From the sequence record PX246730.1: a stretch of 64,000 nucleotides of DNA. The stretch is one strand, 5' to 3'. This DNA comes from a phage. Position 1 is the first letter of the stretch. Every line of letters starts with the position of its first letter. Under the pieces are notes generated by a model, which was not told the origin of the DNA, ran no database searches, and saw only the letters and a list, made by a program, of their open reading frames with translations. Position numbers and translations under genes: made by a program. Positions 1 through 64,000 of this stretch are shown one piece after another.

Positions 1-78
1 CTATTTAAACAGATATCTTTCTGGATATCTATCTTTTATCTTAAAAGCCTTTTAAGAGGTCTTATAAGAGGCATACCA

Positions 79-450
79 ATGAAAAACAGAACAAACAAAG
101 GCCAGTTTAAAAAAGGCCAGTCTGGAAACCCATCTGGAAGACCAAAAGGCTCTCGTAACAAAAGCTCTCTCGTAAAAGCTCAACTGACCATTGATAATTC
201 TGCTGAGTTTGCTGCAAAGTTGTTTGAGGCGATTGTTACAAGGGACGCTGCTAAGCTTGCAGAGTTCGGTTTGACGACTGACGATGTAAACCTGAAGTCG
301 ATGATGGAAGCTGGTAAAACTATCATGACCCACTCAGCAGGTGAGATGAAAGCCATTGCAGCAGATACTAAGAAGACCCCTGATAACGGTGGTCAGTCTC
401 AGACAGATAACAAACCAACGTTCTCTGCTGTAGCGACTCTCAAAAAATAA
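79..450 (+). CDS. hypothetical protein (123 aa, basic Gly/Lys-rich N-terminus)
   Basis: ORF track; no recognisable catalytic motif. Confidence 0.45.
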   Translation: MKNRTNKGQFKKGQSGNPSGRPKGSRNKSSLVKAQLTIDNSAEFAAKLFEAIVTRDAAKLAEFGLTTDDVNLKSMMEAGKTIMTHSAGEMKAIAADTKKTPDNGGQSQTDNKPTFSAVATLKK

Positions 451-462
451 TTTTAAAAGGTG

Positions 463-492
463 TTGACAGACTCTACAAAGTTGCTCTAAAGT
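463..492 (+). promoter_or_regulatory. sigma70-like promoter candidate (TTGACA-N18-TAAAGT)
   Basis: TTGACA at 463-468, -10-like hexamer about 487-492, upstream of CDS at 532. Confidence 0.4.
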
Positions 493-531
493 CTGTCACA
501 TCAAACAACAAATGAGAGAAGAGAGTAAAAT

Positions 532-1947
532 ATGAGCGAGTTATTCAAACATGCGCACCTTCATGCAGGTCGAACTGAAAATGGTGCTGTAAACCATACT
601 TCATCAATGTCTGCTCTGGTAGACTTCTACAAAGCCGCTGGCTCAAGCCGTAGCAATGTAGAAATCTTACCAGACCTGTTCTACAAAGCTTTGCGTGAGG
701 ATGTTGATGTTGCAGTTCGTATTTTACTGCATATGCGAGATGTACGAGAAGGTATGGGTGAGCGTAAAGCCTTCAGAACTGTTTTGCTTCAAGCGATTGA
801 AGACAAAGTTTTAGAGCCTACACAGGTTCTTCGCATTATGGATAAGATTGCAGAGCTTGGTCGTTTTGATGACTTCAAAATCTTCGTAGGTACTCGTTTT
901 GAGACAGATGCCTTTAAGCATTTAGAAGCAGCATTACTAGACCCTGAGACAGCAGGTTTAGCAGCCAAGTGGTTACCACGAGTAAAACCACGACACAAAC
1001 AGTTTGTAAAACGTTTCTGTAAGTTTGCAAACTTAAGCGAGAAAGAGTATCGCACACTGTTATCTGCACTGTCTGATACGGTTGAGCAAAAAATCTCTGC
1101 TAATGAGTTTGGTAAGATTGATTACAGTAAGATTCCTTCTCTTGCTGCTGCACGTTACCAAAAACTCTTTAACCGTAAAGATGGAGAACGCTACAAAGCT
1201 TACATTGAGTCGCTATCAAAAGGTGAAGCTAAGATTAATGCTGGTGCTGTCTACCCATACGATGTGATTAAATCTATCAAGCATGGTAATGCAGATGTTG
1301 CTAATGAGCAGTGGAAAGCACTACCAAACTGGATGGCAGAAGGTGAGAACATCTTGTGTATGACTGATGTCTCAAGCTCAATGTCTTGGGTGAATCTTGG
1401 TTCAATCACGGCTCTTGATATTGGTGTATCTCTTGCCCTGTATGTAGCAGAACGCAATACTGGTTGCTTTAAGAATGAGTTAATGGTTTATTCAACAAAC
1501 CCTCATTTCATTGAACTGAGTGGTGATTTACGAAACCGTCATCGTCAGGTGATGCGACACGTTGAATATGGTTCAACTAACTTACAAGCAGCTTTTGACC
1601 GTATTCTTGAGACAGGTAAAAGAAACAACTTGACTCAGAAAGATATGCCAAGTAAGCTTATCATCTTCTCAGATATGGAATTCAATCAGGTTGATGGAGC
1701 TAATGGTCGTACAAACTTTGAAGCAATTCAGAGTAAGTACAAAAAAGCTGGATATGAGATGCCACAACTGGTATTCTGGTACTTAGCAAACCGTAATGGT
1801 ACTTGCGAAGTGTCTGTTAAGGATAACGGTGTAGCAATGGTATCTGGTTTCTCTCCAGCCACTTTAAAAGCTCTGCTTGGTGGTGAGAAGTTTGACCCAA
1901 CCAGCGTAATGCTCAAAGCAGTAATGATTGACCGTTACATCTGGTAA
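532..1947 (+). CDS. vWA-domain protein (471 aa), possibly TROVE/Ro60-like architecture
   Basis: C-terminal MIDAS-like motif D-V-S-S-S (CMTDVSSSMSW) typical of von Willebrand A domains; about 270 aa helical N-terminal region. Confidence 0.6.
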   Translation: MSELFKHAHLHAGRTENGAVNHTSSMSALVDFYKAAGSSRSNVEILPDLFYKALREDVDVAVRILLHMRDVREGMGERKAFRTVLLQAIEDKVLEPTQVLRIMDKIAELGRFDDFKIFVGTRFETDAFKHLEAALLDPETAGLAAKWLPRVKPRHKQFVKRFCKFANLSEKEYRTLLSALSDTVEQKISANEFGKIDYSKIPSLAAARYQKLFNRKDGERYKAYIESLSKGEAKINAGAVYPYDVIKSIKHGNADVANEQWKALPNWMAEGENILCMTDVSSSMSWVNLGSITALDIGVSLALYVAERNTGCFKNELMVYSTNPHFIELSGDLRNRHRQVMRHVEYGSTNLQAAFDRILETGKRNNLTQKDMPSKLIIFSDMEFNQVDGANGRTNFEAIQSKYKKAGYEMPQLVFWYLANRNGTCEVSVKDNGVAMVSGFSPATLKALLGGEKFDPTSVMLKAVMIDRYIW

Positions 1948-1965
1948 AAAGTTTTAAAAAGGGTA

Positions 1966-1994
1966 TTGACAATGTGTTTGATACCCTTTAATAT
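1966..1994 (+). promoter_or_regulatory. sigma70-like promoter (TTGACA-N17-TAATAT)
   Basis: -35 TTGACA 1966-1971, 17 bp spacer, -10 TAATAT 1989-1994. Confidence 0.55.
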
Positions 1995-2056
1995 GTCCTA
2001 CATAGAAACGAAATGAGAGCTTTTCTAAGATACTGAAAAATATTTTAAAAAAGTTC

Positions 2057-2086
2057 TTGACAACCACTAAAAAATAATGTTAAAGT
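2057..2086 (+). promoter_or_regulatory. sigma70-like promoter candidate preceding tRNA cluster
   Basis: TTGACA 2057-2062, -10-like TAAAGT about 2081-2086, immediately upstream of first tRNA. Confidence 0.4.
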
Positions 2087-2112
2087 GGTTACATAGAGTT
2101 TGAAAAGTTTAT

Positions 2113-2186
2113 CTCTGTTTAGCTCAGCTTGGTAGAGCGTTCCGTTTGGGGCGGTAAGGCCGGAGGTTCAAGTCCTCCAACAGAGA
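2113..2186 (+). tRNA. tRNA-Pro(TGG)
   Basis: 7 bp acceptor CTCTGTT/AACAGAG, D-stem GCTC/GAGC, anticodon loop ttTGGgg, T-arm GGAGG-TTCAAGT-CCTCC, CCA encoded. Confidence 0.7.
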
Positions 2187-2196
2187 CCAAATTAAT

Positions 2197-2271
2197 GTTC
2201 CAGTAGACAAAATGGTATAGTCACCACTCTTTCAAAGTGGATATTTGAGGGTTCAAATCCCTTCTGGAACG
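2197..2271 (+). tRNA. tRNA-Glu(TTC)
   Basis: acceptor GTTCCAG/CTGGAAC, anticodon stem CCACT/AGTGG with loop ctTTCaa, T-loop TTCAAAT, CCA encoded. Confidence 0.7.
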
Positions 2272-2285
2272 CCAGTTTTGACAGA

Positions 2286-2352
2286 AGACCAATTGCAGCA
2301 AACTTAATCTTATTCATCTGAAGGTAAATCGGACAAAGAAGAGATTTGGTCT
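2286..2352 (+). repeat. spacer hairpin element copy a (CAGAAGACCAA ... TTGGTCTGG)
   Basis: inverted repeat AGACCAA/TTGGTCT flanking about 55 nt; conserved internal motif cagcaaaCTTAA; first of four paralogous copies. Confidence 0.6.
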
Positions 2353-2365
2353 GGTCATTAAGAAT

Positions 2366-2439
2366 TGCGGGTATAGAGAAAGGGCGTCTCACATGTCTCA
2401 TTAGCATGGTATCGGCAGGTTCGACTCCTGCACCCGCCT
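2366..2439 (+). tRNA. tRNA with CAT anticodon (Met, fMet or Ile2)
   Basis: acceptor pairs with ACCCGCC with 1:72 mismatch, D-stem GAGA/TCTC, anticodon stem CATGT/GCATG with loop ctCATta, T-arm GCAGG-TTCGACT-CCTGC. Confidence 0.55.
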
Positions 2440-2452
2440 CCAAATTTACAGA

Positions 2453-2511
2453 AGACCGTTTACAGCAATACTTATTAAATTTTTAGCGGAAAAAATTGAA
2501 AGATACGGTCT
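2453..2511 (+). repeat. spacer hairpin element copy b (AGACCGT ... ACGGTCT)
   Basis: same conserved 5' motif tttacagaagaccgtttacagcaa and 3' ggtctggtaat as copies a, c, d. Confidence 0.6.
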
Positions 2512-2526
2512 GGTAATACTAAACAT

Positions 2527-2600
2527 GGTTAGGAAGCACATAAGGTATGTGCGGTCGCCTGTTAAGCGAATGGCACAGGGTTCGAATCCCTGACTAACCG
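2527..2600 (+). tRNA. tRNA-Asn(GTT)
   Basis: acceptor GGTTAGG/ACTAACC (6 of 7 bp), anticodon loop ctGTTaa, T-arm CAGGG-TTCGAAT-CCCTG. Confidence 0.6.
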
Positions 2601-2611
2601 CAAAATTTAAA

Positions 2612-2698
2612 TGTGTCGTTATCCCGTAGATGGTAGCGGTGGGGACTGTAAATCCCTTGTCATTGAGACTCGGTAGGTTCGACTCCTACACGGCACAC
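2612..2698 (+). tRNA. tRNA-Tyr(GTA)
   Basis: acceptor TGTGTCG/CGGCACA, anticodon stem GGGGA/TCCCT with loop ctGTAaa, long variable arm, T-loop TTCGACT, CCA encoded. Confidence 0.7.
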
Positions 2699-2764
2699 CA
2701 ATTTTGAGAGGGCTATTTAGCCCCTCCCTTAAAGAGTTCTTACGAGTATTCTTTAAAGGAGCAG

Positions 2765-2833
2765 AAGACCAAATACAGCAAGTTACTTAAAATTTCAAGC
2801 CAATTTAATTTTGAAAAATTTAAAACTTGGTCT
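2765..2833 (+). repeat. spacer hairpin element copy c (AGACCAA ... TTGGTCT)
   Basis: conserved gcagaagaccaaatacagcaagttacttaa and cttggtctgg. Confidence 0.6.
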
Positions 2834-2852
2834 GGCTCAACAAATTTACAGA

Positions 2853-2978
2853 AGACCGTTTACAGCAAAACTTAAACAATCTATTTCTCTGGTAAAGAAA
2901 AGGCGAAGGTTCGATTCCTTCACTCGGCAGATGTCGAGTTGGTGTAATGGTAGCACTTAAGATGATAAACAACGGTCT
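2853..2978 (+). repeat. spacer hairpin element copy d, enclosing tRNA-like pieces
   Basis: inverted repeat AGACCGT (2853-2859) / ACGGTCT (2972-2978) flanks the permuted tRNA-Thr-like segment. Confidence 0.6.
2884..2957 (+). tRNA. tRNA-Thr(GGT)-like, apparently circularly permuted (3' two-thirds upstream of 5' third)
   Basis: 2884-2929: anticodon arm TTTCT-ctGGTaa-AGAAA, T-arm GAAGG-TTCGATT-CCTTC, 3' acceptor ACTCGGC plus discriminator; 2933-2957: 5' acceptor GTCGAGT (pairs 7 of 7 with ACTCGGC incl. one GU) plus complete D-arm GTGT-aatggta-GCAC. Confidence 0.35.
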
Positions 2979-3129
2979 GGTAATTATCTTTGTAGATAAG
3001 TTATTAAGCTTACCTGTGAGTATGCGACCACAAAGGGTGAAAGGGTAAATTCTAGATTTAAACCCAACAAGGCACATCGCTACAGACCTTAAGCAAGTCT
3101 GGGTAGCTTATCTACAAAGATAATTTAAT

Positions 3130-3202
3130 GGAAGTGTAGCAGAATGGTGATGCGGCAGACTTTTAATCTGACAGGCGATGGGTTCGAATCCCTCCACTTC
3201 TA
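3130..3202 (+). tRNA. tRNA-Lys(TTT) (probable)
   Basis: acceptor GGAAGTG/CACTTCT, anticodon loop ctTTTaa, T-loop TTCGAAT, CCA encoded; T-stem imperfect. Confidence 0.55.
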
Positions 3203-3209
3203 CCAATAT

Positions 3210-3283
3210 GGTTCAGTCGCAGATAAGGTAATGCAGGGGTCTCATAAGCCCTATGAATGTGGGTTCGATTCCCATCTGAACCT
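3210..3283 (+). tRNA. tRNA with CAT anticodon (Met, fMet or Ile2)
   Basis: perfect acceptor GGTTCAG/CTGAACC, anticodon stem GGGGT/GCCCT with loop ctCATaa, T-arm GTGGG-TTCGATT-CCCAT, CCA encoded. Confidence 0.65.
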
Positions 3284-3288
3284 CCAAT

Positions 3289-3361
3289 GCTGTGAAAGCA
3301 CATATGGATGTGCATTCGGCTGATAACCGAAAGGAAGAAGGTTCGAATCCTTCTCACAGTA
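3289..3361 (+). tRNA. tRNA-Ile(GAT)
   Basis: acceptor GCTGTGA/TCACAGT, D-stem GCAC/GTGC, anticodon stem TTCGG/CCGAA with loop ctGATaa, T-arm GAAGG-TTCGAAT-CCTTC, CCA encoded. Confidence 0.75.
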
Positions 3362-3379
3362 CCAATTTCAATAAAGTTG

Positions 3380-3408
3380 TTGACACTGAGATGTGACTAC
3401 TTTATAGT
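3380..3408 (+). promoter_or_regulatory. sigma70-like promoter (TTGACA-N17-TATAGT) inside tRNA cluster
   Basis: -35 TTGACA 3380-3385, -10 TATAGT 3403-3408. Confidence 0.55.
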
Positions 3409-3613
3409 AACCTTAGTTTTCGTTGCGTAGCGTCTATTTTGCAAATTTAAAATAAATGCAAACGACAATGTTTTTCTGGCAGTAGCTTGATAGGCTAAAC
3501 ACCAGTGAGGTCTTCCAATCCCTCATCAAAGAATTTGGCGTACTAGCCCACGGTATGATTAATAAGGTGGGCATCTTTAAGGGCTTTCTAAGAGAGTCTT
3601 TAAAGATTAATTA

Positions 3614-3692
3614 CGGGGCGTATCTCATCTGTCTTCTAAACAGACGTTAACCGAGTAAGTGGAGTATGCGGGTTCGAGTCCTGCCGCCTCGA
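3614..3692 (+). tRNA. tRNA-like element with TCT (Arg-type) anticodon loop, atypical D region
   Basis: acceptor CGGGGCG/CGCCTCG, perfect anticodon arm TCTGT-ctTCTaa-ACAGA, T-loop TTCGAGT, CCA encoded; only 7 nt between acceptor and anticodon stem, 22 nt before T-arm. Confidence 0.4.
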
Positions 3693-3838
3693 CCAATTTA
3701 GTTAGCAGATTACTTAGACGACCTAAGCGGGTCTTCCTGTAGGGAGGTGGTCTGTATCTCATGTTTTCCAGAACATGTAAATAATCTGAGAAGGGGCTTT
3801 ACAGTGTTGAGATAATACGGTAAGCTTCGAATTATAGT

Positions 3839-3918
3839 ATGGGACGATGTTAAGACTCTAAGGCATGAGCAACGGCTTCCAACACCGTTTCAAAGGGGTT
3901 CGACTCCTCCGTCCCATG
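3839..3918 (+). tRNA. tRNA, anticodon unresolved (possibly Trp CCA)
   Basis: perfect acceptor ATGGGAC/GTCCCAT, T-loop TTCGACT, CCA encoded; anticodon region ACGG-cttCCAaca-CCGT has a 9-nt loop. Confidence 0.45.
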
Positions 3919-3934
3919 CCAAAGTCTTATTAGG

Positions 3935-4022
3935 GGTAGGTAGCGGCTAATGGTAGCCAAACTGTCTTGAAAACAGTTGCCACTGTAGAGATACGGTGAG
4001 GGTTCGACTTCTTTACTTACCG
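3935..4022 (+). tRNA. tRNA-Ser(TGA)
   Basis: acceptor GGTAGGT/ACTTACC, anticodon arm ACTGT-ctTGAaa-ACAGT, long variable arm, T-loop TTCGACT. Confidence 0.7.
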
Positions 4023-4178
4023 CCTAATAAGATTTTAAAGCCAAGCTTCATTCGGATGTTGCTTTGGTATCCCTCGTGTTGTCGAACACACTAATAAAGC
4101 ACCTAGTAGGTGTCACGGAGAAGAGATAATATCAAGCTCTCCAAAGGTTCTAGTCACCGGATTAAACAAGACTATGCA

Positions 4179-4200
4179 AAGACCTTTTTAGGTCTTTTTA
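4179..4200 (+). terminator. hairpin plus T-run (possible intrinsic terminator or processing site)
   Basis: AAGACC-ttttta-GGTCTT followed by TTTA. Confidence 0.4.
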
Positions 4201-4278
4201 GAGGGCTTCTAAGGTTATTACAGCTTGTTGTGGAACCTTGTTGCTTAGGTTCTTAGAAGTTCTCTAAAAAGATTTAAT

Positions 4279-4353
4279 GGGAGATTGACGGTAATTGGTA
4301 AACCTATCTCGCTTAGAACGAGATGTTTGAGGGTTCGAATCCCTTGTCTCCTA
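4279..4353 (+). tRNA. tRNA-Leu(TAG), short variable loop
   Basis: acceptor GGGAGAT/GTCTCCT, anticodon arm ATCTCG-ctTAGaa-CGAGAT, T-arm GAGGG-TTCGAAT-CCCTT, CCA encoded. Confidence 0.55.
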
Positions 4354-4363
4354 CCAAATTAAT

Positions 4364-4436
4364 GCAGGTGTAGCAAAATGGTTATGCGGCTGACTCTTAA
4401 TCAGTAAGACGATGGGTTCAATTCCCTCCACCTGTA
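4364..4436 (+). tRNA. tRNA-Lys(CTT) (probable)
   Basis: acceptor GCAGGTG/CACCTGT, D-stem GCA/TGC, anticodon arm GCTGA-ctCTTaa-TCAGT, T-loop TTCAATT, CCA encoded. Confidence 0.6.
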
Positions 4437-4445
4437 CCAGATATT

Positions 4446-4518
4446 GGGGATGTAGTTTACATGGTTAAAACATAAGTTTTGCAAAATTAAGTACAGGGTT
4501 CAATTCCCTGCTTCTCCA
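4446..4518 (+). tRNA. tRNA-Ala(TGC)
   Basis: acceptor with G3:T70 wobble pair (Ala identity element), D-stem GTTT/AAAC, anticodon loop ttTGCaa, T-arm CAGGG-TTCAATT-CCCTG, CCA encoded. Confidence 0.65.
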
Positions 4519-4527
4519 CCAATTAGT

Positions 4528-4599
4528 GCATCCATAGTTTAAACGGGAAAATTACAGTCTTCCAAACTGAGGTTGAGGGTTCGATTCCCTCTGGATGCT
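4528..4599 (+). tRNA. tRNA-Gly(TCC)
   Basis: perfect acceptor GCATCCA/TGGATGC, anticodon arm CAGT-ctTCCaa-ACTG, T-arm GAGGG-TTCGATT-CCCTC, CCA encoded. Confidence 0.7.
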
Positions 4600-4608
4600 C
4601 CAAATAAT

Positions 4609-4682
4609 GCTGCTTTCGTATAATTGGCTATTACACATCCCTTGTAAGGATGGAAATGCAGGTTCGAGTCCTGTGAGCAGCA
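4609..4682 (+). tRNA. tRNA-Thr(TGT)
   Basis: acceptor GCTGCTT/GAGCAGC, anticodon arm CATCC-ctTGTaa-GGATG, T-arm GCAGG-TTCGAGT-CCTGT, CCA encoded. Confidence 0.75.
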
Positions 4683-4780
4683 CCAATTCAGAGGTCAAGT
4701 GAAAGACCGCTGGTGTCAACTGAAGACCGTAACAAATTCCACGGAGTTGAGTTAGCGGCACAACTTCAGACCTCTTTCAC

Positions 4781-4852
4781 ACTCGCTTAGTTTATATGGT
4801 AAAACACCACCCTTACAAGATGAAGAAAAAGGTTCAAGTCCTTTAGTGAGTA
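4781..4852 (+). tRNA. tRNA-Val(TAC) (tentative; weak anticodon stem)
   Basis: acceptor ACTCGCT/AGTGAGT, D-stem GTTT/AAAC, loop ctTACaa, perfect T-arm AAAGG-TTCAAGT-CCTTT, CCA encoded. Confidence 0.45.
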
Positions 4853-4856
4853 CCAT

Positions 4857-4931
4857 GTTCCAGTATCCCAATTGGCAGAGGATGCAAGCTCAAACCTTGT
4901 ACTAGTGACGGTTCGAATCCGTCTTGGAACA
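4857..4931 (+). tRNA. tRNA-Leu(CAA), short variable loop
   Basis: acceptor GTTCCAG/TTGGAAC, D-stem TCC/GGA with 11-nt loop, anticodon arm GCAAG-ctCAAac-CTTGT, T-arm GACGG-TTCGAAT-CCGTC, CCA encoded. Confidence 0.55.
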
Positions 4932-4939
4932 CCAATTTT

Positions 4940-5012
4940 GCAGGATTAGTTCAAATGGATAGAGCAACAGTCTACGAAGCTGTTAATAGGGGTTCGAATC
5001 CCTTATCCTGCG
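4940..5012 (+). tRNA. tRNA-Arg(ACG)
   Basis: perfect acceptor GCAGGAT/ATCCTGC, anticodon arm ACAGT-ctACGaa-GCTGT, T-arm TAGGG-TTCGAAT-CCCTT, CCA encoded. Confidence 0.75.
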
Positions 5013-5034
5013 CCAATTTAAAGAGGCTATTTAG

Positions 5035-5592
5035 ATGAGATATTTGAAGTATGCTTCATGGATTTTCTTAGCTTTGTTAGAGCCATTTGCAGCAATCTTA
5101 GCAGTAATTTTAGCACCCTTTGTGGTTCCATTCTACAGTGAAAAGAAAGGACACTTACCTTTTGGATTCAGATGGATGGAGACTTATGATAACCCAATTG
5201 ATGGTGACAAAGGCCACGTTGAGAGATGGGCTAAGATTAGAAAGATTGGTAAGCTCGGTGTTTATATGCAGAGAGTTGGATGGCTCTGGAGAAACAAAGC
5301 TTATAACTTCTCTTACCATGTGCTAGGAAGAGATGTAAAAGATGTTACTAAGTGGAAAGGTAATATCAACGTAAGTTCTAACCCTGAAGATAATCAGACA
5401 GGTTATCTCCTAATGTGGAACAGTAATGCTTGGGGATTATTCGCTTTTACCCCATCAATTAAAATCTTTGGTAAACAATTCTACTGGAGAATTTATGTTG
5501 GATGGAAACTTAAAAGTGTTGTCCCAGAAGAAAGAGCATTCTCAAGGGAAAGAGTTATGTTGGCATTCTTTATTCATCCACTAAGAAAGTAA
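5035..5592 (+). CDS. hypothetical membrane protein (185 aa) embedded in tRNA cluster
   Basis: ORF track; hydrophobic N-terminal segment (IFLALLEPFAAILAVILAPFVVPF); Trp/aromatic-rich. Confidence 0.5.
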   Translation: MRYLKYASWIFLALLEPFAAILAVILAPFVVPFYSEKKGHLPFGFRWMETYDNPIDGDKGHVERWAKIRKIGKLGVYMQRVGWLWRNKAYNFSYHVLGRDVKDVTKWKGNINVSSNPEDNQTGYLLMWNSNAWGLFAFTPSIKIFGKQFYWRIYVGWKLKSVVPEERAFSRERVMLAFFIHPLRK

Positions 5593-5600
5593 AGATTTAA

Positions 5601-5673
5601 AGGGGATTAGTTTACAAGGTTAAAACCTCGGTCTTTGAAATCGAAGAAGTTGGTTCAATTCCAACATCCCCCA
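5601..5673 (+). tRNA. tRNA-Gln(TTG)
   Basis: acceptor AGGGGAT/ATCCCCC (1:72 mismatch), D-stem GTTT/AAAC, anticodon arm TCGGT-ctTTGaa-ATCGA, T-arm GTTGG-TTCAATT-CCAAC, CCA encoded. Confidence 0.6.
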
Positions 5674-5678
5674 CCAAT

Positions 5679-5754
5679 GCTCCATTACTCCAATTGGCAG
5701 AGAGGCCAGACTTAAAATCTGTGTTATGTATCGGTTCGAATCCGATATGGAGTA
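5679..5754 (+). tRNA. tRNA-Leu(TAA), short variable loop
   Basis: acceptor GCTCCAT/ATGGAGT, D-arm paralogous to the CAA tRNA (caattggcaga), loop ctTAAaa, T-arm ATCGG-TTCGAAT-CCGAT, CCA encoded. Confidence 0.55.
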
Positions 5755-5762
5755 CCAAATTT

Positions 5763-5835
5763 AGCGGTATAGCATAACTGGCAATGCAGCAGTCTCTGAA
5801 GCTGTCCTATTAAGGTTCAAATCCTTATGCCGCTG
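5763..5835 (+). tRNA. tRNA-Gln(CTG)
   Basis: acceptor AGCGGTA/TGCCGCT, anticodon arm GCAGT-ctCTGaa-GCTGT, T-arm TAAGG-TTCAAAT-CCTTA, CCA encoded. Confidence 0.6.
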
Positions 5836-5869
5836 CCACTTCTAAGGGTTCTTACGAGAGTCCTTAAAT

Positions 5870-5942
5870 GTGGCCTTATCATAAAAGGTAATGACCCATG
5901 CTGTGAACATGGTCTATACGGGTTCAAATCCCGTAGGTCACC
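5870..5942 (+). tRNA. tRNA-His(GTG)
   Basis: acceptor GTGGCCT/AGGTCAC, anticodon arm CCATG-ctGTGaa-CATGG, T-arm ACGGG-TTCAAAT-CCCGT, CCA encoded. Confidence 0.75.
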
Positions 5943-5950
5943 CCAATTTA

Positions 5951-6024
5951 TAGTCCAAGTAGCTTATATGGTAAAGCGCGTGTCTGAAAAACATGAGAAG
6001 AGGGTTCAAATCCCACTGGACTAC
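5951..6024 (+). tRNA. tRNA-Phe(GAA)
   Basis: acceptor TAGTCCA/TGGACTA, anticodon arm CGTGT-ctGAAaa-ACATG, T-loop TTCAAAT. Confidence 0.7.
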
Positions 6025-6042
6025 CAATTTCAAAGGTGCTTA

Positions 6043-6777
6043 ATGAAAGAGATGACAGAACAAGGTAAGGAGATTTTTAATCTCTTAAAAACCGGTAGAG
6101 GGTTTTCTAATCCCCTTATTACTGGTGCAGCAGTTCTCGGTGGAACCGTAGCTGCCTCTACATCACTTGTAAGCTCTATTAGCTCTGTAACAGACCCTAC
6201 AATAAAAGATAAGCTTGTTGCTGCTGGGCTTACAACAGTCCTCCTAAACAGCTTTACAACAAGCCTGACAAGCACTACAGCAACTACTAAGACCCTGACA
6301 GACTACGGTCAAAAGTCTATTGATGAGTTTTCATCACGTATGCAGGTAGCAAAGGGATACTCCAATGTTATGGGTGCAGCAGGAGAACAAGTTGGTTGTA
6401 CACCATTCAGTGGTATTATGGGTGTTGCTACAGAGTATGGTCAAAAAGCTATTGACATGATGAACAGTACACTAGATAGTGTTAATGGTGTGTTAAGTGA
6501 CTTACAAGATGCTATTGATAAGGGTCTTGATACTGTTTCTGATTTAGCTAACCAAGCTGTTAGTAAGATTAATGAAGGTATCTCGAAGATTACAGCTTAT
6601 GCAGATGAAGTTGTGCAGATGATTGAAGAAGAAGCTGCCCTTATTGCAGAGTACCTTAAAACGAATATCAATGGGTTCTTAGCAGGTATCTTACCAGACT
6701 GGTTTGATGATGCCTGTAAAACTGGTGTAATTGACACTATTGCAACACCAGAAATGAAGAGCGCATTACAGAAATAA
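6043..6777 (+). CDS. hypothetical Ser/Thr-rich protein (244 aa)
   Basis: ORF 5827-6777 trimmed to ATG at 6043 because upstream part overlaps tRNA-His/Phe; no motif recognised. Confidence 0.5.
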   Translation: MKEMTEQGKEIFNLLKTGRGFSNPLITGAAVLGGTVAASTSLVSSISSVTDPTIKDKLVAAGLTTVLLNSFTTSLTSTTATTKTLTDYGQKSIDEFSSRMQVAKGYSNVMGAAGEQVGCTPFSGIMGVATEYGQKAIDMMNSTLDSVNGVLSDLQDAIDKGLDTVSDLANQAVSKINEGISKITAYADEVVQMIEEEAALIAEYLKTNINGFLAGILPDWFDDACKTGVIDTIATPEMKSALQK

Positions 6778-6778
6778 T

Positions 6779-6868
6779 GGAAGATTAACCCTAAAAGGTA
6801 AGGGAGCAGTTTGCTAAACTGCCAGTAGCTGAGAAATCGGTGTACCAGTTCAAGTCTGGTATCTTCCT
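6779..6868 (+). tRNA. tRNA-Ser(GCT)
   Basis: perfect acceptor GGAAGAT/ATCTTCC, perfect anticodon arm GCAGT-ttGCTaa-ACTGC, long variable arm, T-arm ACCAG-TTCAAGT-CTGGT, CCA encoded. Confidence 0.8.
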
Positions 6869-6875
6869 CCAATTT

Positions 6876-6948
6876 GAATCCGTGACAGAAATGGATATGT
6901 GCCTGTCTGCAAAACAGGTTTATAAGGGTTCGAGTCCCTTCGGATTCT
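6876..6948 (+). tRNA. tRNA-Cys(GCA)
   Basis: perfect acceptor GAATCCG/CGGATTC, perfect anticodon arm CCTGT-ctGCAaa-ACAGG, T-arm AAGGG-TTCGAGT-CCCTT, CCA encoded. Confidence 0.8.
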
Positions 6949-6988
6949 CCAAGTTATTTTACTCTCTCTCAATTAAAATAATAATAAT

Positions 6989-7048
6989 GCCCTGCTATAA
7001 GTATTCTTCCTTTCGCTACCGAAGAGTATTTTTAGACAGGGCTTTTTT
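6989..7048 (+). terminator. long hairpin plus T6 run, likely terminator at end of tRNA operon
   Basis: GCCCTG ... CAGGGC stem followed by TTTTTT (7043-7048). Confidence 0.55.
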
Positions 7049-7113
7049 ACAGAGTTATACTTTATAGGAAGACTTATACAGTATGTCTCTGACGTACATT
7101 GTGGTTTCTCCTT

Positions 7114-7137
7114 GACGGTCTCTGTGCCGTCTTTTTT
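7114..7137 (+). terminator. intrinsic terminator-like hairpin
   Basis: GACGG-tctctgtg-CCGTC followed by TTTTTT. Confidence 0.5.
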
Positions 7138-7173
7138 AAGGAGAAACAAGATTAATTATTTGGAGAAAACATA

Positions 7174-7374
7174 ATGAGTGAGAACGTTTATAAAGAACTT
7201 TATGAAGCTAACAAGAAGTTAGAGTTTATGCAGAATACTATCATGGCAATTGCAGATAGATTATCTGTAGCAACAGGTATTGATATTAAAGAAGCATCTA
7301 TGGATGCACTTCTTGATGCTGTTGATGCAAAGTTCGAAGTTAAGAAAGAAGAGACTGCTACAGACTCTGAATAA
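7174..7374 (+). CDS. hypothetical protein (66 aa)
   Basis: ORF track, RBS-like GGAG upstream; immediately precedes terminase. Confidence 0.45.
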   Translation: MSENVYKELYEANKKLEFMQNTIMAIADRLSVATGIDIKEASMDALLDAVDAKFEVKKEETATDSE

Positions 7375-7395
7375 TTCTATTTGCGGAGGCGCTTA

Positions 7396-8997
7396 ATGGA
7401 CTTAAATGCTGTTAAGCAGAAGCGAGTGGAAGATGTTAGGAAAGTCCTAGCTGGAGAGTTGGGGCTTTCTGATGAAGTAAAAGAAATTATCAAATCATTC
7501 GGTAAAGACCCCTCTAAATTCCTTCCAACTCAAATTCTGACTTTATTAAGATATACACCAGACCAAGTTCGCCTCATCTTTAAATTGATGACTGATAAGA
7601 ACTATGTAGCCCCTCAACCGGGTTCTCAAGAGGTCTTTTTAAATACTAATGCTGACTTGGTTCTTTATGGTGGTGCTGCTGGTGCTGGTAAAACTGCTGC
7701 ATTGTTAATGGACTCTTTAAGGTTTATTGAAGACCCTAACTATAATGCTGTATATTTCCGTCGAAACACAACACAGTTACAAGGTGGTTTATGGCCTGCT
7801 GCAAAGAAACTATTTGGTAAGTTTGGTGGGGTTCCTCACGAGCAGAAAATGACTATCACATTCCCTTCTGGGGCGACTATCAAGTTTACCTACCTAGAAC
7901 TTGAAAAGCACGCTGAAGGTCATCAGGGTATTGAATACTCAGCTATTTACTTTGACGAAGGTACACACTTCTCTGCTTCACAGATTTCATACCTACAAAC
8001 CCGTCTACGTTCTGGTGCTGAAGGTGATTCATACATGAAGATTTCCATGAACCCAGACAGAGACCACTTTATTTATGATTGGGTAGAACCATTCCTAGAT
8101 GAAGAAGGTTATCCAGACCCTGAAAAGTGTGGTCGTATTCGTTGGTATGTAATGAACGATGGTGTGATGGTTTCTGATTGGGAGAGAGACAAGATTCTTG
8201 AAATGTTCCCTCTTGAGATTCCTCAAACATACACCTTCATTTCTGGTACGATTGATGATAACCCAATTCTTGACTTCTTAGAACCAAAGTATCGTGGTAA
8301 GCTTGAAAACAACACTCCTGTAAACGTTGCAAGACTTCGTTTCGGTAACTGGAAGGCTCGTGCAGAAGGTTCAAACTATTGGCAAAGACAATGGTGTGAA
8401 ATTGTTGATTCACTCCCAGAAGATGTATTTGATGTTAGAGCATGGGACTTAGCAGCAACTTTACCATCTGAGGTTAACCCTAATCCAGACTGGACAGCAG
8501 GTGTTAAGATGGGTAAATCTAAAAAAGACGGTTGCTATTATATCATTGATGTAGTAAGATTTAGAGATAGACCCTCTGGAGTCGAAACACAAATTAATTT
8601 GACTGCTGAAAGTGACGGTAAGCGAACTGGTATTTTTATCCCTCAAGACCCAGGCGCTGCTGGTAAATCCTACGCAACATCCCTCATCAGGAAACTTGCC
8701 GAGAAAGGTTATCGAGCAAGAGCTAAACCAACAAATAAAGATAAAGTTACCCGATTTGCGGGGTTTTCTGCTGCTTCTGAAGCTGGACTTGTAAAAGTCT
8801 TGAGAGGTAGCTGGAATGAAGCTTACTTCCAAGAGCTTGAAGGCTTTTGTGGTGATGGTAAAACTAAAGATGACCAAGTGGATGCTACCAGTGATGCTTT
8901 CAACAGTCTTAACGAAGTTAAATTATTCAAGCCACCATCAATGGGTGCTCACACAGACTTAGTGAGAGGAAACCCATATGAGGGGCTTAGACGTTGA
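7396..8997 (+). CDS. terminase large subunit
   Basis: Walker A-like VLYGGAAGAGKT near N-terminus; position ahead of portal; ATG at 7396 preceded by GGAGG (track ORF starts at TTG 7381). Confidence 0.85.
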   Translation: MDLNAVKQKRVEDVRKVLAGELGLSDEVKEIIKSFGKDPSKFLPTQILTLLRYTPDQVRLIFKLMTDKNYVAPQPGSQEVFLNTNADLVLYGGAAGAGKTAALLMDSLRFIEDPNYNAVYFRRNTTQLQGGLWPAAKKLFGKFGGVPHEQKMTITFPSGATIKFTYLELEKHAEGHQGIEYSAIYFDEGTHFSASQISYLQTRLRSGAEGDSYMKISMNPDRDHFIYDWVEPFLDEEGYPDPEKCGRIRWYVMNDGVMVSDWERDKILEMFPLEIPQTYTFISGTIDDNPILDFLEPKYRGKLENNTPVNVARLRFGNWKARAEGSNYWQRQWCEIVDSLPEDVFDVRAWDLAATLPSEVNPNPDWTAGVKMGKSKKDGCYYIIDVVRFRDRPSGVETQINLTAESDGKRTGIFIPQDPGAAGKSYATSLIRKLAEKGYRARAKPTNKDKVTRFAGFSAASEAGLVKVLRGSWNEAYFQELEGFCGDGKTKDDQVDATSDAFNSLNEVKLFKPPSMGAHTDLVRGNPYEGLRR

Positions 8998-9013
8998 TAG
9001 CTAGGTGAGAAGA

Positions 9014-10480
9014 ATGGCAGATATTACAGAAACACAAGAAAGCTTACCACCATTTAGAATGGGTGAAGTAGGTTCTTTGGGTCTGAAGGTTAAGAATGGA
9101 AGAATCTATGAAGAACCTCGTCAGGCACTAAGGTTCCCTGAAAGTATTAAAACTTTCCAATTAATGATGCGTGACCCTGCTGTAGCAGCATCTGTAAATA
9201 TTATTAAGATGTTTGTCAGAAAAGTCAACTGGAGATTCGTACCTCCAAAGGGAAAAGAGCAAGACCCTAAAATGCTTGAAAGAGCAGACTTCTTTAATTC
9301 TTTAATGGATGACATGGAGCATGATTGGGCAGATTTTATTAACTCTGTAATGTCATTCTGCACTTATGGGTTCTGTGTTAACGAAAAGGTTTATAAGAAA
9401 CGTCAGGGTAAAAAAGGAAAGTACCAGTCAAAATTTGATGATGGTCTAATTGGGTGGGCTAAATTACCAATCAGAAACCAATCAACACTTGATAAGTGGT
9501 ATTTTGACGAAGACTTTAGAAAAGTTACTGGTGTCAGACAGAATCTGAGAAATGTTTCACATATTGCTGGAGCAATTAATCTTGGAGAAAGACCACTAAC
9601 AAGAAAACTTCCACGAGCTAAATTCATGCTGTTTAAGTATGATGATGAGTATGGTAACCCAGAAGGTCGTTCACCATTGCTTAATGCTTATGTACCGTGG
9701 AAGTATAAAGTTCAGATTGAAGAGTACGAAGCTGTTGGTGTTTCAAGAGACTTGGTAGGTATGCCAAAGATTGGTTTACCACCAGATTATCTGGATGAAA
9801 ATGCAGAACCTGAAAAGAAAGCTTTCGTACAATACTGCAAAACTGTTGTTAATGATATGATTGCTAATGACAGAGCAGGTTTAATCTGGCCTAGATATAT
9901 TGACCCAGATACTAAAGAGGATATTTTTGAGTTCTCATTAGTTTCTAGACAGGGTGCTAAAGCATACGATACAGGTTCTATTATTGACAGATATTCCAAG
10001 CAGATTATGATGGCATTTATGTCAGATGTTCTTGCTATGGGTCAGTCAAAATATGGTTCATTCTCTCTTGCAGATTCTAAGACAAGCTTACTAGCAATGT
10101 CAGTAGATATTCTGCTGAAGCAAATTAAGAACGTAATTAACCGTGATTTAGTTGCACAGACTTATGCTCTTAATATGTGGGATGATGAAGAACATGTGCA
10201 AATCACATATGATGATATCGAAACCCCAGACCTTGAAGTAATTGGTTCTTATATCCAGAAGACTGTTGCAGTAGGTGCTTTGGAAGTTGACAAAGAGCTA
10301 TCTAACAAACTTAGAGAGCATATTGGTCTTCCTCCTGCTGATGAGTCTCAGCCAGTATCTGAAAAGCTTTCTCCAAATAGCCAAAGCCGTTCAGGAGATG
10401 GTTATAAGACCGCTGGGGAAGGTACTGCAAAGACACCTTCAGCGAAAGACCCAAGCACAGCAAATAAGGCAAATAAATAA
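9014..10480 (+). CDS. portal protein (probable)
   Basis: about 490 aa ORF directly after terminase, acidic/Gly-rich C-terminus; synteny. Confidence 0.65.
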   Translation: MADITETQESLPPFRMGEVGSLGLKVKNGRIYEEPRQALRFPESIKTFQLMMRDPAVAASVNIIKMFVRKVNWRFVPPKGKEQDPKMLERADFFNSLMDDMEHDWADFINSVMSFCTYGFCVNEKVYKKRQGKKGKYQSKFDDGLIGWAKLPIRNQSTLDKWYFDEDFRKVTGVRQNLRNVSHIAGAINLGERPLTRKLPRAKFMLFKYDDEYGNPEGRSPLLNAYVPWKYKVQIEEYEAVGVSRDLVGMPKIGLPPDYLDENAEPEKKAFVQYCKTVVNDMIANDRAGLIWPRYIDPDTKEDIFEFSLVSRQGAKAYDTGSIIDRYSKQIMMAFMSDVLAMGQSKYGSFSLADSKTSLLAMSVDILLKQIKNVINRDLVAQTYALNMWDDEEHVQITYDDIETPDLEVIGSYIQKTVAVGALEVDKELSNKLREHIGLPPADESQPVSEKLSPNSQSRSGDGYKTAGEGTAKTPSAKDPSTANKANK

Positions 10481-10980
10481 TGGCTGAAGTTATCTCTATT
10501 TCAAATGCTACACGAGTGCATTCGTATAGGGGTGTCCTTATCATTACTGATAAGTTATCTGTAGAGGCTGGCTCAAGGGTCAGCCTTTCAGGTTATGTTA
10601 GTGATGGTGGAACCTCTGACGTTTTCACTATTTGCAGGTTACTTGATGCTTCAATGAGTGGAAAACCGTTTATTTCAGGAAATTGTAGTGAAATTGTTAA
10701 AATTCCATTTGACAGTTCATGCCTTTTGGGTGTAAAGTTATATAACTGCGAGAATAAACGTATCAATGTTAATAGCATTGAAGCCGCTTTCATTACCCTC
10801 GACACTGCATTTCAATCTCCAATGACAGTTGATAAAGAAACAAACAGACTTGAATACATTTTTTCACAAAATGATTACAAAGTACTTGTCAAAGGTAAAG
10901 TATATGATATGATTGTAAATGTGGTAGATGAATCTGGTAACCATTCAACAGTCCTTAAACAAAAAGTAAGGTTTAATTAA
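10480..10980 (+). CDS. hypothetical head-module protein
   Basis: ORF track; ATGA start-stop overlap with portal. Confidence 0.5.
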   Translation: MAEVISISNATRVHSYRGVLIITDKLSVEAGSRVSLSGYVSDGGTSDVFTICRLLDASMSGKPFISGNCSEIVKIPFDSSCLLGVKLYNCENKRINVNSIEAAFITLDTAFQSPMTVDKETNRLEYIFSQNDYKVLVKGKVYDMIVNVVDESGNHSTVLKQKVRFN

Positions 10981-11312
10981 TGGGAACATTAACTATTGAT
11001 GGTAAGAATAAAATCCTCGCCACGCTAACCCCAACGACTATTATTTTACACAATGTAGACCCAACGGCAGACCCTACAGCAAATAAGGTTACTCAGCCAG
11101 TGGCTATTTATTTTTCTGAACCGGATAATGGCTTAATTGCCTCAGAAGACACAGTTAACATTACTGTTCCAGCTTCTGTAACGGTCTCACACTATAGCTT
11201 GTGGGATGCTAACGATAAATGCGTGGCAACTGGTGCTCTTAGCAAACCTCAATTCTTTGCTGAAGAAGGTATCTATGTTATCTCTTCAGTCTCTGTAGAT
11301 TTAAACAAATAG
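10980..11312 (+). CDS. hypothetical head-module protein
   Basis: ORF track; translationally coupled. Confidence 0.5.
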   Translation: MGTLTIDGKNKILATLTPTTIILHNVDPTADPTANKVTQPVAIYFSEPDNGLIASEDTVNITVPASVTVSHYSLWDANDKCVATGALSKPQFFAEEGIYVISSVSVDLNK

Positions 11313-11323
11313 GGTGAGTAAAA

Positions 11324-12670
11324 ATGAGTTCGAATATCTTCAGACTTGCTGATAGATTATTCAACCAACCTTTACTAGCCACTGAATCATTAGCTCACTC
11401 AGCAGCAACTTATGTGAATAACAGATTGCTGGGTGATGTCCAAGCAGCAGTAAACTTTGATAAACCCAAAGGTGAAGCAAGAAGTCTTTTAAAAGTAAAA
11501 GATGACATTGCTATTATCCCTATTATGGGTGGTTTAACCCATCGCATGACATTCATTGATGCAATGTGTACAGGTGGATTAAGCTCTTATGAGGGTTTAC
11601 GTAGAGGCTTTGACGAAGCTTTAGCAGATGAGTCAATTAAGACTATCGTTCTGCATATTGATTCAGGTGGTGGTGAAGCTTCAGGTTGCTTTGAATTAGC
11701 ACGTCACATTATGGCTTCAAGAGGCCAAAAGAAAATTATTGCTTATGTAGATGAGTTCGCTTGTTCCGCTGCATACGCTCTTGCATCTTCTGCTGAAGAA
11801 ATTATTGCATCACCAGATGCAGATGTTGGTTCTATTGGTGTAATTATGGTTCATCAGGAATTAACTAAGGCATTTGAAAAGAATGGCGTAACAATTAACG
11901 TCATCAAAGCTGGTGAGTTTAAAGGTATGGGTTCACCATTCCAAGCACTTTCAGAAGAAAGCAAAGAAAGACTTCAAAAGAGAATTAATGATACCTACGC
12001 AACCTTTACAGGTTTTGTAGCCGAATCCCGTAATCTCTCTGAAGAAGCTGTAAAGAATACTGAGGCGAATGTTTATTCTGCTCAGGAAGCTCTTGAACTT
12101 GGTTTAATTAACTCAATCATGTCTCAAGATGATTTCTTAAATTACTTACAAGGTTCTGAAGAGGCTCCTGTAAGTTTAAACGTTAACAATTCAGGTGAAG
12201 AAATGACTGAACAAGAAAAGCAAGAACTAGAAGCTTTGCGTCTTCAGGTTGCTCAAATGAAAGCTAAAGAACAGGAAGCTGCTTTGTCAGATTTGACTAA
12301 TAAGATTTCTGCTTCTGCTGAAGCTTTTGGATTTGATGCAAAAGAAGCTGCAACGACTATTTTAGGTGCTGGTCTTGATAACCCTCTGAGTGTTCTGTTT
12401 ATGAATGCTATGGAAGGTGCTAACCAGAAACTTAATGAAACTATCGCGTCCCATGCTTCTGCAATGGAAGAAAAAGAATCAGAAATTACCAAGCTGAAAG
12501 AAACTGCTGGTGCTGTTCTTGAACATTCCAACGCTATGGAAGAAGTGGGTAATGACGGTGAAGCTGATTTGGTTGAAGAAGAAAAAGAACCAGCTAAGAA
12601 TGCTTCCGAAGACACTGCTGAACAACGCAAACTGGCTCTCCAGAATGCTCTAAAATCTCTTATCAAATAA
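11324..12670 (+). CDS. prohead protease (S49/ClpP-fold) fused to scaffold-like coiled-coil C-terminus
   Basis: motifs resembling SppA/ClpP serine peptidases (IPIMGG, HIDSGGGEASG, DEFACSAAYALAS); Glu/Ala/Lys-rich helical C-terminal half. Confidence 0.6.
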   Translation: MSSNIFRLADRLFNQPLLATESLAHSAATYVNNRLLGDVQAAVNFDKPKGEARSLLKVKDDIAIIPIMGGLTHRMTFIDAMCTGGLSSYEGLRRGFDEALADESIKTIVLHIDSGGGEASGCFELARHIMASRGQKKIIAYVDEFACSAAYALASSAEEIIASPDADVGSIGVIMVHQELTKAFEKNGVTINVIKAGEFKGMGSPFQALSEESKERLQKRINDTYATFTGFVAESRNLSEEAVKNTEANVYSAQEALELGLINSIMSQDDFLNYLQGSEEAPVSLNVNNSGEEMTEQEKQELEALRLQVAQMKAKEQEAALSDLTNKISASAEAFGFDAKEAATTILGAGLDNPLSVLFMNAMEGANQKLNETIASHASAMEEKESEITKLKETAGAVLEHSNAMEEVGNDGEADLVEEEKEPAKNASEDTAEQRKLALQNALKSLIK

Positions 12671-12681
12671 GGAACACAATA

Positions 12682-13059
12682 ATGGCATATCAAGGTTTTA
12701 CTAAGTTAGGTAACAGAGAACCTCTGAATGATATCATTCTTTGGGAACAGATTACCCCAACAGGCCACTCTCGCAAAGAGTACACTCCGGTTGCTTCAAC
12801 AGAATACCGTGTAGGTGAAGTTCTGAAAGCAGATGGTACTAAGGTTACAGCAGGGCAAGAAGCTCAGGCTGACTCTGTATGTATCGTTAACTTCTACGCA
12901 GACTCACAACTGTCTTATCATGGTCAGTTGAAAGTGGTAGGTATCTACCGTGATGCAGAACTGAAAGACATGCTTACTCTTGAGGCAAGCGTTGACGCTG
13001 CCGCAGTCAAGAAAGCTCTAGCTGCTAAAGGTATTGATTTCGTACCAACTGGCCTGTAA
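12682..13059 (+). CDS. hypothetical head protein (decoration-like position)
   Basis: ORF between protease and capsid genes. Confidence 0.45.
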   Translation: MAYQGFTKLGNREPLNDIILWEQITPTGHSRKEYTPVASTEYRVGEVLKADGTKVTAGQEAQADSVCIVNFYADSQLSYHGQLKVVGIYRDAELKDMLTLEASVDAAAVKKALAAKGIDFVPTGL

Positions 13060-13092
13060 TAACAATAATAAGACATTCTGGAGAATTTTACA

Positions 13093-14205
13093 ATGTTGAC
13101 TAATTCTGAAAAAAGCAGATTTTTCCTTGCTGACCTGACTGGTGAAGTCCAGTCTATCCCAAATACTTATGGGTATATTTCCAACTTAGGTCTGTTCCGT
13201 TCAGCACCAATCACCCAAACTACTTTCCTGATGGACTTGACTGATTGGGATGTTAGCTTGCTTGATGCGGTAGACCGTGATAGCCGTAAAGCAGAGACTA
13301 GCGCACCTGAGCGTGTTCGTCAAATCAGCTTCCCAATGATGTACTTCAAAGAAGTTGAAAGCATTACTCCTGATGAGATTCAGGGTGTACGTCAGCCAGG
13401 CACTGCAAATGAACTGACTACTGAAGCTGTAGTACGTGCTAAGAAGCTGATGAAGATTCGTACCAAGTTCGATATTACTCGTGAGTTCCTGTTTATGCAA
13501 GCTCTGAAGGGTAAAGTTGTTGATGCTCGTGGTACTCTGTACGCTGACCTGTACAAGCAGTTCGACGTTGAGAAGAAGACTATTCACTTCGACCTTGACA
13601 ATCCTAATGCTGACATCGACGCTGCTATTGAAGAACTGCGTATGCACATGGAAGACGAAGCTAAGACTGGCACTGTAATCAACGGTGAAGAAATTCACGT
13701 AGTTGTTGACCGTGTATTCTTCAGCAAACTGGTTAAGCATCCTAAGATTCGTGACGCTTATCTTGCACAGCAGACTCCACTGGCTTGGCAACAGATTACT
13801 GGTTCTCTGAGAACTGGTGGTGCTGACGGCGTTCAGGCTCATATGAACACTTTCTACTACGGTGGTGTTAAGTTTGTCCAGTACAACGGTAAGTTCAAAG
13901 ACAAGCGTGGTAAGGTTCACACTCTGGTTAGCATTGATGGTGTTACTCAGGATGGAACTGTAGGTGTAGGACATGCTTTCCCTAACGTTTCTATGCTGGG
14001 TGAAGCAAACAACATCTTCGAAGTGGCATATGGCCCATGTCCTAAGATGGGTTATGCGAATACACTTGGTCAGGAACTGTACGTATTCGAATACGAAAAA
14101 GACCGTGACGAAGGTATCGACTTTGAAGCTCACTCTTACATGCTGCCATACTGTACTCGTCCTCAGTTGCTGGTAGATGTTCGTTCTGACGCTAAAGGCG
14201 AATAA
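13093..14205 (+). CDS. major capsid protein (probable)
   Basis: 370 aa ORF after protease/scaffold, high-expression codon usage; synteny. Confidence 0.6.
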   Translation: MLTNSEKSRFFLADLTGEVQSIPNTYGYISNLGLFRSAPITQTTFLMDLTDWDVSLLDAVDRDSRKAETSAPERVRQISFPMMYFKEVESITPDEIQGVRQPGTANELTTEAVVRAKKLMKIRTKFDITREFLFMQALKGKVVDARGTLYADLYKQFDVEKKTIHFDLDNPNADIDAAIEELRMHMEDEAKTGTVINGEEIHVVVDRVFFSKLVKHPKIRDAYLAQQTPLAWQQITGSLRTGGADGVQAHMNTFYYGGVKFVQYNGKFKDKRGKVHTLVSIDGVTQDGTVGVGHAFPNVSMLGEANNIFEVAYGPCPKMGYANTLGQELYVFEYEKDRDEGIDFEAHSYMLPYCTRPQLLVDVRSDAKGE

Positions 14206-14226
14206 TATTCTTAAGGAGGGTTATGA

Positions 14227-14676
14227 ATGTGTTATACAGGCGACCCAGCCAATAACCCTCTTGATAGAGTAAGAATCCTCTGCACAGACACTAATAATGA
14301 TGAAATTCTTATTGAACAGTCTGTGCTAGAGTGGTTCTATCTAGAATCTGGAAAGGATGAAAAGAAAGCAGCCATCAAAGCTCTTAAATATTTACTCTTT
14401 CAAGTAGCCAAGATGGGAGATGAGAAGGTTGGTGGTGTTTATTTACGTAACTCTTCCAGATTCAAGTCTCTGAAAGCTGTTTATGACGACCTTGTTAAAA
14501 GCTCTGTTTCAGGACTACCCTATGTAGGTGGTATTAATCAGTGTGATATTGACATGCGTCGTCATAATCCTTGCTCTGTCAAGAAATACACAGAATATGG
14601 TGATGCTGCCAGATACGAAGGCAGAGATTACTGCAACCGTGTTAATGGCGTATTTATTATCGAGCGAGATGAATAA
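14227..14676 (+). CDS. hypothetical protein (149 aa)
   Basis: ORF track. Confidence 0.5.
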   Translation: MCYTGDPANNPLDRVRILCTDTNNDEILIEQSVLEWFYLESGKDEKKAAIKALKYLLFQVAKMGDEKVGGVYLRNSSRFKSLKAVYDDLVKSSVSGLPYVGGINQCDIDMRRHNPCSVKKYTEYGDAARYEGRDYCNRVNGVFIIERDE

Positions 14677-15158
14677 TGGTTAAAAGGGTTATTCACCCCG
14701 CTAGAGCAAAATTAGTCGGGGCTATGAAGAACTTGCAAACGGCTAATGCTCAAGTTGGGTATTTTCAAGAACAAGGTCAACATAGCTCTGGTTTTTCTTA
14801 TCCTGCTTTAATGTATTTACAAGAAGTTATTGGGGTTCCTTCAGCTTCTGGTAAAGTATATCGTAGGTTGTTTGAAATCACTATGATGCTAAACAAACAG
14901 ACCTTGTTAGAGCAGACTAAGAAGAATCTATATAAGCAACTTAGTAGTCTTAACACAGACCCTTCAAATACCTTAGAAGCATTTGCAAAGAATGCTCAAA
15001 AGGCAATTAAAAGGGGCTTTGGTAATTCTGCTATCCTCCCTCCTAACGCACCTTCCACAGTCAAGAAAAAAGGCTTTAACGCACCTCTTGTTGAGACAGG
15101 TGACTTAAGAGATAATCTTGCTTATAAAATTTCTACTAAGAAGGGTATTAAGAAATGA
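14676..15158 (+). CDS. head-tail joining protein (putative)
   Basis: position between capsid and tail genes; ATGA overlap. Confidence 0.4.
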   Translation: MVKRVIHPARAKLVGAMKNLQTANAQVGYFQEQGQHSSGFSYPALMYLQEVIGVPSASGKVYRRLFEITMMLNKQTLLEQTKKNLYKQLSSLNTDPSNTLEAFAKNAQKAIKRGFGNSAILPPNAPSTVKKKGFNAPLVETGDLRDNLAYKISTKKGIKK

Positions 15159-15556
15159 GACTCTTAAACAGACACAGCTTTGTAGTAAAGCGTAAAGTCT
15201 CTGAAGACGGTTATTACAATGATGATGGTGATTGGGTAGCTTCACAAGATATTGTAGAGGTTAACTGCAAAGGTAATATCCAGCCATACATTAAAGGTTC
15301 TGTAAAGAACGGTACACAGATTGCTTTACCGGAAGGTATCAGGCTTACCGATACAAGAATCCTGTATACCACATATAAACTTAGAACTTCAGATGATGTA
15401 GAGTGGAATGAGTCTGATATTGTTATGATTGATGGTCATGAGTATGAAGTATTTATGACTATGGATTGGTCACAGCAATTAGCCCATACGTCCCATTATG
15501 AATATATCATTATTAGAAGGGATAAAATGAATGCAGTTAGAAACAGCAGAACTTGA
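15155..15556 (+). CDS. head-tail joining protein (putative)
   Basis: synteny; overlapping start. Confidence 0.4.
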   Translation: MRLLNRHSFVVKRKVSEDGYYNDDGDWVASQDIVEVNCKGNIQPYIKGSVKNGTQIALPEGIRLTDTRILYTTYKLRTSDDVEWNESDIVMIDGHEYEVFMTMDWSQQLAHTSHYEYIIIRRDKMNAVRNSRT

Positions 15557-16130
15557 AAAAGGTCTAGTTAGAACCTTAGTGGATGTTATTGGTCACAGAT
15601 TGGCTCGTGATAAGAATAATAGACCAAATGTAATTAGAGCTTACCCTTCTGATAACTCAAATGACAAAGGTTTAAAACCTGACCAGCCATTTATTACCGT
15701 ATACTGTCAAGATGCTGCAACACCTTATGGTTGGGTTCTTGATAAGTTTGTTGAGGATGATGTAGTTTGCTACAGAATTGCTTTTCAGATTCCAGTATTA
15801 ATTACGGTAAATGGCAAAGGTGCTCACAGTATTATGCTTGAGCTTAAACAAAGATTAGAGATGAGTTCAGTCAGAGATTTAATCCTTGAAGAAACAGGAG
15901 CTACAGTACTGGACACTGGAGCAATCCCAAATGATTACACTTATCTCAATACAGATTTCGAAAATTCTGCACCTCTTGTTGTAACTCTTGTAAAAAACTC
16001 AGTCCTGAAAGATGAACGTGGAAGTATTATTGAGCGTGTCATTGTTGATGGTGAGTTAGTTTATGAAGAAGGACAAGAGCCACCAGAATATACTATCCAT
16101 CTAGATGTAGACTCCAAAGGGGTAAAATAA
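15531..16130 (+). CDS. tail completion/neck protein (putative)
   Basis: synteny. Confidence 0.4.
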   Translation: MQLETAELEKGLVRTLVDVIGHRLARDKNNRPNVIRAYPSDNSNDKGLKPDQPFITVYCQDAATPYGWVLDKFVEDDVVCYRIAFQIPVLITVNGKGAHSIMLELKQRLEMSSVRDLILEETGATVLDTGAIPNDYTYLNTDFENSAPLVVTLVKNSVLKDERGSIIERVIVDGELVYEEGQEPPEYTIHLDVDSKGVK

Positions 16131-17483
16131 ATGTGGAATCCAATTGTTAATGTAGATATTACATTGAACACCGCAGGAACTACAAGAGAAGGTTTTGGTT
16201 TGCCACTATTCTTAGCTTCAACAGATAACTTTGAAGAAAGAGTACGTGGCTACACTTCCTTAACTGAAGTTGCTGAAGATTTCGATGAGAGGTCTGCTGC
16301 ATATAAGGCTGCTAAACAACTTTGGAGTCAGACTCCTAAAGTAACTCAGCTTTATATTGGTAGACGTGCTATGCAGTACACTGTATCAATTCCTGATGCC
16401 GTTGCTGAAAGTACAGACTATTCAATTACTGTAGCTGCTGGCGGTGGAATTTCTCAACCATATCAGTATACAGCACAAAGCTCAGATACTGCTGAGGTAG
16501 TTTTGCAACAGTTTAAAACACAGATTGAAGCTGACCCAACAATCAAAGATAAGGTTTCTGTGAACGTAACTGGTAGTGGTGCTTCTACCACAATGATTAT
16601 TACTAAAGCTGGTGATAATGACTTTGTGAAAGTAACAACCACAGCACAGACTGTATATATTGCAGGTACAACTGCTGATACAGCATCAACTGCTCTGGCA
16701 GCCATTGAGGCTTATTCTACCGACTGGTATTTCATTGCAGCAGAAGACAGAACTCAACAGTTTGTCTTAGCAATGGCTTCTGAGATTCAGGCTCGTAAGA
16801 AAATCTTCTTCACTGCTAACTCTGATGTAACAGCACTGCAAGGTACAGAATTAGCCAGTGCAAATGATGTTCCAGCACAGCTTGCTAAGAGTATGTATAC
16901 TCGCACAGTTTGCTTGTGGCATCACGCAGCGGCAGAAGACTATCCAGAAATGGCATACATTGCTTATGGTGCTCCATACGATGCAGGTTCAATTGCTTGG
17001 GGTAATGCTCAGTTAACTGGTGTAGCAGCTTCTCTACAACCATCTAATAAGAGACCTCTGACAAGTATTCAGAAGTCTGCTTTAGATGCACGTCACTGTA
17101 ACTTTATTGACCTTGATGGTGGTGTTCCAGTGGTTCGTAGAGGGATTACTTCTGGTGGGGAATGGATTGATATCATCCGTGGTGTTGACTGGTTAGAATC
17201 AGACCTGAAAACTTCTCTGAGAGACTTGCTAATTAACCAGAAGGGTGGTAAGATTACTTATGATGATACTGGTATTACCCGTATTCGTCAAGTCATTGAA
17301 ACCTCTCTGCAAAGAGCAGTCAACAGAAACTTCCTGTCATCTTACACAGTTAATGTTCCTAAAGCCTCTCAAGTTGCTTTGGCAGACAAGAAAGCGCGTA
17401 TCCTGAAAGACGTTACCTTCGCAGGTATCTTAGCAGGGGCTATCTTGGATGTTGACTTGAAAGGTACAGTGGCTTACGAATAA
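16131..17483 (+). CDS. tail sheath protein (putative)
   Basis: 450 aa ORF immediately upstream of tube, chaperone pair and tape measure; order typical of contractile tails. Confidence 0.5.
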   Translation: MWNPIVNVDITLNTAGTTREGFGLPLFLASTDNFEERVRGYTSLTEVAEDFDERSAAYKAAKQLWSQTPKVTQLYIGRRAMQYTVSIPDAVAESTDYSITVAAGGGISQPYQYTAQSSDTAEVVLQQFKTQIEADPTIKDKVSVNVTGSGASTTMIITKAGDNDFVKVTTTAQTVYIAGTTADTASTALAAIEAYSTDWYFIAAEDRTQQFVLAMASEIQARKKIFFTANSDVTALQGTELASANDVPAQLAKSMYTRTVCLWHHAAAEDYPEMAYIAYGAPYDAGSIAWGNAQLTGVAASLQPSNKRPLTSIQKSALDARHCNFIDLDGGVPVVRRGITSGGEWIDIIRGVDWLESDLKTSLRDLLINQKGGKITYDDTGITRIRQVIETSLQRAVNRNFLSSYTVNVPKASQVALADKKARILKDVTFAGILAGAILDVDLKGTVAYE

Positions 17484-17498
17484 TAGAGGTAAATTGGA

Positions 17499-17945
17499 AT
17501 GGCTATGTATCAGCAATATTCCCCTAAAGACGTTGTATGTAGCTGGAATGGTATTGCCATTGAAGGCTTTGCCCCAGACTCATTCTTACGTCTACAGAGA
17601 ACATCACCACTTATCACACCAGTTGTAGGTGCGGGTGGTCAGGTTGCTCTGACAAGAAATGCAGACAAGACAGGTACTATCGAGATTGAGCTAATGCAGA
17701 CTTCTCTCTCTAACCAGATGCTTTCTGCAATTCAAGCTAAACAAGACAATATGGAACTTGAAGAAGATATCTCTTCTAACTTCGTAATCTACGACCCATC
17801 AGGCTCTGTTCTGGCAACTGGTATTAATGCTTGGTTGCAGGAATTACCACAGATTGAACTTGGTCGTGACCAGAACTCTAAAACTTGGATTTTTGGTTGT
17901 GAGAAGCTAGACTACACTTCTACAATTCCAGCGTCAAGTGTTTAA
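17499..17945 (+). CDS. tail tube protein (putative)
   Basis: 148 aa ORF between sheath and chaperones; followed by strong terminator. Confidence 0.5.
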   Translation: MAMYQQYSPKDVVCSWNGIAIEGFAPDSFLRLQRTSPLITPVVGAGGQVALTRNADKTGTIEIELMQTSLSNQMLSAIQAKQDNMELEEDISSNFVIYDPSGSVLATGINAWLQELPQIELGRDQNSKTWIFGCEKLDYTSTIPASSV

Positions 17946-17956
17946 TAAATCCTATA

Positions 17957-17990
17957 AGGGGGAGACTTTAAAAGGTCTTCCCCTTTTTTT
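17957..17990 (+). terminator. intrinsic terminator
   Basis: GGGGGAGAC ... GTCTTCCCC hairpin followed by TTTTTTT. Confidence 0.7.
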
Positions 17991-18019
17991 GTTTCTTTTA
18001 AAAGTATTAAGGAATCACA

Positions 18020-18418
18020 ATGAAAACAGAATTTAGAGTAATTAATGGTAAGAAAGTAAATATCGTTCTGCTTGGGGCAAGAGATGGTATTAAGATGTCT
18101 ATGAAGTTGGGTAAAATTGTTGTTCCAACTTTTGCGCAGATGCTGTCAAGTCTGACTGACAAGGGTAAGAAAGAAGCTCCGACGGTTCCATTCAAAGAGC
18201 TTGTTGAAGCTTGTTTTGACAGAATTGAAGAAATTAACCTTGAAGAAATGGCTACCCTGTTATTTCAAGGGGCAACTGTTGATGACTTCCCACTTAATAT
18301 TGATACGTACTTCCAAGCAAACTACGGTGAATTTATTGATTACTTAGCATTTGCGCTGGAGGCAAACTTCGGAAGTTTTTTCGAAGCAAGCATTTTCAAA
18401 AGCCTAACTTCTCAGTAA
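18020..18418 (+). CDS. tail assembly chaperone (G-like)
   Basis: small acidic ORF upstream of tape measure; slippery heptamer near 3' end. Confidence 0.6.
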   Translation: MKTEFRVINGKKVNIVLLGARDGIKMSMKLGKIVVPTFAQMLSSLTDKGKKEAPTVPFKELVEACFDRIEEINLEEMATLLFQGATVDDFPLNIDTYFQANYGEFIDYLAFALEANFGSFFEASIFKSLTSQ

Positions 18419-18420
18419 AC

Positions 18421-18659
18421 ATGGGTAACACTCTACAGACACCACTGACTGATGCTGCTGTAGAGTCAACCTATGAAGAAGCAGACGAGATGAAATTTGT
18501 GCTTGCTATTTATGGTATGGAAGGGTGTAAAGAAACACTTGACCAACTCTTTGCTATGACATTCTCTGATTTATTATCATTGAGACAATTTCTTGAAATT
18601 CAGAGGTCGTATAAAGAGGAAATTGCTTACAACGAACTTAGAAGAGCAGGAAAAATGTA

Positions 18660-18660
<1 letters not shown>
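18421..18660 (+). CDS. tail assembly chaperone -1 frame extension (GT-like)
   Basis: ORF in -1 frame relative to 18020-18418, open from about 18373; T TTT TTC slippery site at 18376-18382. Confidence 0.5.
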
Positions 18661-26661
<8,001 letters not shown>

Positions 26662-26663
26662 TA

Positions 26664-27836
26664 ATGGCAGTAGGTGAAATTCAAATTAGTGCCTTGCCTC
26701 AAGCAGCCTTACCAATTGACCTTAGTGATATCTTCCATCTTAAGCAGGGTATTGAGGATAAGAGATGTACTCTTGAGCAATTACTTGCTCCACACTCAAG
26801 CCTAAGAAATAACCCTCATGGTGTTACTAAAACACAAATTGGTTTAGATAATGTTATTAATGCTCTTCAGTTAGTTGCTGCAAATAACTTATCAGATATT
26901 GTTGATGTATCTGAGGCAAGAGCAAATCTACAGATTATGTCTTCCGAAGAGGTCAATAGTCTTGTTCAACAGCATATTAATGATAAGAGTAACCCGCACA
27001 ATACAACTAAGGCACAGGTCGGGTTGAGTAATGTCCAGAACTGGACAACATCTAACCTTTATAATGAAGATGCAGATAAGTACGCTACAGCAAGAGCAGT
27101 AAATAACTTGTACAAGGCTGTTCAGGCTTCTTATCCAGTAGGTACTATCCATCTTTCTATGAACTCTGCAAACCCTTCTACATATTTAATTTGTGGAGGT
27201 ACTTGGGAGTTAGTTTCAAAAGGTAGGGCATTAGTTGGTTATGACTCTGATACAAGACCAGCAGGTTCTGTATTTGGTGCTTCAACTGTCACTTTGTCAG
27301 TTAATAATATGCCTCAACACTCTCACTCTGTATCTCTTAGTGGTGGTGGTCATACCCATAATGCAACTGTGTCAATTTCAGCTTTTGACTATGGGACTAA
27401 GACTACCAACTCTTTTGACTATGGAACAAAGGATACCAATACAACTGGTAACCATACACACAACGTATCAGGGAACACAAGTACAAATGGCACTCACAAC
27501 CATGATGTATACCCTAGAGAAAATGATGGTACTGGTAATGCTGTAGCTGACTCTGATGGTGGTGGTGCATGGAGAACATCAAGAACTTCTAGTGACGGTG
27601 CACACTCACATAGTTTTAGCGTTACATCTGGTACATCTGGTAACCACAGCCACTCTGTAGGTATTGGTGCTCACAGCCACACAGTCGGTATTGGTTCACA
27701 TACACACAGTGGTACTGTGACAGTTTCTTCTTCTGAGCATACACATAGTGGGAACACTAACAGTGTTGGTGGAGGTCAGGCAGTTAATATTGAACAGCCA
27801 TCCTTCGTACTATATGTGTGGCAGAGAACAGCTTAA
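26664..27836 (+). CDS. tail fibre protein with His-x-His repeat tip
   Basis: C-terminal repeats [55 protein letters not shown] resembling metal-binding HxH motifs of T-even fibre tips. Confidence 0.6.
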   Translation: MAVGEIQISALPQAALPIDLSDIFHLKQGIEDKRCTLEQLLAPHSSLRNNPHGVTKTQIGLDNVINALQLVAANNLSDIVDVSEARANLQIMSSEEVNSLVQQHINDKSNPHNTTKAQVGLSNVQNWTTSNLYNEDADKYATARAVNNLYKAVQASYPVGTIHLSMNSANPSTYLICGGTWELVSKGRALVGYDSDTRPAGSVFGASTVTLSVNNMPQHSHSVSLSGGGHTHNATVSISAFDYGTKTTNSFDYGTKDTNTTGNHTHNVSGNTSTNGTHNHDVYPRENDGTGNAVADSDGGGAWRTSRTSSDGAHSHSFSVTSGTSGNHSHSVGIGAHSHTVGIGSHTHSGTVTVSSSEHTHSGNTNSVGGGQAVNIEQPSFVLYVWQRTA

Positions 27837-27845
27837 TTTCTTTAC

Positions 27846-27868
27846 AGGGGCTTTATAGCCCCTTTTAA
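27846..27868 (+). terminator. intrinsic terminator
   Basis: GGGGCT-ttata-AGCCCC followed by TTTT. Confidence 0.6.
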
Positions 27869-27882
27869 GAGGAAAAATTATA

Positions 27883-30240
27883 ATGGCAGATTACAAGTTG
27901 AGTGAATTAAACTCAATTGATACAATTCGTTCAGATGACCTTCTTCATGTCAGGGTTAAAAAGAGACCTGAGATGTTGGGTGATGAAGACCGTCGAATGA
28001 CCTATCAAGACTTCTTAGCATCTTTTAAACTTGAAAGATTTGTTCAGATTGCTGGTAGTACTATGACGGGTGACTTAGGGATTGTTAAGTTACTTTATGG
28101 TGGTAAGGCAGTATTTGACCCTACAGGTTCTTCTGAAATTACTATTGGGGATGTTTTAAAGACTTTTAAACTTAACGCAAGTGGTCTTAAACTAACTATT
28201 GCAGATGCTTCAAGGTCAGCAACTGTTTATCATACTCTGAATAAGCCAAGTCCTAATGAGCTTGGTATGAGAACTAATGAAGAGAATGACGCAAGATATG
28301 CAAGACTTGCTGTAAATAATACCTTCAGGGGCACTCAAACTATTTTATCTGATAATGAAGCACTTATTGTTAAGAATAACACACAGGGTATGCCACTAGG
28401 TATTCGTGGTCGAGATGCAGATGGAGCTAATAGATGGTATTTTGGCAATGATAATAGAGACTCAAATACTCTTGTATTATCGAATGTAAAGACTGGTGTT
28501 TCAATTGGTATTCTTGAAAATTTGGTGTCAGTCAACAGAACTCTTCAAATTGCTGGTCAAGTTCAGCCTTCAAGTTTTGCTAACTTAGATGCTAGATACT
28601 TTACTCAGACGGCAGCTAATCAGAGATTTGCACAGTTAGCTGCTGATAATACTTTCAGAGGCGCGAACACATTTACCCGACTAAGTGTTTTCAAAAAAGA
28701 TGGTGAGGCGATTAGGCTACAGAATAACAATGCTACACAGCCATTGTACATTATGGCGATGGATAGCGAAGGTGCCAAAAGATGGTACGTTGGTAATACT
28801 GATAGTAGTGGTAACGTAGTTCTAGAAAACTACAAAACTGGTGGAAAAATTACTGTAGGGACAAGTGTTAATATCAATAAAACACTAACTGTAACTGGTC
28901 AGGTTCAGCCTTCTGACTGGGCTAACATTGACTCTAGATACATTCCAGCAGCTACTTTGAGTAATCTTGCTAAACTCAGTGACATGAATACCTTTAGGTC
29001 TGCACAAATTATTACACAAAATGGTTCATTGTTGCGACTAAAAAACACTGTTCAGGATAATGAACTGTACTTGTCTGGTCATAATGCTGATAATGTGAGA
29101 AGGTGGTACATCGGGACTGCTGATAGAACACACCCATCTAGATTCATTATCCACAATGATAAAACTGTGACCACTATTTTTATGGAAGATGACTTTTTGC
29201 TAAATAAAACTGTAAGGATTACTGGTCAAGTTCAGCCTTCAGATTGGGCTAACATTGATGCAAGATACTACGGTAAATCAGAAACTGATTCGAAGTATTT
29301 CTGGTCAGCATCCAGAGGTCTGGTAGAAGAGACTGAAGGTGGTGTAGCTTGGAATCAACCTTCAGGAATCTATCTTGAGACAACTGAGACTGGTTGGTCA
29401 AACCGCTTAGTCTTGCACCTGTTTGCTAATACGACAGCATCGACACCATCTGCACAATTAAGGTTTGATTACAGAAATGGTGGAATGTGGTATAGAACAG
29501 CCAGAGATGCAAATGGTTTTGAGATTGAATGGTCTAGGGTTTACACTAGCGCCGACAAACCAACCCCTGCTGAGATTGGTGCATACACTAAAGCAGAAAC
29601 TGACCAGAAGATTGCACAGGCAATTAGTGACTCCACAGACCTTAATAAAATCTATCCAGTAGGTATTGTAACATGGTTTAATAGTAATGTTGACCCTAAT
29701 ACAGCACTACCTGGGTTAACTTGGACGTACCTTAACAATGGTGTTGGTAGGACTATCAGGATTGCAGCAGCAAATGGTTCAGATGTTGCTACAACTGGTG
29801 GTTCAGATTCTGTGACGTTAGCTGTTGGTAACTTACCATCACACACCCATAGTTTCTCTGCAACTACTTCATCTTTTGATTATGGTACGAAGGGAACTAA
29901 CACTACGGGTGGACACACTCACTCTGGTAGTGGTTCTACTAGCACAAATGGTGAGCACACCCACTACATTGAGGCGTGGAACGGTACTGGTAGAGGTGGT
30001 GATAAGATGTCATCATATGCCGTATCATACAGGACGGGTGGGAGTTATACTAATGCAGCAGGGAACCACAGTCATACTTTCTCTTTTGGTACTAGTGGTG
30101 CTGGTGACCATTCCCACTCTGTAGGCATTGGTGCTCACAGCCACACAGTTAGTGGTAACACTGGTGGTACAGGTTCTGGTTCAGCATTTAGTGTTACTAA
30201 CCAGTTCTACAAGTTAATGGCTTGGGTAAGAACTGCTTAA
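27883..30240 (+). CDS. long tail fibre protein with internal repeats and HxH tip
   Basis: 785 aa; three repeats of (I/V)(A/T)GQVQPS(D/S)(W/F)AN(I/L)D(A/S)RY; C-terminal HxH block and terminal WVRTA matching 26664 protein (WQRTA). Confidence 0.6.
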
Positions 30241-30247
30241 TCCCTTG

Positions 30248-30276
30248 TTGACTGATTGTTAAGATGGTGTTAATAT
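30248..30276 (+). promoter_or_regulatory. sigma70-like promoter (TTGACT-N17-TAATAT)
   Basis: -35 30248-30253, -10 30271-30276. Confidence 0.5.
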
Positions 30277-30319
30277 TCTTTATAGGTATTCTCACCATCT
30301 TGGCTGATGAGGTGATTAA

Positions 30320-30514
30320 ATGCCTACAATCCTAGCAATTCTTCTAAAAAATCTAGGTAGCTTCTTCTGGAAACTCATTTTATCCCTTCTAAGTGAATAC
30401 ATGATTGAGAAAGTGTTCTTTAAGCTTGCAAGATACCTTGCGAGTAAAACAGACACACCTATTGATGATGAGTTCGTAGATAACTTAGAAAAAGCTTTTA
30501 AGGGGGAGAAATAA
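30320..30514 (+). CDS. small hydrophobic protein (64 aa; holin-like?)
   Basis: N-terminal hydrophobic segment; position after fibres. Confidence 0.35.
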   Translation: MPTILAILLKNLGSFFWKLILSLLSEYMIEKVFFKLARYLASKTDTPIDDEFVDNLEKAFKGEK

Positions 30515-30886
30515 ATGAAGTGGCTAGAGGAAGCTTTTAAAAATAATATTGGTGCAATTGTAGTTGGTATTTTTAGTGTTATTGGGATGTATACCACGAT
30601 GCAAGTCTCAAGTGGTAAGCAAGAAGTATCTGTCACAACAAAGTTACAGCAGCTAGATAATTATTCCAAAAGTAACTATTCAGCTATTCGTGATTTGCAG
30701 TCTGACATGAGACTGATTCAGCTAGGGATGGAGAACCAGAAAGTTCAGTTAGAGAATGTTAAGGGTGAAAACGCAAAACTTACCAAAACTCTTGATAAAT
30801 TCTCTGACAGTGTGAATAATCTGGCTCAATCAGTATCAGCCCTCCAAGCTATTACTGAGAAGAACACAAAGAATACTGAAAAGTAA
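30515..30886 (+). CDS. membrane-anchored coiled-coil protein (123 aa; spanin-like?)
   Basis: TM segment IGAIVVGIFSVIGMY followed by heptad-rich region. Confidence 0.35.
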   Translation: MKWLEEAFKNNIGAIVVGIFSVIGMYTTMQVSSGKQEVSVTTKLQQLDNYSKSNYSAIRDLQSDMRLIQLGMENQKVQLENVKGENAKLTKTLDKFSDSVNNLAQSVSALQAITEKNTKNTEK

Positions 30887-30893
30887 AGTTTAA

Positions 30894-30925
30894 GGCTCCT
30901 TTTGATGGGAGCCTTTTTTGTTTTT
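30894..30925. terminator. bidirectional intrinsic terminator between convergent gene blocks
   Basis: GGCTCC-ttttgat-GGGAGCC flanked by A/T runs on both strands. Confidence 0.65.
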
Positions 30926-31823
30926 ACTTACCTACTGACAAAGGCGCTTCAATCTTTCCTGCATGTTGGTAGTTGTTAATTCCACCGATAAAATCACTTG
31001 CAGTAAGGTGTTTTAAATCACTTAGAGTGTTAAGCTGCACACCAATCTCAAAAGTAGGTGCATGGAACTCTTCATTATTCATCAGTTCATAAACCTGTTT
31101 CATATGGTTCTGATAAATCTGAGTATCTCCAAAGACACCTATCAAGTACCGTGGAGTGTATCCAGTCATCTTGCAAAGAACTTCCAGAATAAAACCATAA
31201 GATGCAATGTTAAACGGAAGTCCTAAAAAGGTGTCTACAGAACGTTGATACCATTGTAAGTCAACTTCACCTTCGTTAGTGATATAAATCTGAAACAGAA
31301 CATGACAAGGTGCTAAAGCCATTGAGTTAGCTGCAATATCTGCTGCATTCCAAGCATTAACAAGCATGTAACGGTCTGTGATATCACCTTTCATCTTCGT
31401 TACTAAGGTCTCTAACTGGTCTACAACACAACCATTATGACCTTCAAAGTTTCTCCACTGAACCCCGTAGATTCTCCCACCTGCATCCTCTAACCAGTCT
31501 TGTTCAGAAGAATAGTTAGAGCTTAACCAGCGTTTAAAATCATCTGACCAGATAGTCCAGCGTTCCCCATCATTTTCACCCCAAGTGCGATAACGGAGTT
31601 CACCAAGTTTATTCTCGCCATTCATGAACCATAAAGCTTCCCCAATAACTTGCCGTGTAAACACCTGTTTAGATGTTAAGAGTGGGAAACCAGTTCGCAT
31701 ATCAAAACGAAACTGTGGTGGAGCAAATGCAGAGATAACATCTCCAGTTCGTGTAGTACGCAGTTCACCAACGGATAAAACATGGTTCAGGATATTTTTG
31801 TAACTCAAATCAGCTTGTGACAT
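30924..31823 (-). CDS. thyA: thymidylate synthase
   Basis: motifs LAPCH, QRSVD, GLPFNIASY. Confidence 0.85.
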   Translation of the reverse strand: MSQADLSYKNILNHVLSVGELRTTRTGDVISAFAPPQFRFDMRTGFPLLTSKQVFTRQVIGEALWFMNGENKLGELRYRTWGENDGERWTIWSDDFKRWLSSNYSSEQDWLEDAGGRIYGVQWRNFEGHNGCVVDQLETLVTKMKGDITDRYMLVNAWNAADIAANSMALAPCHVLFQIYITNEGEVDLQWYQRSVDTFLGLPFNIASYGFILEVLCKMTGYTPRYLIGVFGDTQIYQNHMKQVYELMNNEEFHAPTFEIGVQLNTLSDLKHLTASDFIGGINNYQHAGKIEAPLSVGK

Positions 31824-31824
31824 A

Positions 31825-32370
31825 TCAAAAGTGTCCTTTTACTTGTGGAACATAAATTTCAAAGGTTGCTTTACCATCATCCGATGGCCTTGACTGTACC
31901 TTTGCAAATACACGGCTATCATACAGCTTCTCAAAGAAGTTTTCAAAAGGTAAATACACAGTGGCCTCTTCAGTAACTTTATGGAAAACTGTATGGAAAA
32001 CTACACCAGCATACGGTAAAGCACTGACAAGAACACCTGCACCACCAATTACAAAGACATCTTCATCAATAGAGCTATCAAGATACTTCAAAAATGCTCC
32101 AAATGACTCTTTGCTGGCCTTAGCATACATTACATCATCTTTGTCAAAGTCTATACCCAAATATGGAACAGAGTTCGTTAAGACGAGGTTTGTGCGTTCT
32201 GGTAAAGGTTTACTACCCAGAGTCTTAAAAGTTTCATTACCCATGACTACTAAGTTGTCTTTAGTGAGTCTCTTAAACTCTTGCATATCCTGTTTATGTC
32301 GAGGCCACGGCATACCAGTTGGAGTACCAAACTCCCCATTTTCACCACTTGCAAAGATTAATTTAATCAT
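31825..32370 (-). CDS. folA: dihydrofolate reductase
   Basis: N-terminal IFA..NG.FG...MPW motif, about 180 aa, adjacent to thyA. Confidence 0.8.
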   Translation of the reverse strand: MIKLIFASGENGEFGTPTGMPWPRHKQDMQEFKRLTKDNLVVMGNETFKTLGSKPLPERTNLVLTNSVPYLGIDFDKDDVMYAKASKESFGAFLKYLDSSIDEDVFVIGGAGVLVSALPYAGVVFHTVFHKVTEEATVYLPFENFFEKLYDSRVFAKVQSRPSDDGKATFEIYVPQVKGHF

Positions 32371-32627
32371 TTTGTAAACCCTTTCTTAATGAACCAGTTG
32401 ATAACATTCTTCACAGCTTTATTGCTATGGTAGATTAAGTGCGGTGTAGGTTGGTATAAACCATAAGCCCAGAAAGCAATGATTTCATTACATCCTGTAC
32501 ACCTTGTACTCTCTTCAGCAATATGACCGTTGACTATTTCACTTACCTCGCCTTGTAAGTCTGTACACCCACAATGTGGGCATCGGATAGGTGTTCCATC
32601 AGACTCATAGCAGTGTTCAATTTTCAT
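32367..32627 (-). CDS. zinc-ribbon protein (86 aa)
   Basis: CPHCGC ... CTGC cysteine pairs. Confidence 0.45.
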   Translation of the reverse strand: MKIEHCYESDGTPIRCPHCGCTDLQGEVSEIVNGHIAEESTRCTGCNEIIAFWAYGLYQPTPHLIYHSNKAVKNVINWFIKKGFTK

Positions 32628-33143
32628 CTATTTAACCTCAAAAACTGGCTCAAGAACCAATATAAAGTCTACACAGTCATCTTCTTCATCCAGAATACCA
32701 TCAAAGTTCTTAGGAACGAAGTCGAAGAGGCTCATCACAAAGCAGTCAGAAGTGACCTTGATAGTTCCTCCCATGTTCTCTACAGTTAACACTGTACGAC
32801 TTTCTTTTACCTCCCTCAGAAGATTACCCACAAAGTCATCTAAGAAGTACTTCATTAGTGACTTAAAACCTTTAGGATAATCTGTACCAGAGTATGTTTC
32901 AATCTGAGGCACAAGCTTAACATTTATACTAGTCTTTGTTAAGAACGTGTTAGAGAACATACTATCAGGTAACTTACAAACACTCTTTCCAGTACCTTCA
33001 TGTTCAATCTCAACAAAACCAGCTTCGTCGCCACATGTAACTATTTTAAAAGATGCTTCATTCTCATACTGTGAAGCCATAAACTTTTTAAGCATCTCTT
33101 TAAGGAAATCTGCATGAGCATCTTGTAAGTAGATATCAATCAT
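32628..33143 (-). CDS. hypothetical protein (171 aa)
   Basis: ORF track. Confidence 0.45.
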   Translation of the reverse strand: MIDIYLQDAHADFLKEMLKKFMASQYENEASFKIVTCGDEAGFVEIEHEGTGKSVCKLPDSMFSNTFLTKTSINVKLVPQIETYSGTDYPKGFKSLMKYFLDDFVGNLLREVKESRTVLTVENMGGTIKVTSDCFVMSLFDFVPKNFDGILDEEDDCVDFILVLEPVFEVK

Positions 33144-33156
33144 AGTTAATCACCTA

Positions 33157-33516
33157 TTATGGGAACAAACACTTAATGTCATCGTTTTTGAAAACGAAAC
33201 TTGTGTAGTTATGACCATCAACATCCAACCAAACAGCCTGAACATCTACACCATCAAGATTCTGGTAAAGCTCTTTGATGAAGTGGTCTTTCACAATCTG
33301 GCTACTAGTGGTTTCCAGCTTGATGTTTGAGATTGCTGAACCTACAGCCATATAGCCCATGACACGTTTCTTCTCAGTGTGCTTAATCTTACCATCTTTG
33401 TAAGCCATAATGAGATTGGAGAGAACCTTCACACCATAATACTTTTCAAGGTGAGTTGGTACGCCATAAAAGCCTAATGCGAAGTTTTCAGAGTGGATAA
33501 TGTTTTCACGTTTCAT
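33157..33516 (-). CDS. hypothetical protein (119 aa)
   Basis: ORF track. Confidence 0.45.
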   Translation of the reverse strand: MKRENIIHSENFALGFYGVPTHLEKYYGVKVLSNLIMAYKDGKIKHTEKKRVMGYMAVGSAISNIKLETTSSQIVKDHFIKELYQNLDGVDVQAVWLDVDGHNYTSFVFKNDDIKCLFP

Positions 33517-33517
33517 A

Positions 33518-33817
33518 TTAATCTGCCAACCTTAAATTGAAATTAACACCAAATTTTTCACACACTTCCAACATATACTCAAGAGAGACATTACCAGTGA
33601 GGTGGATTATGTTGGATACACGAGCCTGAGAGATACCACAAATTTTAGCAACTTGCTCTTGAGAAAGACCTCTGGATTTAATCTCTCTCTTAAAACGATG
33701 TGCAACGAAATCTCTCATTTCGTCTACATCCATTGGACAAATATAACTCTCCATTTCAGCCTCTCTGTCAGCCCCCCAATCATCTTGTGGAGCATAAGGG
33801 TCAAAAACCTCATTCAT
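33518..33817 (-). CDS. HTH (XRE/Cro-type) DNA-binding protein
   Basis: helix-turn-helix signature GLSQEQVAKICGISQARVSNI; start trimmed to internal Met. Confidence 0.55.
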   Translation of the reverse strand: MNEVFDPYAPQDDWGADREAEMESYICPMDVDEMRDFVAHRFKREIKSRGLSQEQVAKICGISQARVSNIIHLTGNVSLEYMLEVCEKFGVNFNLRLAD

Positions 33818-34022
33818 CTTTCTTCTTCCGTTTTCGTGAAGTGTCAATCAATGAATCTATGTTTGTAGCCCTAACCTTTTCACGTTCATCATTAAGATAA
33901 TCATCAAGAGTCTTTTCAATCTGTGAATCATCTTGACAGATAACGGTAAAGACTGTAAAGCCATCTGTATCGTCAATTATCTTACCATAACCGCTTCTGG
34001 GATGTAACTTTTTAAGAGCCAT
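33810..34022 (-). CDS. hypothetical protein (70 aa)
   Basis: ORF track. Confidence 0.35.
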   Translation of the reverse strand: MALKKLHPRSGYGKIIDDTDGFTVFTVICQDDSQIEKTLDDYLNDEREKVRATNIDSLIDTSRKRKKKDE

Positions 34023-34023
34023 A

Positions 34024-34407
34024 TTAGATACCTGTACAGCTTCTGTTTTCTAAGAAATACTCAACACCATACATAGCTTTTTGCATCAAATCTTCTTTAA
34101 ACTGAATACGATGATTGAGCATAGTTTGTACATCAATATCGTCATGGTGTTTCTCTTTAATATTTGCAGATTGTAGGAAATACTCTGCAAGAACACGATA
34201 CTGATAGTCAGTTACCTTATCAGTCATCTCTGTCAAAGACTCTTCAGAGATTGGTTTAAGTAACTCACCATTAGATAGAGCAACACCTTTTACAATCTGG
34301 CAAGTGTCTTCTGGGACACCTGATAAGTCCACATTTGGGAGTTCTGTTGCATTGACTGGTAAATTCATTGCCATAACCATTGCAGCAGCTAATAAAATCT
34401 TTTTCAT
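34024..34407 (-). CDS. secreted/periplasmic protein (127 aa)
   Basis: signal peptide-like N-terminus MKKILLAAAMVMAMNLPVNA. Confidence 0.5.
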   Translation of the reverse strand: MKKILLAAAMVMAMNLPVNATELPNVDLSGVPEDTCQIVKGVALSNGELLKPISEESLTEMTDKVTDYQYRVLAEYFLQSANIKEKHHDDIDVQTMLNHRIQFKEDLMQKAMYGVEYFLENRSCTGI

Positions 34408-34499
34408 AATGACCTCAAAGTTATATTAAATTTTGTATTACATTGAGTATAAAATAAGCTATAACACCTGACTTGTCAACAGATTTTATAGCTTATTTA

Positions 34500-34930
34500 G
34501 CAGATTTTTTATAAGGCTACTGCCATCCTTCCATACATTACCTTACCACACCCTACCATACCTAACCAAACTACACCATACCATACCTAACCAAACTACA
34601 CCATACAATACCTTTTTAAAAGACCTTGTTTAAAGGCCTTTTAAAAAGGTAAGTCTCATTTTAATGTAGCTGAGACTAACTACCCATACATTACCTTACC
34701 ATACCAGACCTCACCCTACCTTAACTTACCTTACTCTATCCTACCAAACACCACTTAAAAACCCTCTTAGAAGACTCTTAAGTGATGTAATCGGATTTTT
34801 ATGTAGCTCCGATTAACTACCCATACCAAGCCTAACCTGACCGCACCAAACCTTACAACACCACACCATACCAAACCTCATTAAAAGACCCTCTTAAAGA
34901 CCTTTTAAAAAGGAGCCTCCGAAGAGGCTA
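34500..34930. repeat. long intergenic repeat region, copy 1 (G-free A/C-rich tracts plus hairpins)
   Basis: blocks 34500-34542, 34617-34705, 34752-34787 near-identical to 36049-36091, 36151-36239, 36316-36351. Confidence 0.8.
34901..34930 (-). terminator. intrinsic terminator (minus strand)
   Basis: on minus strand AGCCTC-ttcg-GAGGCT followed by CCTTTTT. Confidence 0.55.
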
Positions 34931-34940
34931 CCTAGTCAAC

Positions 34941-35381
34941 TTAGAAAGGTTTTCTACGTTGCTTGTTAATGTTAGCTTTCATAGCAGCTAAATGGTTTTG
35001 CTGTTCAATCAGTCGTGAACGTTCTTGATGACTAAGTGCCATAGTGTTCACATTCTCAATCGCTTGAGTGGCTTGCTTTAAAGCGCGACCAATCTTACCA
35101 GACATTTTACGTTTTGCAATAGTTGCTTGATGCTTAGGTTCAACCACACGATAACCAACACCCATTGAAGCAACCAGATAAATCTTCTCTTCTTTAAGAA
35201 GCTTCTCAATAAACTTCTCAAGTCGGTTTAGACGTGTAAGCGCATAAGCCTTCATTTCATCTTCGTACTTAACAATGTCGCCTTGATAAGTTGGCTTCAC
35301 AATACCTAAGAAGGTATCCATCTCAGAGTGTGATACAGTGTCACCGTAACTAAACTTTGCTGCTAATGCTTTTGTATTCAT
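34941..35381 (-). CDS. hypothetical protein (146 aa)
   Basis: ORF track; flanked by long direct repeats. Confidence 0.5.
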   Translation of the reverse strand: MNTKALAAKFSYGDTVSHSEMDTFLGIVKPTYQGDIVKYEDEMKAYALTRLNRLEKFIEKLLKEEKIYLVASMGVGYRVVEPKHQATIAKRKMSGKIGRALKQATQAIENVNTMALSHQERSRLIEQQNHLAAMKANINKQRRKPF

Positions 35382-35383
35382 AA

Positions 35384-35989
<606 letters not shown>

Positions 35990-36048
35990 TTAGTTGATTG
36001 TTAAGTTGTTTGTAAAGAACCCTCAACAGAAGACTCTTTAGAAACTTG

Positions 36049-36351
36049 GCAGATTTTTTATAAGGCTACTGCCATCCTTCCATACATTACCAAACAGTAC
36101 CGTGCCACAACACACCATACCCAACCCCACCTAACTCTACCACACCTCATTAAAAGACCTTGTTTAAAGACCTTTTAAAAAGGTAAGTCTCATTTTAATG
36201 TAGCTGAGACTAACTACCCATACATTACCTTACCATACCGTACTTTACCTTACCGTACCGTACTTTACCCTACCGTACCGGACAATACTTAACCCGACCT
36301 CGCCCTACCGGACATCACTTAAAAACCCTTTTAAAAGACTCTTAAGTGATG
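36049..36351. repeat. long intergenic repeat region, copy 2
   Basis: near-identical blocks shared with 34500-34787; contains G-free tract ccgtactttacc repeats. Confidence 0.8.
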
Positions 36352-36416
36352 CTGGTGAGTACCCGTTGGTTTATGCTGCTCAGTATACTCACCAAATTTT
36401 CTATGTCAACAACTTT

Positions 36417-37520
36417 TTATTCGTAGTCTCGAATAACTAACCCAACAGGGAACTGTAAAGAACCTTTACGAGTCATCTTCTGGAACTGAACCGTTAAAGG
36501 CTTCCCGATAAACTCTTCAGGATGTTCAGCAAGATACTGTTTCTTCTCATGAGTAGTCTTCCATGAGACATCTACAAAGACGTTAGGAAGAGTCTCTACA
36601 ACAAACTTGCCATGACCACGCTTATCAGTCTTTACACCAGTCACTTTAAACTCTTCAGTGTGCATCTTCTTGTGCTTAATCAAGAAGTATGAACGGTGAC
36701 AACACTCATAGAAGGAGTCTTCAGAGATTGAACGGTACATTGCACCTTCAAACTTAGCTTCAACCCACTTATCATGAGCTTCATCGAACTCTTCCCAAGA
36801 ATTTACACGACGAGACTTAACAGGGACAACTTTACAACCATCTCTCAAATCATTCAATGGTGAAGTCTCAATAATATCTCTACGCTCAGGCCACGTTTTA
36901 GTACTGTCACAGATATCATACCAGTAGAACTTAAGTAAGTGTCTGTCAGGATTGTCTTCATTTTTAATCATGGAGACAATATCTTCTAAGTCCCAACCAT
37001 GAGCATAAATCTCTCCATCAAATTCATCAACATCTTTGTGGAGCCTTAACATTGCCATAATGTCGGGTATTAGTTCAGTAGGGATTTTATAAACAGTATT
37101 TTCACGAGAGTATGCTGTGAATACACTACCAATGCTTAAGTGTCTTGAAATTCTACAACGGACACCATCAAGTTTTGGTTGAGCATCAGCAGGGAACTTC
37201 AGATACTTTGCATGACTAACCTTTGCAGCATCATGAGCAAGCTGTACACCTACCTTCTCAGTATTCTGTGCAGACTCTTTTGTGTAAGCGTAACCTTTGC
37301 GGTCAACTTGCTTTTTATACTTAGCAGCAACTTCAAAGAGAGCTTGCTGTTCAGCGTTACGCTCATTCTTTTTACCGATGTTTTTAGGTTCTGCTGTATA
37401 CTCTTCAAACATCATCTTGCCATTTTCTTTACCATAGGTTGTAATAACTTTGTCACCTACAGCAACACACGACCAGACGTTGAAGGAACCATCTTTATTT
37501 TGTTTGTACAGAATTGTCAT
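36417..37520 (-). CDS. ATP-dependent DNA ligase
   Basis: ligase motif I KxDGxR (PKLDGVRC); about 367 aa. Confidence 0.75.
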   Translation of the reverse strand: MTILYKQNKDGSFNVWSCVAVGDKVITTYGKENGKMMFEEYTAEPKNIGKKNERNAEQQALFEVAAKYKKQVDRKGYAYTKESAQNTEKVGVQLAHDAAKVSHAKYLKFPADAQPKLDGVRCRISRHLSIGSVFTAYSRENTVYKIPTELIPDIMAMLRLHKDVDEFDGEIYAHGWDLEDIVSMIKNEDNPDRHLLKFYWYDICDSTKTWPERRDIIETSPLNDLRDGCKVVPVKSRRVNSWEEFDEAHDKWVEAKFEGAMYRSISEDSFYECCHRSYFLIKHKKMHTEEFKVTGVKTDKRGHGKFVVETLPNVFVDVSWKTTHEKKQYLAEHPEEFIGKPLTVQFQKMTRKGSLQFPVGLVIRDYE

Positions 37521-37723
37521 TTTCTCTTACCACCAATTTCTACGTCAATAACTTGAACATCGCCAGCAACATCAAACTTATGAATGATGCTTTCCACAGT
37601 GTAAGTCCAATCCTCAATGCGAACCAACTCACCTTCTCGTGGGACGATTGGATTACGTTGAGCTACCGTTGTAGTGGAGTGAACAACATCATAACGGTAG
37701 ATATAGTTTACTAGGACTTCCAT
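37517..37723 (-). CDS. hypothetical protein (68 aa)
   Basis: ORF track. Confidence 0.4.
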   Translation of the reverse strand: MEVLVNYIYRYDVVHSTTTVAQRNPIVPREGELVRIEDWTYTVESIIHKFDVAGDVQVIDVEIGGKRK

Positions 37724-37732
37724 AGTTTTTCC

Positions 37733-37966
37733 TTAAAAGGGTAAGTCGATATCAATACGTTCACCCTTAAGGACTCCAGTACGGTCTTTTGCAATCTTCC
37801 CTTCAACAATAAGAATGTGTGCAGACCTTAAAGTGTCACTGTTAAAGGCTTTTACGAACTTACTAGGCATCACTACAATGGACATCTCCTGAATCAACTC
37901 TGGAGTATAGCAATTGTCGTGAAGTTGCTGAATAACGTCTGCAAGTGTCATTTTTGATGTCTCCAA
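37733..37966 (-). CDS. hypothetical protein (77 aa)
   Basis: ORF track. Confidence 0.4.
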   Translation of the reverse strand: METSKMTLADVIQQLHDNCYTPELIQEMSIVVMPSKFVKAFNSDTLRSAHILIVEGKIAKDRTGVLKGERIDIDLPF

Positions 37967-38157
37967 TACTCAATGTCAATAAGTTCTTGTGCAATGCTTT
38001 TCAGATTACCTTTCAAGAAAACCTTCTCAGAACCTGAAAGAGATGAATTGTCAATTAACCTGTTCATTCTCTCAAACAACTTCTGTTTACGATTCTTGAT
38101 AGTTTCCTTTGAAGCATCTTTCATCATCGCTGCATGGGTTCTTCCACGGTGGCTCAT
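37948..38157 (-). CDS. hypothetical protein (69 aa)
   Basis: ORF track. Confidence 0.4.
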   Translation of the reverse strand: MSHRGRTHAAMMKDASKETIKNRKQKLFERMNRLIDNSSLSGSEKVFLKGNLKSIAQELIDIEYWRHQK

Positions 38158-38208
38158 AAGCCCTCCTATACAAGATGTAGTATAAGGTACTCTTCCCTGA
38201 GCACCTTG

Positions 38209-38724
38209 TCAACTTAGTTTTGCAAACTCTCCGTGAAGTTTAATAGCAGCTTCACAGTAAGCTTTATGGGCTTCTTCTTCTGTTGTGTATGTCCCTATAT
38301 GTATAGTCTTGCCATTATGGTTAATCTGGGCTTTCCACTTACCAGACTTACTTCTACTTGTACCTTTTAAGTTTTTTGATGTTCTAGGTTGTCTCCTATT
38401 AGACATATTCTGTTCTTTTGTGGCCTCTCTTAGATTGTCCCAAGCGTTATTCAAACCATCTCCATCTTTGTGGTCAATTTGCTTATCAGGCCACTTGCCT
38501 GTCATCCAGAACCAAGCAATTCGGTGATTGCCTGTCCTGTATCCTAAAATCTGTGTGTGCATATACACACCAGACCTTGTGCGCTTAATTGCTCCGGCTT
38601 GGCTTCCAATAACCACCCTACTACTGTGTGGAGGTCTGCCAATCCATGTTAAGACCCCTGTTTCGGGGTCATAATCTAACCAAGATTTTAACTGTTCATG
38701 TGTGAATCCACAATCTCTCATCAA
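38209..38724 (-). CDS. HNH endonuclease with AP2 DNA-binding domain (free-standing homing endonuclease-like)
   Basis: HNH signature IDHKDGDGLNNAWDNLREATKEQN; AP2-like SKSGKWKAQINHNGKTIHIGTYTTEEEAHKAYCEAAIKLHGEFA; 4-nt overlap with polymerase exon 2. Confidence 0.7.
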   Translation of the reverse strand: MMRDCGFTHEQLKSWLDYDPETGVLTWIGRPPHSSRVVIGSQAGAIKRTRSGVYMHTQILGYRTGNHRIAWFWMTGKWPDKQIDHKDGDGLNNAWDNLREATKEQNMSNRRQPRTSKNLKGTSRSKSGKWKAQINHNGKTIHIGTYTTEEEAHKAYCEAAIKLHGEFAKLS

Positions 38725-39285
38725 TGTACCTCATACCACGATTTACCAACCTTTGCTGTACCAGTTACAAGTGTTTCTTTCCTCAAACCTAAGTTTTTTG
38801 AAGCTTGTCCATACATCCAGTCAGCAATTGCTTTCATATCCTGTGTCATACCCTCTGGACATTCCCAACTATTTTCATCGTGATATGCCAGAAGTAACCT
38901 TGCTCCGATAGCTGGTTTTCGAGCATTCAGTTTTGTCAGGCCATCTTCACAGGCTTTTCTTGCTGCTAGGTTGATGGCCTCATTCTGAATCTGGGCTTCC
39001 GAACTCATCAAGAGGTAGTTCAGTAGTTTATGTGGAGATTTGCACCATATCCATGCTCCAGCGACCCTGATATAACCACCTTTAGCAATTGAAGAATTCT
39101 TCCCAAAAACCTCTTCCAGAGCCTTTTTAGACGCCTTAAAATCGGCTTCTAAGCTATCAAGTAACTTCTTAATCTTTGGCAGACGCATATAGTAAGTTTG
39201 TTTAGTCAATGCACCTTCTTCCGTAGATGATGCTTTGATAGTTTTTGCAAACTTCTCATCACCTGCACCAAACAATACATCTGGT
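38721..39285 (-). CDS. DNA polymerase (family A) exon 2
   Basis: FGAGDEK (motif B continuation) and YHDE motif C; frame open upstream only to 39284. Confidence 0.75.
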
Positions 39286-39553
39286 CAATACACTCGCAAG
39301 GTGTACCAGTTCTCTTATGAACTTCTCCGCATTTCTACGGAGTGTCGGACTATATCACGTAGTAGTAATACTACCGTTGCACTTGGGAATGGTCATTAGC
39401 TTACCACCCTACTCTACTCAGTTCATACATTAAGTATGCTTTTCGATAGTCTCTGAACGTTCCTCTTAAGAGGCTTCGCTGCTGATTACCATATCTTTAC
39501 AGACTTAGGCTTCCAGCAATTCACAACGTTTTACATGCGCCACTGACGCATAA
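39286..39553 (-). mobile_element. group I intron in DNA polymerase gene (no internal ORF)
   Basis: on minus strand, in order: P-like AATTGCTGGAAG (about 39510-39521), Q-like AATCAGCAGC (39478-39487), R GTTCAGAGACTA (39447-39459), S GATATAGTCC (39346-39356); 5' exon ends in U, intron ends in G. Confidence 0.7.
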
Positions 39554-41718
39554 ATGCCATTTTTGGCTTTCTTACGACCTTTTGTAATCTCGTGGAGAAG
39601 TTCCTCATCCTGTGTCTCCCTACAACGAACAATGTCTTCTTCCTTGTTCAGACCAAAGTAAATACTGTTCAGTGTATGCGCATCAGTCCCTGTGTAGACT
39701 TCATAGAGGTCGTTCTCAGCATCATAACGAAGATACTTGTCAGTTTCTGGATTAAGATACTTATCGAGATGCTTGCAATAGTATCTACCGTCATCTTGCT
39801 TAGTGAACTCTACTGACTCTTTACCCTCAGTTACTGCTTTGGTGAACTCTTTATCACCCATAAAGTTACAAAGGAGAACTAGCTGTGCAGAGTTCTGGTC
39901 AACTGAAACGATATTAGTCCCTTCCTCGCAAATCCACACCTCCCTCATAGGCGCTCCATAGACAGCAGCACCAGACGGTACGTTTACAATACCATATTGT
40001 GTCATACGTCCAGTTGAAGTACCAAACACCATTGCACCAGCACTAAGGCGACCATCAGGACGAATCTGGTTCAACCAACCTTTTTCATCATCCTTTGAGT
40101 TCTCAATAGTTCTACGTCGGTGCATCAAAGTATAGTACTTAGCAATCTTCTGTCCAAGCTCACCTTCAATCGTGTCATAAGATGACTCAGTAAGCTTTGG
40201 TGAAGTACGGATTAAACAAGGCTCAAGCAAATCTGTGTATTTTTTCACAGACCAGTTATGCTCAATGTACTGTACACCTTCATGCTCAACATAGCTCAAA
40301 CCACACCGCTCAACCATTTCCTGCCACTTAGGATGTTTTGTAATCATCTTTTTATTGTCTTTGAAACGACAAACCTTAACAGGGCGACCGTCTGAGTCTT
40401 TCTTGTAGTTCCAGTCATCTGGAATCCAACCAACTGATTTCAAGTAGTCTTTAACAACTGCTACCTGAGTCATACGAGAAACTTCAAACTCAATTGGTGT
40501 ATATGGTGCATCAATCAAACCTGTGTAGCGACTTGACTCAAGTTCAAAGTGGTTAACAACATGACTGTTATAGTACTTCACGGTTTTGACTGTTTTTACT
40601 GGCTTCCAGTCTTTGCATTTCTTACCAATCTTTGCGTTCAAATCATTGCAAATTGCACGAGCATCCTTCATTGCTACAAAGCCTTCCTTGTACTCTTCAC
40701 CAGTTACAGAGTTGGTTGGTGTATAGCAATTTCTCTTTTCAATGTTAAAAATCTTTGTAGTTGGCTTACCAAATGGTTTGATTTCGTATGTCTGCATCTC
40801 ACCGTTACGTACCTGTTGACGATACTTTGTCTTAGGATACTTGGTAATTCTTTTCAGTCCATCTGCATGACCAAACGTTTCAACATACTCATTCCAAGCT
40901 TTTGCAAACTCTTCTCCAGTCACTTTACCTTTGGTCTTAATAGTTGGAGGAAGGTGTGGTTCAACCTCTGAAGCAAGCTCATTAGTCAACTTGTCAAGTT
41001 CCTTTACATGGAACTCCATAAGCTCCTTATCAGCTTTCCAACCATTGATAGCCTGTTGACTCATCCAGAAAGATGTTTCTTTAGCTCGCATGTAGGTTTC
41101 ATAAGTGTCTATGCCACACTTCTTAAGCTTGAGATACTCGTTATCAAGTGCCCGTTTAGTTTTGGCGTTAATACGGATATCTTCTACAACACGAGTGAAG
41201 ATTTCTGCATTCCACACACCCCAATGTTCAATCTCTGGTTTACGAACACCAACACGAGCACCCCATGCAGCCAAACCATGAGCACCTTTATAGCCCTTTG
41301 GAGTTGGTCTATCCATCCACTGAACACGAGACTGAATAAGAGAATCCTGAAAGAAATTACTCCACGGCTTACACTTTGGATTATCAAAGTTCCATAAATC
41401 AGGTGCAATGTGATTGAAAACCCACCAGTCATAACCGAGACCATTATGGATGCAAAGGCGTTTTGCCTTTAACGCAAATTCAACACCTTCACGTAAGCCG
41501 CCCTTGATGTACTTGGTATACTTGTGACCGAGGATAGGCTCATCTGTAAAGACCCATACAGGTGGCTCTTCATCGTCAGATTTATAGTCTGCGAAAGCCA
41601 TTACGTGAACTTTAGTGAACTCAAGGAGTAAACCATCAGTTTCTGTATCACCAACCAAATGTAAGTTTTTAAAATCTACGTTTTCCATTTTCACTCCCTC
41701 TAAAATCATTAACCACAT
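39554..41718 (-). CDS. DNA polymerase (family A) exon 1, with 3'-5' exonuclease domain
   Basis: Exo I motif GDTETDGL; polymerase motif A region VDQNSAQLVLL; motif B start RKKAKNGI; ORF continues into intron to stop at 39505. Confidence 0.75.
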
Positions 41719-41944
41719 ACATTACTGCAAAAAATTATAAAAAGCAAGTTGACAATGTACTTGACAAGGTGTTAATCTTTGCGAAGTGGGTTTTTACTTA
41801 AAAGGTTACTTAACAGTTTAACTATACAGATACTTTAAAACTCTTAAAAGATTATTTAATAGCTTTTAAAAGCTTTAAAGTATAACGTATAGAATACGTT
41901 AAGATAAAAGATTAAAACTTAATAGTTACTTAAAAGAGGCTTAC

Positions 41945-42367
41945 ATGCAGAAAATGTTTGTTCACCCAGACATAGCTGACTTTGTTAGAGCTTTGCAGAA
42001 GTTGGAAGAACTTGACATTGCTGCTCAACGGGAATATGCTCACCATCACAGGAGGATGGTTGATATACAACATGAGATAGAGTTGTCTGAAAACTATGAA
42101 GATGACTTAAAATGCTCTGTATTTGAGCATATGAAAGATGTTGCTACAGCGAGACGTAAAGCTAAAGACACAGTTGCTTTACTAGATTCTCTTAAAAAGA
42201 GGTTGCAAAGTGGTACAGACCTGTGTAATCTAGCGTCACTGATTAACGATGTTGAAACTTCTTGGGATAGGCACTATTATCCACGTTCTGAAAAGACACT
42301 TGACTTTTCTTCATCTGAAAACTTAAAATGTTCTAGAAAGAAACTTAACCAACTGAGAGAGAAATAA
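41945..42367 (+). CDS. hypothetical protein (140 aa)
   Basis: ORF track. Confidence 0.45.
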   Translation: MQKMFVHPDIADFVRALQKLEELDIAAQREYAHHHRRMVDIQHEIELSENYEDDLKCSVFEHMKDVATARRKAKDTVALLDSLKKRLQSGTDLCNLASLINDVETSWDRHYYPRSEKTLDFSSSENLKCSRKKLNQLREK

Positions 42368-42368
42368 T

Positions 42369-43169
42369 ATGAATATTGATGTAGAAAAGATGCTTGAAGA
42401 GAAAGGTGTTGATGAAGCATTCTTAATCAATGCCGTAGAAAGCATGGCTATGATTCTTCGTGGTAATAACTACACAGAACAGTTTATGCCTGCAAGCTAT
42501 AACTTGCCTGAAGACAAGTCTGATAACGGTGCTTTTGCAGAACAGGTTAATATGATGCTATGCGACAAAACACTTGCTTTAGCATCTATCGTTGTAGGTG
42601 TTGATGCTCTTGCAGAGTTCATTTTTTATGAAATGCAGAAAAATGACTATATTGCCATGACCGCTGAAGAAAAAGACTTGCTACTACTCGCAGGTAATGA
42701 TGAACTAATCGACCTGTTAATTTCATCAACGAGTGCTGTTATGGCTGTTCTTGAGAAGCGCATGGAAGAGAAACTTTCACGATATGAAAAACTTGATTGG
42801 GGTGTAGAAGAATTAAACCCACGAATCAAAGAGATTATCCAGCAAACTAAAAAGTCTTTGGAAGAAGCTGTTGAAAATGACTCTGTAGCTGACATTGAAC
42901 CACTTCAGGTGAAAGTTGCACTGATGATTCCAGCTATCTCTACGATGATGAATATCGTTGCACTAATCCAACTTTCACAGATGATGGGTGTGAGTATTGA
43001 GTTCATTGAGGAAATGACTGGTGGCGTTAGTATGCAAGCAATCAATGATGTTTTGGTGAATATTGGTGCTTCAATCATTGAAGAGAAGCTACGCATTAAC
43101 TTCGGTGATGATTTTGTGAAGCAAATCTCAGCTATGGCTGAAAAAGAGTATGCTGACCAACTGCACTAA
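42369..43169 (+). CDS. hypothetical protein (266 aa)
   Basis: ORF track. Confidence 0.45.
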   Translation: MNIDVEKMLEEKGVDEAFLINAVESMAMILRGNNYTEQFMPASYNLPEDKSDNGAFAEQVNMMLCDKTLALASIVVGVDALAEFIFYEMQKNDYIAMTAEEKDLLLLAGNDELIDLLISSTSAVMAVLEKRMEEKLSRYEKLDWGVEELNPRIKEIIQQTKKSLEEAVENDSVADIEPLQVKVALMIPAISTMMNIVALIQLSQMMGVSIEFIEEMTGGVSMQAINDVLVNIGASIIEEKLRINFGDDFVKQISAMAEKEYADQLH

Positions 43170-43187
43170 GTCTTTATAAATCTTACA

Positions 43188-43212
43188 AGCCTCCTTAGTT
43201 GGGGGCTTTTTA
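43188..43212 (+). terminator. intrinsic terminator
   Basis: AGCCTCC-ttagtt-GGGGGCT followed by TTTTT. Confidence 0.6.
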
Positions 43213-43230
43213 GTAATTAAGGGAGATAAA

Positions 43231-43974
43231 ATGAGTAATATTATTGCATTTACTGGAAAGGCACGTTCTGGAAAAGACACCTCGTGTTCTATTGTGAAGA
43301 ACATCTTAGAAGATGAATACGGCTATAATGTTGCCATAATGGCTTATGCAGACAACCTTAAGCTATCTGCATCAAAGATATTTGACCTGACTTGGAATGA
43401 CCTGTATGGTGAAACTAAAGAGACTCCACAGGTTTTTGACTTATCATATCATGAACTGATGTTCAAAGTTACAGAAGCTATGGAGTTCACCTTCAAAGGT
43501 GAGCGTTACCATATGGATTTTAAGCTTATGTCAGAGTTAACAGGACGATTGATTATGGAGCTTAAGAAAGTCTCTAAACCAACTCTATTGACACGTCTGG
43601 GATTTAGCAAGAAGTATAAATTCTCATCAAGACAAATTCAACAGATTTGGGGCACTGAAGTTATCCGTAAAGTTATGGGTGACAAGTTCTGGGCTAAAGA
43701 CCTTGAAAAACGAATGGCTCGCTTCTTTGAATCTTGTTCACTTATGAATCAAGAGGGTGTTGTTTTAATCAGTGACTTAAGGTTTGACTCTGAAGCTGAG
43801 TGGTTGAGTAGATTTGCACACCAGATTATTGAAGTAAAAAGAGACAATGTGGACAAGGTTTCATCACATGTTTCAGAAAATGGAATTTCTACCAAATATG
43901 CGCGTGACATTATCCATAATAATGGTACTCTTGCAGACCTTGAAAGTAAGCTAAGAGCTATCCTGAAGATTTAA
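43231..43974 (+). CDS. P-loop kinase, putative deoxynucleoside monophosphate kinase
   Basis: N-terminal P-loop FTGKARSGKDT. Confidence 0.5.
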   Translation: MSNIIAFTGKARSGKDTSCSIVKNILEDEYGYNVAIMAYADNLKLSASKIFDLTWNDLYGETKETPQVFDLSYHELMFKVTEAMEFTFKGERYHMDFKLMSELTGRLIMELKKVSKPTLLTRLGFSKKYKFSSRQIQQIWGTEVIRKVMGDKFWAKDLEKRMARFFESCSLMNQEGVVLISDLRFDSEAEWLSRFAHQIIEVKRDNVDKVSSHVSENGISTKYARDIIHNNGTLADLESKLRAILKI

Positions 43975-43982
43975 AAGAGAGA

Positions 43983-44183
43983 ATGAAGATGAGAGTAAAA
44001 GACAATTTTAAAGTTATTGACCACCGTTTAGTGGAACTCTCATCTCTTTCCAATGAGGTAATGATTGAACGTCTTAAGAGAGTTGAATCACGAAGGAAAG
44101 AGATTGCAGATGAAATTCATGAACTGGACAAGATTGAAAATGGATTGAAGGCAGAACTACAACGAAGAGGTGCTAATGTCTAA
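43983..44183 (+). CDS. hypothetical protein (66 aa)
   Basis: ORF track. Confidence 0.4.
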   Translation: MKMRVKDNFKVIDHRLVELSSLSNEVMIERLKRVESRRKEIADEIHELDKIENGLKAELQRRGANV

Positions 44184-46161
44184 AGGTCGTAAATTGAAAG
44201 AGGCTGGTCAGTTTATTGGTCATTGTGCATGTCCACGTTGTGGTTCATCAGATGCTGGTTCAATCTATCATCATGACGATGATTCTTATTCGATGACTTG
44301 CTTTAGCTGTAACAAAGGTTTCCCAGAGTGGGATTTTGATAAAGGACAAATCGTGAGCACTTATTCTACTGGTTCAGACAATAAAAACCGTACTTTCCGT
44401 GGAATGGATTTAGACGATGTAAAAGAAAACCTAGAAGCAATGGACTTGAAAGACAGGAAGATTCCTGCAAAAGTCCTTGAACGTTTGGGTATCAAGGTTG
44501 ACATTGATAGTGACGGTGAAATTGATGCACATTTCTACCCAACTTACAAACGTAATGAAGATGGCAAGCTAGAGCATGTTGGCTACCGTGTTCGTCACCG
44601 TTACCCAGAAGACCATCCAAAAGAACACCTACGTGGTAAGCTAAAAGACTTTTCAGGTGGTGTTGGAGACATTAAAGGTGAACTGGCAATGTTCGGTTCA
44701 TGGATTGCTCCAGAAGGTGGCAACCGTTTATTCATCTGGGAAGGTGAGATGGAATGCGCTACAGCAATCTACATGACTTCTCTGGCAATTAAAGATAAGT
44801 CTCGTCGTAAGAATTACTGTCACGTATCTGTTCCATCAGGTGCAAACATTAAGTCTATCAAAGACAACTATCAGTACATCACATCATTTGATGAAATTTA
44901 CTTGTGCTTTGATAACGATGAAGCAGGTGCTAAAGCCACTAAAGAGGCTGCTGGCATTCTCCCTATCGAGAAGGTTCGTTTATTCCAGTATCCAGAGGGT
45001 GTAAAAGACCTTAACGAGTGGTGGACAAAGTTCTATAAAGAAAAAGATACAGTTCTGGAAGGATTTAAGCAGCGTATCTACAATGCACCTCGTTACTGTC
45101 CTGCTGGTATCAAGAACTTCGCAGATGGTTTTGAGGCAATGAAGAATCGTGGTCAAATTCCATTGATTCCTTTCCCAGAGTCTTTCGGAGATTTGAACAG
45201 GCTGACTTATGGTGGTTATGGATTAGGTGAGATTACAACTCTGGCAGCACCATCTTCAGTGGGTAAATCAGCTTACACTCGTGAGATGATTTATTCAGCT
45301 TGGAAAGAAACTGATTACAATATCGGTGTAATTCCTGTAGAAGATACTTACGAAGAACTTATGGAAATGCTCTGTGCAATCCACCTGAGCAAGCAGATTT
45401 CTGAGATTCCTTATGACGAACGTGATTGGGATGAACTAAAAGGGGCACACGCAGAACTGTCTAAAGGTCGTCGTATCCACATCGTTGACCATCAAGGGGC
45501 AATTGACCAAGATAACTTGCTGGAATTTGTCGACTATCTTGTTAACAGTTTAGACTGTAAGATTATTATTCTTGACCCTATTACGTTGGCTCTGTCACGT
45601 TCCGATACGGATGAAGAGGAAGTTTTGTCTGAGCTATTGCGTCGTTGCAAACGCTACCAGTATGCACAGGTGAACGTCTGTCACGTCCGTAAGAGTGCAG
45701 GTGGTCAGAAAGCCAACTCTGAAGGTGGAGATATCTCTGAAGAGGATATCAAAGGCTCTGGTGCGTATTTCCAGATTTCTATGAACAACATTCTGTTAAT
45801 GCGTAACAAGGTTGACCCAGACCCTGTTAAGAAAAACTTGACAAAAATCAAGCTAACTAAATGTCGTCGTCACGGTAAGTCAACGGGTATTGCTGGTCAT
45901 ACTTGGTACAATCCAGATACAGGACGCCTCATCAAAGCATCTGGTTGTGGGGTTGACATTGATGGTGCAGCAGAAAATATTCGCCAACAGTTTGGTATTG
46001 GTGAAGCTGAAGACCATTACGATGACTCTTTACCGCATTATGAGGATGAAGTGTTTGACCGTGAGACTGGTGAAGTCTATACTGAAGAGCAGCGTCAAAG
46101 CTCAACGATTCCACCTGTATTAAGTGAGGATGCAGATGACTGCCCATTCGAAACTGAGTGA
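44170..46161 (+). CDS. DNA primase-helicase (putative)
   Basis: N-terminal zinc-binding CxxC...CxxC (CACPRCGSSD ... CFSCNKGF); central P-loop-like AAPSSVGKSAYTRE. Confidence 0.6.
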   Translation: MLMSKGRKLKEAGQFIGHCACPRCGSSDAGSIYHHDDDSYSMTCFSCNKGFPEWDFDKGQIVSTYSTGSDNKNRTFRGMDLDDVKENLEAMDLKDRKIPAKVLERLGIKVDIDSDGEIDAHFYPTYKRNEDGKLEHVGYRVRHRYPEDHPKEHLRGKLKDFSGGVGDIKGELAMFGSWIAPEGGNRLFIWEGEMECATAIYMTSLAIKDKSRRKNYCHVSVPSGANIKSIKDNYQYITSFDEIYLCFDNDEAGAKATKEAAGILPIEKVRLFQYPEGVKDLNEWWTKFYKEKDTVLEGFKQRIYNAPRYCPAGIKNFADGFEAMKNRGQIPLIPFPESFGDLNRLTYGGYGLGEITTLAAPSSVGKSAYTREMIYSAWKETDYNIGVIPVEDTYEELMEMLCAIHLSKQISEIPYDERDWDELKGAHAELSKGRRIHIVDHQGAIDQDNLLEFVDYLVNSLDCKIIILDPITLALSRSDTDEEEVLSELLRRCKRYQYAQVNVCHVRKSAGGQKANSEGGDISEEDIKGSGAYFQISMNNILLMRNKVDPDPVKKNLTKIKLTKCRRHGKSTGIAGHTWYNPDTGRLIKASGCGVDIDGAAENIRQQFGIGEAEDHYDDSLPHYEDEVFDRETGEVYTEEQRQSSTIPPVLSEDADDCPFETE

Positions 46162-46417
46162 TAGCTATAAAAGAGAGGGGTTCACACCCTTCTTTGAAGA
46201 AAAAAGTTTAAATAAATTTCGGGAAGAGTGTTTGACAAAGATTGATAGGTTCTATAGAATGCTCTACATGAAATGTGATGGAGGTGTTGAGGTAGAAGAA
46301 AAGTTCCATCACAGTATTATCACAGCCACTATTACTATACCTGAACGTAATATTGGTTGGCTGTTTATAATGAAAGAAAATGTGTTTGAATATCAAGTAT
46401 ATCGGAGAATATCATGA
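46124..46417 (+). CDS. hypothetical ORF overlapping primase 3' end (doubtful)
   Basis: ORF track only; contains a promoter-like sequence. Confidence 0.25.
   Translation: MRMQMTAHSKLSDSYKREGFTPFFEEKSLNKFREECLTKIDRFYRMLYMKCDGGVEVEEKFHHSIITATITIPERNIGWLFIMKENVFEYQVYRRIS
46232..46260 (+). promoter_or_regulatory. sigma70-like promoter candidate (TTGACA-N17-TAGAAT)
   Basis: -35 46232-46237, -10 46255-46260. Confidence 0.4.
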
Positions 46418-46563
46418 AACACTCTAAAGCATTTGAAAAAGTTTTTGGGGATTCCTTAAAAGCCACTGCTGGAAAACCAGCAAAATACTATGAAGAAAAA
46501 CGTGTAAGAACTGGAAAAACTGCACGTAAAGCAGCTTCTAAAGATAAGCACAACTTCCAGTAA
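46414..46563 (+). CDS. small basic protein (49 aa), not in ORF track
   Basis: ATG at 46414 with GGAG 7-10 nt upstream; Lys/Arg-rich. Confidence 0.3.
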   Translation: MKHSKAFEKVFGDSLKATAGKPAKYYEEKRVRTGKTARKAASKDKHNFQ

Positions 46564-46570
46564 TTAATGT

Positions 46571-46599
46571 TTGACAATAGAGTATCAACAAATTAGAAT
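46571..46599 (+). promoter_or_regulatory. sigma70-like promoter (TTGACA-N17-TAGAAT)
   Basis: -35 46571-46576, -10 46594-46599, upstream of CDS at 46636. Confidence 0.55.
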
Positions 46600-46635
46600 T
46601 GGTACTCTTCATAAATTGAGATAGAGGTTTAAATA

Positions 46636-47493
46636 ATGTCTAAAGTTGTTAAAATGAAAGCTCCGGTAGAGAAGTACAATGGTACTGAACGTCAAACTCT
46701 GCGTTACCTTCTGAAAGATGTTTGGTTTTATTACCTGAACACTTCACCACGTCCGGGAAAAGGCAAATCCATTGATAAGAAATTCCCAGGCAAAGATTGT
46801 AACTACAGCGTATCAATTCTGGCAGAAGACGGTAACAAACTGTTTAAAGAGTTTACTAAGTCTAAGAAGAACCCAGAAGGCTGGGATAAAGTCACTACTG
46901 AAGCAGTTGATGCAGACGACTTCGAAGAGAAGTTTGGTTGTAAACCACCTTTTGAAGCAGACACTTACTACATCTTGAAAGTAAGTCGTGCAGCAGCTTA
47001 TAAAGATGGTGCTGTATGGACAGCTAAACAGTCATTCCCTGTTATGCTTATTGAAGAAGTAAATGGTAAGCGTGTAGCTGTTAAACAGCCGATGAAGAAA
47101 ATCAAAGCTCAAGCATCTGACAAACATGAAGATGACAAGAACTATGATGTAATTCATCCAGATATTGCAGTCGGTAACGGTTCTTTTGGTAGTGTGATTC
47201 TTTCTACTCACTTCTACACTTTTGAGAACAATGTTCTGACAAAACCTATTCAGGAACAGTTTATCATTGATACTCTTGTACCTTACACTGGTGGTAACGG
47301 TGCTAATGGCGAACCTGAACTGGATGAAGACGAACTGGCTATGCTTGGTCTTGATGGTGTTGAAGATAACGGTGAAATCACTGAAGAAGACGCAAAAGAC
47401 CACAAACCTTCGAATGATTCTGATGATGGTGACGATGAAGACTTGCCAGACCCAGATGACGAAGAGGATGAAGACTTCGATACAGAAGACTAA
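46636..47493 (+). CDS. ssDNA-binding protein-like (acidic C-terminal tail)
   Basis: highly acidic C-terminus DDGDDEDLPDPDDEEDEDFDTED; position within replication module. Confidence 0.4.
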   Translation: MSKVVKMKAPVEKYNGTERQTLRYLLKDVWFYYLNTSPRPGKGKSIDKKFPGKDCNYSVSILAEDGNKLFKEFTKSKKNPEGWDKVTTEAVDADDFEEKFGCKPPFEADTYYILKVSRAAAYKDGAVWTAKQSFPVMLIEEVNGKRVAVKQPMKKIKAQASDKHEDDKNYDVIHPDIAVGNGSFGSVILSTHFYTFENNVLTKPIQEQFIIDTLVPYTGGNGANGEPELDEDELAMLGLDGVEDNGEITEEDAKDHKPSNDSDDGDDEDLPDPDDEEDEDFDTED

Positions 47494-47510
47494 TCTATAA
47501 AAGTTACTTT

Positions 47511-47541
47511 AAAGCCCTGTACTTAGTATGGGGCTTTTTCA
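47511..47541 (+). terminator. intrinsic terminator
   Basis: AGCCC ... GGGGCT hairpin followed by TTTTT. Confidence 0.55.
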
Positions 47542-47555
47542 TATGGAGAGCCATA

Positions 47556-48596
47556 ATGGAGAAGTACACATTAACAAAGCTTCCCGATTCAGTTACACAT
47601 GTCTTTATTGACTCTGACAGTATTGCCTATAAAGGTGCTTGTGTAGTTGAGAAAGCAAAATATAAATATGTCAATAAACTCACAGCAGAAGAATCTGAGC
47701 CATTTGATAATGCGAAAGATGCTGCAAGATGGTTAGCAGACCAGAGAATCCTTGTGGAAGAGCTTGGCCTGACATTTGATGAAGATGAATGGGAAAGACA
47801 GACTTGGAAAGAAGCTAAGAGTGAAAAAGAAGCTATCATGGCTACTCAACAGGTGCTTCAGGAATGGCTTAAGATTGTTGGTAAAGAGAGAACTTGGGTA
47901 GGCTATTTAACAGAGAAAGGTGTGCATAAACATAAAGACATTAAAGGTCTTGAGCACCAATATCAAGGTAACCGTAAAGATGCTGTCACACCAACACACT
48001 TAGTTGCTTGTCGTGAGTATCTTCTGTCAAGACCAGAGTTCAAGCTCTTAAAGGGTGGCTTCGAAGCCGATTCAATCGTAATTGCTAAAGCTGAAAAGAT
48101 GGGTAAGAAAGCTGCTCTTATGAGTATTGACAAAGACCTTCGACAAGCTGAAGGGACTTATTGTATTGATATGACTTATGAAAAATCACCATTAATTTTT
48201 ATTGCTGACAACAATGTTGGTGATATCTGGGATTGTCCTATCAAATCAAAACCAAAAGCTGCAAAAACAGTTGGTGTAGGTTTTAAATTCTTGTGTTATC
48301 AGGCTGTTGCTGGAGATAATGCAGACAACTACTTCGGCCTAAAAGGGGCTGGTAAAGTAGCTGTGATGAATGCTTTAGATGGTAAAGAGACCTACAAAGA
48401 GTGTCTTGATGCTATCTATGAACTCTATGCTAAAAAAGACTCTTATACCTATGTGTCATGGGATGGACAAACTGTTACAAAGACACCGTTAGAGTTAATG
48501 GAACAGCATTTCTGGATAGCATATCAAGAGAGAAATCCAAAAGACAATTTCTCTTTCAAGAAATATAATTGGGAGCCGTGTATGAATGAAGATTAA
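47556..48596 (+). CDS. 5'-3' exonuclease / flap endonuclease (RNase H-like)
   Basis: N-terminal VFIDSDSIAY and helix-3-turn-helix GDNADNYFGLKGAGKVA matching FEN-family GDxSDNxPGxxGxGxKTA. Confidence 0.6.
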   Translation: MEKYTLTKLPDSVTHVFIDSDSIAYKGACVVEKAKYKYVNKLTAEESEPFDNAKDAARWLADQRILVEELGLTFDEDEWERQTWKEAKSEKEAIMATQQVLQEWLKIVGKERTWVGYLTEKGVHKHKDIKGLEHQYQGNRKDAVTPTHLVACREYLLSRPEFKLLKGGFEADSIVIAKAEKMGKKAALMSIDKDLRQAEGTYCIDMTYEKSPLIFIADNNVGDIWDCPIKSKPKAAKTVGVGFKFLCYQAVAGDNADNYFGLKGAGKVAVMNALDGKETYKECLDAIYELYAKKDSYTYVSWDGQTVTKTPLELMEQHFWIAYQERNPKDNFSFKKYNWEPCMNED

Positions 48597-49083
48597 AGGA
48601 TTTGGCAATTGCCCTACCTACGGTCATTGGGTATCTTTATGTGGGGAAGTTGACCCCACTAAACATTTTGGCTTTGTCTATTTAGTACACTGTAAGAAGA
48701 CTGGACAATATTATATAGGAAAGAAACAGCTTAACAGTGTGAACAAAAGAAAAGTTGCTGGGAAGACTCGGAAGAAGGTAGTCACTAAGGAAAGTGATTG
48801 GATGACTTACGAAACCTCTTCTGAGTATATTAAAAAAGATATTGAGAGCTTTGGAAAAGAATTTTTTGACTTTTACATTATCCAAACCTACTACACGAAA
48901 GGTGGTCTAGTTTATGGTGAAGCAAACCTCCAACATAAATTCGATGTAATGACAAAAAGGATTGACTCTAAGCTCAGACTCTTCTACAATGCCAATATTG
49001 CAGCAATTAAGTTTATTACTAAAGAAACTTATGAAGATGCTGAAAAAAGAATCCATAAGGTAATGAAAGCAAACTGTACTTGA
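48586..49083 (+). CDS. GIY-YIG-like endonuclease domain protein (putative)
   Basis: FVYLVHCKKTGQYYIGKK resembles GIY-(10-11)-YIG motif. Confidence 0.4.
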   Translation: MKIKGFGNCPTYGHWVSLCGEVDPTKHFGFVYLVHCKKTGQYYIGKKQLNSVNKRKVAGKTRKKVVTKESDWMTYETSSEYIKKDIESFGKEFFDFYIIQTYYTKGGLVYGEANLQHKFDVMTKRIDSKLRLFYNANIAAIKFITKETYEDAEKRIHKVMKANCT

Positions 49084-49089
49084 TAACTA

Positions 49090-49335
49090 TTGAGAGAGAA
49101 TAAAATGTTTAACAAAAGTAAAGCTGTGAGTCATGTAGCAAAGGTTGACAGCAAGATTGAAGAACTTGAGCGCATTCTTGCAAATGCCAGAGAGTCAATA
49201 ATTAAAGAAGTTGAAGCTGTTGAGTCTCAAATGCAGCACCTAATGCTTAAACGTCAAGAGCTACGTGAGCATCTGGAATATATTGAAACACGAGAGCTAA
49301 AGGTTAACAGATTTTTAAGGAGTCCAAATGTTTAA
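49090..49335 (+). CDS. hypothetical coiled-coil protein (81 aa)
   Basis: ORF track. Confidence 0.4.
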   Translation: MRENKMFNKSKAVSHVAKVDSKIEELERILANARESIIKEVEAVESQMQHLMLKRQELREHLEYIETRELKVNRFLRSPNV

Positions 49336-50083
49336 CTCAAGAGAAGCAGTAAAAAACTGGAATCTTCGTTGTGGAAACACTCAAAAGCAACCTTACAGTG
49401 ATGAGTATTGGGAATCTTTAAAATCCCAGTCTCTGTGTATGCTTGAAGAAGCAAAAGAGCTTGTAAAAGCAATTGAAGAAAAAGACCCCATTGAGACACT
49501 GGATGCTCAGGCAGATTTGCAATATGTTCTTGATGGTCTGATTTATCTGTCACAACATGACCATAACGGTGCTATGAAAGCTGTTTGCCATAATAATGAC
49601 CTGAAGTACACAGATGACTATGAAGAAGCTTTAAAACGTCTTGCAGATATTGAGAAGCGTACTGGTCAAGAGTGTATCATCAGAATGTCAGTGGTTGATG
49701 GTAAAGAGTGGTATGCGATTGTCCGTGCAGCCGATGGGAAGATTATGAAGCAATCAAATCTCCCTAAAGTACAGCTTGGTGAATACATTGTAGAGCTTGA
49801 AAGCCAAGAACTTTTTGTGGTAGTATCTGATACATGCGTTATCTGCAAAGGTATTGTATGTAGCTTAAAGGATTTGGGTGTAGATGGTTTTGTAGAAGTT
49901 AATCCAATTACCTCTAAAGCAGATAAAGATTTCTGTAAAGAGAATGGACTATGGATTGCAGATATTGTCTACTACGATGGTGAGCAGTTCCATGTAACCT
50001 CATACCCGAAACTGAATTATGATGCTAATAACCTGAAGTGCTGGTTAAAAGGGGTTGGTTATAATGGATTCACAGAACATTAA
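49328..50083 (+). CDS. hypothetical protein (251 aa)
   Basis: ORF track. Confidence 0.45.
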   Translation: MFNSREAVKNWNLRCGNTQKQPYSDEYWESLKSQSLCMLEEAKELVKAIEEKDPIETLDAQADLQYVLDGLIYLSQHDHNGAMKAVCHNNDLKYTDDYEEALKRLADIEKRTGQECIIRMSVVDGKEWYAIVRAADGKIMKQSNLPKVQLGEYIVELESQELFVVVSDTCVICKGIVCSLKDLGVDGFVEVNPITSKADKDFCKENGLWIADIVYYDGEQFHVTSYPKLNYDANNLKCWLKGVGYNGFTEH

Positions 50084-50387
50084 TAAAGAAGGTGTGGCTC
50101 AGAAGAGCCACTTCTCAAACTACAATATCTCTATGACGGTGTTTATGAATGACCCGTTACTTGAGAAGTATGGTGAGACTCCAGATACACTTCTGGATAA
50201 TGAACAAGTTTTAAAAGCAGTCCTGTACAAATACGGGATTGATATTGAGAAAGAGTATTCCTTTGAAATCTGCCAACACAGAAATACTTTTGGTAAAGTT
50301 GTGATGGCTCCACTTTTTATGGGTGTAGAAAGGACTGACTACGGTTGGTTATATCTAAAAAGAAACTTGGAGAAATACCGTGTCTAA
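50064..50387 (+). CDS. hypothetical protein
   Basis: ORF track, start trimmed to internal ATG. Confidence 0.4.
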   Translation: MDSQNINKEGVAQKSHFSNYNISMTVFMNDPLLEKYGETPDTLLDNEQVLKAVLYKYGIDIEKEYSFEICQHRNTFGKVVMAPLFMGVERTDYGWLYLKRNLEKYRV

Positions 50388-50718
50388 AGCAAAAAAGCTA
50401 TCTTATGATGACATTATCTCAGGTGCTAAGCTAGGTGTTGACAGTATCGGACAAGACGTTAAGCACGGAGACACAGTTATGTACTGTGATGACCGAAGAG
50501 GTAGAAGTGCAATCTTGTTTGGAAGAATTGTTTGCAAGATGCGAGGTAATTATGTTGTTGCAGACATGGATGTGAACGTTACACAAAAACTTGAAACACT
50601 TATGGATGATAATACATCATCATGGTTCTCCCTGAATTGTATGCACACTTCTTCAGTCACAAAAGTAAGTGATAAGTTTTACGATATGTGGCAGAATGAG
50701 CAAATTTTCAAGATTTAA
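50380..50718 (+). CDS. hypothetical protein (112 aa)
   Basis: ORF track. Confidence 0.4.
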   Translation: MSKAKKLSYDDIISGAKLGVDSIGQDVKHGDTVMYCDDRRGRSAILFGRIVCKMRGNYVVADMDVNVTQKLETLMDDNTSSWFSLNCMHTSSVTKVSDKFYDMWQNEQIFKI

Positions 50719-50723
50719 ACTAG

Positions 50724-50747
50724 GGAGCCTCTTCGGAGGCTCTTTTC
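50724..50747 (+). terminator. intrinsic terminator
   Basis: GAGCCTC-ttcg-GAGGCTC followed by TTTTC. Confidence 0.65.
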
Positions 50748-50764
50748 ATCTGTAGGATTCAAAA

Positions 50765-52999
50765 ATGATTAAGACAATTAAAAAATCAAATGGTACAGTA
50801 GTAAACTTTGACCCAGAAAGATTGAATAAGTGGGCATCATGGGCAGATAAGCGTGGAATTATCTGGTCAGAAGTCACTATGGAAGCCATGAAACGTGTCT
50901 ATGAAGGTTGCACTACAAAAGAGATGCACCAAGCCATGATTGATGTTTGTGTTGATAAACAAACTCAAGAGTACTCAGATATGGCTGGACGGCTACTTCT
51001 AGGAATTATCTACAAAGAAGCCTTTGGAGGTTTTACTAAGGTTCCTACGCTGATTACCTTCGTTAAAAATATGGAGAGAGCAGGACTTTGGGAGAAGATG
51101 GATTATTCACAGGAAGAGCTTGAATACCTGCAAGGTTACATCGTGCACTCAAAAGATATCTCTTACGGCTATGCAGTATTGAAACAGTTCAGAGACAAGT
51201 ATGGTATCCGTGATATTAAAACTGGAAGACTTTTTGAGTCACCGCAATTTATGTTTATGGGTATGGCTATGAAAGCCTTTGAGAAGCAACCAAAGCACCG
51301 TAGACTGCAAGATGTTATCAAGCTGTACACTTACCTATCTGACCTGAAGATTAACGCTCCTACGCCTTATCTGAATGGTTTAAGAGCCACTAAATCAGGT
51401 TATGCGTCATGCTGTTTGATTAAGGCGAATGATACCGCTGAATCACTTGGTATTGCTGCAAAGGTTGCTTATGATATGACTACAAAGCAAGCTGGTATTG
51501 GGATGCTGATGGAAACTCGCACCATTGGCGATGGTATCCGTCAAAATACTATTGAGCATATGGGTAAACTGCCTTATTACAAGCTTGTACGTTCATCTGT
51601 AGAGGCAAACAAACAGAAGAGCCGTGGTGGTTCAGCTAACAACTTCTACACTGCTCTAGACCCACAGATTGAAGATTTACTGCGTTTGAAGCACCCTACA
51701 ACGGTTCCTTCTAAACGTATTAATGAGATGGACTACTCATTCGGCACAAACGATTATTTCTGGCAGTGTGTTCAGTATGATACAGACTGGTTGCTATTCT
51801 CTTACAAAGATGCACCAAAACTCTATGACATGTTCTACACAGCATCTGCTGATGAGTTTGCTATGGCAGTTGGTCACGCAGTGCATTCAGGAGTTAAGCA
51901 CAGACGAGTCAAGGCTCGTGAAATTGCTAAGCTGTTTATTCAACAGCGTTATGCAACAGGCCGTGTGTACCCATTCTTCACAAATAATGCAAACACACAT
52001 ACACCATTTAAAGAACCATTGAAGATGTCAAATCTTTGTATGGAAATTGTGTTGCCAGTGTATGGTTTTGAGAAAGAGACAGACCTTTACAGAGATGATG
52101 CTGTGAAAGAGGATGGTGAGGTAGCTCTTTGCTTCCTAGCTAGTTTGGTTGCAGGGAGAATTTCAGAAGATGAATACGCTGACGTTGCTTATTATGCTCT
52201 TGCAATGGTTGACTCCGTTATTGACCTTATGGATTATCCGTATCCGTCGATGCGTAACCATGTTCAGAAGCGTCGTTCTGTTGGGATTGGCCTTACAAAT
52301 GTGGCTCATTACCTTGCGAAGAACTACGTGAACTACTCTTCACGAGCAGGTAAAACGAAACTTCATGAACTTGCAGAGATGCACTCTTACTATCTGCATG
52401 AAGCTTCTCTGAGACTTGCTAAAGAGCGTGGCGTTCCAGAGTACATGAAGTTCACTAAGTATCCTGAAGGCTGGGTTCCTCCAAAGACAGCTAACAAGAG
52501 GATTGATGAAAAGCATGATGCAAAACTACGATATGATTGGGATGACTTAGCACAACGTATCAAAGAAAATGGTGGAATCCGAAACTCTGTATTAGAAGCT
52601 TACATGCCTAATGAGAGTTCTTCACTAGCAACTAATACGACAAATGGCTTGTACCCAATTCGTGACTTTATTTTAACTAAAAAGTCTGCAACTGGTAACG
52701 TACTGTTTATTGTTCCAGATTATGAAGAGTTGAAGTATGTCTATGAAATTGCTTGGGATATCGACACCTTTGACATGATTGACTGTTATGCAATTGTTCA
52801 AAAGTTCACTGGTCAAGCTATCTCTTCAGATTTCTATGTTGACTACGCAAAGTCTAAGAAGGTATCATTGGCTCAAGCTTTGAAGTACATGATTTATGCC
52901 AACTCGGTAGGTATGAAAACCATGTACTACCTTAACAGTCGCATTGGTGTAGGTAAATCTGCACTGCAAGATGCTTATTGCGAGGGTTGTGGTGTTTAG
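50765..52999 (+). CDS. nrdA: ribonucleotide reductase class Ia large subunit
   Basis: 744 aa, N-terminal ATP-cone-like region, followed by nrdB and glutaredoxin. Confidence 0.75.
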   Translation: MIKTIKKSNGTVVNFDPERLNKWASWADKRGIIWSEVTMEAMKRVYEGCTTKEMHQAMIDVCVDKQTQEYSDMAGRLLLGIIYKEAFGGFTKVPTLITFVKNMERAGLWEKMDYSQEELEYLQGYIVHSKDISYGYAVLKQFRDKYGIRDIKTGRLFESPQFMFMGMAMKAFEKQPKHRRLQDVIKLYTYLSDLKINAPTPYLNGLRATKSGYASCCLIKANDTAESLGIAAKVAYDMTTKQAGIGMLMETRTIGDGIRQNTIEHMGKLPYYKLVRSSVEANKQKSRGGSANNFYTALDPQIEDLLRLKHPTTVPSKRINEMDYSFGTNDYFWQCVQYDTDWLLFSYKDAPKLYDMFYTASADEFAMAVGHAVHSGVKHRRVKAREIAKLFIQQRYATGRVYPFFTNNANTHTPFKEPLKMSNLCMEIVLPVYGFEKETDLYRDDAVKEDGEVALCFLASLVAGRISEDEYADVAYYALAMVDSVIDLMDYPYPSMRNHVQKRRSVGIGLTNVAHYLAKNYVNYSSRAGKTKLHELAEMHSYYLHEASLRLAKERGVPEYMKFTKYPEGWVPPKTANKRIDEKHDAKLRYDWDDLAQRIKENGGIRNSVLEAYMPNESSSLATNTTNGLYPIRDFILTKKSATGNVLFIVPDYEELKYVYEIAWDIDTFDMIDCYAIVQKFTGQAISSDFYVDYAKSKKVSLAQALKYMIYANSVGMKTMYYLNSRIGVGKSALQDAYCEGCGV

Positions 53000-53054
53000 T
53001 TTTAACAACTATGAGGGTCGTAAAAGACCCTCTAAAAATAACTTTGGAGAGACC

Positions 53055-53312
53055 ATGAAAGATTTAATAGAAAAACATGAGCGACCTATATACTTGCTAC
53101 ACAAGCCTCGGAAAACGATGTACTATGTGAGTAGCACAGATATGATGATAAAACAAAAGGATGACTCATGGGTTGCTGGTATCTCTTACATCTCTACAGC
53201 AGATGGTAAAATCTACGCAAGACCTTATGAGATGTTTAACAAAGAGAATTGGGAAGTTTTAGACAGGAAACAAGCCTCAGAAATGATAAAGAAAGGAGAA
53301 ATCACGCTATGA
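53055..53312 (+). CDS. hypothetical small protein between nrdA and nrdB
   Basis: ORF track 52971-53312 trimmed to internal Met. Confidence 0.3.
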   Translation: MKDLIEKHERPIYLLHKPRKTMYYVSSTDMMIKQKDDSWVAGISYISTADGKIYARPYEMFNKENWEVLDRKQASEMIKKGEITL

Positions 53313-54382
53313 TTAACCAGCACCCAATCTTTTTAGGTGGTGAGAGAAAAACTTTTGACTCACTTAATAAACACTACCCAAAAATCTTTGAGCTTTATAA
53401 ACAACAAAAAGCACAAGATTGGTCAGAAGATGAGTTCCCTTTTGAACAATCCCGTCTTGATTTTGAGAGTGTCCCAGCATCAATGTCAGGTGTAATGCTT
53501 GAGATTCTTAAGTGGCAGTGGGAAGCAGATACTCAAGTTGCTAAAAGTTTAGCGTTTGCCTTTGCACCATTCATCTCTGATGACATCTATGCGACTGCAA
53601 TTATGAAGCAGTCTGAGATTGAAAACCTACATGCTCTTACTTACTCAGAGATTGTAAGGCAATGTATTAAAAACCCTGAAACAATCTTAGATGAGATTAA
53701 CCAGAATGTTGCTGTACAAGACCGATTAAAAACTGTGAATCGTGTTCTTGAAGAATTACTGGATGAAGGTATAAACTATCGTCTGAGTTATGTGCGTGAC
53801 TCACTTCTGGACAAAGACCCTTTACACTTCCATAAAGTGATTCTAAAAGGTCTCTTTGCAGTGACTGCACTGGAAGGTATATCTTTCATGGCATCCTTTG
53901 CATGTACCTTTGCACTTGATGCTCAAGATAAATTTCAGGGTATTGCTCAAGCTGTCCAGAAAATTATGCTTGACGAAATCCTTCACACTAAAATTGATAT
54001 TGAAGTTTTAAAAGAAACTTTAAGAGATGATGAGTGGCAGAAAGCTTTTCAACAAATTCTTCCAGAGATTAAAGTAATCTTAGATGAAGTAGTTGAAAGT
54101 GAAGAGAAATGGTCGTATTATATCTTCTCCGAAGGACGTGCTGTAGTTGGCTTAAATACAAAGCTTCTTCATGAGTGGGTTTACTATAATGCTGCCCCAC
54201 TGTATGATATGTTTGGCATTCCCAGAGATTTTGTAGCTCCTAAAGAACCACCTTTGAAGTACATGATTAAGAAGATGGAAATTGATAAAGAGCAGAATGC
54301 TAATCAGGAGCAACAGAACGGTGCGTACCTATTGAATACTGTTGTAGATGATTTGAATAGTGGATTTTTAGAGGTTCCTTAA
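53309..54382 (+). CDS. nrdB: ribonucleotide reductase class Ia small subunit
   Basis: about 357 aa from ATG at 53309 with AAAGGAG RBS; position after nrdA. Confidence 0.7.
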   Translation: MINQHPIFLGGERKTFDSLNKHYPKIFELYKQQKAQDWSEDEFPFEQSRLDFESVPASMSGVMLEILKWQWEADTQVAKSLAFAFAPFISDDIYATAIMKQSEIENLHALTYSEIVRQCIKNPETILDEINQNVAVQDRLKTVNRVLEELLDEGINYRLSYVRDSLLDKDPLHFHKVILKGLFAVTALEGISFMASFACTFALDAQDKFQGIAQAVQKIMLDEILHTKIDIEVLKETLRDDEWQKAFQQILPEIKVILDEVVESEEKWSYYIFSEGRAVVGLNTKLLHEWVYYNAAPLYDMFGIPRDFVAPKEPPLKYMIKKMEIDKEQNANQEQQNGAYLLNTVVDDLNSGFLEVP

Positions 54383-54624
54383 TGACTTATGTAATTTACT
54401 CCAAAACTGGATGCCCTCAGTGTGAGACTGCAAAGAATTTTGCAAAAGCTCGTGGTATTGACCATGTTGTGAGAATGTTAGGGCAGGATTATGAGCTATC
54501 AGAACTAATGGATATTGCACAGATGCCAGTTCGTCAGATGCCATTCATTATGAAAACTGATGGACAAAACCTAAAACCTGTTGGGACGCTACAGAATTTT
54601 ATGGCAGAGGTGAATAATGCTTAA
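54382..54624 (+). CDS. glutaredoxin/NrdH-like redoxin
   Basis: 80 aa with CPQC active-site motif near N-terminus. Confidence 0.6.
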   Translation: MTYVIYSKTGCPQCETAKNFAKARGIDHVVRMLGQDYELSELMDIAQMPVRQMPFIMKTDGQNLKPVGTLQNFMAEVNNA

Positions 54625-54823
54625 ACGCCTTTGGGAAGGTTTGGTTATTGATGCACCAGTTATTGTAATTGGTATGCTTATTGCTAACCTATTTACTGAC
54701 TTTAAACAAGGTTTGTTGTTTGGAGTCATGTTACTATGGGTTATATTTGAAATATTAGAGATACAGTTAGGTATCACTGAAAAACTAAGAGAACTCTTTG
54801 CGAAGTTTTCTAAAAAGATTTAA
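54617..54823 (+). CDS. small membrane protein (68 aa)
   Basis: hydrophobic ORF. Confidence 0.35.
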   Translation: MLKRLWEGLVIDAPVIVIGMLIANLFTDFKQGLLFGVMLLWVIFEILEIQLGITEKLRELFAKFSKKI

Positions 54824-54829
54824 AATGAA

Positions 54830-54853
54830 AGGGTCTCTTCGGAGACCTTTTTA
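54830..54853 (+). terminator. intrinsic terminator
   Basis: GGTCTC-ttcg-GAGACC followed by TTTTT. Confidence 0.65.
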
Positions 54854-54871
54854 ACATGTAAAGGGGCAATA

Positions 54872-56068
54872 ATGAACAAAGTACAGATTATTAAAAAGAA
54901 TGGCTCACTCGAAGAACCTGATATCAAAAAAGTTTTAGTAGCAGTCACAAAGTCAGCTAACAGAGTTGGTTATAAAGAGCTTCCACCAGATGTTACTCAA
55001 GCTCTTGAGTCAGCATTTATGAGGATTCTGGTAAAGTCCACTAAGCAGAATAATTTGCTAATTTCTGTAAATGATATTCACAGTATTGTTGAAGGTGCTT
55101 TGGCAGAAGTCAATCACGAGATTTATGAGTCTTACTCAACATACAGAAATTATCGTAAAGAGGTTGCTCAAAATTGGGATGAGCTTTACCAAAAGACTAA
55201 AGACACACTCTTCTTAGGTGACCGTGAAAACGCTAACTTTGACAGTAGTTTAATTTCTACAAAAGGCTCAATTATTCGTGGTTACCTGACTAAAGAAATC
55301 TTTAAACAGTACCATTTAACACCAGAGGAACTCGAATCCATTGAAAAAGGGTTTATCTACATCCATGACTTAAGAGACCTAATTTTTGGTGGGATTAACT
55401 GTTGCCTGTTTGACATTGGTAAAGTACTGAAAGGTGGCTTTGAAATGTCTGGCATCGAATACTGTGAACCAAAATCTGTACTGTCAGCCTTACAAGTTAT
55501 TGGTGATGTAGTTCTTTCAGCAACTGCACAGCAATTTGGTGGCTTTACTTTAGCAGAGATTGATAAGGTACTTGTACCGTATGCTAAGAAGTCTCTACGC
55601 TATCATGCTGAGAAAGCAGCATCTTATGGTATTCCTAAAGAACATTACCACAATTATGTCATGGAGCAGCTACAGATTGAACTGACTCAAGGTTTCCAGT
55701 CACTTGAAATGAAACTAAACACTGTGCCTTGTAGTCGTGGGGATTTTGCATTCACAACTTTGACATTCGGGTTGCTTGACTCAGATATGTCCAATGAAGA
55801 TAACCGACTGCAATATATGATTGCAAGTACTCTCCTAGATGTTCGTATGAATGGACAAGGTAAGAGCAAGAAGCCTGTTGTATTCCCTAAACTGGTTTAT
55901 ATTTATGACCAGAAGAGACACGATGAGAATATCTGTCAAGGCCACCTGTACAGTAAAGCTATTGAGTGTTGCTCTAAAGCTATGTATCCAGATTTCTTAA
56001 GTGTATCTGGTCATGGTGCTGTAGCAGAGGCTTTTGAGCGTTCTGGTAAGGTTATTTCACCGATGGGT
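54872..56068 (+). CDS. nrdD: anaerobic ribonucleotide reductase exon 1
   Basis: N-terminal ATP-cone-like region; ORF ends SPMG then in-frame stop inside intron. Confidence 0.75.
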
Positions 56069-56384
56069 TAACAAGCTCTATAGCTCATCTAAAACGTGCC
56101 TAAACAGGGAAACTCTACAGATGTAGACAATCCTGTGCTAAATGATGTATGATGTAAGAAACTATACAACATAGGAGTCTTACATGCCAAATAACTTCGA
56201 ATACGAGTTTGAATACATCTAAATGCCGAACGACTAACCGTGATGAATGTAGCGGTGTAGGGTCAAGCGACTCGAAATGGTACGCTACTTAGAAATAAGT
56301 AGAAGATATAGTCTGGACTTACTGGCGACAGTAAGCAGCTTGAATAAAGCGGGGTAAGCTTAGCGAACTTACCTGAACAACAAG
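56069..56384 (+). mobile_element. group I intron in nrdD (316 nt, no internal ORF)
   Basis: P-like CAGGGAAA (56105-56112), Q-like AATCCTGTGC (56129-56138), R-like CGAACGACTAAC (56227-56238), S AAGATATAGTC (56303-56313); 5' exon ends in T, intron ends in G; splicing gives in-frame SPMG|CRAFLSP. Confidence 0.7.
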
Positions 56385-57332
56385 TGTAGAGCATTTTTAT
56401 CACCATACCATAACGAATATGGTGAAGAGTTTTATGTAGGTCGTGCTAACATTGGTGCTGTATCTTTGAACTTGCCAATGATTTACCAGTATTCTAAAGA
56501 TAATGGTTTAGATTTCTGGAAAGAGCTTGATAAGTACCTAGAGATGATTCGCAGCTTCCATAAGAAACGCTACGAAATGATTGCTAATATGCCAGCAAGT
56601 TCTAACCCTCTTGCATTCACACAAGGTGGTCTGTACAAAGGGAATAAGAAACCTACTGACAAGGTTGGTTGGGATATCGTGAAGTCCTTCACAGCTTCTT
56701 TTGGGGTTACTGCGCTTGATGAGTTGTCTGTTCTTGCTGAAGGTAAACGACTTCATGAAGCTGGAAGCTGTAGTTTTGCATACGATGTTCTGGAATACAT
56801 CAACATGAAAACTGAAGAGTTTAAAAACGAAGACGGCTTCTTATATGCAGTCTATGGCACTCCAGCAGAATCACTTTGTGGAACTCAGCTAAAACAGTTC
56901 AGAGATATGTTTGGCGTTATCAAAGGTGTTTCTGACAAGGAATATTTTACAAACAGTTTCCATATGAATGTTGCAGCAAACATCTCACCATTTGAGAAGC
57001 AGGACTTAGAAGAACCATTCTTCCATATCTGTAGAGGTGGCAGAATCCAGTATGTAAGGGTAGCTAACCCAGAAAACTTAACAGCACTTAAAAGTTGTAT
57101 TACAAGAGGGATGTTGAAAGGTTTTTATCAGGGACTTAACTTTGACTTAGCAATCTGTGAACATTGTGGTAACAGACCAAAGGCTGATGTTGAAGAATGT
57201 GAGGTTTGTCATTCACATGATATCTCTGTGATTAACAGGGTGTGTGGGTACTTGTCATTCACAAAAATTAAAGGTCAGTCTCGAATGAATGACGCTAAGA
57301 TGGCAGAAATTAAGGATAGGATTTCTATGTAA
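56385..57332 (+). CDS. nrdD: anaerobic ribonucleotide reductase exon 2
   Basis: C-terminal Zn site CEHCGN...CEVCHSHD and glycyl-radical motif RVCGYL; combined length 714 aa. Confidence 0.75.
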   Translation, partial: CRAFLSPYHNEYGEEFYVGRANIGAVSLNLPMIYQYSKDNGLDFWKELDKYLEMIRSFHKKRYEMIANMPASSNPLAFTQGGLYKGNKKPTDKVGWDIVKSFTASFGVTALDELSVLAEGKRLHEAGSCSFAYDVLEYINMKTEEFKNEDGFLYAVYGTPAESLCGTQLKQFRDMFGVIKGVSDKEYFTNSFHMNVAANISPFEKQDLEEPFFHICRGGRIQYVRVANPENLTALKSCITRGMLKGFYQGLNFDLAICEHCGNRPKADVEECEVCHSHDISVINRVCGYLSFTKIKGQSRMNDAKMAEIKDRISM

Positions 57333-57343
57333 AACTTGACAAG

Positions 57344-57730
57344 GTGGTGTGGGTCTTGATAGGCTTACATCACCTTTTTATTTGGAGTTACATTATGGAC
57401 TTGTGGCTTTATGTAGCAGTTTGTGGGGTTGTATGTCTGATAATCTTATTTATTCTTGGAGTAATGCGATTTAGAGACATCATACAGTCAGATTTTTTAC
57501 CTGAGTTTGCCATGATAGTTGGGGTTATTACCCTTTGTGTCTTGGCGGTGTTCTATTCATACAAAGCTGTGATATGGATGGAGGCAAACAATTGTGTAAA
57601 AACTCATCAGCATCGTGAGGTTACTTATTATGTGAGTGTACTTAGTGGTAGCACCACTATACTTGTCCCACAAACTTCTGTAGAGTATCTTTACACATGC
57701 GATAATGGTAAAACTATATGGTGGAATTAA
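57344..57730 (+). CDS. hypothetical membrane protein
   Basis: multiple hydrophobic segments. Confidence 0.4.
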   Translation: MVWVLIGLHHLFIWSYIMDLWLYVAVCGVVCLIILFILGVMRFRDIIQSDFLPEFAMIVGVITLCVLAVFYSYKAVIWMEANNCVKTHQHREVTYYVSVLSGSTTILVPQTSVEYLYTCDNGKTIWWN

Positions 57731-57933
57731 CAATGACAACACTCTTAAAAGTATTGATACCCATACTGCATATAGCAGTCTTCTTCTTTGGGGTTAGTGT
57801 TATGGTATGGGGTTTTTCAGACCCACAATGGGGTTTCTCATATCATGGTCAGATGGATTTATGGTCATGCTTCAAACCATTTTTAGGGTTAGCTATAGCA
57901 TTCAGTGCATTACCAACTAAGGTGAAATTATGA
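57718..57933 (+). CDS. hypothetical membrane protein (71 aa)
   Basis: hydrophobic ORF. Confidence 0.35.
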   Translation: MVELTMTTLLKVLIPILHIAVFFFGVSVMVWGFSDPQWGFSYHGQMDLWSCFKPFLGLAIAFSALPTKVKL

Positions 57934-58325
57934 TTAAGTTAAACCAAAAACAGTTAGAGTGGCTTAAAGATTACGCCTCAGAGTGTGGCTCTTGCGAAAA
58001 GAATCACGTCAGGTACTCAACATTCCATACGACCTTTACATTGTATATCAGCGACAACGTTCTAATCGATTCCGTAGAAGATGGTGTAGCATTGCCTAAT
58101 GAATTACTTGATAAATTAGCTGTAGTCACTGGAACGTGGAGTGAAGAAGATGGTCATGAACTATCTAACGATATTGTCTTCTACAGTCTTGAAAACATTA
58201 TGAATCCAGAGTACATTATGCTAATGACTTGTGCACAAGACTGTGTACCATTACAAAACTTCATTAAAGAGCACTGTGAAGAATTTATTACTAAACAGGT
58301 TCCTTGTCAGGTGGTGTTTGAATGA
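57930..58325 (+). CDS. hypothetical protein (131 aa)
   Basis: ORF track. Confidence 0.4.
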   Translation: MIKLNQKQLEWLKDYASECGSCEKNHVRYSTFHTTFTLYISDNVLIDSVEDGVALPNELLDKLAVVTGTWSEEDGHELSNDIVFYSLENIMNPEYIMLMTCAQDCVPLQNFIKEHCEEFITKQVPCQVVFE

Positions 58326-58621
58326 GTAAAACAATTCGAAGAAAAGGTTTAAAGAACGTTCATGGACTTTATGAGTGGAGAAATGAGGTACGTAACAGAG
58401 AAAATGCTTCAGAGGTCTACTATCACTCTGATATGATGTCCAGAAAAGGTGGCTCTTATGACTTCACAAGTCAGCCTTGTAGAGAGATTAAGAAGGCTAC
58501 TAAACGTCTTACAAGAACACAAATAAGGCAGCTTTCTAAGACATCCTTCTTAGATGAAGATTTTGACATTGATAGTAAGTCTCCAAAGAAAGCTGCTCAG
58601 AGCACTTATATGTATTGGTGA
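58322..58621 (+). CDS. hypothetical protein (99 aa)
   Basis: ORF track. Confidence 0.4.
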   Translation: MSKTIRRKGLKNVHGLYEWRNEVRNRENASEVYYHSDMMSRKGGSYDFTSQPCREIKKATKRLTRTQIRQLSKTSFLDEDFDIDSKSPKKAAQSTYMYW

Positions 58622-58630
58622 GGTAACTAG

Positions 58631-59116
58631 ATGAATTACATGGAGATTAGACAATTTGACACAGCTAATGGTGAAGGGGTTCGTGTAAGCCTCTTCGTAG
58701 CTGGTTGTAAGCATCACTGTGAAGGCTGCTTTAACAGGGAGTCTTGGAAGTTTAATGCTGGTAAAGAGTTTACTTATGCAAATCTCTACGGAATCATCCA
58801 GTTAATGGGTGACAATGCTGTCAGTGGGCTGTCAATACTTGGTGGAGAACCTCTGGATGATAGAAATATTCAAGAGGTTACCAATATATGTAAACGTATT
58901 AAAACTGTTTATCCAGAGAAGACTATATGGCTCTGGACAGGTTTTCAGTTACACGAAAAAATTCACCTAGATGTAATGAAATATGTTGACGTGGTGATTG
59001 ATGGTAAGTATGATTCATCTAAACCAACAGTTAAACCATATCGTGGTTCTGATAACCAAAACCTCTGGAGAAAAGAGTATGGATGGCAAGGCGACTGTCA
59101 ATGGCGAGCCGAATGA
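58631..59116 (+). CDS. nrdG: anaerobic ribonucleotide reductase activating protein (radical SAM)
   Basis: CKHHCEGC cysteine motif, about 160 aa, downstream of nrdD. Confidence 0.75.
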   Translation: MNYMEIRQFDTANGEGVRVSLFVAGCKHHCEGCFNRESWKFNAGKEFTYANLYGIIQLMGDNAVSGLSILGGEPLDDRNIQEVTNICKRIKTVYPEKTIWLWTGFQLHEKIHLDVMKYVDVVIDGKYDSSKPTVKPYRGSDNQNLWRKEYGWQGDCQWRAE

Positions 59117-59354
59117 TTATTCTGGCAAGTGGACTTACGACATCAACAAGTTAGATGCTTGGATGATTTACACAAGAGAAAAATTTGGTGCACATTCATT
59201 ATGTGCTCTTGCAACGATTGTAAAGAATGTCACCTTTATCATTCATGAATCTGATAAGTTTGGAGACCTCTACATAATTCAAAACATCAGAGAAGGTATA
59301 ACTCCAATCGGTATCACTGAAGAAGAGCTTCATAAGTTCTGTATCAAACTTTAA
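59079..59354 (+). CDS. hypothetical protein
   Basis: ORF track 58998-59354 trimmed to ATG at 59079 with GGAG upstream. Confidence 0.35.
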   Translation: MDGKATVNGEPNDYSGKWTYDINKLDAWMIYTREKFGAHSLCALATIVKNVTFIIHESDKFGDLYIIQNIREGITPIGITEEELHKFCIKL

Positions 59355-59357
59355 TGA

Positions 59358-59636
59358 GTGAGACTAAAAATGGGAATTTTAGGTAATATGAAAGCTGGCT
59401 TCTTGAAGGCACTGGCAAAAGCAGCAGCAATCATTTCTATGACTGGAAAGCAGGTTGGTGTGGATGCTTCAGCAATTGCACAGGTTCTTGCAAGCCAAAT
59501 TGAACAGCAGCCTTACATCCACGTTGGACGTGGTAAAGGTGGTAAAAAACAAGCACATCGACCAACTGGTGCAGCAGCTATTAAACGAGCAGCTAAGAAA
59601 GCTCGTAACCGTAAACGCAATAAGAAGGCTAAATAA
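59358..59636 (+). CDS. small basic protein (Lys/Arg-rich C-terminus)
   Basis: ORF track. Confidence 0.4.
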   Translation: MRLKMGILGNMKAGFLKALAKAAAIISMTGKQVGVDASAIAQVLASQIEQQPYIHVGRGKGGKKQAHRPTGAAAIKRAAKKARNRKRNKKAK

Positions 59637-59638
59637 TC

Positions 59639-59959
59639 ATGAGCAAAGTTTATAACACTCGCAAATTACAGATTTTCGTACTGTGCCAGTTTATGGCTAA
59701 AGAATACAACTTCTACTATTGTGGCACAGGTTTTATTAGCGACGATGACGGTTCATACCTACCATTCAAAGAAGCTGTAAAGCTCTTTAATGAAGAGAAA
59801 AGCTCTAAGAAAGATATTGAAAAGGTTAAACTAACCTACAGCAAGAAAGATAAGAAGATTATCTGCCTAGATAACTTTGTAAAAGTTACTGGAGAAGCAA
59901 AAGAGTTTATGGATGAGAGTGAGATTTCATTCACAAGCATCTTGAAAGTAGCTCAGTAA
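59639..59959 (+). CDS. hypothetical protein (106 aa)
   Basis: ORF track. Confidence 0.4.
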   Translation: MSKVYNTRKLQIFVLCQFMAKEYNFYYCGTGFISDDDGSYLPFKEAVKLFNEEKSSKKDIEKVKLTYSKKDKKIICLDNFVKVTGEAKEFMDESEISFTSILKVAQ

Positions 59960-60010
59960 ACAGATACTATAAGGGGACTGTAAAGGTTCCCTTTTTATTT
60001 TGGAGATAAA

Positions 60011-60526
60011 ATGTATCTGTCAAACCTGAAACGTTCTGCTGCAATGTCTGTCCTAAGACTGAGCTTTGAGGAACGTCAAGAGTTCATTGACTCCCACCAA
60101 TATGACCCTTCTAACTCTAATCACATGATTCTCTGGAATCGTGACAGCACTCGTGAAAGAGCACTATTCCGCTATTACCCACATTACACCATAGATAATC
60201 TGTATGAATGTTTTGTTGTGAAGAACACTATTGCAGTGCTCAATAAGCTTTGTAGATACACAGGTAACCAGTCCTTCACATTAGGTCACCACAAGCCTGT
60301 TACAAAAGGTGGTGAACATCACTGTGCAAACTGGTTTATTCAGACTAAACTTGATAACCAGAAGCAAGGAGATAGTCTTCTAAGCACACCGAAGATGACC
60401 TATGAAGAGCAAGAGAAATATATCAAAAATAATATGCCAGATGTGCTTGACAACAACTATACAGATTTGGCAATATCTCTCCTGTTGAAGTTCGAGGCAG
60501 TTTATAGGGCAACTTACAATGGCTAA
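60011..60526 (+). CDS. HNH-like nuclease domain protein (putative)
   Basis: CRYTGNQSFTLGHHKPVTKGGEHHCANWFIQTKLDNQKQGD resembles HNH pattern (C..G...HH.P...GG....N......N). Confidence 0.4.
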   Translation: MYLSNLKRSAAMSVLRLSFEERQEFIDSHQYDPSNSNHMILWNRDSTRERALFRYYPHYTIDNLYECFVVKNTIAVLNKLCRYTGNQSFTLGHHKPVTKGGEHHCANWFIQTKLDNQKQGDSLLSTPKMTYEEQEKYIKNNMPDVLDNNYTDLAISLLLKFEAVYRATYNG

Positions 60527-60641
60527 AACCTGTACCAGACAGCACAGGTAACTGTAGTGTACTTTATCACGTTGTAGACCCTACAAAATGCAAATCTGCA
60601 ATGGCAGTGACAAACGTAACTTTTGATTGAGAGAGAAAACT

Positions 60642-61523
60642 ATGAAAACATCTATCCGTGTTACAGTTCATTCACCAACTAAAGGGACTCATGAAGAAGA
60701 GTTTAACATCGTACAATTTCCTTCTGGTGAGATTGGTGGGCACTTTTCGCCAGAGTTTGTCGATTTTACTACTTATGCAGCATCATCCATCAACAATGTG
60801 ATTATGATTGTAAAAGGTTATGATAAGGACACATTGTTTGCTGTGGCGCTTGCTAAAGAAGCAATTGATGATTTAGTTCCTCATGATTATGCTCTGAAGA
60901 CTGTCATTTTTTACTACTTGCCGAATGCACGATATGACCGTCACATGTTTAAAGGCGACGCAGCAGCTTTAAAGGTTTTTGCTAAACAAATTAATGCAAT
61001 GGGGTTTGGCGCAGTCTGTGCAGTTGACCCTCATAGTTACGTTCCAGATAACCTGTTTAACTGCTTCCAGAGTATCCCTCAAAAGGAAATTGCAGTCCAC
61101 TATGCAAATGACCCACTGGTTGATTACTTAGTCGCCCCAGATGCAGGTGCTTCTAAGAAGATTGCAGAGACTGCTAAAGAGGTGGATAAACCATATATCA
61201 CAATGTCTAAAGTACGCAACCTTAAGACTGGTGAAATTACTGGTATGCGAATCCTTGATGATGTTGATTTGACAGATAAAACTGTTATGATTCTTGATGA
61301 TATCTGTGATGGTGGTCGAACCTTCATAGAAGCAGCTAAACATCTTCGTGAAGCAGGTGCAAAACGTGTGGAACTCTATGTAACACATGGCATCTTCTCT
61401 AAAGGTGTTGAAAATTTACTTGACAATGGTATTGACCATATCTACACTACAAACTCTTTAGGCGAAGCTAAAGACCGTGGCTTAACACATTATAGCCAAG
61501 TTACTGTAGCAAACCTTGATTGA
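60642..61523 (+). CDS. ribose-phosphate pyrophosphokinase (Prs) family protein
   Basis: Prs-like motifs VDPHSYVPDN, LVAPDAGASKK, MILDDICDGGRT; ATG at 60642 after GAGAGAGAAAA. Confidence 0.75.
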   Translation: MKTSIRVTVHSPTKGTHEEEFNIVQFPSGEIGGHFSPEFVDFTTYAASSINNVIMIVKGYDKDTLFAVALAKEAIDDLVPHDYALKTVIFYYLPNARYDRHMFKGDAAALKVFAKQINAMGFGAVCAVDPHSYVPDNLFNCFQSIPQKEIAVHYANDPLVDYLVAPDAGASKKIAETAKEVDKPYITMSKVRNLKTGEITGMRILDDVDLTDKTVMILDDICDGGRTFIEAAKHLREAGAKRVELYVTHGIFSKGVENLLDNGIDHIYTTNSLGEAKDRGLTHYSQVTVANLD

Positions 61524-61531
61524 AAGTTTAT

Positions 61532-61554
61532 AGGGGCTTAAAAGCCCCATTTTG
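61532..61554 (+). terminator. intrinsic terminator-like hairpin
   Basis: GGGGCTT-aaa-AGCCCC followed by ATTTTG. Confidence 0.45.
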
Positions 61555-61568
61555 AGAGAGATTAAAAG

Positions 61569-63350
61569 ATGACTAAATCACTTTATGCAGTACCAGTAGG
61601 TTTAAACGCAGATGCTTACAAATCTGGTCATGTTTACCAGTATCCTAGTGCAACAGAGTACTTGATGTTCAACCTGACACCACGCAGTGATAAATGGTTT
61701 AACAGTCCTTTAGCAATTGACGGTGTAGTGGCTTTTGGTATTCAACGTTTCGTTAAAGATTACTTGATAGACCACTGGAACGCCACTTTCTTTGAACGTG
61801 ATAAAAAAGAAGCAATTGATGAAATCTTAGAAGTCATGAATGGTGTTCTGGGTAAAGATGCTATCGGTCGAGAGCACTGGGAAGCACTTCACGACTTAGG
61901 TTATCTGCCAGTCGAAGTATACGCTGTAGAAGAAGGCACAGTTGTTCCGATGCGTGTCCCAATGATTGTCTTCCAGAACACTGTTTCAGGTTTCCATTGG
62001 GTAGCGGGGTATCTGGAAGATGCTTTCTCTGCTGAGATTTGGAAGGCTTGTACCATTGCAACTATTGCATTGCATTATAAACGCATCTGTAAGAAGTGGG
62101 CTGACCTTACTTGCGACAACGACTTACATTTACCTTATCAGTGCCATGACTTTGCTATGCGTGGTATGTCCGGCTTTACTGATGACGCATTTAACGCTGT
62201 AGGCCACTTAACCAGCTTTAAAGGAACTGATAGCTTCCCTGCTGTATACACGGCTAAACGCATCTATGGGCAGTCTTACCCAATCTCTGATATTGGTAGT
62301 TCTGTACCAGCCACTGAACACTCTGTAATGTGTGCAAACATTGCTTGGGAAGGTGGTAATGAGTTGATTGAAGAAGAAAGACGCTTTAAAGGTGAGTTAC
62401 AAACCTTCCGTCGATTCTTAACAGAAACTTACCCAACTGGTATTGCAAGTGTTGTTTCAGATACTTATAACTTCTGGAGAACTGTATCAGAAATCTTACC
62501 ATCGCTTCGTAAAGAGATTATGGAACGTGATGGCAAACTGGTCATTCGTCCTGACTCTGGAGACCCTGTACATATTGTCACAGGTTATAAAGCAATCCAC
62601 TTAGAATGTGCTAAGAAGGCTTATTACGAGCACCTAAGCAAGCTTGAAGCCAGCGACACAATGTTGAACGCTGTTCTGAACATGAAGCTTGAAAACATCA
62701 ATTATGGTATTGCTGGATGGCTACTGTCAGAAGGCTACGAAATGGTTGTTGACAGAGAAGACTTTGAAGTTGCTGATACAGTGTTGTTGAAAAACGCTTA
62801 TATGGTTGGTTCTGCAAATGTTGTAACACGTCCTGTAGCAGAGATTGATGGGGCTATTAAGACCCTGTATAACATCTTTGGAGGGACTATCAACTCTAAA
62901 GGCTTTAAGGTACTGGATGAGCACATTGGCCTTATCTATGGTGACTCTATCACGTTGGAACGTGCAAACGAAATCCTGAAGCGTTTGTATGAAATGGGTT
63001 TTGCAAGCTCTAACGTAGTGTTTGGTGTAGGTTCTTACACTTACCAGTACATGACTCGTGACACCTTTGCATTTGCTGTCAAAGCAACTCTTGCAAGCAT
63101 TGGTGGTAAAGAGATTATGCTTGCAAAAGACCCTAAAACAGATAGCGGTGTTAAGAAGTCTGCTTTTGGTGGTGTAGCGCCCATGTGGGATGGGGATAAG
63201 CTGAAAGCTGTAGATGGCTATGGATTCCAGAGCTTTGCAGATGTGCTTGAACATCCAGCTTGTGCTTTACGTTTAGTCTTTAGTGACTCTGAGCAGTTCG
63301 GTTACACAACTCTTGGTGATATTCGAAATAATATTGACAAGCAGCTTTAA
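61569..63350 (+). CDS. nicotinamide phosphoribosyltransferase (Nampt/NadV) family protein
   Basis: 593 aa; N-terminal YxxxxY..GH region and overall resemblance to Nampt-family enzymes; immediately downstream of Prs-like gene. Confidence 0.7.
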   Translation: MTKSLYAVPVGLNADAYKSGHVYQYPSATEYLMFNLTPRSDKWFNSPLAIDGVVAFGIQRFVKDYLIDHWNATFFERDKKEAIDEILEVMNGVLGKDAIGREHWEALHDLGYLPVEVYAVEEGTVVPMRVPMIVFQNTVSGFHWVAGYLEDAFSAEIWKACTIATIALHYKRICKKWADLTCDNDLHLPYQCHDFAMRGMSGFTDDAFNAVGHLTSFKGTDSFPAVYTAKRIYGQSYPISDIGSSVPATEHSVMCANIAWEGGNELIEEERRFKGELQTFRRFLTETYPTGIASVVSDTYNFWRTVSEILPSLRKEIMERDGKLVIRPDSGDPVHIVTGYKAIHLECAKKAYYEHLSKLEASDTMLNAVLNMKLENINYGIAGWLLSEGYEMVVDREDFEVADTVLLKNAYMVGSANVVTRPVAEIDGAIKTLYNIFGGTINSKGFKVLDEHIGLIYGDSITLERANEILKRLYEMGFASSNVVFGVGSYTYQYMTRDTFAFAVKATLASIGGKEIMLAKDPKTDSGVKKSAFGGVAPMWDGDKLKAVDGYGFQSFADVLEHPACALRLVFSDSEQFGYTTLGDIRNNIDKQL

Positions 63351-63364
63351 AAGTATATGATAAG

Positions 63365-63390
63365 AGGCTCCTACGGGAGCCTTTTTAATT
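63365..63390 (+). terminator. intrinsic terminator
   Basis: GGCTCC-tacg-GGAGCC followed by TTTTTAATTT. Confidence 0.65.
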
Positions 63391-63403
63391 TCTGGAGAAG
63401 ATT

Positions 63404-63739
63404 ATGAAAATCAAAGAAATGAACATCAACATTGTCTTAGAAGAACGCTGGGAGAACATTAAGAAGCCTGAAAATGGTCATAAGTTCCTTAACAAAATTT
63501 TAGTAGCAGCTAAAGAAGAACTGACTGGTAAGATTGCAGCAGCAATCACAATAAAGGTCTGTGTAAAAGGTCTTCCAGACAATCACCAATTTGCACTTGA
63601 CGAGTTTAAAGAAAGCTTCTACAATCCAAACAAACAGATGCTTGAAAGTAACTTTGCAGTATCTACAAGTATCGTTCATGACAGAAGCTTTATCCTTTAC
63701 AAGAATATGAGAGGTGAGTCATGCAAGCATATTGGATAG
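63404..63739 (+). CDS. hypothetical protein (111 aa)
   Basis: ORF track. Confidence 0.45.
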   Translation: MKIKEMNINIVLEERWENIKKPENGHKFLNKILVAAKEELTGKIAAAITIKVCVKGLPDNHQFALDEFKESFYNPNKQMLESNFAVSTSIVHDRSFILYKNMRGESCKHIG

Positions 63740-63897
63740 AAATTTTACTGTCACTTGGTAGTGTAGCAGTATTTGTTTACCTTCTTTGCAAGTACTATGC
63801 AGAACACAAAAAATGTGACTTCTGTAATGGAGAAGGTTATACAAGAGCAGGTTGTTGCCCTGTGTGTGGCGGTTCTGGTAAAATGTTTAATAAGTAA
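63721..63897 (+). CDS. small membrane/zinc-ribbon protein (58 aa), not in ORF track
   Basis: hydrophobic N-terminus then CDFCNGEG...CCPVCGGSG. Confidence 0.3.
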   Translation: MQAYWIEILLSLGSVAVFVYLLCKYYAEHKKCDFCNGEGYTRAGCCPVCGGSGKMFNK

Positions 63898-63926
63898 TTC
63901 AACAGTAAATTAAGAGGAAAGTATTA

Positions 63927-64000
63927 TGCGCATGGTAAACGACCACGCAGAAGTGATTAAGAGTTCAACTTCTTTGGAGACATCTCAAGCACAGATTACA
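63927..64000 (+). CDS. partial CDS (5' end only; continues beyond window)
   Basis: ATG at 63927 preceded by AGGAAAG; open to window end. Confidence 0.3.

What the first reader, a model, noticed from the sequence alone, without database searches (positions are those of the whole stretch)
532..1947. vWA-domain protein with possible Ro60-like architecture next to the tRNA cluster
The 471-aa protein has a C-terminal vWA domain with a MIDAS-like DxSxS motif and a roughly 270-aa helical N-terminal region, an arrangement reminiscent of TROVE-vWA (Ro60/Rsr-like) RNA-binding proteins. Its own promoter and position beside an unusually structured tRNA region raise the possibility of a partner non-coding RNA. 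The TROVE assignment is speculative.
Basis: inference. Interest (0 to 1): 0.5.

Follow-up and report, generated by a model that had tools for sequence, protein, structure and literature searches.

The report
Phage Ro60-like protein and partner RNAs
This Felix O1-type phage gene encodes a ring-shaped Ro60-like RNA-binding protein, and beside it, hidden in the tRNA spacers, lie four small structured RNAs of a conserved class that accompanies this gene family in many phages and closely resembles the 'Class I' RNAs so far reported only from social amoebae.

Summary

The RNA part appears new. Four units (U1-U4, 2279-2983) in the downstream tRNA spacers share a closing helix (AG...CUG, invariant G-C) followed by UUACAGCAA. 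U4 encloses a circularly permuted tRNA-like domain, as in YrlA Y RNAs. Such units flank DUF2828 genes on the gene strand in roughly 60 of 81 viral loci and about 51 of 80 independent bacterial or MAG loci, with or without tRNAs. Strand bias is extreme (114:5; 89:1).

A covariance model built only from dictyostelid Class I RNAs finds these units (34 hits at E<=1 across both sets, all on the gene strand).

Protein-RNA binding, RNA expression and a DUF2828 partner in amoebae are all untested. gp130 alone suffices against Ppl.

The parts
463..492 (+). Sigma-70-like promoter candidate (TTGACA-18-TAAAGT) upstream of the ORF
   Evidence: 10 of 12 matches. Similar UP-like/-35 repeats occur at 1946-1972 and 2037-2063 (family D18). 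Consensus match only; sites of this kind are not enriched over shuffles.
532..1947 (+). ORF of 471 aa: DUF2828+DUF7788 protein with a Ro60-like fold; orthologue of Bas63 gp130
   Evidence: (PHROG 850, E 4e-184).
532..1335 (+). N-terminal helical-repeat (TROVE-like ring) region, residues ~1-268
   Evidence: DSSP on the model. Full-length alignments to Ro60/Rsr. Pfam DUF2828.
1336..1944 (+). C-terminal vWA domain (Pfam DUF7788), residues ~269-471
   Evidence: E 1.6e-43. vWA-only structural hits.
1366..1380 (+). MIDAS DxSxS motif (D279-S283); the remaining MIDAS residues are T349 (nt 1576-1578) and D381 (nt 1672-1674)
   Evidence: All five residues are invariant in alignment A1.
1966..2086 (+). 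Two promoter-like sites (1966-1994 and 2057-2086) ahead of the tRNA/RNA cluster
   Evidence: Consensus matches only.
2279..2357 (+). RNA unit U1 (short). Outer helix UGAC/GUCA; AGA/G internal loop; helix 2286-2292 with 2346-2352; motif UUGCAGCAA at 2293-2301
   Evidence: (D12). Model R2 scores it 38.7 bits (it was in the training set).
2446..2516 (+). RNA unit U2 (short). Helix 2453-2459 with 2505-2511; motif UUUACAGCAA at 2459-2468
   Evidence: Rfam RF01414, 20.7 bits. Dictyostelium-only model R1, 18.9 bits, E 0.4.
2759..2838 (+). RNA unit U3 (short). Helix 2766-2772 with 2827-2833; motif AUACAGCAA at 2773-2781
   Evidence: RF01414, 15.3 bits. R2, 45.3 bits.
2846..2983 (+). RNA unit U4 (long). 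The same closing helix (2853-2860 with 2971-2978) and motif (2861-2868) enclose a circularly permuted tRNA-like domain: anticodon-like arm 2884-2900, T-arm 2905-2921, capped 7-bp acceptor hairpin 2922-2939, D-arm 2942-2956, connector CUUAA 2871-2875 with UUAAG 2957-2961
   Evidence: Folds. The un-permuted construct is called tRNA-Thr(GGU) by ARAGORN, against 0 of 200 shuffles and no call in native order. Partial Rfam tRNA hit at 2872-2922, 26.8 bits.

Best explanation
The gene encodes a divergent Ro60-like protein of the large DUF2828/DUF7788 family: a helical-repeat ring closed by a vWA domain with a complete MIDAS site.

It most likely works as a ribonucleoprotein with small phage-encoded RNAs that play the role Y RNAs play for Ro60. 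In this window those RNAs are the four units U1-U4 in the tRNA spacers. They are probably transcribed with the tRNA cluster and cut out of the precursor.

Each RNA has a module that is probably the protein-binding site: a terminal helix with an invariant closing G-C pair (5'-AAG...CUG-3'), followed directly by single-stranded UUACAGCAA. Each also has a variable module: nothing, a T-arm, or, in U4, a circularly permuted tRNA-like domain as in bacterial YrlA. By analogy, the variable module would recruit or decoy tRNA-binding or RNA-processing factors.

The physiological role is counter-defence. The 95.6%-identical orthologue Bas63 gp130 neutralises Ppl, a host ssDNA 3'-5' exonuclease. Ro60 rings thread single-stranded 3' ends through their central cavity, so capping or sequestering 3' ends, or binding Ppl through the MIDAS face, is the most likely mechanism. 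The RNAs would then be regulators or adaptors rather than an obligatory cofactor for that one activity.

Shown here: the predicted fold, orthology, conservation of the RNA motif and structure, and the gene-RNA linkage. Taken from the literature: the anti-Ppl phenotype. Inferred: protein-RNA binding, RNA processing, and the mechanism against Ppl.
For: Fold: confident model; Ro60/Rsr/phiRo60 are the best full-length matches; a canonical 'Ro-like' Gordonia phage protein is also matched. The MIDAS residues are invariant.

Orthology and phenotype: Bas63 gp130 = bas63_0130, 95.6% nucleotide identity, same synteny. Deleting g130 gives small plaques on a Ppl host and is complemented, and gp130 rescues T7.

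RNAs: the four window units fold alike, with helix pairs that co-vary between the paralogous copies, and are conserved in Bas63, SUSP1, Maleficent and ESh22.

Viral loci: 114 complete units on the gene strand against 5 on the other strand, and 53:0 for spans <=80 nt, although the bare motif is equally common on both strands (879 vs 749). 72 of 118 units lie within 500 nt of the gene and the median nearest distance is 106 nt. This includes loci with no tRNA at all.

Features the search did not impose: the G-to-CAGCAA spacing is 8 nt in 93 of 100 units, U at position -2 in 94%, and there are 58 distinct helix cores. Stem: 99.5% paired, 5 of 6 pairs changed on both sides.

Independent set of bacterial/MAG loci: model R2 gives 90 hits at E<=1, 89 of them on the gene strand, in about 51 of 80 loci and mostly just upstream of the gene. 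In the 64-kb window R2 hits only U1-U3.

No protein-coding neighbour recurs in more than 16 of 76 loci.

Permuted tRNA-like domain: 10 of 17 long units become ARAGORN tRNAs only when rotated at the acceptor loop; U4 does so as well; the L076 long units have YrlA as their best Rfam hit.

Precedent: phiRo60 binds two adjacent phage Y-like RNAs and host PNPase; bacterial Y RNAs lie within 4 kb of Ro60 on the same strand.
Against: There is no Pfam TROVE hit at E<=1, and the PDB profile hit to Ro60 is insignificant (E 1.5). Homology to Ro60 therefore rests on a predicted structure.

gp130 alone, from a plasmid or inserted in T7, restores plaquing on Ppl hosts, so that activity does not need the Felix-type RNAs in cis.

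I found no expression or binding data for the RNAs. Single-sequence folding z-scores are modest (-0.9 to -2.1).

About a quarter to a third of loci show no detectable unit.

The units used for the stem statistics were selected for pairing. Model E-values are rough because calibration was shortened.

The whole-window pattern scan also gives 6 scattered long-span matches that are probably chance.

U4 is not recognised by Rfam YrlA.
Confidence: 0.65

Rival explanations
1. The protein acts alone as an anti-defence factor, capping DNA 3' ends or inhibiting Ppl through its MIDAS face. The spacer RNAs are functionally unrelated neighbours.
For: gp130 alone rescues T7 on Ppl hosts. Ppl acts on ssDNA 3'-OH ends. 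The MIDAS site is invariant.
Against: The RNA units track the gene on its own strand across proteins of only 33-48% identity, in two collections and in loci without tRNAs. They are the most conserved neighbour of the gene. T7-infected E. coli may supply other RNAs. Anti-Ppl activity need not be the only function.
Confidence: 0.2
2. The repeated spacer elements are tRNA-cluster housekeeping features (processing sites, terminators or decayed tRNA genes), not partner RNAs.
For: They lie between tRNAs. U4 contains tRNA-derived arms. Some units enclose normally ordered tRNA-like bodies (L043a, L054a).
Against: The same stem plus CAGCAA units sit next to DUF2828 genes in at least 20 loci with no tRNA gene. 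The fixed 8-nt spacing, the invariant G-C pair and the motif are conserved while the helix sequence changes. None matched the terminator scan.
Confidence: 0.08
3. The protein is a generic vWA adaptor, for example a MoxR-type cochaperone or a virion assembly factor, and its N-terminal domain only superficially resembles Ro60.
For: Some records annotate it 'vWFA protein'. vWA cochaperones exist in phages. There is no TROVE HMM hit.
Against: Ro60 structures align over ~390 residues including the helical ring, well ahead of vWA-only hits. No AAA+ partner or structural gene is a conserved neighbour.
Confidence: 0.05

Closest known systems
Bas63 (JohannRWettstein) gp130, PhageMaP preprint 10.1101/2024.10.10.617714
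   Different: The candidate RNAs identified here are not the annotated tRNAs. They are un-annotated units in the spacers, and the preprint does not describe them.
Ro60/Rsr with Y RNAs (YrlA, Rfam RF02553), Chen et al. 2014 PMC4201824
   Same: A ring plus vWA/MIDAS protein. Adjacent same-strand small RNAs with a terminal stem and a tRNA-like module in the order V-T-closed acceptor-D.
   Different: The protein is not detected by Pfam TROVE. The RNAs carry UUACAGCAA instead of GNCGAA. They score at most 28.7 bits against a gathering score of 69 for YrlA, and U4 is not detected at all. Most units are short and have no tRNA-like module.
Thermus phage phiLo phiRo60 with Yrl1/Yrl2 (PDB 9KOP/9L5Y), PMC12135203
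   Different: phiRo60 is a recognised TROVE protein, and its RNAs have the CGAA bulge motif. About 15% sequence identity.
Dictyostelid Class I RNAs (Rfam RF01414), Kjellin et al. 2021 PMC7919456
   Same: About 60 nt long; start AAG and end CUG(U); invariant closing G-C pair; ~6-bp stem conserved in structure but not sequence; (C)UUACAGCAA directly after the 5' strand; variable remainder that sometimes holds a T-arm-like hairpin. A Dictyostelium-only model finds the phage units. A phage-derived descriptor finds 31 of 49 Class I RNAs.
   Different: The scores are below Rfam's gathering score (at most 24.3 against 41.5). The spacing is 8 nt against mostly 9 nt. There is no DUSE promoter. The host kingdom is different. 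The known direct binder is the RRM protein Rnp1A/CIBP, and no DUF2828 link is known.
DUF2828/DUF7788 proteins of giant viruses and plants
   Same: The same Pfam families and the same fold (TM up to 0.88) in Pithovirus, Marseillevirus, Mimiviridae, CroV and Bodo saltans virus. They are also mentioned in mimivirus-like and potato proteins.
   Different: They are longer (up to ~770 aa), their function is unknown, and no associated RNAs have been examined.

Membership tests
Pfam DUF2828 (PF11443) + DUF7788 (PF25043) / PHROG 850 | HMM score above the curated cut-off | tested here: met
   DUF7788 149 bits (cut-off 27.1); DUF2828 104.1 bits (cut-off 29). PHROG 850 E 4e-184 over the full length.
Ro60/TROVE proteins | Match to the Pfam TROVE profile | tested here: not met
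   No TROVE hit at E<=1. phmmer finds nothing in the PDB. The profile hit to Ro60 9nen_A is only E 1.5.
Ro60/TROVE proteins | Helical-repeat ring closed by a C-terminal vWA domain | tested here: met
Ro60/TROVE proteins | MIDAS motif in the vWA domain | tested here: met
   D279, S281, S283, T349 and D381 are invariant.
Ro60/TROVE proteins | Binds Y RNAs or misfolded RNA 3' ends | not testable with these tools
   Needs RIP/EMSA or a structure of the complex.
YrlA-type Y RNA (RF02553) | Covariance-model score at or above the gathering score (69 bits) | tested here: not met
   U4 gives no YrlA hit at E<=10. The L076 long units score 28.7 and 25.2 bits.
YrlA-type Y RNA (RF02553) | tRNA-like domain in permuted order (T-arm, closed acceptor stem-loop, D-arm) inside a 5'/3' stem | tested here: met
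   10 of 17 units; U4 un-permuted = tRNA-Thr-like; 0 of 200 shuffles.
YrlA-type Y RNA (RF02553) | GNCGAAN0-1G motif near the 5' end | tested here: not met
   UUACAGCAA occupies that position. In U4, GGCGAAGG occurs only at the start of the T-arm.
YrlA-type Y RNA (RF02553) | Encoded within ~4 kb of the Ro60-like gene on the same strand | tested here: met
   U1-U4 lie 332-1036 nt downstream on the same strand. The same holds family-wide.
Dictyostelid Class I RNA (RF01414) | Covariance-model score at or above the gathering score (41.5 bits) | tested here: not met
   Rfam scores 15.3-24.3 bits. My Dictyostelium-only model reaches up to 28.8 bits.
Dictyostelid Class I RNA (RF01414) | Short terminal stem conserved in structure but not sequence, with an invariant 5' G pairing the C of the 3' CUG | tested here: met
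   Phage units: G-C in 33 of 33, 5 of 6 pairs co-vary. Dictyostelids: G-C in 37 of 38.
Dictyostelid Class I RNA (RF01414) | Conserved 11-nt motif (CCUUACAGCAA; invariant U3, C6, C9, A10, A11) directly after the 5' stem strand | tested here: met
   C, G, C, A are 100% (partly imposed by the search). A 94%; U at -2 in 94%; spacing fixed at 8 nt. The position of the conserved U and the spacing differ by one nucleotide from most dictyostelids.
Dictyostelid Class I RNA (RF01414) | DUSE promoter ~60 nt upstream; restricted to Dictyostelia | tested here: not met
   The units are in a bacteriophage, within a sigma-70-type or tRNA operon context.

The most novel reading that the evidence does not exclude
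The phage RNAs and the dictyostelid Class I RNAs are one ancient RNA class, and its conserved protein partner is the DUF2828/DUF7788 Ro60-like protein. That would make them the 'Y RNAs' of a second Ro60-like lineage spanning phages, giant viruses of protists and eukaryotes. Class I RNAs, thought unique to Dictyostelia and of unknown mechanism, would then act as RNPs with a DUF2828 protein, possibly the uncharacterised pull-down protein DDB_G0281243.
Probability: 0.3. Interest if true: 0.9.

Novelty: new variant of a known kind. Interest (0 to 1): 0.8.

Why it matters
First, it gives a concrete, testable set of partner RNAs for a very large phage protein family (8,704 clusters at 50% identity). 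That family is still labelled 'domain of unknown function', yet one member is an experimentally validated anti-defence factor.

Second, it extends the Ro60-Y RNA principle, a binding stem plus an exchangeable effector module that includes permuted tRNA mimics, to a second and sequence-unrecognisable lineage.

Third, it links this lineage to the dictyostelid Class I RNAs. Their function has been an open question since 2004, and they were reported as absent from all other organisms. If the link holds, their mechanism and that of eukaryotic and giant-virus DUF2828 proteins become directly testable.

Tried and rejected
- Pfam TROVE/VWA: no hit.
- Sequence searches of the PDB: no significant hit.
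- Rfam on the window and 11 loci at gathering threshold: only tRNAs and one group I intron.
- The weak tmRNA, Plastid-ycf2, MIR473 and similar hits were treated as chance or as tRNA mirror images.
- The loose RNA pattern was too noisy (245/132/79) and was replaced by a strict one.
- ARAGORN rotation with an intron did not recognise U4. This was resolved by placing the break at position 26/27.
- Conserved protein-coding neighbours: none is general.
- Attempts to learn whether dictyostelids encode DUF2828 or what DDB_G0281243 is all failed. There is no literature on it. Avesson 2011 and Aspegren 2004 are not held. The proteomes in the supplement are truncated, and the motif search found only an unrelated Ras/vWA protein. 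The afdb50 fold library was unavailable.
- Table S2 of Kjellin 2021 holds no sequences.
- The first Dictyostelium alignment (A2) had 10 rows out of register and was replaced by A3.
- No follow-up literature on gp130 or its RNAs, and none on Class I RNA partners.

Full report
**1. The observation**

The window is a Felix O1-like phage (Felixounavirus), about 96% identical over 7 kb to many records. ORF 532..1947 (+) encodes 471 aa and is followed from 2113 by 24 tRNA genes with long spacers. The DxSxS motif (D279-S283) exists. Together with T349 and D381 it forms a complete MIDAS site, invariant across 37 homologues down to 41% identity. A sigma-70-like site lies at 463-492, but such sites are not enriched in this region.

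**2. The protein**

Pfam assigns DUF2828 (E 1e-29) plus DUF7788 (E 1.6e-43) and gives no TROVE or VWA hit at E<=1. PHROG 850, labelled 'RNA-binding protein', matches end to end. Sequence searches of the PDB are negative or insignificant; the only vWA-type hit is human Ro60 at E 1.5.

An AlphaFold model built from a 37-sequence alignment is confident (pLDDT 86.3, pTM 0.87). It is helical to about residue 263 and alpha/beta after that.
- Foldseek against the PDB: the ten best hits are all full-length Ro60, Rsr or TROVE structures (E 6e-8 to 1.5e-6, more than 510 columns, TM 0.5-0.64). Next come vWA-only hits above 1e-3.

So the protein has the Ro60 architecture without detectable TROVE sequence signal. 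The family is very large, with 8,704 clusters at 50% identity at E<=1e-3. By fold it extends to giant viruses of protists, and by annotation to plants.

**3. What is already known**

The gene is the orthologue of Bas63 gp130 (bas63_0130; 95.6% nucleotide identity, same neighbours). The PhageMaP preprint reported several relevant points:
- Deleting it impairs plaquing on a host carrying Ppl, and complementation restores it.
- gp130 alone improves T7 on Ppl hosts.
- The authors speculated that some neighbouring tRNA genes might be Y RNAs.

A 2026 review describes Ppl as an ssDNA 3'-5' exonuclease, switched on by NTP depletion together with 3'-OH ends. A canonical phage Ro60 (phiLo) binds two adjacent phage Y-like RNAs and host PNPase. 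The protein part of the finding is therefore not new.

**4. The RNAs in the window**

The spacers hold four copies of CAGAAGACCnnnnACAGCAA (family D12), each with a downstream GGUCUGG partner. All four fold the same way:
- a 4-bp outer helix that differs between copies but stays paired (UGAC/GUCA, UUAC/GUAA, GAGC/GCUC);
- an AGA/G internal loop;
- a 7-8-bp helix AGACCnn/nnGGUCU, with AA/UU versus GU/AC exchanges;
- then single-stranded UUACAGCAA.

U1-U3 are 70-80 nt. U4 (2846-2983) encloses an anticodon-like arm, a T-arm, a 7-bp acceptor stem capped by a tetraloop, and a D-arm. When these parts are re-joined in normal tRNA order, ARAGORN calls a tRNA-Thr(GGU) cloverleaf. None of 200 shuffles is called, and neither is the native order. 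The order T, closed acceptor, D inside a 5'/3' stem is the defining layout of bacterial YrlA Y RNAs.

The four units are conserved in Bas63, SUSP1, Maleficent and ESh22. Records annotate small hypothetical ORFs there, not RNAs.

**5. Linkage to the gene family**

*Viral loci.* I fetched 80 viral loci encoding relatives of 39-99% identity.
- Orphan T-arms occur only on the gene strand.
- A strict descriptor (AG-helix of at least 6 bp, 1-4 nt, C[AC]GCA[AG] ... helix'-CU-G) finds 114-118 units on the gene strand, 5 on the other strand and 4 in shuffles. For spans <=80 nt the split is 53:0.
- The bare hexamer is equally common on both strands, 879 against 749.
- 72 of 118 units lie within 500 nt of the gene, and the median nearest distance is 106 nt. 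More than 20 loci with units have no tRNA gene.
- Features not imposed by the descriptor are fixed. The G-to-C spacing is 8 nt in 93 of 100 units, U at position -2 in 94%, AAG at the start in 65%, and there are 58 different helix cores.
- On a de-replicated alignment the 6-bp stem is 99.5% paired, 5 of 6 pairs change on both sides, and the outer G-C is invariant. These units were selected for pairing, which is a caveat.
- The pair outside the G-C also co-varies: A...U in most units and U...A in the UUGG...CCAG variants.

*Independent set.* The second set is 80 loci from bacterial and archaeal assemblies with 33-42% protein identity.
- A model trained only on viral units (R2) gives 90 hits at E<=1, 89 of them on the gene strand. 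By my count they fall in about 51 loci, mostly within 450 nt upstream of the gene.
- In the 64-kb window R2 hits only U1-U3.
- Adding the loci that R1 and R2 recover, roughly 60 of 81 viral loci carry a unit.

*Neighbours.* No protein-coding neighbour recurs in more than 16 of 76 loci. The RNA is therefore the most conserved neighbour of the gene.

**6. Modularity**

The same closing stem and motif enclose different inserts:
- nothing (the short units);
- a T-arm alone (L043b, L054b);
- a permuted tRNA-like domain (U4 and about 15 others);
- a normally ordered tRNA-like body (L043a, L054a, which Rfam calls tRNA).

Ten of 17 long units become ARAGORN tRNAs only when rotated within a 6-17-nt range of positions at the acceptor loop, and none is called in native order. 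In a narrow Rfam scan, the two L076 long units have YrlA as their best hit over the full model, but at only 28.7 and 25.2 bits against a gathering score of 69. U4 is not detected. These RNAs work like YrlA in design but are not members of that Rfam family, and they lack its GNCGAA motif.

**7. The unexpected resemblance to dictyostelid Class I RNAs**

The short units weakly hit Rfam RF01414, Dictyostelium Class I RNA. Its consensus is GaUcuC-CUUACAGCAA...GagAuC-UG. According to Kjellin et al. 2021, Class I RNAs:
- are about 60 nt long;
- start AAG and end CUGU;
- have an invariant 5' G pairing the C of CUG;
- have a 6-bp stem conserved in structure only;
- carry an 11-nt motif right after the 5' strand.

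They were reported as absent from every other organism examined. The short phage units share each of these features.

I built a covariance model (R1) from 38 Class I RNAs of six dictyostelid species, taken from the paper's supplement. It contains no phage sequence.
- On 1.0 Mb of viral loci it gives 24 hits at E<=1, all on the gene strand and flanking the gene. At E<=10 the split is 44:4.
- On the independent 0.63-Mb set it gives 10 hits at E<=1, all on the gene strand, and 26:2 at E<=10.
- Reciprocally, the phage-derived descriptor recognises 31 of 49 Class I RNAs and 0 of 980 shuffles.
- Some Class I RNAs also carry T-arm-like hairpins (asu_can_20, ppa_can_99, DpuR-22).

Differences remain. 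The spacing is 8 nt against mostly 9 nt, the scores are below Rfam's threshold, and there is no DUSE promoter.

The DdR-21 pull-down recovered Rnp1A/CIBP, GuaB, NdkC and DDB_G0281243, a protein of unknown function. I could not determine whether that protein, or any dictyostelid protein, is a DUF2828 member.

**8. Mechanism**

The best-supported reading is a Ro60-like RNP. The stem plus UUACAGCAA would be the protein-binding module. This fits the report that Ro60 mainly contacts the 5' strand of the Y RNA stem. The variable module would be an adaptor or decoy for tRNA-binding factors.

Counter-defence is supported by the orthologue's phenotype. The idea that the ring caps single-stranded 3' ends against the Ppl exonuclease is my inference. 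It rests on established Ro60 structural biology (for example PDB 2i91, Ro60 with a fragment of misfolded RNA, among my hits) and. Because gp130 alone works in T7, the RNAs are more likely regulators or adaptors than obligatory cofactors for that activity.

**9. Verdict**

The protein's Ro60 likeness and its anti-Ppl role are already published. The specific RNA class, its family-wide linkage to DUF2828 genes, the permuted tRNA-like U4 and the match to dictyostelid Class I RNAs are not described in any paper I could search. All RNA-protein and functional claims remain computational.

Noticed in passing
window 3614-3692 and 3840-3912: Two tRNA-like elements that ARAGORN missed. 3614-3692 scores 33.4 bits with Rfam tRNA and is annotated tRNA-Arg in a relative. 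3840-3912 has an acceptor-like GGGACG/CGUCCC pairing, a T-arm GGGGUUCGACUCCUCC and a CCA end, but an odd body.
   Followed up: partly
window 455-492, 1946-1994, 2037-2086, 3380-3408: Similar promoter-like modules (A/T-rich TTTTAAAA, then TTGACA, then a -10 element) recur ahead of the ORF, ahead of the tRNA cluster and inside it (D18). This suggests separate transcription of the protein gene and the RNA cluster.
   Followed up: no
window 79-450: The upstream 123-aa ORF (PHROG 4114) has a basic, Gly/Lys/Arg-rich N-terminus and keeps its position directly before the Ro60-like gene in Felixounavirus, Suspvirus and Mooglevirus. It might be a partner.
   Followed up: no
L043 5734-5834; L054 5757-5855: Here the closing stem and CAGCAA motif enclose a normally ordered tRNA-like body that Rfam scores as tRNA (52.9 and 41.3 bits). 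Some 'tRNAs' next to DUF2828 genes may therefore be embedded in these RNAs.
   Followed up: partly
L032, L033, L037, L041, L051, L075, about 5 kb downstream of the gene: A conserved element...AACAUGUAGAAAGC...GAAGAAUA... followed by a T-arm and then a strong terminator-like hairpin, recurs in one phage lineage that lacks the standard units. Its nature is unknown.
   Followed up: no
Dictyostelid Class I RNAs asu_can_20, ppa_can_99, DpuR-22 (supplement of PMC7919456): These amoebal RNAs contain canonical T-arm-like hairpins (GGUUCGAUCC-type loops), in one case followed by a long closed hairpin. This mirrors the phage long units.
   Followed up: partly
L024 11696-11922: A group I intron (Rfam 71.5 bits) lies in a related phage contig, a few kb from the DUF2828 gene.
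   Followed up: no
window ~30000-42000: The GC skew reverses sign over this block, consistent with a block of genes on the minus strand.
   Followed up: no
window 2811-2960 (+) and other small ORFs over the spacers: Mechanical ORFs, and 'hypothetical protein' annotations in related records, overlap U3/U4 and tRNA genes. They are probably spurious calls over RNA genes.
   Followed up: partly

What the first reader, a model, noticed from the sequence alone, without database searches (positions are those of the whole stretch)
2286..2978. Family of four spacer hairpin elements in the 5' part of the tRNA cluster
Four paralogous elements (2286-2352, 2453-2511, 2765-2833, 2853-2978) share the 5' arm (t)t(g/t)acAGAAGACC(a/g)(a/t)tt.cagcaa.acttaa and the 3' arm (a/t)(t/c)GGTCTGG. 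The arms are inverted repeats, so each element can fold as a long hairpin with a variable interior, and one interior holds the permuted tRNA-Thr-like unit. They may be processing sites, small RNAs, promoter-like elements (the 5' arm resembles a -35 TTGACA) or remnants of a mobile sequence.
Basis: seen in the sequence. Interest (0 to 1): 0.55.

Follow-up and report, generated by a model that had tools for sequence, protein, structure and literature searches.

The report
Phage small RNAs beside Ro60-like gene
The four repeated hairpins in this Felix O1-type phage tRNA cluster are genes for small structured RNAs of a widespread, undescribed family that always sits next to a Ro60-like protein gene and carries the same signature as the enigmatic Class I RNAs of social amoebae.

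Summary
Four + strand elements (2279-2357, 2446-2516, 2759-2838, 2846-2983) share one closing module: a covarying 4-bp outer helix, an AGA/G internal loop, a 7-8-bp helix AGACCNN/NNGGUCU, then single-stranded (U)UACAGCAA. Interiors vary. E4 holds a tRNA-like domain with a loop-closed acceptor stem.

My best reading is that E1-E4 are Y-RNA-like partners of a Ro60 paralogue, cut out of the tRNA operon transcript. The association is shown; binding is inferred.

The module matches the defining features of dictyostelid Class I RNAs (AAG start, short stem, CCUUACAGCAA, CUGU end), which are reported as unique to Dictyostelia. Rfam's Dictyostelium model hits E2, E3 and E4 end to end, below threshold. 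The elements fail membership tests for YrlA and for Class I.

The promoter, mobile-element and functional permuted-tRNA readings are not supported.

The parts
532..1947 (+). Gene for a 471-aa DUF2828+DUF7788 protein (Felix O1 ORF42, 'RNA-binding protein', PHROG 850). It has a Ro60/TROVE-type ring plus a vWA domain. Proposed protein partner of the RNAs.
1966..2086 (+). Two strong sigma-70-type promoters (1966-1994 and 2057-2086) at the head of the tRNA/ncRNA cluster. Likely source of the transcript that carries E1-E4.
   Evidence: TTGACA-17-TAATAT (10/12) and TTGACA-18-TAAAGT (10/12). Their function is inferred.
2279..2357 (+). E1. Outer helix 2279-2282/2354-2357. Loop AGA 2283-2285 opposite G2353. 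Inner helix 2286-2292/2346-2352. UUG-CAGCAA 2293-2301. Variable interior 2302-2345. It lies between tRNA-Glu (ends 2274) and tRNA-Met (starts 2366).
2446..2516 (+). E2. Outer helix 2446-2449/2513-2516. Loop 2450-2452 opposite G2512. Inner helix 2453-2459/2505-2511. UUA-CAGCAA 2460-2468. Interior 2469-2504. It lies between tRNA-Met and tRNA-Asn.
   Evidence: Rfam RF01414 matches 2454-2512 at 20.7 bits.
2759..2838 (+). E3. Outer helix 2759-2762/2835-2838. Loop 2763-2765 opposite G2834. Inner helix 2766-2772/2827-2833. AUA-CAGCAA 2773-2781. Interior 2782-2826.
   Evidence: Rfam RF01414 matches 2767-2834 at 15.3 bits.
2846..2983 (+). E4. Outer helix 2846-2849/2980-2983. Loop 2850-2852 opposite G2979. 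Inner helix 2853-2860/2971-2978. UA-CAGCAA 2861-2868. tRNA-like domain 2871-2961, made of: helix CUUA/UAAG 2871-2874/2958-2961; stem-loop 2884-2900 (loop CUGGUAA); T arm 2905-2921; loop-closed acceptor-like stem 2922-2939; D arm 2942-2956.
   Evidence: RNAfold. Rfam tRNA partial match, 27.4 bits, and RF01414 over 2854-2979, 13 bits. RNAalifold on six orthologues gives 28 pairs, 13 with compensatory changes.

Best explanation
E1-E4 are four paralogous genes for small structured non-coding RNAs (about 70-80 nt, and about 138 nt for E4). They are transcribed with the tRNA cluster from the promoters near 1966-2086. They are released when the flanking tRNAs are processed, and the closing helices protect their ends. 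Each RNA carries the same handle: a terminal helix whose last pairs are A-U and G-C (5' A-AG...CU-G 3'), followed on the 5' side by single-stranded N-U-A-CAGCAA and a G-poor tract. I propose that this handle is bound by the Ro60-like DUF2828 protein encoded just upstream (532-1947), in the way Y RNAs bind Ro60. The variable interiors would then act as adaptor modules. E4's tRNA-like domain (YrlA-like topology) would bring the RNP to tRNA-recognising enzymes, or mimic tRNA. E1-E3 would carry other, fast-evolving modules. By analogy with Ro60/Y RNA/PNPase complexes, including the Thermus phage phiLo one, the RNP would redirect or sequester host RNA-processing or RNA-repair machinery during infection. 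Shown: the repeat family, its structure and covariation, the Ro60 fold of the neighbouring protein, and the tight strand-specific co-occurrence of RNA module and gene across distant phages and bacteria. Inferred: transcription and processing, direct protein binding, and every downstream function.
For: (1) The family and its fold are real: 4 exact copies against 0.35 expected and an identical closing structure. Covariation appears between paralogues and in Ounavirinae orthologues. The outer helix reads UUAC/GUAA, UGAC/GUCA, UUGC/GCAA, GAGC/GCUC or GGGC/GUCC. The inner helix reads AGACCGU, AGACCAA, AGACUAU, AGUGUCU or AGAAUCU, each with a matching 3' strand. Interiors are replaced wholesale while arms are kept.
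(2) The neighbouring protein has the Ro60 fold.
(3) Association: in 75 viral contigs whose DUF2828 proteins are 39-48% identical, ACAGCAA occurs 143 times on the gene strand, 48 times on the other strand, and about 42 are expected. The full descriptor gives 82 elements against 0, in 49 of 75 loci, with 79% within 500 nt of the gene. In 1.03 Mb of control viral contigs picked for the 5' half alone, only 7 loci have a complete element, and 4 of those are Felix-like loci with the gene. In bacterial and archaeal contigs with the gene, the counts are 25 against 2 for the descriptor and 224 against 38 for ACAGCAA.
(4) A covariance model trained on 25 elements from half of the loci finds 23 more in held-out loci, all on the gene strand.
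(5) In at least 8 phages a minimal 33-60-nt element ends within 70 nt of the DUF2828 start codon. In L134 and L137 its 3' arm abuts the Shine-Dalgarno sequence, as expected for autoregulation by a protein that binds the module.
(6) The same module is fused to tRNA-like domains in several topologies: permuted in E4 and its orthologues; matching YrlA at 28.7 and 25.2 bits in L196; and inserted in the anticodon loop of tRNA-like genes in Clostridia.
(7) There is precedent. Y RNAs lie within 4 kb of Ro60 genes on the same strand and contain tRNA-like domains (PMC4201824). Phage phiLo Ro60 binds two adjacent phage Y-like RNAs and host PNPase (PMC12135203).
Against: There is no expression, end-mapping or binding data, so the protein-RNA link rests on co-occurrence. 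The canonical Ro60-binding motif of bacterial Y RNAs (GNCGAAN0-1G in the 5' strand of the terminal stem) is absent. The only GGCGAAG in E4 lies at the T stem. Rfam YrlA does not match E4 even at E<=10 on 151 nt. My covariance model R1 does not recover the window's own four elements (at most 14 bits). They join the wider family through the structural descriptor and the Rfam RF01414 alignments, not through R1. 26 of 75 viral loci and most bacterial loci lack a strict-descriptor element, although many carry ACAGCAA with variant closings. In this phage the DUF2828 gene's own leader has no such element. In Dictyostelium the protein shown to bind a Class I RNA directly is an RRM protein (Rnp1A/CIBP), not a Ro-like one.
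Confidence: 0.6

Rival explanations
1. The elements are structured ncRNAs, or tRNA-mimic decoys, that act on their own. They could be sponges or baits for host tRNA-targeting nucleases, or base-pairing sRNAs. The DUF2828 gene would be only a co-inherited neighbour that does not bind them.
For: Interiors evolve fast, as expected under an arms race. tRNA-like domains recur. In Dictyostelium the direct binder found so far is an RRM protein.
Against: The co-occurrence spans phages, bacteria and an archaeal MAG in which almost nothing else is shared. Minimal elements consisting only of the handle sit in the gene's own leader. The conserved part is the handle, not the interior.
Confidence: 0.15
2. 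They are cis-acting processing or stability signals of the tRNA operon, for example RNase III or RNase E entry sites or spacers that insulate tRNA folding, with no trans function.
For: E1 and E2 lie directly between tRNA genes, and E3-E4 lie within the same cluster, between tRNA-Tyr and tRNA-Lys. Long helices are RNase III substrates (established knowledge).
Against: The same module occurs in arrays with no tRNA in 9 kb (L179) and in mRNA leaders. The conserved single-stranded UACAGCAA and the tRNA-like interior are not needed for cleavage. Most tRNA spacers in this same cluster are only 2-10 nt with no such element.
Confidence: 0.12
3. They are remnants of a small mobile or recombining cassette: inverted-repeat arms with exchangeable cargo, acting at the DNA level.
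For: Near-identical arms with unrelated interiors. Whole interiors are swapped between close relatives. Homing endonuclease genes are inserted in this cluster in Felix O1.
Against: Strict strand specificity, 82 against 0. G-U pairs in the helices (27 of 847 pairs) would be A-C mismatches on the other strand. Positions are syntenic. There are no target-site duplications. Conservation follows one protein family over great distances.
Confidence: 0.05
4. The 5' arms are promoters (-35 TTGACA/TTTACA) that drive internal transcription of the tRNA cluster.
For: E1 has TTGACA and E2/E4 have TTTACA. E2 gives a 9/12 match.
Against: Promoter-like matches are at chance level (4 found, 3.9 expected). E3 has GGAGCA. 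These bases covary with the 3' outer strand. Distant family members have no -35-like sequence.
Confidence: 0.03
5. E4 is a circularly permuted tRNA-Thr(GGU) gene that is matured into a working tRNA.
For: All four arms of a tRNA are present and the 7-nt loop CUGGUAA looks like an anticodon loop.
Against: In near-identical phages the loop is CGGUAA (6 nt), CCGGUAA or CUAUGAA, and it is absent from the L203 orthologue. No CCA is encoded, although all tRNAs of the cluster encode one. Bacteria are not known to have a circularisation pathway for permuted pre-tRNAs (established knowledge).
Confidence: 0.03

Closest known systems
Bacterial and phage Y RNAs (YrlA/YrlB, Rfam RF02553; phiLo Yrl1/Yrl2) with Ro60/Rsr
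   Same: One to several small RNAs are encoded within 4 kb of a Ro60-fold protein gene on the same strand. The 5' and 3' ends form a stem that carries a conserved motif. The interior is variable. One member has a tRNA-like domain in the order V, T, closed acceptor-like stem, D, exactly as in YrlA. Relatives in L196 give weak YrlA matches (28.7 and 25.2 bits). Sources: PMC4201824, PMC12135203.
   Different: The protein is a DUF2828/DUF7788 paralogue that sequence methods do not recognise as TROVE (the profile gives Ro60 E = 1.1). The stem motif is A-AG...CU-G plus UACAGCAA instead of GNCGAAN0-1G/CGAA. E4 does not match RF02553 at all. Here the genes are embedded in a tRNA operon.
Dictyostelid Class I RNAs (Rfam RF01414; Aspegren 2004, Avesson 2011, Kjellin 2021)
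   Same: The architecture agrees point by point. Both have AAG at the 5' end, with the G pairing to the C of a 3' CUG(U). Both have a short terminal stem conserved in structure but not sequence. Both have (C)CUUACAGCAA directly after the 5' strand. Both have a G-poor, often CUUA-containing continuation and a variable remainder. Both are multi-copy, often in clusters. The Rfam model built only from Dictyostelium aligns end to end (positions 1-56 of 56) with E2, E3 and E4 and with three elements of L196, with boundaries within 1 nt of mine.
   Different: The scores (13-24 bits) are below the gathering score of 41.5. The linker is 1 nt shorter. The Felix-type copies add an outer helix. Some phage copies are long (up to about 276 nt) or contain tRNA-like domains. 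There is no DUSE promoter. The hosts are phages and bacteria, whereas the family is reported as absent outside Dictyostelia. The only proven direct binder in Dictyostelium is the RRM protein Rnp1A.
Circularly permuted tRNA genes (Cyanidioschyzon merolae and other algae; from my own knowledge)
   Same: In E4 the T arm and 3' acceptor strand precede the 5' acceptor strand and D arm.
   Different: The acceptor stem is closed by a 4-nt loop and has no CCA. The anticodon-like loop is not conserved. The ends of the RNA lie in an added protein-handle helix. No decoding tRNA is expected.

Membership tests
YrlA-type Y RNA (Rfam RF02553; Chen et al. 2014) | Encoded within 4 kb of a Ro60 orthologue, on the same strand | tested here: met
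   E1-E4 lie 332-899 nt downstream of the stop codon (1947) of a Ro60-fold protein gene on the + strand. Caveat: the protein is a DUF2828 paralogue and is not annotated as TROVE.
YrlA-type Y RNA (Rfam RF02553; Chen et al. 2014) | GNCGAAN0-1G motif near the 5' end, in the terminal stem (the likely Rsr-binding site) | tested here: not met
   The 5' strands read (U/G)ACAGAAGACC. The only GGCGAAG, at 2902-2908, is at the T stem of E4.
YrlA-type Y RNA (Rfam RF02553; Chen et al. 2014) | tRNA-like domain with V, T, closed acceptor-like and D stem-loops in that order | tested here: met
   Met for E4 only. E1-E3 lack it, as YrlB is described to.
YrlA-type Y RNA (Rfam RF02553; Chen et al. 2014) | Match to the covariance model at the gathering score (69 bits) | tested here: not met
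   No RF02553 match at E<=10 on 2270-3130 or on 2840-2990. Related elements in L196 reach only 28.7 and 25.2 bits.
YrlA-type Y RNA (Rfam RF02553; Chen et al. 2014) | Bound by the Ro60 orthologue in vivo | not testable with these tools
   Needs RIP/EMSA.
Dictyostelid Class I RNA (Rfam RF01414) | Short stem joining the 5' and 3' ends, conserved in structure but not in sequence | tested here: met
   A 7-8-bp helix in all four. 6 of 7 pairs show double changes across 25 family members, which were selected for pairing.
Dictyostelid Class I RNA (Rfam RF01414) | 11-nt motif CCUUACAGCAA next to the 5' stem strand, with U3, C6, C9, A10 and A11 near invariant | tested here: met
   E2 and E4 read GUUUACAGCAA, E1 reads AAUUGCAGCAA and E3 reads AAAUACAGCAA. 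C6, C9, A10 and A11 are present in all four. U3 is present in three of four. The spacing to the stem is 1 nt shorter.
Dictyostelid Class I RNA (Rfam RF01414) | Conserved ends, AAG at the start and CUGU at the end, with G pairing to C | tested here: met
   All four have A-AG...CU-G(G). Across 121 family members G2 and C6' are 100% by construction of the descriptor, which also allows only A, U or G at position 1. Position 1 is 71% A. The base before the helix, which the descriptor leaves free, is 56% A. The fourth base is G here rather than U. Mature ends are not mapped.
Dictyostelid Class I RNA (Rfam RF01414) | Match to the covariance model at the gathering score (41.5 bits) | tested here: not met
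   20.7 bits (E2), 15.3 (E3), 13.0 (E4) and none for E1.
Dictyostelid Class I RNA (Rfam RF01414) | Length 42-65 nt, DUSE promoter about 60 nt upstream, dictyostelid genome | tested here: not met
   Lengths are 71-80 nt and 138 nt. The elements sit in a phage operon driven by sigma-70-type promoters.
Functional (permuted) tRNA gene | Conserved 7-nt anticodon loop, encoded or addable CCA end, detection by tRNA finders | tested here: not met
   ARAGORN makes no call. The Rfam tRNA match is partial, 26.8-27.4 bits against a gathering score of 29. The loop varies in sequence and length among orthologues.
Sigma-70 promoter | -35 and -10 hexamers with a 16-18-nt spacer in each copy | tested here: not met
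   Only E2 reaches 9/12. Matches in the region are at the shuffle expectation.

The most novel reading that the evidence does not exclude
The phage and bacterial RNAs found here and the dictyostelid Class I RNAs are one ancient RNA class. Its universal partner is the DUF2828 branch of the Ro60 superfamily, a second Ro/Y-RNA-type RNP system parallel to Ro60/Y RNA. It is spread across phages, bacteria and eukaryotes, with tRNA-like cargo domains in several circular permutations. [quoted passage not shown]
Probability: 0.3. Interest if true: 0.92.

Novelty: new variant of a known kind. Interest (0 to 1): 0.8.

Why it matters
The finding would assign a partner RNA, and so a working hypothesis, to DUF2828/DUF7788. 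That protein family has thousands of members in phages, bacteria and eukaryotes and I found no functional literature on it: DUF2828 appears in 5 unrelated papers and its other identifiers in 3. It would add a second Ro-type RNP to the Ro60/Y RNA paradigm. It would explain unannotated spacers in the tRNA clusters of Felix O1-type phages, which are used in therapy and typing. It would show that a phage tRNA operon also encodes tRNA mimics. It would also give the first out-group relatives of the Dictyostelium Class I RNAs, which were reported as unique to social amoebae and tied to multicellularity. That points to a concrete candidate partner protein to test.

Tried and rejected
1. Single-sequence AlphaFold of the ORF gave pLDDT 44 and was unusable. 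It was redone with a 61-sequence alignment.

2. Sequence searches of the protein against the PDB found nothing for phmmer. The profile found Ro60 only at E = 1.1. NCBIfam and PADLOC gave nothing useful.

3. The afdb50 fold library was unavailable. I therefore could not look for a Dictyostelium DUF2828 structure or identify DDB_G0281243. Text and supplement searches for that gene gave only its name. Avesson 2011 is not held.

4. An exact-pattern scan of viral contigs with AGAAGACCN5CAGCAA returned mostly single chance hits. I reused them as a control set.

5. A full-text search for ACAGCAA returned 13,085 papers that hold the string; none of the 25 listed was relevant.

6. Covariance model R1, built from trimmed elements, worked on held-out loci but scored the window's own copies at 14 bits or less. 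With filters off it reported no hit longer than about 45 nt. Its best window hit, 42826-42863, lies inside a 266-aa ORF and I take it as chance.

7. Neighbouring genes in bacterial loci (SPFH, DnaJ-like, aminotransferase) gave no functional clue. No RtcB or PNPase was seen.

8. Outgroup Class I candidates from the Kjellin supplement, such as an Arabidopsis hit with CM score 40, are too weak to use.
Full report
**Source and setting.** The window is a Felixounavirus genome segment. It is 97% identical to Salmonella phage Felix O1 across the tRNA cluster, and 277 phage records match. Positions 2113-6951 hold 24 tRNA genes on the + strand. They follow two strong sigma-70-type promoters at 1966-1994 and 2057-2086. 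Upstream lie a DUF5681 gene (79-450) and a 471-aa gene (532-1947) with Pfam DUF2828 and DUF7788. In the Felix O1 RefSeq record nothing is annotated at the positions of the finding.

**The observation.** The pattern CAGAAGACCNNNTRCAGCAA occurs four times with no mismatch, all on the + strand, at 2282, 2449, 2762 and 2849. Shuffles give 0.35 matches even with three mismatches allowed (also family D12/D13).

RNAfold gives the four elements the same closing structure:
- a 4-bp outer helix;
- an asymmetric internal loop, AGA opposite a single G;
- a 7-8-bp inner helix, AGACCNN/NNGGUCU;
- an unpaired (U)UA-CAGCAA.

The outer helix differs between copies in a compensated way: UGAC/GUCA in E1, UUAC/GUAA in E2 and E4, and GAGC/GCUC in E3. 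The inner end of the inner helix is also compensated (CCGU/ACGG against CCAA/UUGG). Full extents are 2279-2357, 2446-2516, 2759-2838 and 2846-2983.

In E4 the interior folds into four parts after a short CUUA/UAAG helix: a stem-loop with a 7-nt loop, a canonical T arm (GAAGG-UUCGAUU-CCUUC), an acceptor-like stem closed by a 4-nt loop, and a D arm. Rfam's tRNA model matches the first half at 27.4 bits.

**Orthologues.** In other Ounavirinae-like contigs the protein is 99-54% identical (L001, L122-L126, L202-L205, L286). There the arms are kept and keep covarying. The outer helix reads UUGC/GCAA or GGGC/GUCC. The inner helix reads AGACUAU, AGUGUCU or AGAAUCU, each with a matching partner. The interiors of E1 and E2 are replaced by unrelated sequence.

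For E4, an RNAalifold consensus of six orthologues recovers the outer and inner helices, the T arm, the closed acceptor-like stem and the D arm. It has 28 pairs, 13 of them with compensatory changes. The anticodon-like loop is CUGGUAA here. It is CGGUAA in Felix O1, CCGGUAA in L126 and CUAUGAA in L205, and it is missing in L203. No CCA follows the acceptor strand. E4 is therefore a tRNA mimic and not a decoding tRNA.

**The neighbouring protein.** Sequence methods do not connect ORF 532-1947 to any solved structure. phmmer finds nothing, and a 61-sequence profile finds Ro60 only at E = 1.1. An AlphaFold2 model built on that alignment is confident (pLDDT 89, pTM 0.88). Its only full-length structural relatives are Ro60/TROVE proteins:
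- Foldseek's top 11 hits are all Ro60/TROVE, E 4e-8 to 9e-7.

A DxSxS MIDAS-like triad is invariant in the family. PHROGs calls the family 'RNA-binding protein'. I found no functional literature on DUF2828.

**Association of the RNA module with the gene.** I fetched 80 viral contigs that encode relatives of the protein. Seventy-five of them are only 39-48% identical. In those 75, ACAGCAA occurs 143 times on the gene strand and 48 times on the other, with about 42 expected per strand. The occurrences lie next to the gene and all have the same anatomy: A, then a 7-bp helix beginning AG, then N-U-A/U, then CAGCAA, then a G-poor tract, a variable interior, the complementary strand ending CU, and G.

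A descriptor that requires this anatomy finds 82 elements outside ORFs on the gene strand and none on the other strand. They fall in 49 of 75 loci. 79% are within 500 nt of the gene. Three further checks:
- In 1.03 Mb of control viral contigs chosen only for the 5' half of the pattern, 7 loci have a complete element. Four of these are Felix-like loci that carry the gene.
- In 80 bacterial and archaeal contigs with the gene, the descriptor gives 25 against 2 and ACAGCAA gives 224 against 38.
- A covariance model trained on 25 elements from L127-L158 finds 23 further elements in held-out loci, all on the gene strand, with E from 3e-5 to 0.2.

That model scores the window's own copies poorly (14 bits or less). 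I record this as a weakness. Their membership rests on the descriptor (4 on +, 0 on -, and 22 hits in 300 shuffles counted on both strands) and on the Rfam alignments described below.

**Clues to mechanism.**
1. In at least eight phages a minimal element of 33-60 nt ends within 70 nt of the DUF2828 start codon. In L134 and L137 its 3' strand runs into the Shine-Dalgarno sequence. This is the arrangement expected if the protein binds the module and represses its own translation.
2. The module is repeatedly joined to tRNA-like domains. The permuted form is seen in E4 and its orthologues. Two elements of L196 match Rfam YrlA at 28.7 and 25.2 bits through their T, acceptor-like and D arms. In Oscillospiraceae and other Clostridia there are arrays of tRNA-model hits (47-54 bits) with a 46-53-nt insert in the anticodon loop. 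The insert is a hairpin followed by UA-ACAGCAA. This is the same two-dimensional structure as E4, with the ends moved to the acceptor stem.
3. Ro60 proteins are known to bind Y RNAs through the stem formed by the RNA ends. Bacterial YrlA RNAs have a tRNA-like domain in exactly the order seen in E4, and their genes lie within 4 kb of the Ro60 gene on the same strand (PMC4201824). A phage Ro60 binds two adjacent phage Y-like RNAs and recruits host PNPase (PMC12135203).

I therefore propose that E1-E4 are Y-RNA-like partners of the DUF2828 Ro60 paralogue, released from the tRNA operon transcript. The handle would bind the protein and the interiors would act as adaptors. Binding, processing and downstream function are inferred and not shown.

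**Comparison with known families.** The elements are not members of YrlA. The GNCGAAN0-1G motif is absent from the terminal stem, and RF02553 does not match.

The only Rfam family apart from tRNA and the plastid families (on E4's - strand) that touches them is RF01414, the Class I RNAs of Dictyostelium. It aligns end to end with E2 (20.7 bits), E3 (15.3) and E4 (13.0), and with three elements of L196 (24.3, 19.7 and 16.0 bits). The boundaries fall within 1 nt of mine. All scores are below the gathering score of 41.5.

The published definition of Class I RNAs has these parts (PMC7919456; sequences):
- AAG start;
- a 6-bp terminal stem conserved in structure only;
- the 11-nt motif CCUUACAGCAA next to the 5' strand;
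- a variable remainder;
- a CUGU end whose C pairs with the 5' G.

The phage module agrees on each point, apart from a linker 1 nt shorter. That paper reports the class as absent outside Dictyostelia.

[quoted passage not shown] I could not determine whether it is a DUF2828 protein. The resemblance may reflect common descent or convergence on a related protein surface. In Dictyostelium the only proven direct binder is an RRM protein.

**Rejected readings.**
- Promoter: only E2 reaches 9/12, at chance level. E3 lacks a -35. The supposed -35 bases covary with the 3' strand.
- Mobile element: strict strand bias, G-U pairs (27 of 847), and syntenic positions.
- Pure processing signal: the same elements occur without tRNAs and in mRNA leaders.
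- Functional permuted tRNA: variable loop, no CCA.

**Verdict.** The most likely identity is a new Ro60-paralogue/Y-like RNA system whose RNA handle carries the Class I RNA signature. It is a new variant of a known kind. If the link to Dictyostelium and to DUF2828 binding holds, it would be considerably more interesting.

Noticed in passing
window 2982-3127: Directly 3' of E4 lies a 146-nt structure closed by a 24-bp stem (MFE -47.9 kcal/mol, z -5.7, 0 of 200 shuffles as stable). It has no CAGCAA motif and no Rfam match. It may be another ncRNA of the cluster.
   Followed up: partly
window 4686-4782: A nested-helix RNA lies between tRNA-Thr and tRNA-Val (z -3.2). It contains CUGAAGACCGUAACA, which resembles the 5' arm of E2/E4, but it lacks CAGCAA and the GGUCUG partner. 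It could be a decayed fifth copy.
   Followed up: partly
window 2701-2760; also 3573-3607, 4188-4277, 5838-5870: Two hairpins (z -3.4) occupy the place where Felix O1 has tRNA-Asp. The second one (CTTAAAGAGTTCTTACGAG...) appears to belong to a small family of similar AT-rich hairpins scattered through the tRNA cluster.
   Followed up: no
window 3614-3692: Rfam's tRNA model scores 33.4 bits here, above its gathering score of 29, but ARAGORN calls no tRNA. It may be an atypical or degenerate tRNA.
   Followed up: no
L244 1700-2880, L269 1500-2800, L275 1380-2900, L265 2170-2900: In Oscillospiraceae, Clostridia and Treponema contigs, arrays of up to 6-8 tRNA-like genes lie just upstream of the DUF2828 gene. 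Rfam's tRNA model scores them 47-54 bits. Each carries a 46-53-nt insert in the anticodon loop made of a hairpin plus UA-ACAGCAA. ARAGORN does not call them. The topology is a circular permutation of E4.
   Followed up: partly
L129 3954-3987, L134 1764-1796, L137 2859-2891, L146 3950-3986, L148 3903-3938, L184 3907-3944, L193 3887-3943: Minimal 33-57-nt versions of the element sit in the 5'UTR of the DUF2828 gene. In L129, L134, L137 and L146 the 3' arm ends 11-16 nt before the start codon and abuts the Shine-Dalgarno sequence, which suggests translational autoregulation. In L148, L184 and L193 the arm ends 57-63 nt upstream. The window's own gene has no such leader element.
   Followed up: partly
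window 79-450 and 532-1947; L202-L205, L286: The order DUF5681 gene, DUF2828 gene, tRNA cluster is conserved in all Ounavirinae-like contigs examined. The small DUF5681 protein (PHROG 4114, unknown function) may belong to the same module.
   Followed up: no
window 463-500: An 8-bp inverted repeat (GACAGACT...AGTCTGTC) spans the -35 to just beyond the -10 of the promoter in front of the DUF2828 gene. It could be an operator-like site. It shares TTGACAGA with the 5' edge of E1.
   Followed up: no
L204 7140-7900 (Yersinia phage vB_YenM_P778): The elements of this phage use a variant closing, A-GG...CC-AG, in place of A-AG...CU-G. This is a compensated change of the terminal pair. The strict descriptor misses them.
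   Followed up: partly

Follow-up and report, generated by a model that had tools for sequence, protein, structure and literature searches.

The window analysed here, 64,000 nucleotides of record PX246730.1, comes from a Felix O1-like phage (Felixounavirus, 97% identity) and carries a cluster of tRNA and noncoding RNA (ncRNA) genes. The ncRNA set is unusual: it includes odd tRNA variants, GGU-rich RNAs, Y-RNA-like stem-loops whose tRNA-like cores are permuted, and a tmRNA-like tag RNA that lacks an obvious tRNA-like domain. The conserved tag RNA has so far been mentioned only in passing in genome announcements. By folding, four sites in the cluster form RNA hairpins on the plus strand (S1–S4, Table 1), which bears out the palindromic context that a sequence-only reading, which assigned no function, had ascribed to a short motif repeated in the tRNA spacers.

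Table 1 Hairpins of the tRNA cluster and of the second noncoding locus
Feature	Position	Strand	Structure	Score with model R1	Basis
Companion hairpin, directly 5′ of S1	2710–2723	+	GGGCU-AUUU-AGCCC		folding
S1	2724–2761	+			folding; exact motif
S2	3573–3607	+	AUCUUUAAGGGCUUUC-UAA-GAGAGUCUUUAAAGAU		folding
S3	4190–4275	+	long branched hairpin		folding
S4	5843–5866	+	UAAGGGUUCU-UACG-AGAGUCCUUA, 10 pairs		folding; exact motif
Y3	34609–34651	-	19 pairs	16.8 bits	
X2	34749–34787	-	18 pairs	14.0 bits	
Y2	34878–34911	-	12 pairs	27.8 bits, E = 1e-5	
Hc	36009–36044	-	12 pairs, UAAAGAGUCUUC-UGUU-GAGGGUUCUUUA		
Y1	36147–36181	-	12 pairs, UUAAAAGGUCUU-UAAAC-AAGGUCUUUUAA	23.4 bits, E = 3e-4	
X1	36313–36351	-	18 pairs, CAUCACUUAAGAGUCUUU-UAA-AAGGGUUUUUAAGUGAUG	14.8 bits	

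The strict consensus of the motif, RGTTCTTACGAGNRTYCTTWAA, has two exact matches in the 64 kb, at 2735–2756 and 5847–5868, both on the plus strand; no further copy is present in the window even with up to three mismatches allowed. Shuffled sequence contained a mean of 0.03 strict-motif matches, with two or more in 0 of 100 shuffles. These counts and two independent matches of a covariance model (E = 1e-5 and 3e-4) show that the motif is non-random. Four variants had been proposed: the outer two are the exact copies, and the inner two are diverged relatives that depart from the proposed consensus. The site given as 3582–3606 is a genuine relative, but a diverged one, and its actual hairpin is S2. 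The site given as 4222–4252 is part of a hairpin, but its coordinates are off: it takes in no more than the interior and the beginning of the 3′ arm of S3, which is far larger. A position between tRNA genes holds strictly for S4 alone (tRNA-Gln and tRNA-His), while S1, S2 and S3 have other neighbours; the separation of this family from the CAGAAGACC...GGTCTGG stems stands. What recurs is not a linear DNA motif but an RNA hairpin, and it lies on the transcribed strand.

S1 consists of a lower stem (CUCC/GGAG), a 1 × 1 mismatch and an upper stem (UUAAAGAGU.CU/AG.AUUCUUUAA) with a UACG tetraloop at its tip. S1 has tRNA-Tyr on one side and non-tRNA stem-loop RNAs on the other, ending 1–2 nt 5′ of the first CAGAAGACC stem-loop RNA. 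Pair 35–50 is A-U in 11, G-C in 2, G-U in 2 and A-C in 1 of 16 distinct orthologues, and the loop reads UGCG in one genome, retaining the UNCG class. The stem of the companion hairpin is conserved across 16 sequences, with a variable loop. S2 has 16 contiguous pairs, four of them G-U, beneath a UAA loop; its folding energy is −16.8 kcal/mol for the sense and −4.6 kcal/mol for the antisense strand. It lies 3′ of the tag-encoding RNA (~3410–3572) and ends 4 nt before an odd tRNA-like gene (3612–3695). Relatives display G-U to G-C and C-G to U-G switches in S2. The same position is occupied in Felix O1 and others by a different hairpin, of 62 nt with three compensatory pairs, and in phiEa21-4 by GGUUCUUACGAGAGUC; a hairpin is retained here though its sequence is replaced (S2A, S2B, S2K).

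The 24-pair closing stem of S3 (4190–4214 with 4251–4275) supports a branched top and ends 3 nt before tRNA-Leu (4279). On the other side is a non-tRNA stretch, and the 5′ arm shares sequence with the 3′ arm of a weak terminator-like hairpin ending near 4198. In relatives, 99.6% of 264 cells are paired, with 11 extra pair types, one U-A to G-C double change and many G-U to A-U or G-C switches. Because S3 goes undetected by motif model R1 at E ≤ 10, its family membership by sequence is weak. S4 starts 4 nt past the CCA of tRNA-Gln(CUG), and its end lies 3 nt short of tRNA-His (5870); its orthologues show G-U to A-U changes on either arm. Folding z-scores are −5.6 for S2, −5.0 for S3, −2.7 for S1 and −2.3 for S4. 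The gap from the hairpin end to the next structured RNA is 1–6 nt for all of S1–S4 and reaches ~10 nt in relatives; where a tRNA comes next, the intervening leader is of the same UAAU type as that before the other tRNAs.

The family reaches beyond the tRNA cluster to a second noncoding locus on the opposite strand. A covariance model built from the motif (R1, trained on S1, S4 and the phiEa21-4 copy only) led to six further relatives on the minus strand between 34609 and 36351. This locus is transcribed leftward, and its six hairpins thus also lie on the sense strand; the independent R1 copies are confined to this locus and to that strand. X1 lies ~45 nt downstream of a sigma-70-like promoter and folds at −15.5 kcal/mol in the sense versus −9.0 kcal/mol in the antisense orientation. 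Hc, which recurs identically in wV8 and dune, is upstream of an ORF at 35384–35971, and Y2 directly follows a strong UUCG-looped terminator (34929–34914). X2, found in Felix O1 also, has a top (CUUC-UAA-GAG) like that of S2 and energies of −16.9 (sense) versus −4.5 kcal/mol (antisense).

The hairpins are conserved across Ounavirinae, and an exact scan of IMG/VR confined the core to Ounavirinae contigs of 84–94 kb. In the alignment of the motif family (A4), 91.7% of cells are paired and five pairs carry double changes; 0 of 500 shuffles were as good, and pairing collapses once the partners are slid. The sense-strand fold is the stabler one in nine of ten hairpins. Substitutions are nearly all pairing-neutral, including G-U to A-U or G-C switches and a few double compensatory changes. 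Since they preserve pairing, G-U switches included, selection appears to act on the transcript rather than on the DNA, a point tempered by covariation that is mostly one-sided among closely related sequences.

A very similar hairpin occurs in phage T4, where CAAGGGUUCUU-GUUA-GAGAGCCUUUG (AAGGGUUCUU...GAGAGCCUUU) precedes by 9 nt the gene that opens the tRNA cluster, tRNA-Gln. The T4 leader and S4 are both AU-rich hairpins of 10–11 bp that end in a tetraloop; their 5′ arms, AAGGGUUCU(U), are identical, whereas the 3′ arm is GAGAGCCUUU in T4 and AGAGUCCUU in S4. The shared 10-nt identity has a chance probability of ~0.022 by shuffling, and the similarity amounts to one 10-mer plus forced complementarity (P ~0.02), a point against the processing role proposed below. 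R1 gave the T4 hairpin a non-significant 6.3 bits. A T4-leader pattern designed after seeing both sequences (a ~10 bp hairpin with arms AAGGGUUCU / AGAG.C.UU ending at most 10 nt upstream of a tRNA) fits S4 fully and S2K and S2 nearly; among 88 pattern matches to viral contigs, a tRNA comes next only in the 19 Felix-like and 3 T4-like cases. The T4 hairpin follows a non-tRNA transcript and has an AU-rich leader before the first tRNA. It precedes tRNA-Gln, whereas the downstream RNA here is tRNA-His, -Arg, -Leu or a Y-like RNA, and it is a single copy in the 5-kb tRNA region examined, compared with about ten copies here. The T4 tRNA precursor is presumably cut by host RNase III in the tRNA-Gln leader hairpin, and RNase III-dependent maturation of T4 tRNAs was reportedly described by McClain in 1979, Pragai and Apirion in 1981, and Gurevitz and Apirion in 1983. 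A role for RNase III in T4 tRNA maturation is documented (PMC4810235, citing McClain 1979 and Gurevitz & Apirion 1983). The likeness to T4 suggests that enterobacterial phages of different families may draw on a common leader-hairpin design for channelling tRNA precursors into host processing.

The early-region RNase III sites of T7 (R0.3, R0.5, R1, R1.1, R1.3, R4.7 and R18.5 were compared) follow the same plan, with CAAGG...CCUUUAU and an upper stem of 9–11 bp. Like the hairpins here, they are intercistronic and combine a CAAGG/CCUUUAU box at the stem base with a 9–11 bp upper stem that contains G-U pairs and a loop of 4–5 nt. Unlike them, the T7 sites lie between mRNAs, not between tRNAs or ncRNAs, and their internal loop and lower stem are larger. 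In T7, RNase III cleavage leaves the hairpin on the 3′ end of the upstream RNA, which stabilizes that RNA. A covariance model of the seven T7 sites (R2) found no significant match in the window, scoring S2 at 14.3 bits (E = 0.4) and Hc at 10.4 bits (E = 5), with S1, S3 and S4 not listed; conversely, R1 found no match in T7.

We propose, at roughly even odds (about 50%), that the hairpins are RNase III processing hairpins in the style of T4 and T7, punctuating long phage transcripts that are not translated; they would release the RNA that follows and remain as a protective 3′ hairpin on the one that precedes. The enzyme, the cut position and the stabilizing effect are what we infer. The cluster would be transcribed as polycistronic precursors from sigma-70-type promoters, as promoter-like sites suggest. 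Each hairpin would fold rapidly, aided in S1 and S4 by a UNCG tetraloop, and host RNase III would recognize it as it does the early-mRNA sites of T7 and, presumably, the leader hairpin of T4 tRNA-Gln. The upper stem is AU-rich, ~10–18 bp long, with an AAGG/CCUU-type box at its base. The two RNAs would come apart through a cut at the 3′ base of the stem or close to it. RNase P would then remove the short U/A-rich leader left on the downstream tRNA or Y-like RNA, and the hairpin would stay on the upstream RNA, at S2 the tmRNA-like tag RNA, as a 3′ cap that protects against exonucleases.

RNase III substrates are largely uninterrupted RNA double helices of at least about one turn. S3 (24 pairs), Y3 (19), the X hairpins (18) and S2 (16) offer such a helix to the E. 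coli enzyme; S1, S4, Y1, Y2 and Hc have 10–12 pairs, which places S4, S1 and the Y hairpins at the low end. The valley of E. coli RNase III holds ~22 bp, and its base-pair preferences comprise WSSW at positions B′A′AB plus proximal and distal boxes (PMC6212723). The stems of S4, T4 and the T7 sites contain a lone G-C/G-C step with A-U or G-U pairs on either side. The literature searched yielded no cleavage or transcript-end data for Felixounavirus or Felix O1-like phages.

The hairpins could instead be passive structural spacers that insulate their neighbours from misfolding and, on untranslated RNA, block 3′-to-5′ exonucleases or Rho loading, with RNase P or RNase E separating the RNAs and no cut by RNase III. 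The wholesale replacement of S2 with the hairpin kept fits such a generic role, as do UNCG loops, which favour fast and stable folding, the same AU-rich leader before tRNAs with and without a hairpin, and the lack of a significant match to the T7-site model. Yet an uncut S4, so close to the tRNA-Gln CCA, would be expected from E. coli tRNA maturation to hinder exonucleolytic 3′ trimming. Moreover, two paralogues and phiEa21-4 retain the apical GUUCUUACGAG, to which the T4 leader is similar; together, these suggest recognition over mere structure, and we consider the spacer role unlikely.

It is more doubtful still that the hairpins form a phage-specific punctuation code. On this view a dedicated factor, instead of or besides RNase III, would coordinate production of the ncRNA set, and duplication of the hairpins would also shuffle modules of these RNAs from one locus to the other. 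That the hairpins bind a particular RNA-binding protein, from phage or host, with a part in regulating or packaging the ncRNAs seems improbable. A candidate exists in the adjacent DUF2828/DUF7788 'RNA-binding protein', encoded just upstream of the cluster; loop and upper-stem sequence are conserved across genera, and the family is confined to the two ncRNA loci. However, phiEa21-4 has the hairpin while its interval from gene 42 to the tRNAs shows no homologue of that protein, loops vary within the family (UACG, UAA, UAAAC, UGUU), and S2 alleles are interchangeable.

We judge it similarly improbable that these are dispersed inverted repeats acting at the DNA level, either as recombination junctions that shuffle RNA-gene modules or as homing endonuclease targets. 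The former would recall the PeSL cassettes (promoter-early stem-loops) of T4-type phages, which are composite promoter-terminator motifs (PMC2839356, PMC4122927); both are short dispersed stem-loops that border variable gene modules and may promote shuffling. The hairpins do coincide with module boundaries: the two S2 alleles combine freely with two downstream tRNA-Arg alleles, the gene following S3 varies among genomes, insertions occur just upstream of S1, and hairpin-containing repeats at the second locus flank a two-ORF cassette absent from Felix O1. Set against this are the better sense-RNA folds of nine of the ten hairpins and changes that pass through G-U, which is mismatched in DNA or on the other strand. 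Furthermore, the Felix O1 HNH genes are not inserted at hairpins. Unlike PeSLs, in which the stem-loop is coupled to an early promoter, S1–S4 carry neither a promoter nor a U-tract, and they show strand asymmetry at the RNA level. None of the five plus-strand promoter-like sites (at least 10 of 12 hexamer matches; 1966, 2057, 3380, 6452 and 7033) adjoins them.

A role as intrinsic terminators or attenuators within the cluster is very improbable: the hairpins are stable intergenic stem-loops, and S3 and Y2 adjoin terminator-like hairpins, but the stems are AU-rich, no U-tract follows any of S1–S4 (3′ flanks AGCAGAAG, UAAUUACG, AAUGGGAG and AAUGUGGC), a scan for a G+C-rich stem with a U-run calls none of them, and the tRNA genes immediately downstream have no promoters of their own. 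Nor do the hairpins represent tRNA genes or fragments, going uncalled by ARAGORN and the Rfam tRNA model. In Rfam 15, no family matched them at or near its gathering score: a miRNA-precursor match over S3 was spurious (32.7 bits against a 52-bit cutoff), and S2 was absorbed into a sub-threshold tmRNA alignment.

The hairpins belong to an already known kind and represent no new principle; they are a useful annotation, not a new kind of element. If they are RNase III-type signals, they define the transcript architecture of the tRNA/ncRNA cluster of the Felix O1 group and indicate which RNAs, the tag RNA among them, are released separately and where their 3′ ends lie, giving concrete boundaries for cloning and testing. 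Hairpins with UNCG tetraloops were reportedly first noted in T4 intercistronic regions, by Tuerk et al. in 1988. S1, S4 and the phiEa21-4 copy share this feature through UACG, with UGCG the sole variant seen; they differ from canonical UNCG hairpins in their closing pair, which is U-A rather than C-G, and other family members carry non-UNCG loops.

The repeats lie in a part of the window (2000-7000) that shares 96-98% identity with numerous Felixounavirus genomes, among them Felix O1, wV8 and the REP phages, and that carries 24 plus-strand tRNA genes between 2113 and 6951 as called by ARAGORN. Strong sigma-70-like promoters were found at 1966, 2057 and 3380, and terminators only 3′ of the cluster, which places the motif within long, mostly untranslated plus-strand transcripts. 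The sequence-only reading had proposed a short motif, repeated at four tRNA spacers in a palindromic context. Exact copies of its consensus are present at 2735-2756 and 5847-5868, compared to a mean of 0.03 in shuffled sequence, while the other two sites hold diverged relatives; no further match was found in the window when up to three mismatches were allowed. The palindromic context holds at all four sites, each of which forms a plus-strand hairpin (S1-S4; table). The third interval originally proposed (4222-4252) takes in no more of S3 than its interior and the first part of its 3′ arm. A loose regular-expression count of hairpins gave 6 in the window, no more than in some shuffles (0-6). 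The motif is genuine and worth annotating. A weak, terminator-like hairpin at the S3 site uses the outer 5′ arm of S3 as its own 3′ arm, and the two structures are therefore partly mutually exclusive.

Hairpins of the two noncoding loci and neighbouring features of the window; R1 is a covariance motif model built from family members
Feature	Position	Strand	Structure or score	Neighbour or remark
ORF	532-1947		DUF2828/DUF7788 protein	upstream of cluster; labelled 'RNA-binding protein' in Felix O1
CAGAAGACC...GGUCUGG stems	2286-2360, 2450-2515, 2763-2835, 2849-2980	+		
S1	2724-2761	+	4-bp lower stem, mismatch, 9+2 bp upper stem, UACG loop	then first CAGAAGACC...GGUCUGG stem-loop
Structured RNA, ~130 nt	2990-3125	+	17-bp closing stem AUUAUCUUUGUAGAUAAG / CUUAUCUACAAAGAUAAU (by eye)	ends 5 nt 5′ of tRNA-Lys
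Tag RNA	3410-3572	+	tag frame 3459-3494	between promoter at 3380 and S2
S2	3573-3607	+	16 contiguous pairs, including four G-U; UAA loop	then tRNA-like gene at 3612
tRNA-like gene	3612-3695	+	Rfam tRNA 33 bits	no ARAGORN call
tRNA-like sequence	3843-3920	+	acceptor UGGGACG/CGUCCCA, normal T-arm (by eye)	no ARAGORN call
Weak hairpin	4176-4200	+	AAAGACC-UUUUUA-GGUCUUU	loop varies in relatives
S3	4190-4275	+	closing stem of 24 pairs, branched top	then tRNA-Leu at 4279
S4	5843-5866	+	10 pairs, UACG loop; UAAGGGUUCU-UACG-AGAGUCCUUA	then tRNA-His at 5870
R1 match	34612-34647	-	14-17 bits	
R1 match	34749-34785	-	14-17 bits	
R1 match	34877-34911	-	27.8 bits, E = 1e-5	
Sixth hairpin	36009-36044	-	only 9.1 bits with R1 (E = 5.5)	included for its fold and its sequence similarity
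R1 match	36146-36181	-	23.4 bits, E = 3e-4	
R1 match	36313-36349	-	14-17 bits	
GGU-rich tracts	34540-36300	-	five, 60-90 nt each	alternate with X/Y hairpins
Two-ORF cassette	34941-35971			
Palindrome	41841-41881		21 bp, AT-rich (UACUUUAAAGCUUUUAAAAG...); 11.2 bits with R1	between leftward and rightward gene blocks

Orthologous spacers were extracted from 27 Felix O1-like loci (L002-L028) that were retrieved from IMG/VR by means of the neighbouring protein, from Felix O1 and from phiEa21-4. When the members of the motif family, namely S1, S4 and the copy in phiEa21-4, are aligned, 91.7% of the cells are paired and five pairs show double changes; none of 500 shuffles was as good, and the pairing collapses when partners are slid. 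S3 orthologues are paired in 99.6% of 264 cells, with eleven additional pair types, most of which replace G-U by A-U or G-C, and a single double change from U-A to G-C. One pair of S1 occurs as A-U, G-C and G-U, the sole exception being A-C in Felix O1, and S4 orthologues switch from G-U to A-U by changes on either arm. On folding, nine of ten hairpins are more stable on the transcribed strand than on the complement (-16.8 versus -4.6 kcal/mol for S2; -16.9 versus -4.5 kcal/mol for X2, a hairpin of a second locus). The evidence that the hairpins are RNA structures is good but not overwhelming, coming from close relatives with mostly one-sided changes.

R1, built solely from the three aligned family members (S1, S4 and that of phiEa21-4), was searched over the whole window without filters. 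Its minus-strand matches, together with the sixth hairpin (X1, X2, Y1-Y3 and Hc), lie together 3′ of the DNA ligase gene in a second noncoding locus. Sigma-70-like promoters at 36409 and 34479 drive its leftward transcription, which again puts the hairpins on the sense strand. Their arms, UUAA(A)GRG.YCUU / ARGRG.YCUUUAA, are the same as those of S1-S4, and they flank GGU-rich tracts and an optional two-ORF cassette absent from Felix O1. R1 matches within protein-coding regions of the window were weak and formed poor hairpins. An exact IMG/VR scan with the 16-nt core returned solely 84-94 kb Ounavirinae contigs. The GGU-rich tracts (for example, GGUAUGGUGUGGUGUUGUAAGGUUUGGUGCGG) are arranged as repeats around the cassette, and part of the region is annotated as a direct repeat in wV8. 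Small ORFs within the tracts are not conserved; those 3′ of the Y hairpins (AUG..., 22 and 30 amino acids) were rejected as coding because the start codon is AUA in wV8. The palindrome at 41841-41881 was likewise rejected as a family member, being a weak match located in a region of divergent promoters; it may represent an operator or origin-type element.

Each S hairpin ends 1-6 nt 5′ of the next structured RNA within the window, and the bases between hairpin and tRNA form a UAAU-type leader like that 5′ of other tRNAs. Three different hairpins occupy the S2 position among relatives. Some genomes share that of the window, others have one of 62 nt that is unrelated to it and shows three compensatory pairs, and in phiEa21-4 the hairpin contains an exact copy of the core GGUUCUUACGAGAGUC. 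Among Felixounavirus genomes, the two alleles at this position assort freely with two forms of the tRNA-Arg(UCU) gene that follows. Thus, the junction requires a hairpin, but one whose sequence is replaceable.

Because RNase III has a part in phage T4 tRNA maturation (PMC4810235, citing McClain 1979 and Gurevitz & Apirion 1983), we examined the T4 cluster. A hairpin, CAAGGGUUCUU-GUUA-GAGAGCCUUUG, stands 9 nt 5′ of tRNA-Gln, which is the first tRNA to follow the upstream mRNA. Its 5′ arm equals that of S4 over ten bases and the 3′ arms are nearly identical; a 10-base match to any S hairpin arose in 2.2% of dinucleotide shuffles of the T4 leader. Scanning viral contigs with a pattern drawn from both sequences gave 19 Felix-like matches with tRNA-His 4 nt on and three T4-like matches with tRNA-Gln 9 nt on, and none of the other 66 matches had a tRNA nearby. 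The RNase III sites of T7 follow the same plan as the S hairpins (CAAGG...CCUUUAU, 9-11 bp upper stem, G-U pairs, 4-5 nt loop). In T7, cleavage occurs on the 3′ side, so that the hairpin stays on the upstream RNA and stabilizes it. The T4 cut presumably lies in or just 3′ of the tRNA-Gln leader hairpin; no open text in our literature search gave the exact site. The link to known RNase III sites was not supported by covariance models: a model of seven T7 sites had no significant match in the window, ranking S2 second (14.3 bits, E = 0.4) with S1 and S4 absent, and R1 found nothing significant in the T4 hairpin, the T4 region or T7. Nor is it favoured by the length of several family hairpins, which reach only 10-12 pairs. 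As to the in vivo preference of RNase III for WSSW at positions flanking the cut (PMC6212723), which is applicable only to a known cut site, the isolated G-C/G-C step of S4 and of the T4 and T7 sites is compatible with it.

We assign a probability of roughly 0.5 to the reading that the hairpins are RNase III-type processing and 3′-stabilizing elements in polycistronic tRNA/ncRNA transcripts, which would make them closely related in function to the hairpin of the T4 tRNA-Gln leader. That they are passive structural spacers seems rather unlikely, and a role as the binding site of a specific protein is more doubtful still. It is equally improbable that they are DNA-level recombination junctions: module boundaries do fall at the hairpins, yet the strand specificity of the pairing favours RNA.

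Other readings were rejected. Intrinsic terminators are contradicted by the missing U-tracts, the AU-rich stems, the terminator scan, which did not call the hairpins, and the promoterless tRNA genes directly downstream; PeSL-like promoter cassettes, by the lack of an adjoining promoter. The hairpins match neither tRNA fragments nor an Rfam family. By inspection, CUUACGA is not a 7-nt anticodon-loop mimic or decoy, as the register gives 4 nt, or 8 nt with the top two pairs open; tRNA models give no support to GGGUUC...GAGUCC as a degenerate T-arm remnant. Homing-endonuclease sites were dismissed since the HNH genes of Felix O1 are inserted elsewhere. Literature searches returned neither a description of the hairpins nor maps of transcript ends in Felix O1-like phages. 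Similar intergenic hairpins, AAGGGUUCUUUAA(U/C)AAGAGUCUUU, precede protein genes in an unrelated group of metagenomic phage contigs (L066, L076, L095, L096, L109, L110, L129 and L130) and in most of these are followed by AAACAAGUCAAGGAG, a ribosome-binding site.

The neighbouring RNAs are more unusual than the hairpins themselves. Upstream of S2 lies a conserved tmRNA-like RNA (tag RNA), predicted from sequence to be driven by the promoter at 3380. Its frame, GCA AAC GAC AAU GUU UUU CUG GCA GUA GCU UGA UAG, translates as ANDNVFLAVA and closes with two stops; phiSUSP1 has ANDNAFLAVA in its place, and phiEa21-4 has ANDAQFLAVA. Relatives show synonymous changes and covarying flanking helices, with the stop codons held in a hairpin loop and covarying helices downstream. 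The Rfam tmRNA model aligns the region at a sub-threshold 21.7 bits. A permuted tmRNA is called by ARAGORN in Moogle alone, where the tag is paired with a distant Y-like element, and was noted in the Moogle genome announcement (PMC4319497). No convincing candidate for a tRNA-like domain of the tag RNA was found. After release of the downstream tRNA, S2 would become the 3′-terminal hairpin of the tag RNA. In phiEa21-4, a tRNA-like element of ~175 nt (7879-8060; acceptor GGGUGAUU.../...AAUCACUCGCCA, T-arm, long insert) sits just upstream of the tag-RNA promoter.

The tRNA-like gene after S2 lacks a normal D-arm, shows a long extra region and the anticodon loop CUUCUAA (UCU), and carries the alanine identity elements G3-U70 and A73. 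In many relatives the allele at this site is a canonical tRNA-Arg(UCU). The anticodon stem of the gene covaries (UCUGU/ACAGA, GCGGU/ACCGC, GCUGU/ACAGC). By eye, the tRNA-like sequence at 3843-3920 has an apparent 9-nt anticodon loop, CUUCCAACA, and the arrangement of the ~130-nt RNA before tRNA-Lys is analogous to that of S3. Within the last of the CAGAAGACC...GGUCUGG stems lies a tRNA-like core in circularly permuted order (T-arm, acceptor 3′ strand, short link, acceptor 5′ strand, D-arm), which recalls bacterial YrlA-type Y RNAs (PMC4201824).

What the first reader, a model, noticed from the sequence alone, without database searches (positions are those of the whole stretch)
2884..2957. Apparently circularly permuted tRNA-Thr(GGT): 3' two-thirds encoded upstream of the 5' third
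Positions 2884-2929 form a perfect anticodon arm (ctGGTaa loop), T-arm and 3' acceptor strand plus discriminator. Three nt later, 2933-2957 supplies a 5' acceptor strand that pairs 7 of 7 with that 3' strand, followed by a complete D-arm. Joined in canonical order the pieces make a 71-nt cloverleaf, and no other GGT tRNA is in the cluster. The unit sits inside one copy of the spacer hairpin family, whose stem (2853-2859 with 2972-2978) would bring the ends together. Permuted tRNA genes are known in a red alga and some archaea; I am not aware of one in a phage. The alternative is a deletion remnant of two tandem tRNA genes.
Basis: seen in the sequence. Interest (0 to 1): 0.8.

Follow-up and report, generated by a model that had tools for sequence, protein, structure and literature searches.

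The report
tRNA-like module of a phage Y RNA
The apparent "back-to-front tRNA" is real, but it is most likely the tRNA-mimicking part of a small non-coding RNA that partners a Ro60-like protein encoded next door, in a protein-plus-RNA arrangement shared by many phages whose RNA partners had not been identified.

Summary
Positions 2884-2957 encode, in permuted order, an anticodon-like hairpin, T arm, 7-bp acceptor hairpin and D arm. This is far beyond chance: 1 hit in the window versus 1 in 200 shuffles. The window is a Felix O1-like phage.

The reading as a decoding tRNA-Thr(GGU) fails. In relatives the acceptor helix covaries and the T and D arms are conserved. The "anticodon" loop is not conserved: U33 is U, C or deleted, the anticodon is AUA in one relative, and the loop is unrecognisable in another.

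The unit is the interior of element E4 (2846-2983). E4 is one of four RNAs (E1-E4) built on one frame: a covarying terminal helix, then single-stranded UACAGCAA, ending in CU-G.

Just upstream on the same strand, ORF 532-1947 (DUF2828) folds like Ro60. The top 12 PDB fold matches are all Ro60/TROVE proteins.

In 65 distant phage loci with this gene, the frame occurs 76 times on the gene strand and 6 on the other. It is about ten-fold enriched within 600 nt of the gene. Several copies hold permuted tRNA-like modules, some with CCA encoded, and one hits Rfam YrlA (E=8e-5).

Best reading: a YrlA-like Y RNA tRNA mimic. That is a new variant of a known kind.

The parts
532..1947 (+). Gene for a Ro60-like protein (471 aa; Pfam DUF2828 + DUF7788, the latter vWA-like; PHROG 850 'RNA-binding protein'). 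It is the presumed protein partner of the RNAs.
   Evidence: ORF. Pfam and PHROG assignments. AlphaFold2 model has pLDDT 87.7 and pTM 0.88. The top 12 Foldseek PDB hits are all full-length Ro60/TROVE structures (Xenopus, human, D. radiodurans Rsr, Thermus phage phiLo), with E 2.5e-8 to 4.5e-6 and TM 0.43-0.65. The same conclusion was published for Bas63 gp130 of a Felixounavirus.
1966..2086 (+). Two sigma-70-like promoter matches (1966-1994 and 2057-2086) between the Ro60-like gene and the first tRNA. They are the likely start of the tRNA/ncRNA polycistron.
   Evidence: each matches 10 of 12 positions. These are consensus matches only, and their number is not above the shuffled expectation.
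2279..2357 (+). E1, a short Y-like RNA. Layout: outer helix UGAC/GUCA, internal loop AGA vs G, helix AGACCAA/UUGGUCU, single-stranded UUGCAGCAA.
2446..2516 (+). E2, a short Y-like RNA. Layout: outer helix UUAC/GUAA, AGA/G loop, helix AGACCGU/ACGGUCU, UUACAGCAA.
   Evidence: Weak Rfam hit to Dicty_Class_I_RNA at 20.7 bits.
2759..2838 (+). E3, a short Y-like RNA. Layout: outer helix GAGC/GCUC, AGA/G loop, helix AGACCAA/UUGGUCU, AUACAGCAA.
   Evidence: Weak Rfam hit to Dicty_Class_I_RNA at 15.3 bits.
2846..2983 (+). E4, the long Y-like RNA that contains the finding. Layout: outer helix UUAC(2846-2849)/GUAA(2980-2983); AGA(2850-2852) vs G2979; helix 2853-2859/2972-2978; the tRNA-like interior.
   Evidence: The outer helices are invariant in 11 relatives. 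Across E1-E4 the 4-bp outer helix covaries: UGAC/GUCA, UUAC/GUAA, GAGC/GCUC.
2860..2868 (+). Conserved single-stranded motif UUACAGCAA directly after the 5' strand of the terminal helix. It is the proposed protein-recognition element.
   Evidence: The same motif (UUACAGCAA, AUUCAGCAA, UUCCGCAA) occurs in 76 frames on the gene strand of 65 distant phage loci, against 6 on the other strand.
2884..2900 (+). 'Anticodon-like' hairpin, equivalent to the V stem-loop of YrlA or the AC arm of D. radiodurans Yrn1. It has a 5-bp A/U-rich stem and loop CUGGUAA. It is the least conserved hairpin.
   Evidence: 87% of cells paired; no compensatory change; loop variants.
2905..2921 (+). T arm: GAAGG / UUCGAUU / CCUUC.
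   Evidence: 100% paired. Rfam tRNA model partial hit at 2872-2922, 26.8 bits.
2922..2939 (+). Acceptor-stem hairpin. 3' strand 2922-2928, discriminator A2929, loop A2929-U2932, 5' strand 2933-2939. The predicted RNase P site is between 2932 and 2933. The predicted 3' trimming and CCA addition is after A2929.
   Evidence: Pairing and covariation: 3 of 7 pairs change on both sides and 100% of cells are paired. N-CCA is encoded at the equivalent place in Mordin/Michonne and in distant phage modules. The cleavage itself is inferred from M. smegmatis YrlA.
2940..2957 (+). U8-G9, the D arm (GUGU / AAUGGUA / GCAC) and U26.
   Evidence: invariant in relatives. The same D arm type, GUGU-AGUGGCA-GCAC, occurs in the modules at L031 3378-3509 and L059 8367-8481.
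2982..3128 (+). E5, an adjacent structured RNA closed by a helix of about 25 bp (2982-3010 with 3099-3128). It is probably another member of the ncRNA array. It contains the sequence AGAC-CUUAAGCAA-GUCU-G.
   Evidence: RNAalifold on 9 relatives gives 34 pairs, 7 of them with changes on both sides. This was not analysed further.

Best explanation
Positions 2884-2957 are the tRNA-like domain of a roughly 138-nt phage non-coding RNA, E4 (2846-2983). E4 belongs to a family of Y RNA-like RNAs (E1-E4, probably also E5). They are encoded just downstream of, and on the same strand as, a Ro60-like protein gene (532-1947).

Shown:
- The RNA fold: a terminal helix in two parts, a conserved single-stranded UACAGCAA, then V/AC hairpin, T arm, 7-bp acceptor hairpin and D arm.
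- Its conservation, and covariation of the acceptor helix.
- The Ro60-like fold of the neighbouring protein.
- The recurrent linkage, specific to the gene strand, of this RNA frame with homologues of that gene in distant phages. Permuted tRNA-like modules occur inside some of those copies.

Inferred:
- The RNAs are made as part of the tRNA-cluster transcript and released by the nucleases that process the flanking tRNAs.
- The terminal helix plus UACAGCAA/CU-G is the binding site of the Ro60-like protein.
- The tRNA-like domain is treated as a tRNA by host enzymes. RNase P would cut 5' of G2933. The 3' end would be trimmed to A2929 and given CCA. The result would be a nicked two-piece RNA held together by the acceptor helix, as happens to Mycobacterium smegmatis YrlA.
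- The tRNA-like module serves as the effector or stabilising module of the RNP. It would tether the Ro60-like ring to a tRNA-recognising or RNA-degrading host factor, or protect the RNA from exonucleases. It does not decode codons.
For: 1. Anatomy and significance.

2. Conservation pattern. The T arm, D arm and outer helices are invariant. The acceptor helix is ACUCGGC/GUCGAGU in Felixounavirus, ACACGUU/GGCGUGU in Mooglevirus and Suspvirus, and ACCCUUC/GAAGGGU in Mordin. The anticodon loop is variable.

3. Same frame with other interiors. E1-E3 lie in the window, and the 4-bp outer helix covaries between copies.

4. The neighbouring protein folds like Ro60. [quoted passage not shown]

5. Linkage in 65 distant phage loci (protein 40-47% identical). 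The frame gives 76 hits on the gene strand against 6 on the other strand, with 8-16 in shuffles. 44 of 65 loci have at least one on the gene strand. Density is 0.62 per kb within 600 nt of the gene against 0.06-0.08 per kb elsewhere. Two such loci (L031, L089) have no ARAGORN tRNA at all, so the linkage is to the gene and not to tRNA clusters.

6. Permuted T, acceptor-hairpin, D modules sit inside such frames at L031 (four copies), L032, L042, L058 (two copies), L059 and L060.

7. The element at L031 3770-3880 matches Rfam YrlA over the full model in the order T, AS, D. The score is 38.2 bits, E=8e-5 in a 65-kb search and 3.4e-6 locally. The same array holds a module with the E4-type D arm.

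8. N-CCA is encoded directly after the acceptor 3' strand in 4 of 11 distinct modules, and with a 1-nt offset in a fifth. That is expected only if this end is used as a tRNA-like 3' end.

9. Published precedent. YrlA has the order V, T, AS, D. M. smegmatis YrlA, with a 7-bp acceptor stem, is cut by RNase P and gains CCA in vivo. D. radiodurans Yrn1 has a 5-bp 'anticodon' stem with a 6-nt loop. A phage Ro60 binds phage-encoded Y-like RNAs and host PNPase.
Against: - No expression, processing or binding data exist for these RNAs.
- The Rfam YrlA model does not hit E4 itself, even at E<=10 in a 261-nt search.
- The Ro60-binding motif of known bacterial Y RNAs, GNCGAAN0-1G, is absent.
- The protein is Ro60-like only by predicted structure. 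There is no Pfam TROVE hit and no PDB sequence hit.
- Bas63 gp130 alone, expressed from a plasmid or from T7, counters the Ppl defence system. That phenotype therefore does not need the phage RNAs.
- Natural isolates lacking all or part of E4 exist (SP116, ESCO49), so E4 is dispensable.
- The distant tRNA-like modules were found with a scan that required pairing. Their covariation statistics are therefore partly circular.
- The single-sequence folding energy of E4 is only modestly below shuffles (z = -1.8).
Confidence: 0.75

Rival explanations
1. The element is a true circularly permuted tRNA-Thr(GGU) gene. The precursor would be circularised or re-ordered and matured into a decoding tRNA, as in Cyanidioschyzon merolae or Thermofilum pendens.
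For: The pieces joined in canonical order give a cloverleaf that ARAGORN calls tRNA-Thr(GGT) in the window and in 5 of the 10 relatives. The acceptor helix is under selection. No other GGT tRNA is in the cluster. The flanking helix brings the ends together.
Against: - The anticodon loop is not conserved. FelixO1 and REP9 have a 6-nt loop, SME50 and D1-2 have C33, ESh22 has AUA, and Mordin has a different hairpin.
- Acceptor identity pairs and the discriminator vary.
- No bulge-helix-bulge motif is present at the 2883/2884 and 2957/2958 junctions (inspection; folds).
- Enterobacteria lack the splicing endonuclease (established knowledge).
- No group I intron signal is present that could give a permuted intron-exon.
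- The same frame carries non-tRNA interiors.
- Natural deletion variants exist.
Confidence: 0.04
2. The element is a non-functional remnant of two tandem tRNA genes: the 3' part of one and the 5' part of the next, left by deletions and simply carried along.
For: tRNA clusters of these phages are recombinogenic. SP116 and ESCO49 have deletions with breakpoints at the T arm and D arm of this element. The module may well have originated this way.
Against: - The element is conserved across three genera while neighbouring sequence diverges.
- Three acceptor pairs are maintained by double changes, and 100% of cells are paired.
- No relative has an intact tRNA-Thr(GGU) at this site.
- Equivalent permuted modules, several with CCA, recur inside the same RNA frame in unrelated phages.
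- The arrangement is not expected by chance.
Confidence: 0.05
3. The element is a tRNA-like RNA that acts independently of the Ro60-like protein. It could be a processing signal for RNase P or RNase Z that punctuates the polycistronic transcript. It could also be a decoy or sponge for host tRNA-targeting defence nucleases or tRNA-modifying enzymes.
For: The element sits in a tRNA cluster and has a 7-bp acceptor stem with a discriminator, which is a good RNase P substrate shape. CCA is encoded in some relatives. gp130 works against Ppl without the RNAs. The variable 'anticodon' loop would be tolerated in a decoy.
Against: This does not explain the conserved terminal helix plus UACAGCAA frame shared with E1-E3. 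It does not explain the roughly ten-fold enrichment of that frame next to the Ro60-like gene, on its strand, in distant phages. That enrichment includes contigs without any tRNA genes.
Confidence: 0.14
4. The element is a two-piece (permuted) tmRNA-like RNA. The acceptor piece would lie upstream and a coding piece downstream.
For: The permutation of the tRNA-like part has the same gene order as in two-piece tmRNA. Weak Rfam tmRNA_permuted and tmRNA hits occur elsewhere in the cluster (3306-3490 and 3422-3612).
Against: - No Rfam tmRNA hit falls on 2740-3000.
- Pair 3-70 is C-G, G-C-type or A-U, never the G-U alanine identity pair.
- A full D arm and an extra hairpin are present.
- No conserved tag reading frame follows: the downstream sequence differs strongly between clades.
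- ARAGORN reports no tmRNA.
Confidence: 0.01

Closest known systems
YrlA-type bacterial and phage Y RNAs (Rfam RF02553; Chen et al. 2014, PMC4201824), partners of Ro60/Rsr
   Same: - Encoded within about 1 kb of, and on the same strand as, a Ro60-fold protein gene.
- The 5' and 3' ends pair to close the RNA.
- The interior is a permuted tRNA-like domain in the order V/AC hairpin, T arm, acceptor hairpin, D arm.
- It is accompanied by shorter hairpin Y RNAs, like YrlB.
- It has a 7-bp acceptor stem, as in the M. smegmatis YrlA that is cut by RNase P and given CCA.
- A sister element in a distant phage (L031) hits RF02553 significantly.
   Different: - E4 itself does not hit RF02553.
- The GNCGAAN0-1G Ro-binding motif is replaced by AG-helix / UACAGCAA / CU-G.
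- The protein is DUF2828, not Pfam TROVE.
- The RNAs are embedded in a phage tRNA cluster as an array of 4-5.
- There is a 5-bp hairpin with an anticodon-like 7-nt loop.
Circularly permuted tRNA genes of Cyanidioschyzon merolae and other algae, and of Thermofilum pendens
   Same: The 3' portion of a cloverleaf is encoded upstream of the 5' portion, with a short linker joining the acceptor 3' and 5' strands. The flanks can pair.
   Different: Those genes depend on a bulge-helix-bulge junction, the splicing endonuclease and a ligase. They yield conserved, decoding tRNAs. Here there is no BHB, the host has no such enzymes, the anticodon loop is not conserved, and the breakpoint would be at 26/27.
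Ro60 with Yrl1/Yrl2 of Thermus phage phiLo (PMC12135203), and Bas63 gp130 (bioRxiv 10.1101/2024.10.10.617714)
   Same: Both are phage-encoded Ro60-fold proteins with adjacent small structured RNAs. gp130 is the Felixounavirus counterpart of the ORF at 532-1947, and its authors guessed that some neighbouring 'tRNA genes' are Y RNAs.
   Different: The phiLo RNAs carry the CGAA motif and no tRNA-like domain was described for them. For Bas63 no RNA was identified. The RNAs proposed here are not among the annotated tRNAs but lie in the spacers between them.
Dictyostelid Class I RNAs (Rfam RF01414; Kjellin et al. 2021, PMC7919456)
   Same: The design matches that of the short elements E1-E3 and many distant phage copies. 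It consists of a start (A)AG, a 6-8 bp terminal stem conserved in structure but not in sequence, the single-stranded (CC)UUACAGCAA directly after the 5' strand, a variable interior, and the end CUG(U). RF01414 is the recurrent best Rfam hit, up to 28.2 bits with local E=0.0038.
   Different: All scores are below the gathering threshold of 41.5. Class I RNAs are eukaryotic, reported as unique to Dictyostelia, and have no known Ro60-like partner or tRNA-like module. Homology is unproven.
Two-piece (permuted) tmRNA
   Same: The acceptor 3' strand with the T arm is encoded upstream of the acceptor 5' strand. Processing in the connecting loop yields two base-paired RNAs.
   Different: There is no tag ORF, no G3-U70 pair and no pseudoknots. 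A full D arm is present, and no Rfam or ARAGORN tmRNA is called here.

Membership tests
Circularly permuted tRNA gene (C. merolae / T. pendens type) | 3' part of the cloverleaf encoded upstream of the 5' part on one strand | tested here: met
Circularly permuted tRNA gene (C. merolae / T. pendens type) | Bulge-helix-bulge motif formed by leader and trailer at the tRNA junction | tested here: not met
   Inspection of 2860-2883 and 2958-2971 and the predicted folds show only single-stranded linkers and a distant 7-bp helix. There is no 3-nt bulge / 4-bp helix / 3-nt bulge arrangement.
Circularly permuted tRNA gene (C. merolae / T. pendens type) | Host or element has a tRNA splicing endonuclease and ligase to circularise the precursor | not testable with these tools
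   It is established knowledge that E. coli and Salmonella lack EndA/Sen-type endonucleases. The phage proteome was not fully screened.
Circularly permuted tRNA gene (C. merolae / T. pendens type) | Product is a conserved decoding tRNA with a 7-nt anticodon loop, U33 and a conserved anticodon | tested here: not met
   Position 33 is U, C or deleted, one relative has anticodon AUA, and the hairpin is unrecognisable in Mordin and Michonne.
YrlA-type Y RNA | Encoded within about 4 kb of a Ro60 orthologue on the same strand | tested here: met
   E4 starts 899 nt after the stop codon of ORF 532-1947 on the + strand. That ORF is Ro60-like by structure, but it is not a Pfam TROVE protein.
YrlA-type Y RNA | 5' and 3' ends pair, and the interior is a tRNA-like domain in the order V, T, acceptor-like stem-loop, D | tested here: met
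   compared with the description.
YrlA-type Y RNA | Conserved GNCGAAN0-1G (Ro/Rsr-binding) motif near the 5' end | tested here: not met
   The 5' region is UUACAGAAGACCGUUUACAGCAA. The motif is absent. The conserved motif is UACAGCAA instead.
YrlA-type Y RNA | Match to the Rfam RF02553 covariance model | tested here: not met
   E4 gives no hit at E<=10. A sister element at L031 3770-3880 scores 38.2 bits, E=8e-5, which is below the gathering score of 69.
YrlA-type Y RNA | tRNA tertiary-interaction nucleotides: U8-A14, G18/G19 with U55/C56, U54-A58, and the Levitt pair 15-48 | tested here: inconclusive
   U8, A14, G18, G19, U54, U55, C56 and A58 are all present. Pair 15-48 is A with C or A, which is not a canonical Levitt pair.
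YrlA-type Y RNA | Bound by Ro60/Rsr, modified by TruB and DusA, cleaved by RNase P | not testable with these tools
   Requires experiments.
Canonical tRNA-Thr(GGU) | Contiguous cloverleaf detected by tRNA finders | tested here: not met
   ARAGORN makes no call. The Rfam tRNA model gives only a partial hit of 26.8 bits, below the gathering score of 29.
Two-piece tmRNA | G3-U70 alanine identity pair, tag reading frame and pseudoknots | tested here: not met
Dictyostelid Class I RNA (RF01414) | Short terminal stem, an 11-nt motif after the 5' strand, AAG start and CUGU end, and a score at or above the Rfam gathering threshold | tested here: inconclusive
   The architecture and motif are shared. 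Scores are 15-28 bits against a gathering score of 41.5. This applies to the short elements, not to the tRNA-like module.

The most novel reading that the evidence does not exclude
The terminal-helix / UACAGCAA / CU-G frame may define a previously unrecognised, widespread class of RNA ligands for DUF2828-type Ro60-like proteins. Its members carry interchangeable interiors: plain hairpins, permuted tRNA mimics that are nicked and given CCA, and other modules. The dictyostelid Class I RNAs have the same start, stem, UUACAGCAA motif and CUGU end. They are thought to be unique to social amoebae and their mechanism is unknown. They may be the eukaryotic members of this class, that is, Y-RNA analogues of a DUF2828/Ro60-like protein.
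Probability: 0.2. Interest if true: 0.85.

Novelty: new variant of a known kind. Interest (0 to 1): 0.65.

Why it matters
It turns an apparent oddity, a permuted tRNA gene in a phage, into a testable RNP system.

- **Candidate RNA partners.** It names specific candidate RNAs for the Ro60-like protein of Felix O1-like phages. The Bas63 counterpart of that protein, gp130, is an experimentally validated counter to the Ppl defence system, but its RNA partners had only been guessed at.
- **Hidden RNAs in annotated genomes.** The 'spacers' in phage tRNA clusters hide an array of structured RNAs that tRNA finders and Rfam miss.
- **A new recognition motif.** The frame AG-helix, UACAGCAA, CU-G differs from the known Ro60-binding motif. 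It is linked to DUF2828 genes in Ounavirinae, in contigs whose lengths match KVP40- and Aeh1-type phage genomes, and in many uncultivated phages.
- **A hint about processing.** The recurrent encoded CCA suggests that tRNA mimicry with RNase P nicking and CCA addition is a general feature of these RNPs. So far this has been seen only in one mycobacterial YrlA.
- **A possible answer for Class I RNAs.** If the resemblance to Dictyostelium Class I RNAs is real, it offers a mechanistic handle on a 20-year-old orphan RNA class.

Tried and rejected
- **Group I intron / permuted intron-exon.** I considered that the roughly 180-nt flanks might be intron halves that circularise the tRNA. No Intron_gpI or other ribozyme hit appeared at E<=10, and the flanks are explained by the Y-like frame.
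- **Two-piece tmRNA.** Rejected: no model hit, no G3-U70 pair, no tag frame.
- **Insertions in relatives.** I checked whether relatives that align in two BLAST pieces carry an intact tRNA-Thr(GGU) here. They do not. The extra DNA is a tRNA-Asp and/or an HNH endonuclease gene inserted right after tRNA-Tyr, upstream of E3. The 'tRNA-Thr(CGT)' annotated in REP9 occupies that tRNA-Asp position and is not this element.
- **Minus-strand ORF.** The ORF at 2820-3077, annotated as hypothetical in some relatives (FelixO1 ORF94), overlaps the conserved RNA helices. I take it to be spurious.
- **Sequence searches against PDB.** The protein and its profile gave no Ro60 hit. Only the fold comparison did.
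- **Metazoan Ro-binding sequence.** The GACCG in the E2/E4 helix resembles the metazoan GGUCCGA, but the helix sequence is free to vary in other phages. I regard the resemblance as coincidence.
- **Dictyostelium DUF2828 test.** The afdb50 fold library was unavailable, Avesson 2011 is not held, and literature searches gave nothing.
- **Bas63 record.** My guess at the GenBank accession returned Bas27 instead, so I dropped that check.
Full report
**What the window is**

The region is the tRNA cluster of a Felix O1-like myovirus (Ounavirinae, Felixounavirus). The 700 nt around the finding are 97-99% identical to about 200 phage records, including Felix O1 itself. They are 82-90% identical to Mooglevirus and Suspvirus phages. 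ARAGORN finds 24 tRNAs on the + strand. It finds none between tRNA-Tyr (2613-2700) and tRNA-Lys (3130-3205).

**The observation**

- 2884-2900 is a 5-bp hairpin with loop CUGGUAA.
- 2905-2921 is a T arm with loop UUCGAUU.
- 2922-2928 plus A2929 is an acceptor 3' strand with its discriminator.
- After the linker GAU, 2933-2939 pairs 7 of 7 with that strand.
- U8-G9 and a D arm (2942-2956) follow.

Joined in canonical order, the pieces are called tRNA-Thr(GGT) by ARAGORN. A strict scan for this permuted arrangement finds one site in the window on both strands. It finds one site in 200 dinucleotide shuffles of the whole window. RNAfold and RNAalifold both recover the outer helix and the four hairpins unaided.

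**What relatives show**

I aligned the Tyr-to-Lys interval, and then the element itself, from 11 phages of three genera.

The T arm, the D arm and the outer helices are invariant. The acceptor helix changes with compensation:
- ACUCGGC/GUCGAGU in Felixounavirus;
- ACACGUU/GGCGUGU in Mooglevirus and Suspvirus;
- ACCCUUC/GAAGGGU in Mordin and Michonne.

Three of its seven pairs change on both sides, and all cells remain paired. In Mordin and Michonne the 3' strand is followed by G-CCA.

The 'anticodon' hairpin is the least conserved part.
- Within Felixounavirus, position 33 is U, C or deleted. Deletion leaves a 6-nt loop in Felix O1, REP9 and others.
- ESh22 reads AUA.
- Mordin has an unrelated hairpin.

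Acceptor pairs 1-72 and 2-71 and the discriminator also vary. No relative has an intact tRNA-Thr(GGU) at this place. The insertions in some relatives are a tRNA-Asp and/or an HNH endonuclease gene right after tRNA-Tyr. Two isolates have lost part of the element through deletions that break at its T arm or D arm (SP116, ESCO49).

This pattern fits an RNA whose tRNA-like shape is selected but whose decoding is not. It argues against both a decoding permuted tRNA and a decaying remnant.

**The frame around it**

The unit is the interior of a larger element, E4 (2846-2983). Its layout is:
- a 4-bp outer helix, UUAC/GUAA;
- an internal loop, AGA against G;
- a 7-bp helix, AGACCGU/ACGGUCU;
- directly after the 5' strand, single-stranded UUACAGCAA.

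Three more copies of this frame lie in spacers of the cluster: E1 (2279-2357), E2 (2446-2516) and E3 (2759-2838). Each has a different interior of about 50 nt, and the outer helix covaries between copies: UGAC/GUCA, UUAC/GUAA, GAGC/GCUC.

Immediately downstream, 2982-3128 forms a helix of about 25 bp with compensatory changes between clades (E5).

**The neighbouring gene**

ORF 532-1947 ends 166 nt before the first tRNA, on the same strand. Two promoter-like sites lie in between. The ORF encodes a 471-aa DUF2828 + DUF7788 protein, PHROG 850 'RNA-binding protein'.

Sequence searches against PDB find nothing. An AlphaFold2 model built on 39 homologues has pLDDT 87.7 and pTM 0.88. All of its top 12 Foldseek hits in PDB are full-length Ro60/TROVE structures: Xenopus and human Ro60, D. 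radiodurans Rsr, and the Ro60 of Thermus phage phiLo. E-values run from 2.5e-8 to 4.5e-6, and the next hits are only vWA domains.

A 2024 preprint reached the same structural conclusion for gp130 of the Felixounavirus Bas63. It showed that gp130 counters the Ppl defence system. [quoted passage not shown]

**Comparison with known Y RNAs**

Chen et al. 2014 describe bacterial and phage YrlA RNAs.
- They are encoded within 4 kb of Ro60 on the same strand.
- Their ends pair.
- Their interior is a tRNA-like domain in the order V stem-loop, T arm, acceptor-like stem-loop, D arm. That is exactly the permutation seen here.
- M. smegmatis YrlA has a 7-bp acceptor stem. It is cut by RNase P and gains CCA in vivo, leaving two halves bound to Rsr.
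- D. radiodurans Yrn1 has a 5-bp 'anticodon' stem with a 6-nt loop.
- Each species has additional short hairpin Y RNAs.

A phage Ro60 (phiLo) binds two phage-encoded Y-like RNAs and host PNPase.

**Test of the link in distant phages**

I fetched 80 viral contigs encoding homologues of the protein. Of these, 65 lie outside Ounavirinae, with 40-47% protein identity.

I scanned for the frame, defined as a stem of 6-8 bp starting with AG, then 1-4 nt, then [C/A][A/C/U]GCA, then the complementary strand ending in CU followed by G.
- It gives 76 hits on the gene strand and 6 on the opposite strand, with 8-16 in shuffles.
- 44 of the 65 loci have at least one on the gene strand.
- Density is 0.62 per kb within 600 nt of the gene, against 0.06-0.08 per kb elsewhere.

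Stem sequences vary freely, while UUACAGCAA or AUUCAGCAA is kept.

Ten of the 25 long frames I inspected contain a T arm, then an acceptor-like hairpin, then a D arm. These are four copies in L031, one in L032, one in L042, two in L058, one in L059 and one in L060. None overlaps an ARAGORN tRNA. L031 and L089 have no tRNA genes at all.

N-CCA follows the acceptor 3' strand in the Mordin type, in two L031 copies and in one L058 copy. It follows with a 1-nt offset in a second L058 copy.

One of these elements, L031 3770-3880, matches the Rfam YrlA model end to end at 38.2 bits. E is 8e-5 in a 65-kb search and 3.4e-6 locally, and the score is below the gathering threshold of 69. The same array holds a module whose D arm and U-G spacer are of the E4 type.

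A pair count on 10 modules gives 96% of cells paired, and 13 of 16 pairs change on both sides. The distant modules were selected by a scan that required pairing, so this count is partly circular. I rely instead on the strand bias, the shuffles, the position next to the gene and the CCA enrichment.

**Interpretation**

The best-supported reading is that 2884-2957 is the tRNA-like module of a Y RNA-like non-coding RNA that partners the Ro60-like protein.

Shown:
- the fold and its conservation;
- the Ro60-like fold of the neighbouring protein;
- the cross-phage linkage of the frame with the gene;
- the recurrence of permuted tRNA mimics inside the frame.

Inferred:
- co-transcription with the tRNAs;
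- binding of the helix plus UACAGCAA by the protein;
- RNase P cleavage before G2933, with trimming and CCA addition after A2929;
- an effector-tethering or stabilising role for the module.

Points against a simple membership claim:
- E4 does not hit the YrlA model.
- The canonical GNCGAAN0-1G motif is absent.
- The protein is not a Pfam TROVE protein.
- gp130 alone suffices against Ppl.
- E4 is dispensable in some isolates.

I therefore file it as a new variant of a known kind that works like YrlA, not as a member of RF02553.

**An unexpected resemblance**

The short elements repeatedly hit one Rfam family, Dictyostelium Class I RNA (RF01414):
- window E2 at 20.7 bits and E3 at 15.3 bits;
- L039 at 28.2 bits, with E=0.0038 in a local search;
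- L055 at 24.7 bits;
- three L031 copies at 18-20 bits.

Class I RNAs are described as starting with AAG. They have a 6-bp terminal stem conserved in structure only, an unpaired 11-nt motif CCUUACAGCAA right after the 5' strand, a variable interior, and the end CUGU. They are considered unique to dictyostelids, and their mechanism is unknown.

That is the design of the phage frame. All scores are below the gathering threshold, and I could not test whether Dictyostelium has a DUF2828 protein. This remains a lead, with a probability of about 0.2.

**Verdict**

The element is not a permuted decoding tRNA gene. It is a permuted tRNA mimic inside a Ro60-associated RNA. To my knowledge from the searches run, this family has not been described for these phages.

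Noticed in passing
window 2279-2357, 2446-2516, 2759-2838; L039 5791-5851; L055 3795-3844; L031 1405-1454, 2092-2148, 3892-3940: The short Y-like elements share their whole design with Dictyostelium Class I RNAs: (A)AG start, a covarying 6-8 bp terminal stem, unpaired UUACAGCAA after the 5' strand, and the end CUG(U). RF01414 is their recurrent best Rfam hit, at up to 28.2 bits (local E=0.0038), which is below the gathering score of 41.5.
   Followed up: partly
window 2982-3128: Between E4 and tRNA-Lys there is a structured RNA closed by a helix of about 25 bp, with compensatory changes between Felixounavirus and Mooglevirus/Suspvirus. The interior differs strongly between clades. It contains AGAC-CUUAAGCAA-GUCU-G, a miniature of the frame motif.
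   Followed up: partly
window 3614-3692: The Rfam tRNA model hits here at 33.4 bits, above the gathering score of 29, but ARAGORN makes no call. The sequence has a T arm, an acceptor helix followed by ACCA and an anticodon-like loop CUUCUAA (UCU, Arg), but no normal D arm. Relatives annotate a tRNA-Arg about 330-340 nt downstream of tRNA-Ile (SP116 L005 1423-1499, Mordin L007 2039-2115), which in the window would fall near 3700-3780, so I did not establish that this hit is the same gene.
   Followed up: no
window 3841-3922: A second uncalled tRNA-like sequence. AUGGGACG...CGUCCCAU is followed by GCCA. It has a T arm (GGGGUUCGACUCCUCC) and a 5-bp stem AACGG/CCGUU that encloses a 9-nt loop CUUCCAACA.
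   Followed up: no
window 3306-3612: Weak Rfam hits to tmRNA_permuted (3306-3490, 24.7 bits, E=0.044) and tmRNA (3422-3612, 15.6 bits) in the gap after tRNA-Ile. Both are below the gathering scores, and ARAGORN reports no tmRNA.
   Followed up: no
window 2700-2760 compared with relatives (L012 420-496, L002 407-483, L003 858-933): This genome goes directly from tRNA-Tyr to E3, and ARAGORN finds no tRNA-Asp anywhere in its cluster. Most relatives carry tRNA-Asp(GTC) at this point, and some also carry an HNH homing endonuclease gene. REP9 annotates an 86-nt 'tRNA-Thr(CGT)' there.
   Followed up: partly
L005 (SP116) 701-932; L006 (ESCO49) 680-873: These are natural deletion variants. The SP116 deletion breaks in the T arm of E4, which is then fused to sequence ending in ...CUACCAA before tRNA-Met. 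The ESCO49 deletion breaks at the end of the D arm. This suggests recombination between tRNA-like repeats in the cluster.
   Followed up: partly
L032 3133-3233, L033 2102-2197, L042 3707-3806, L059 3734-3829: Long frames in distant phages share a different conserved interior, ...GAACCUUUCCGGAGGGGAAAGCAAAAACUCGCCAAAAG. It is a second, non-tRNA module type carried by the same frame.
   Followed up: no
L091 6192-6315: One frame contains a tRNA-like interior in the normal, unpermuted order: D arm, anticodon-like arm, T arm. The frame helix takes the place of the acceptor stem.
   Followed up: no
L080 1838-2119: A phage contig that encodes the Ro60-like protein also encodes a strong permuted (two-piece) tmRNA. 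The Rfam tmRNA_permuted score is 90.9 bits, E=3.5e-16.
   Followed up: no
window 4168-4198 and 4200-4279: A terminator-like hairpin, AAAGACC-UUUUU-AGGUCUUU followed by U-rich sequence, lies inside the tRNA cluster. A long hairpin follows it and gives a spurious plant miRNA hit in Rfam (MIR473, 32.7 bits).
   Followed up: no
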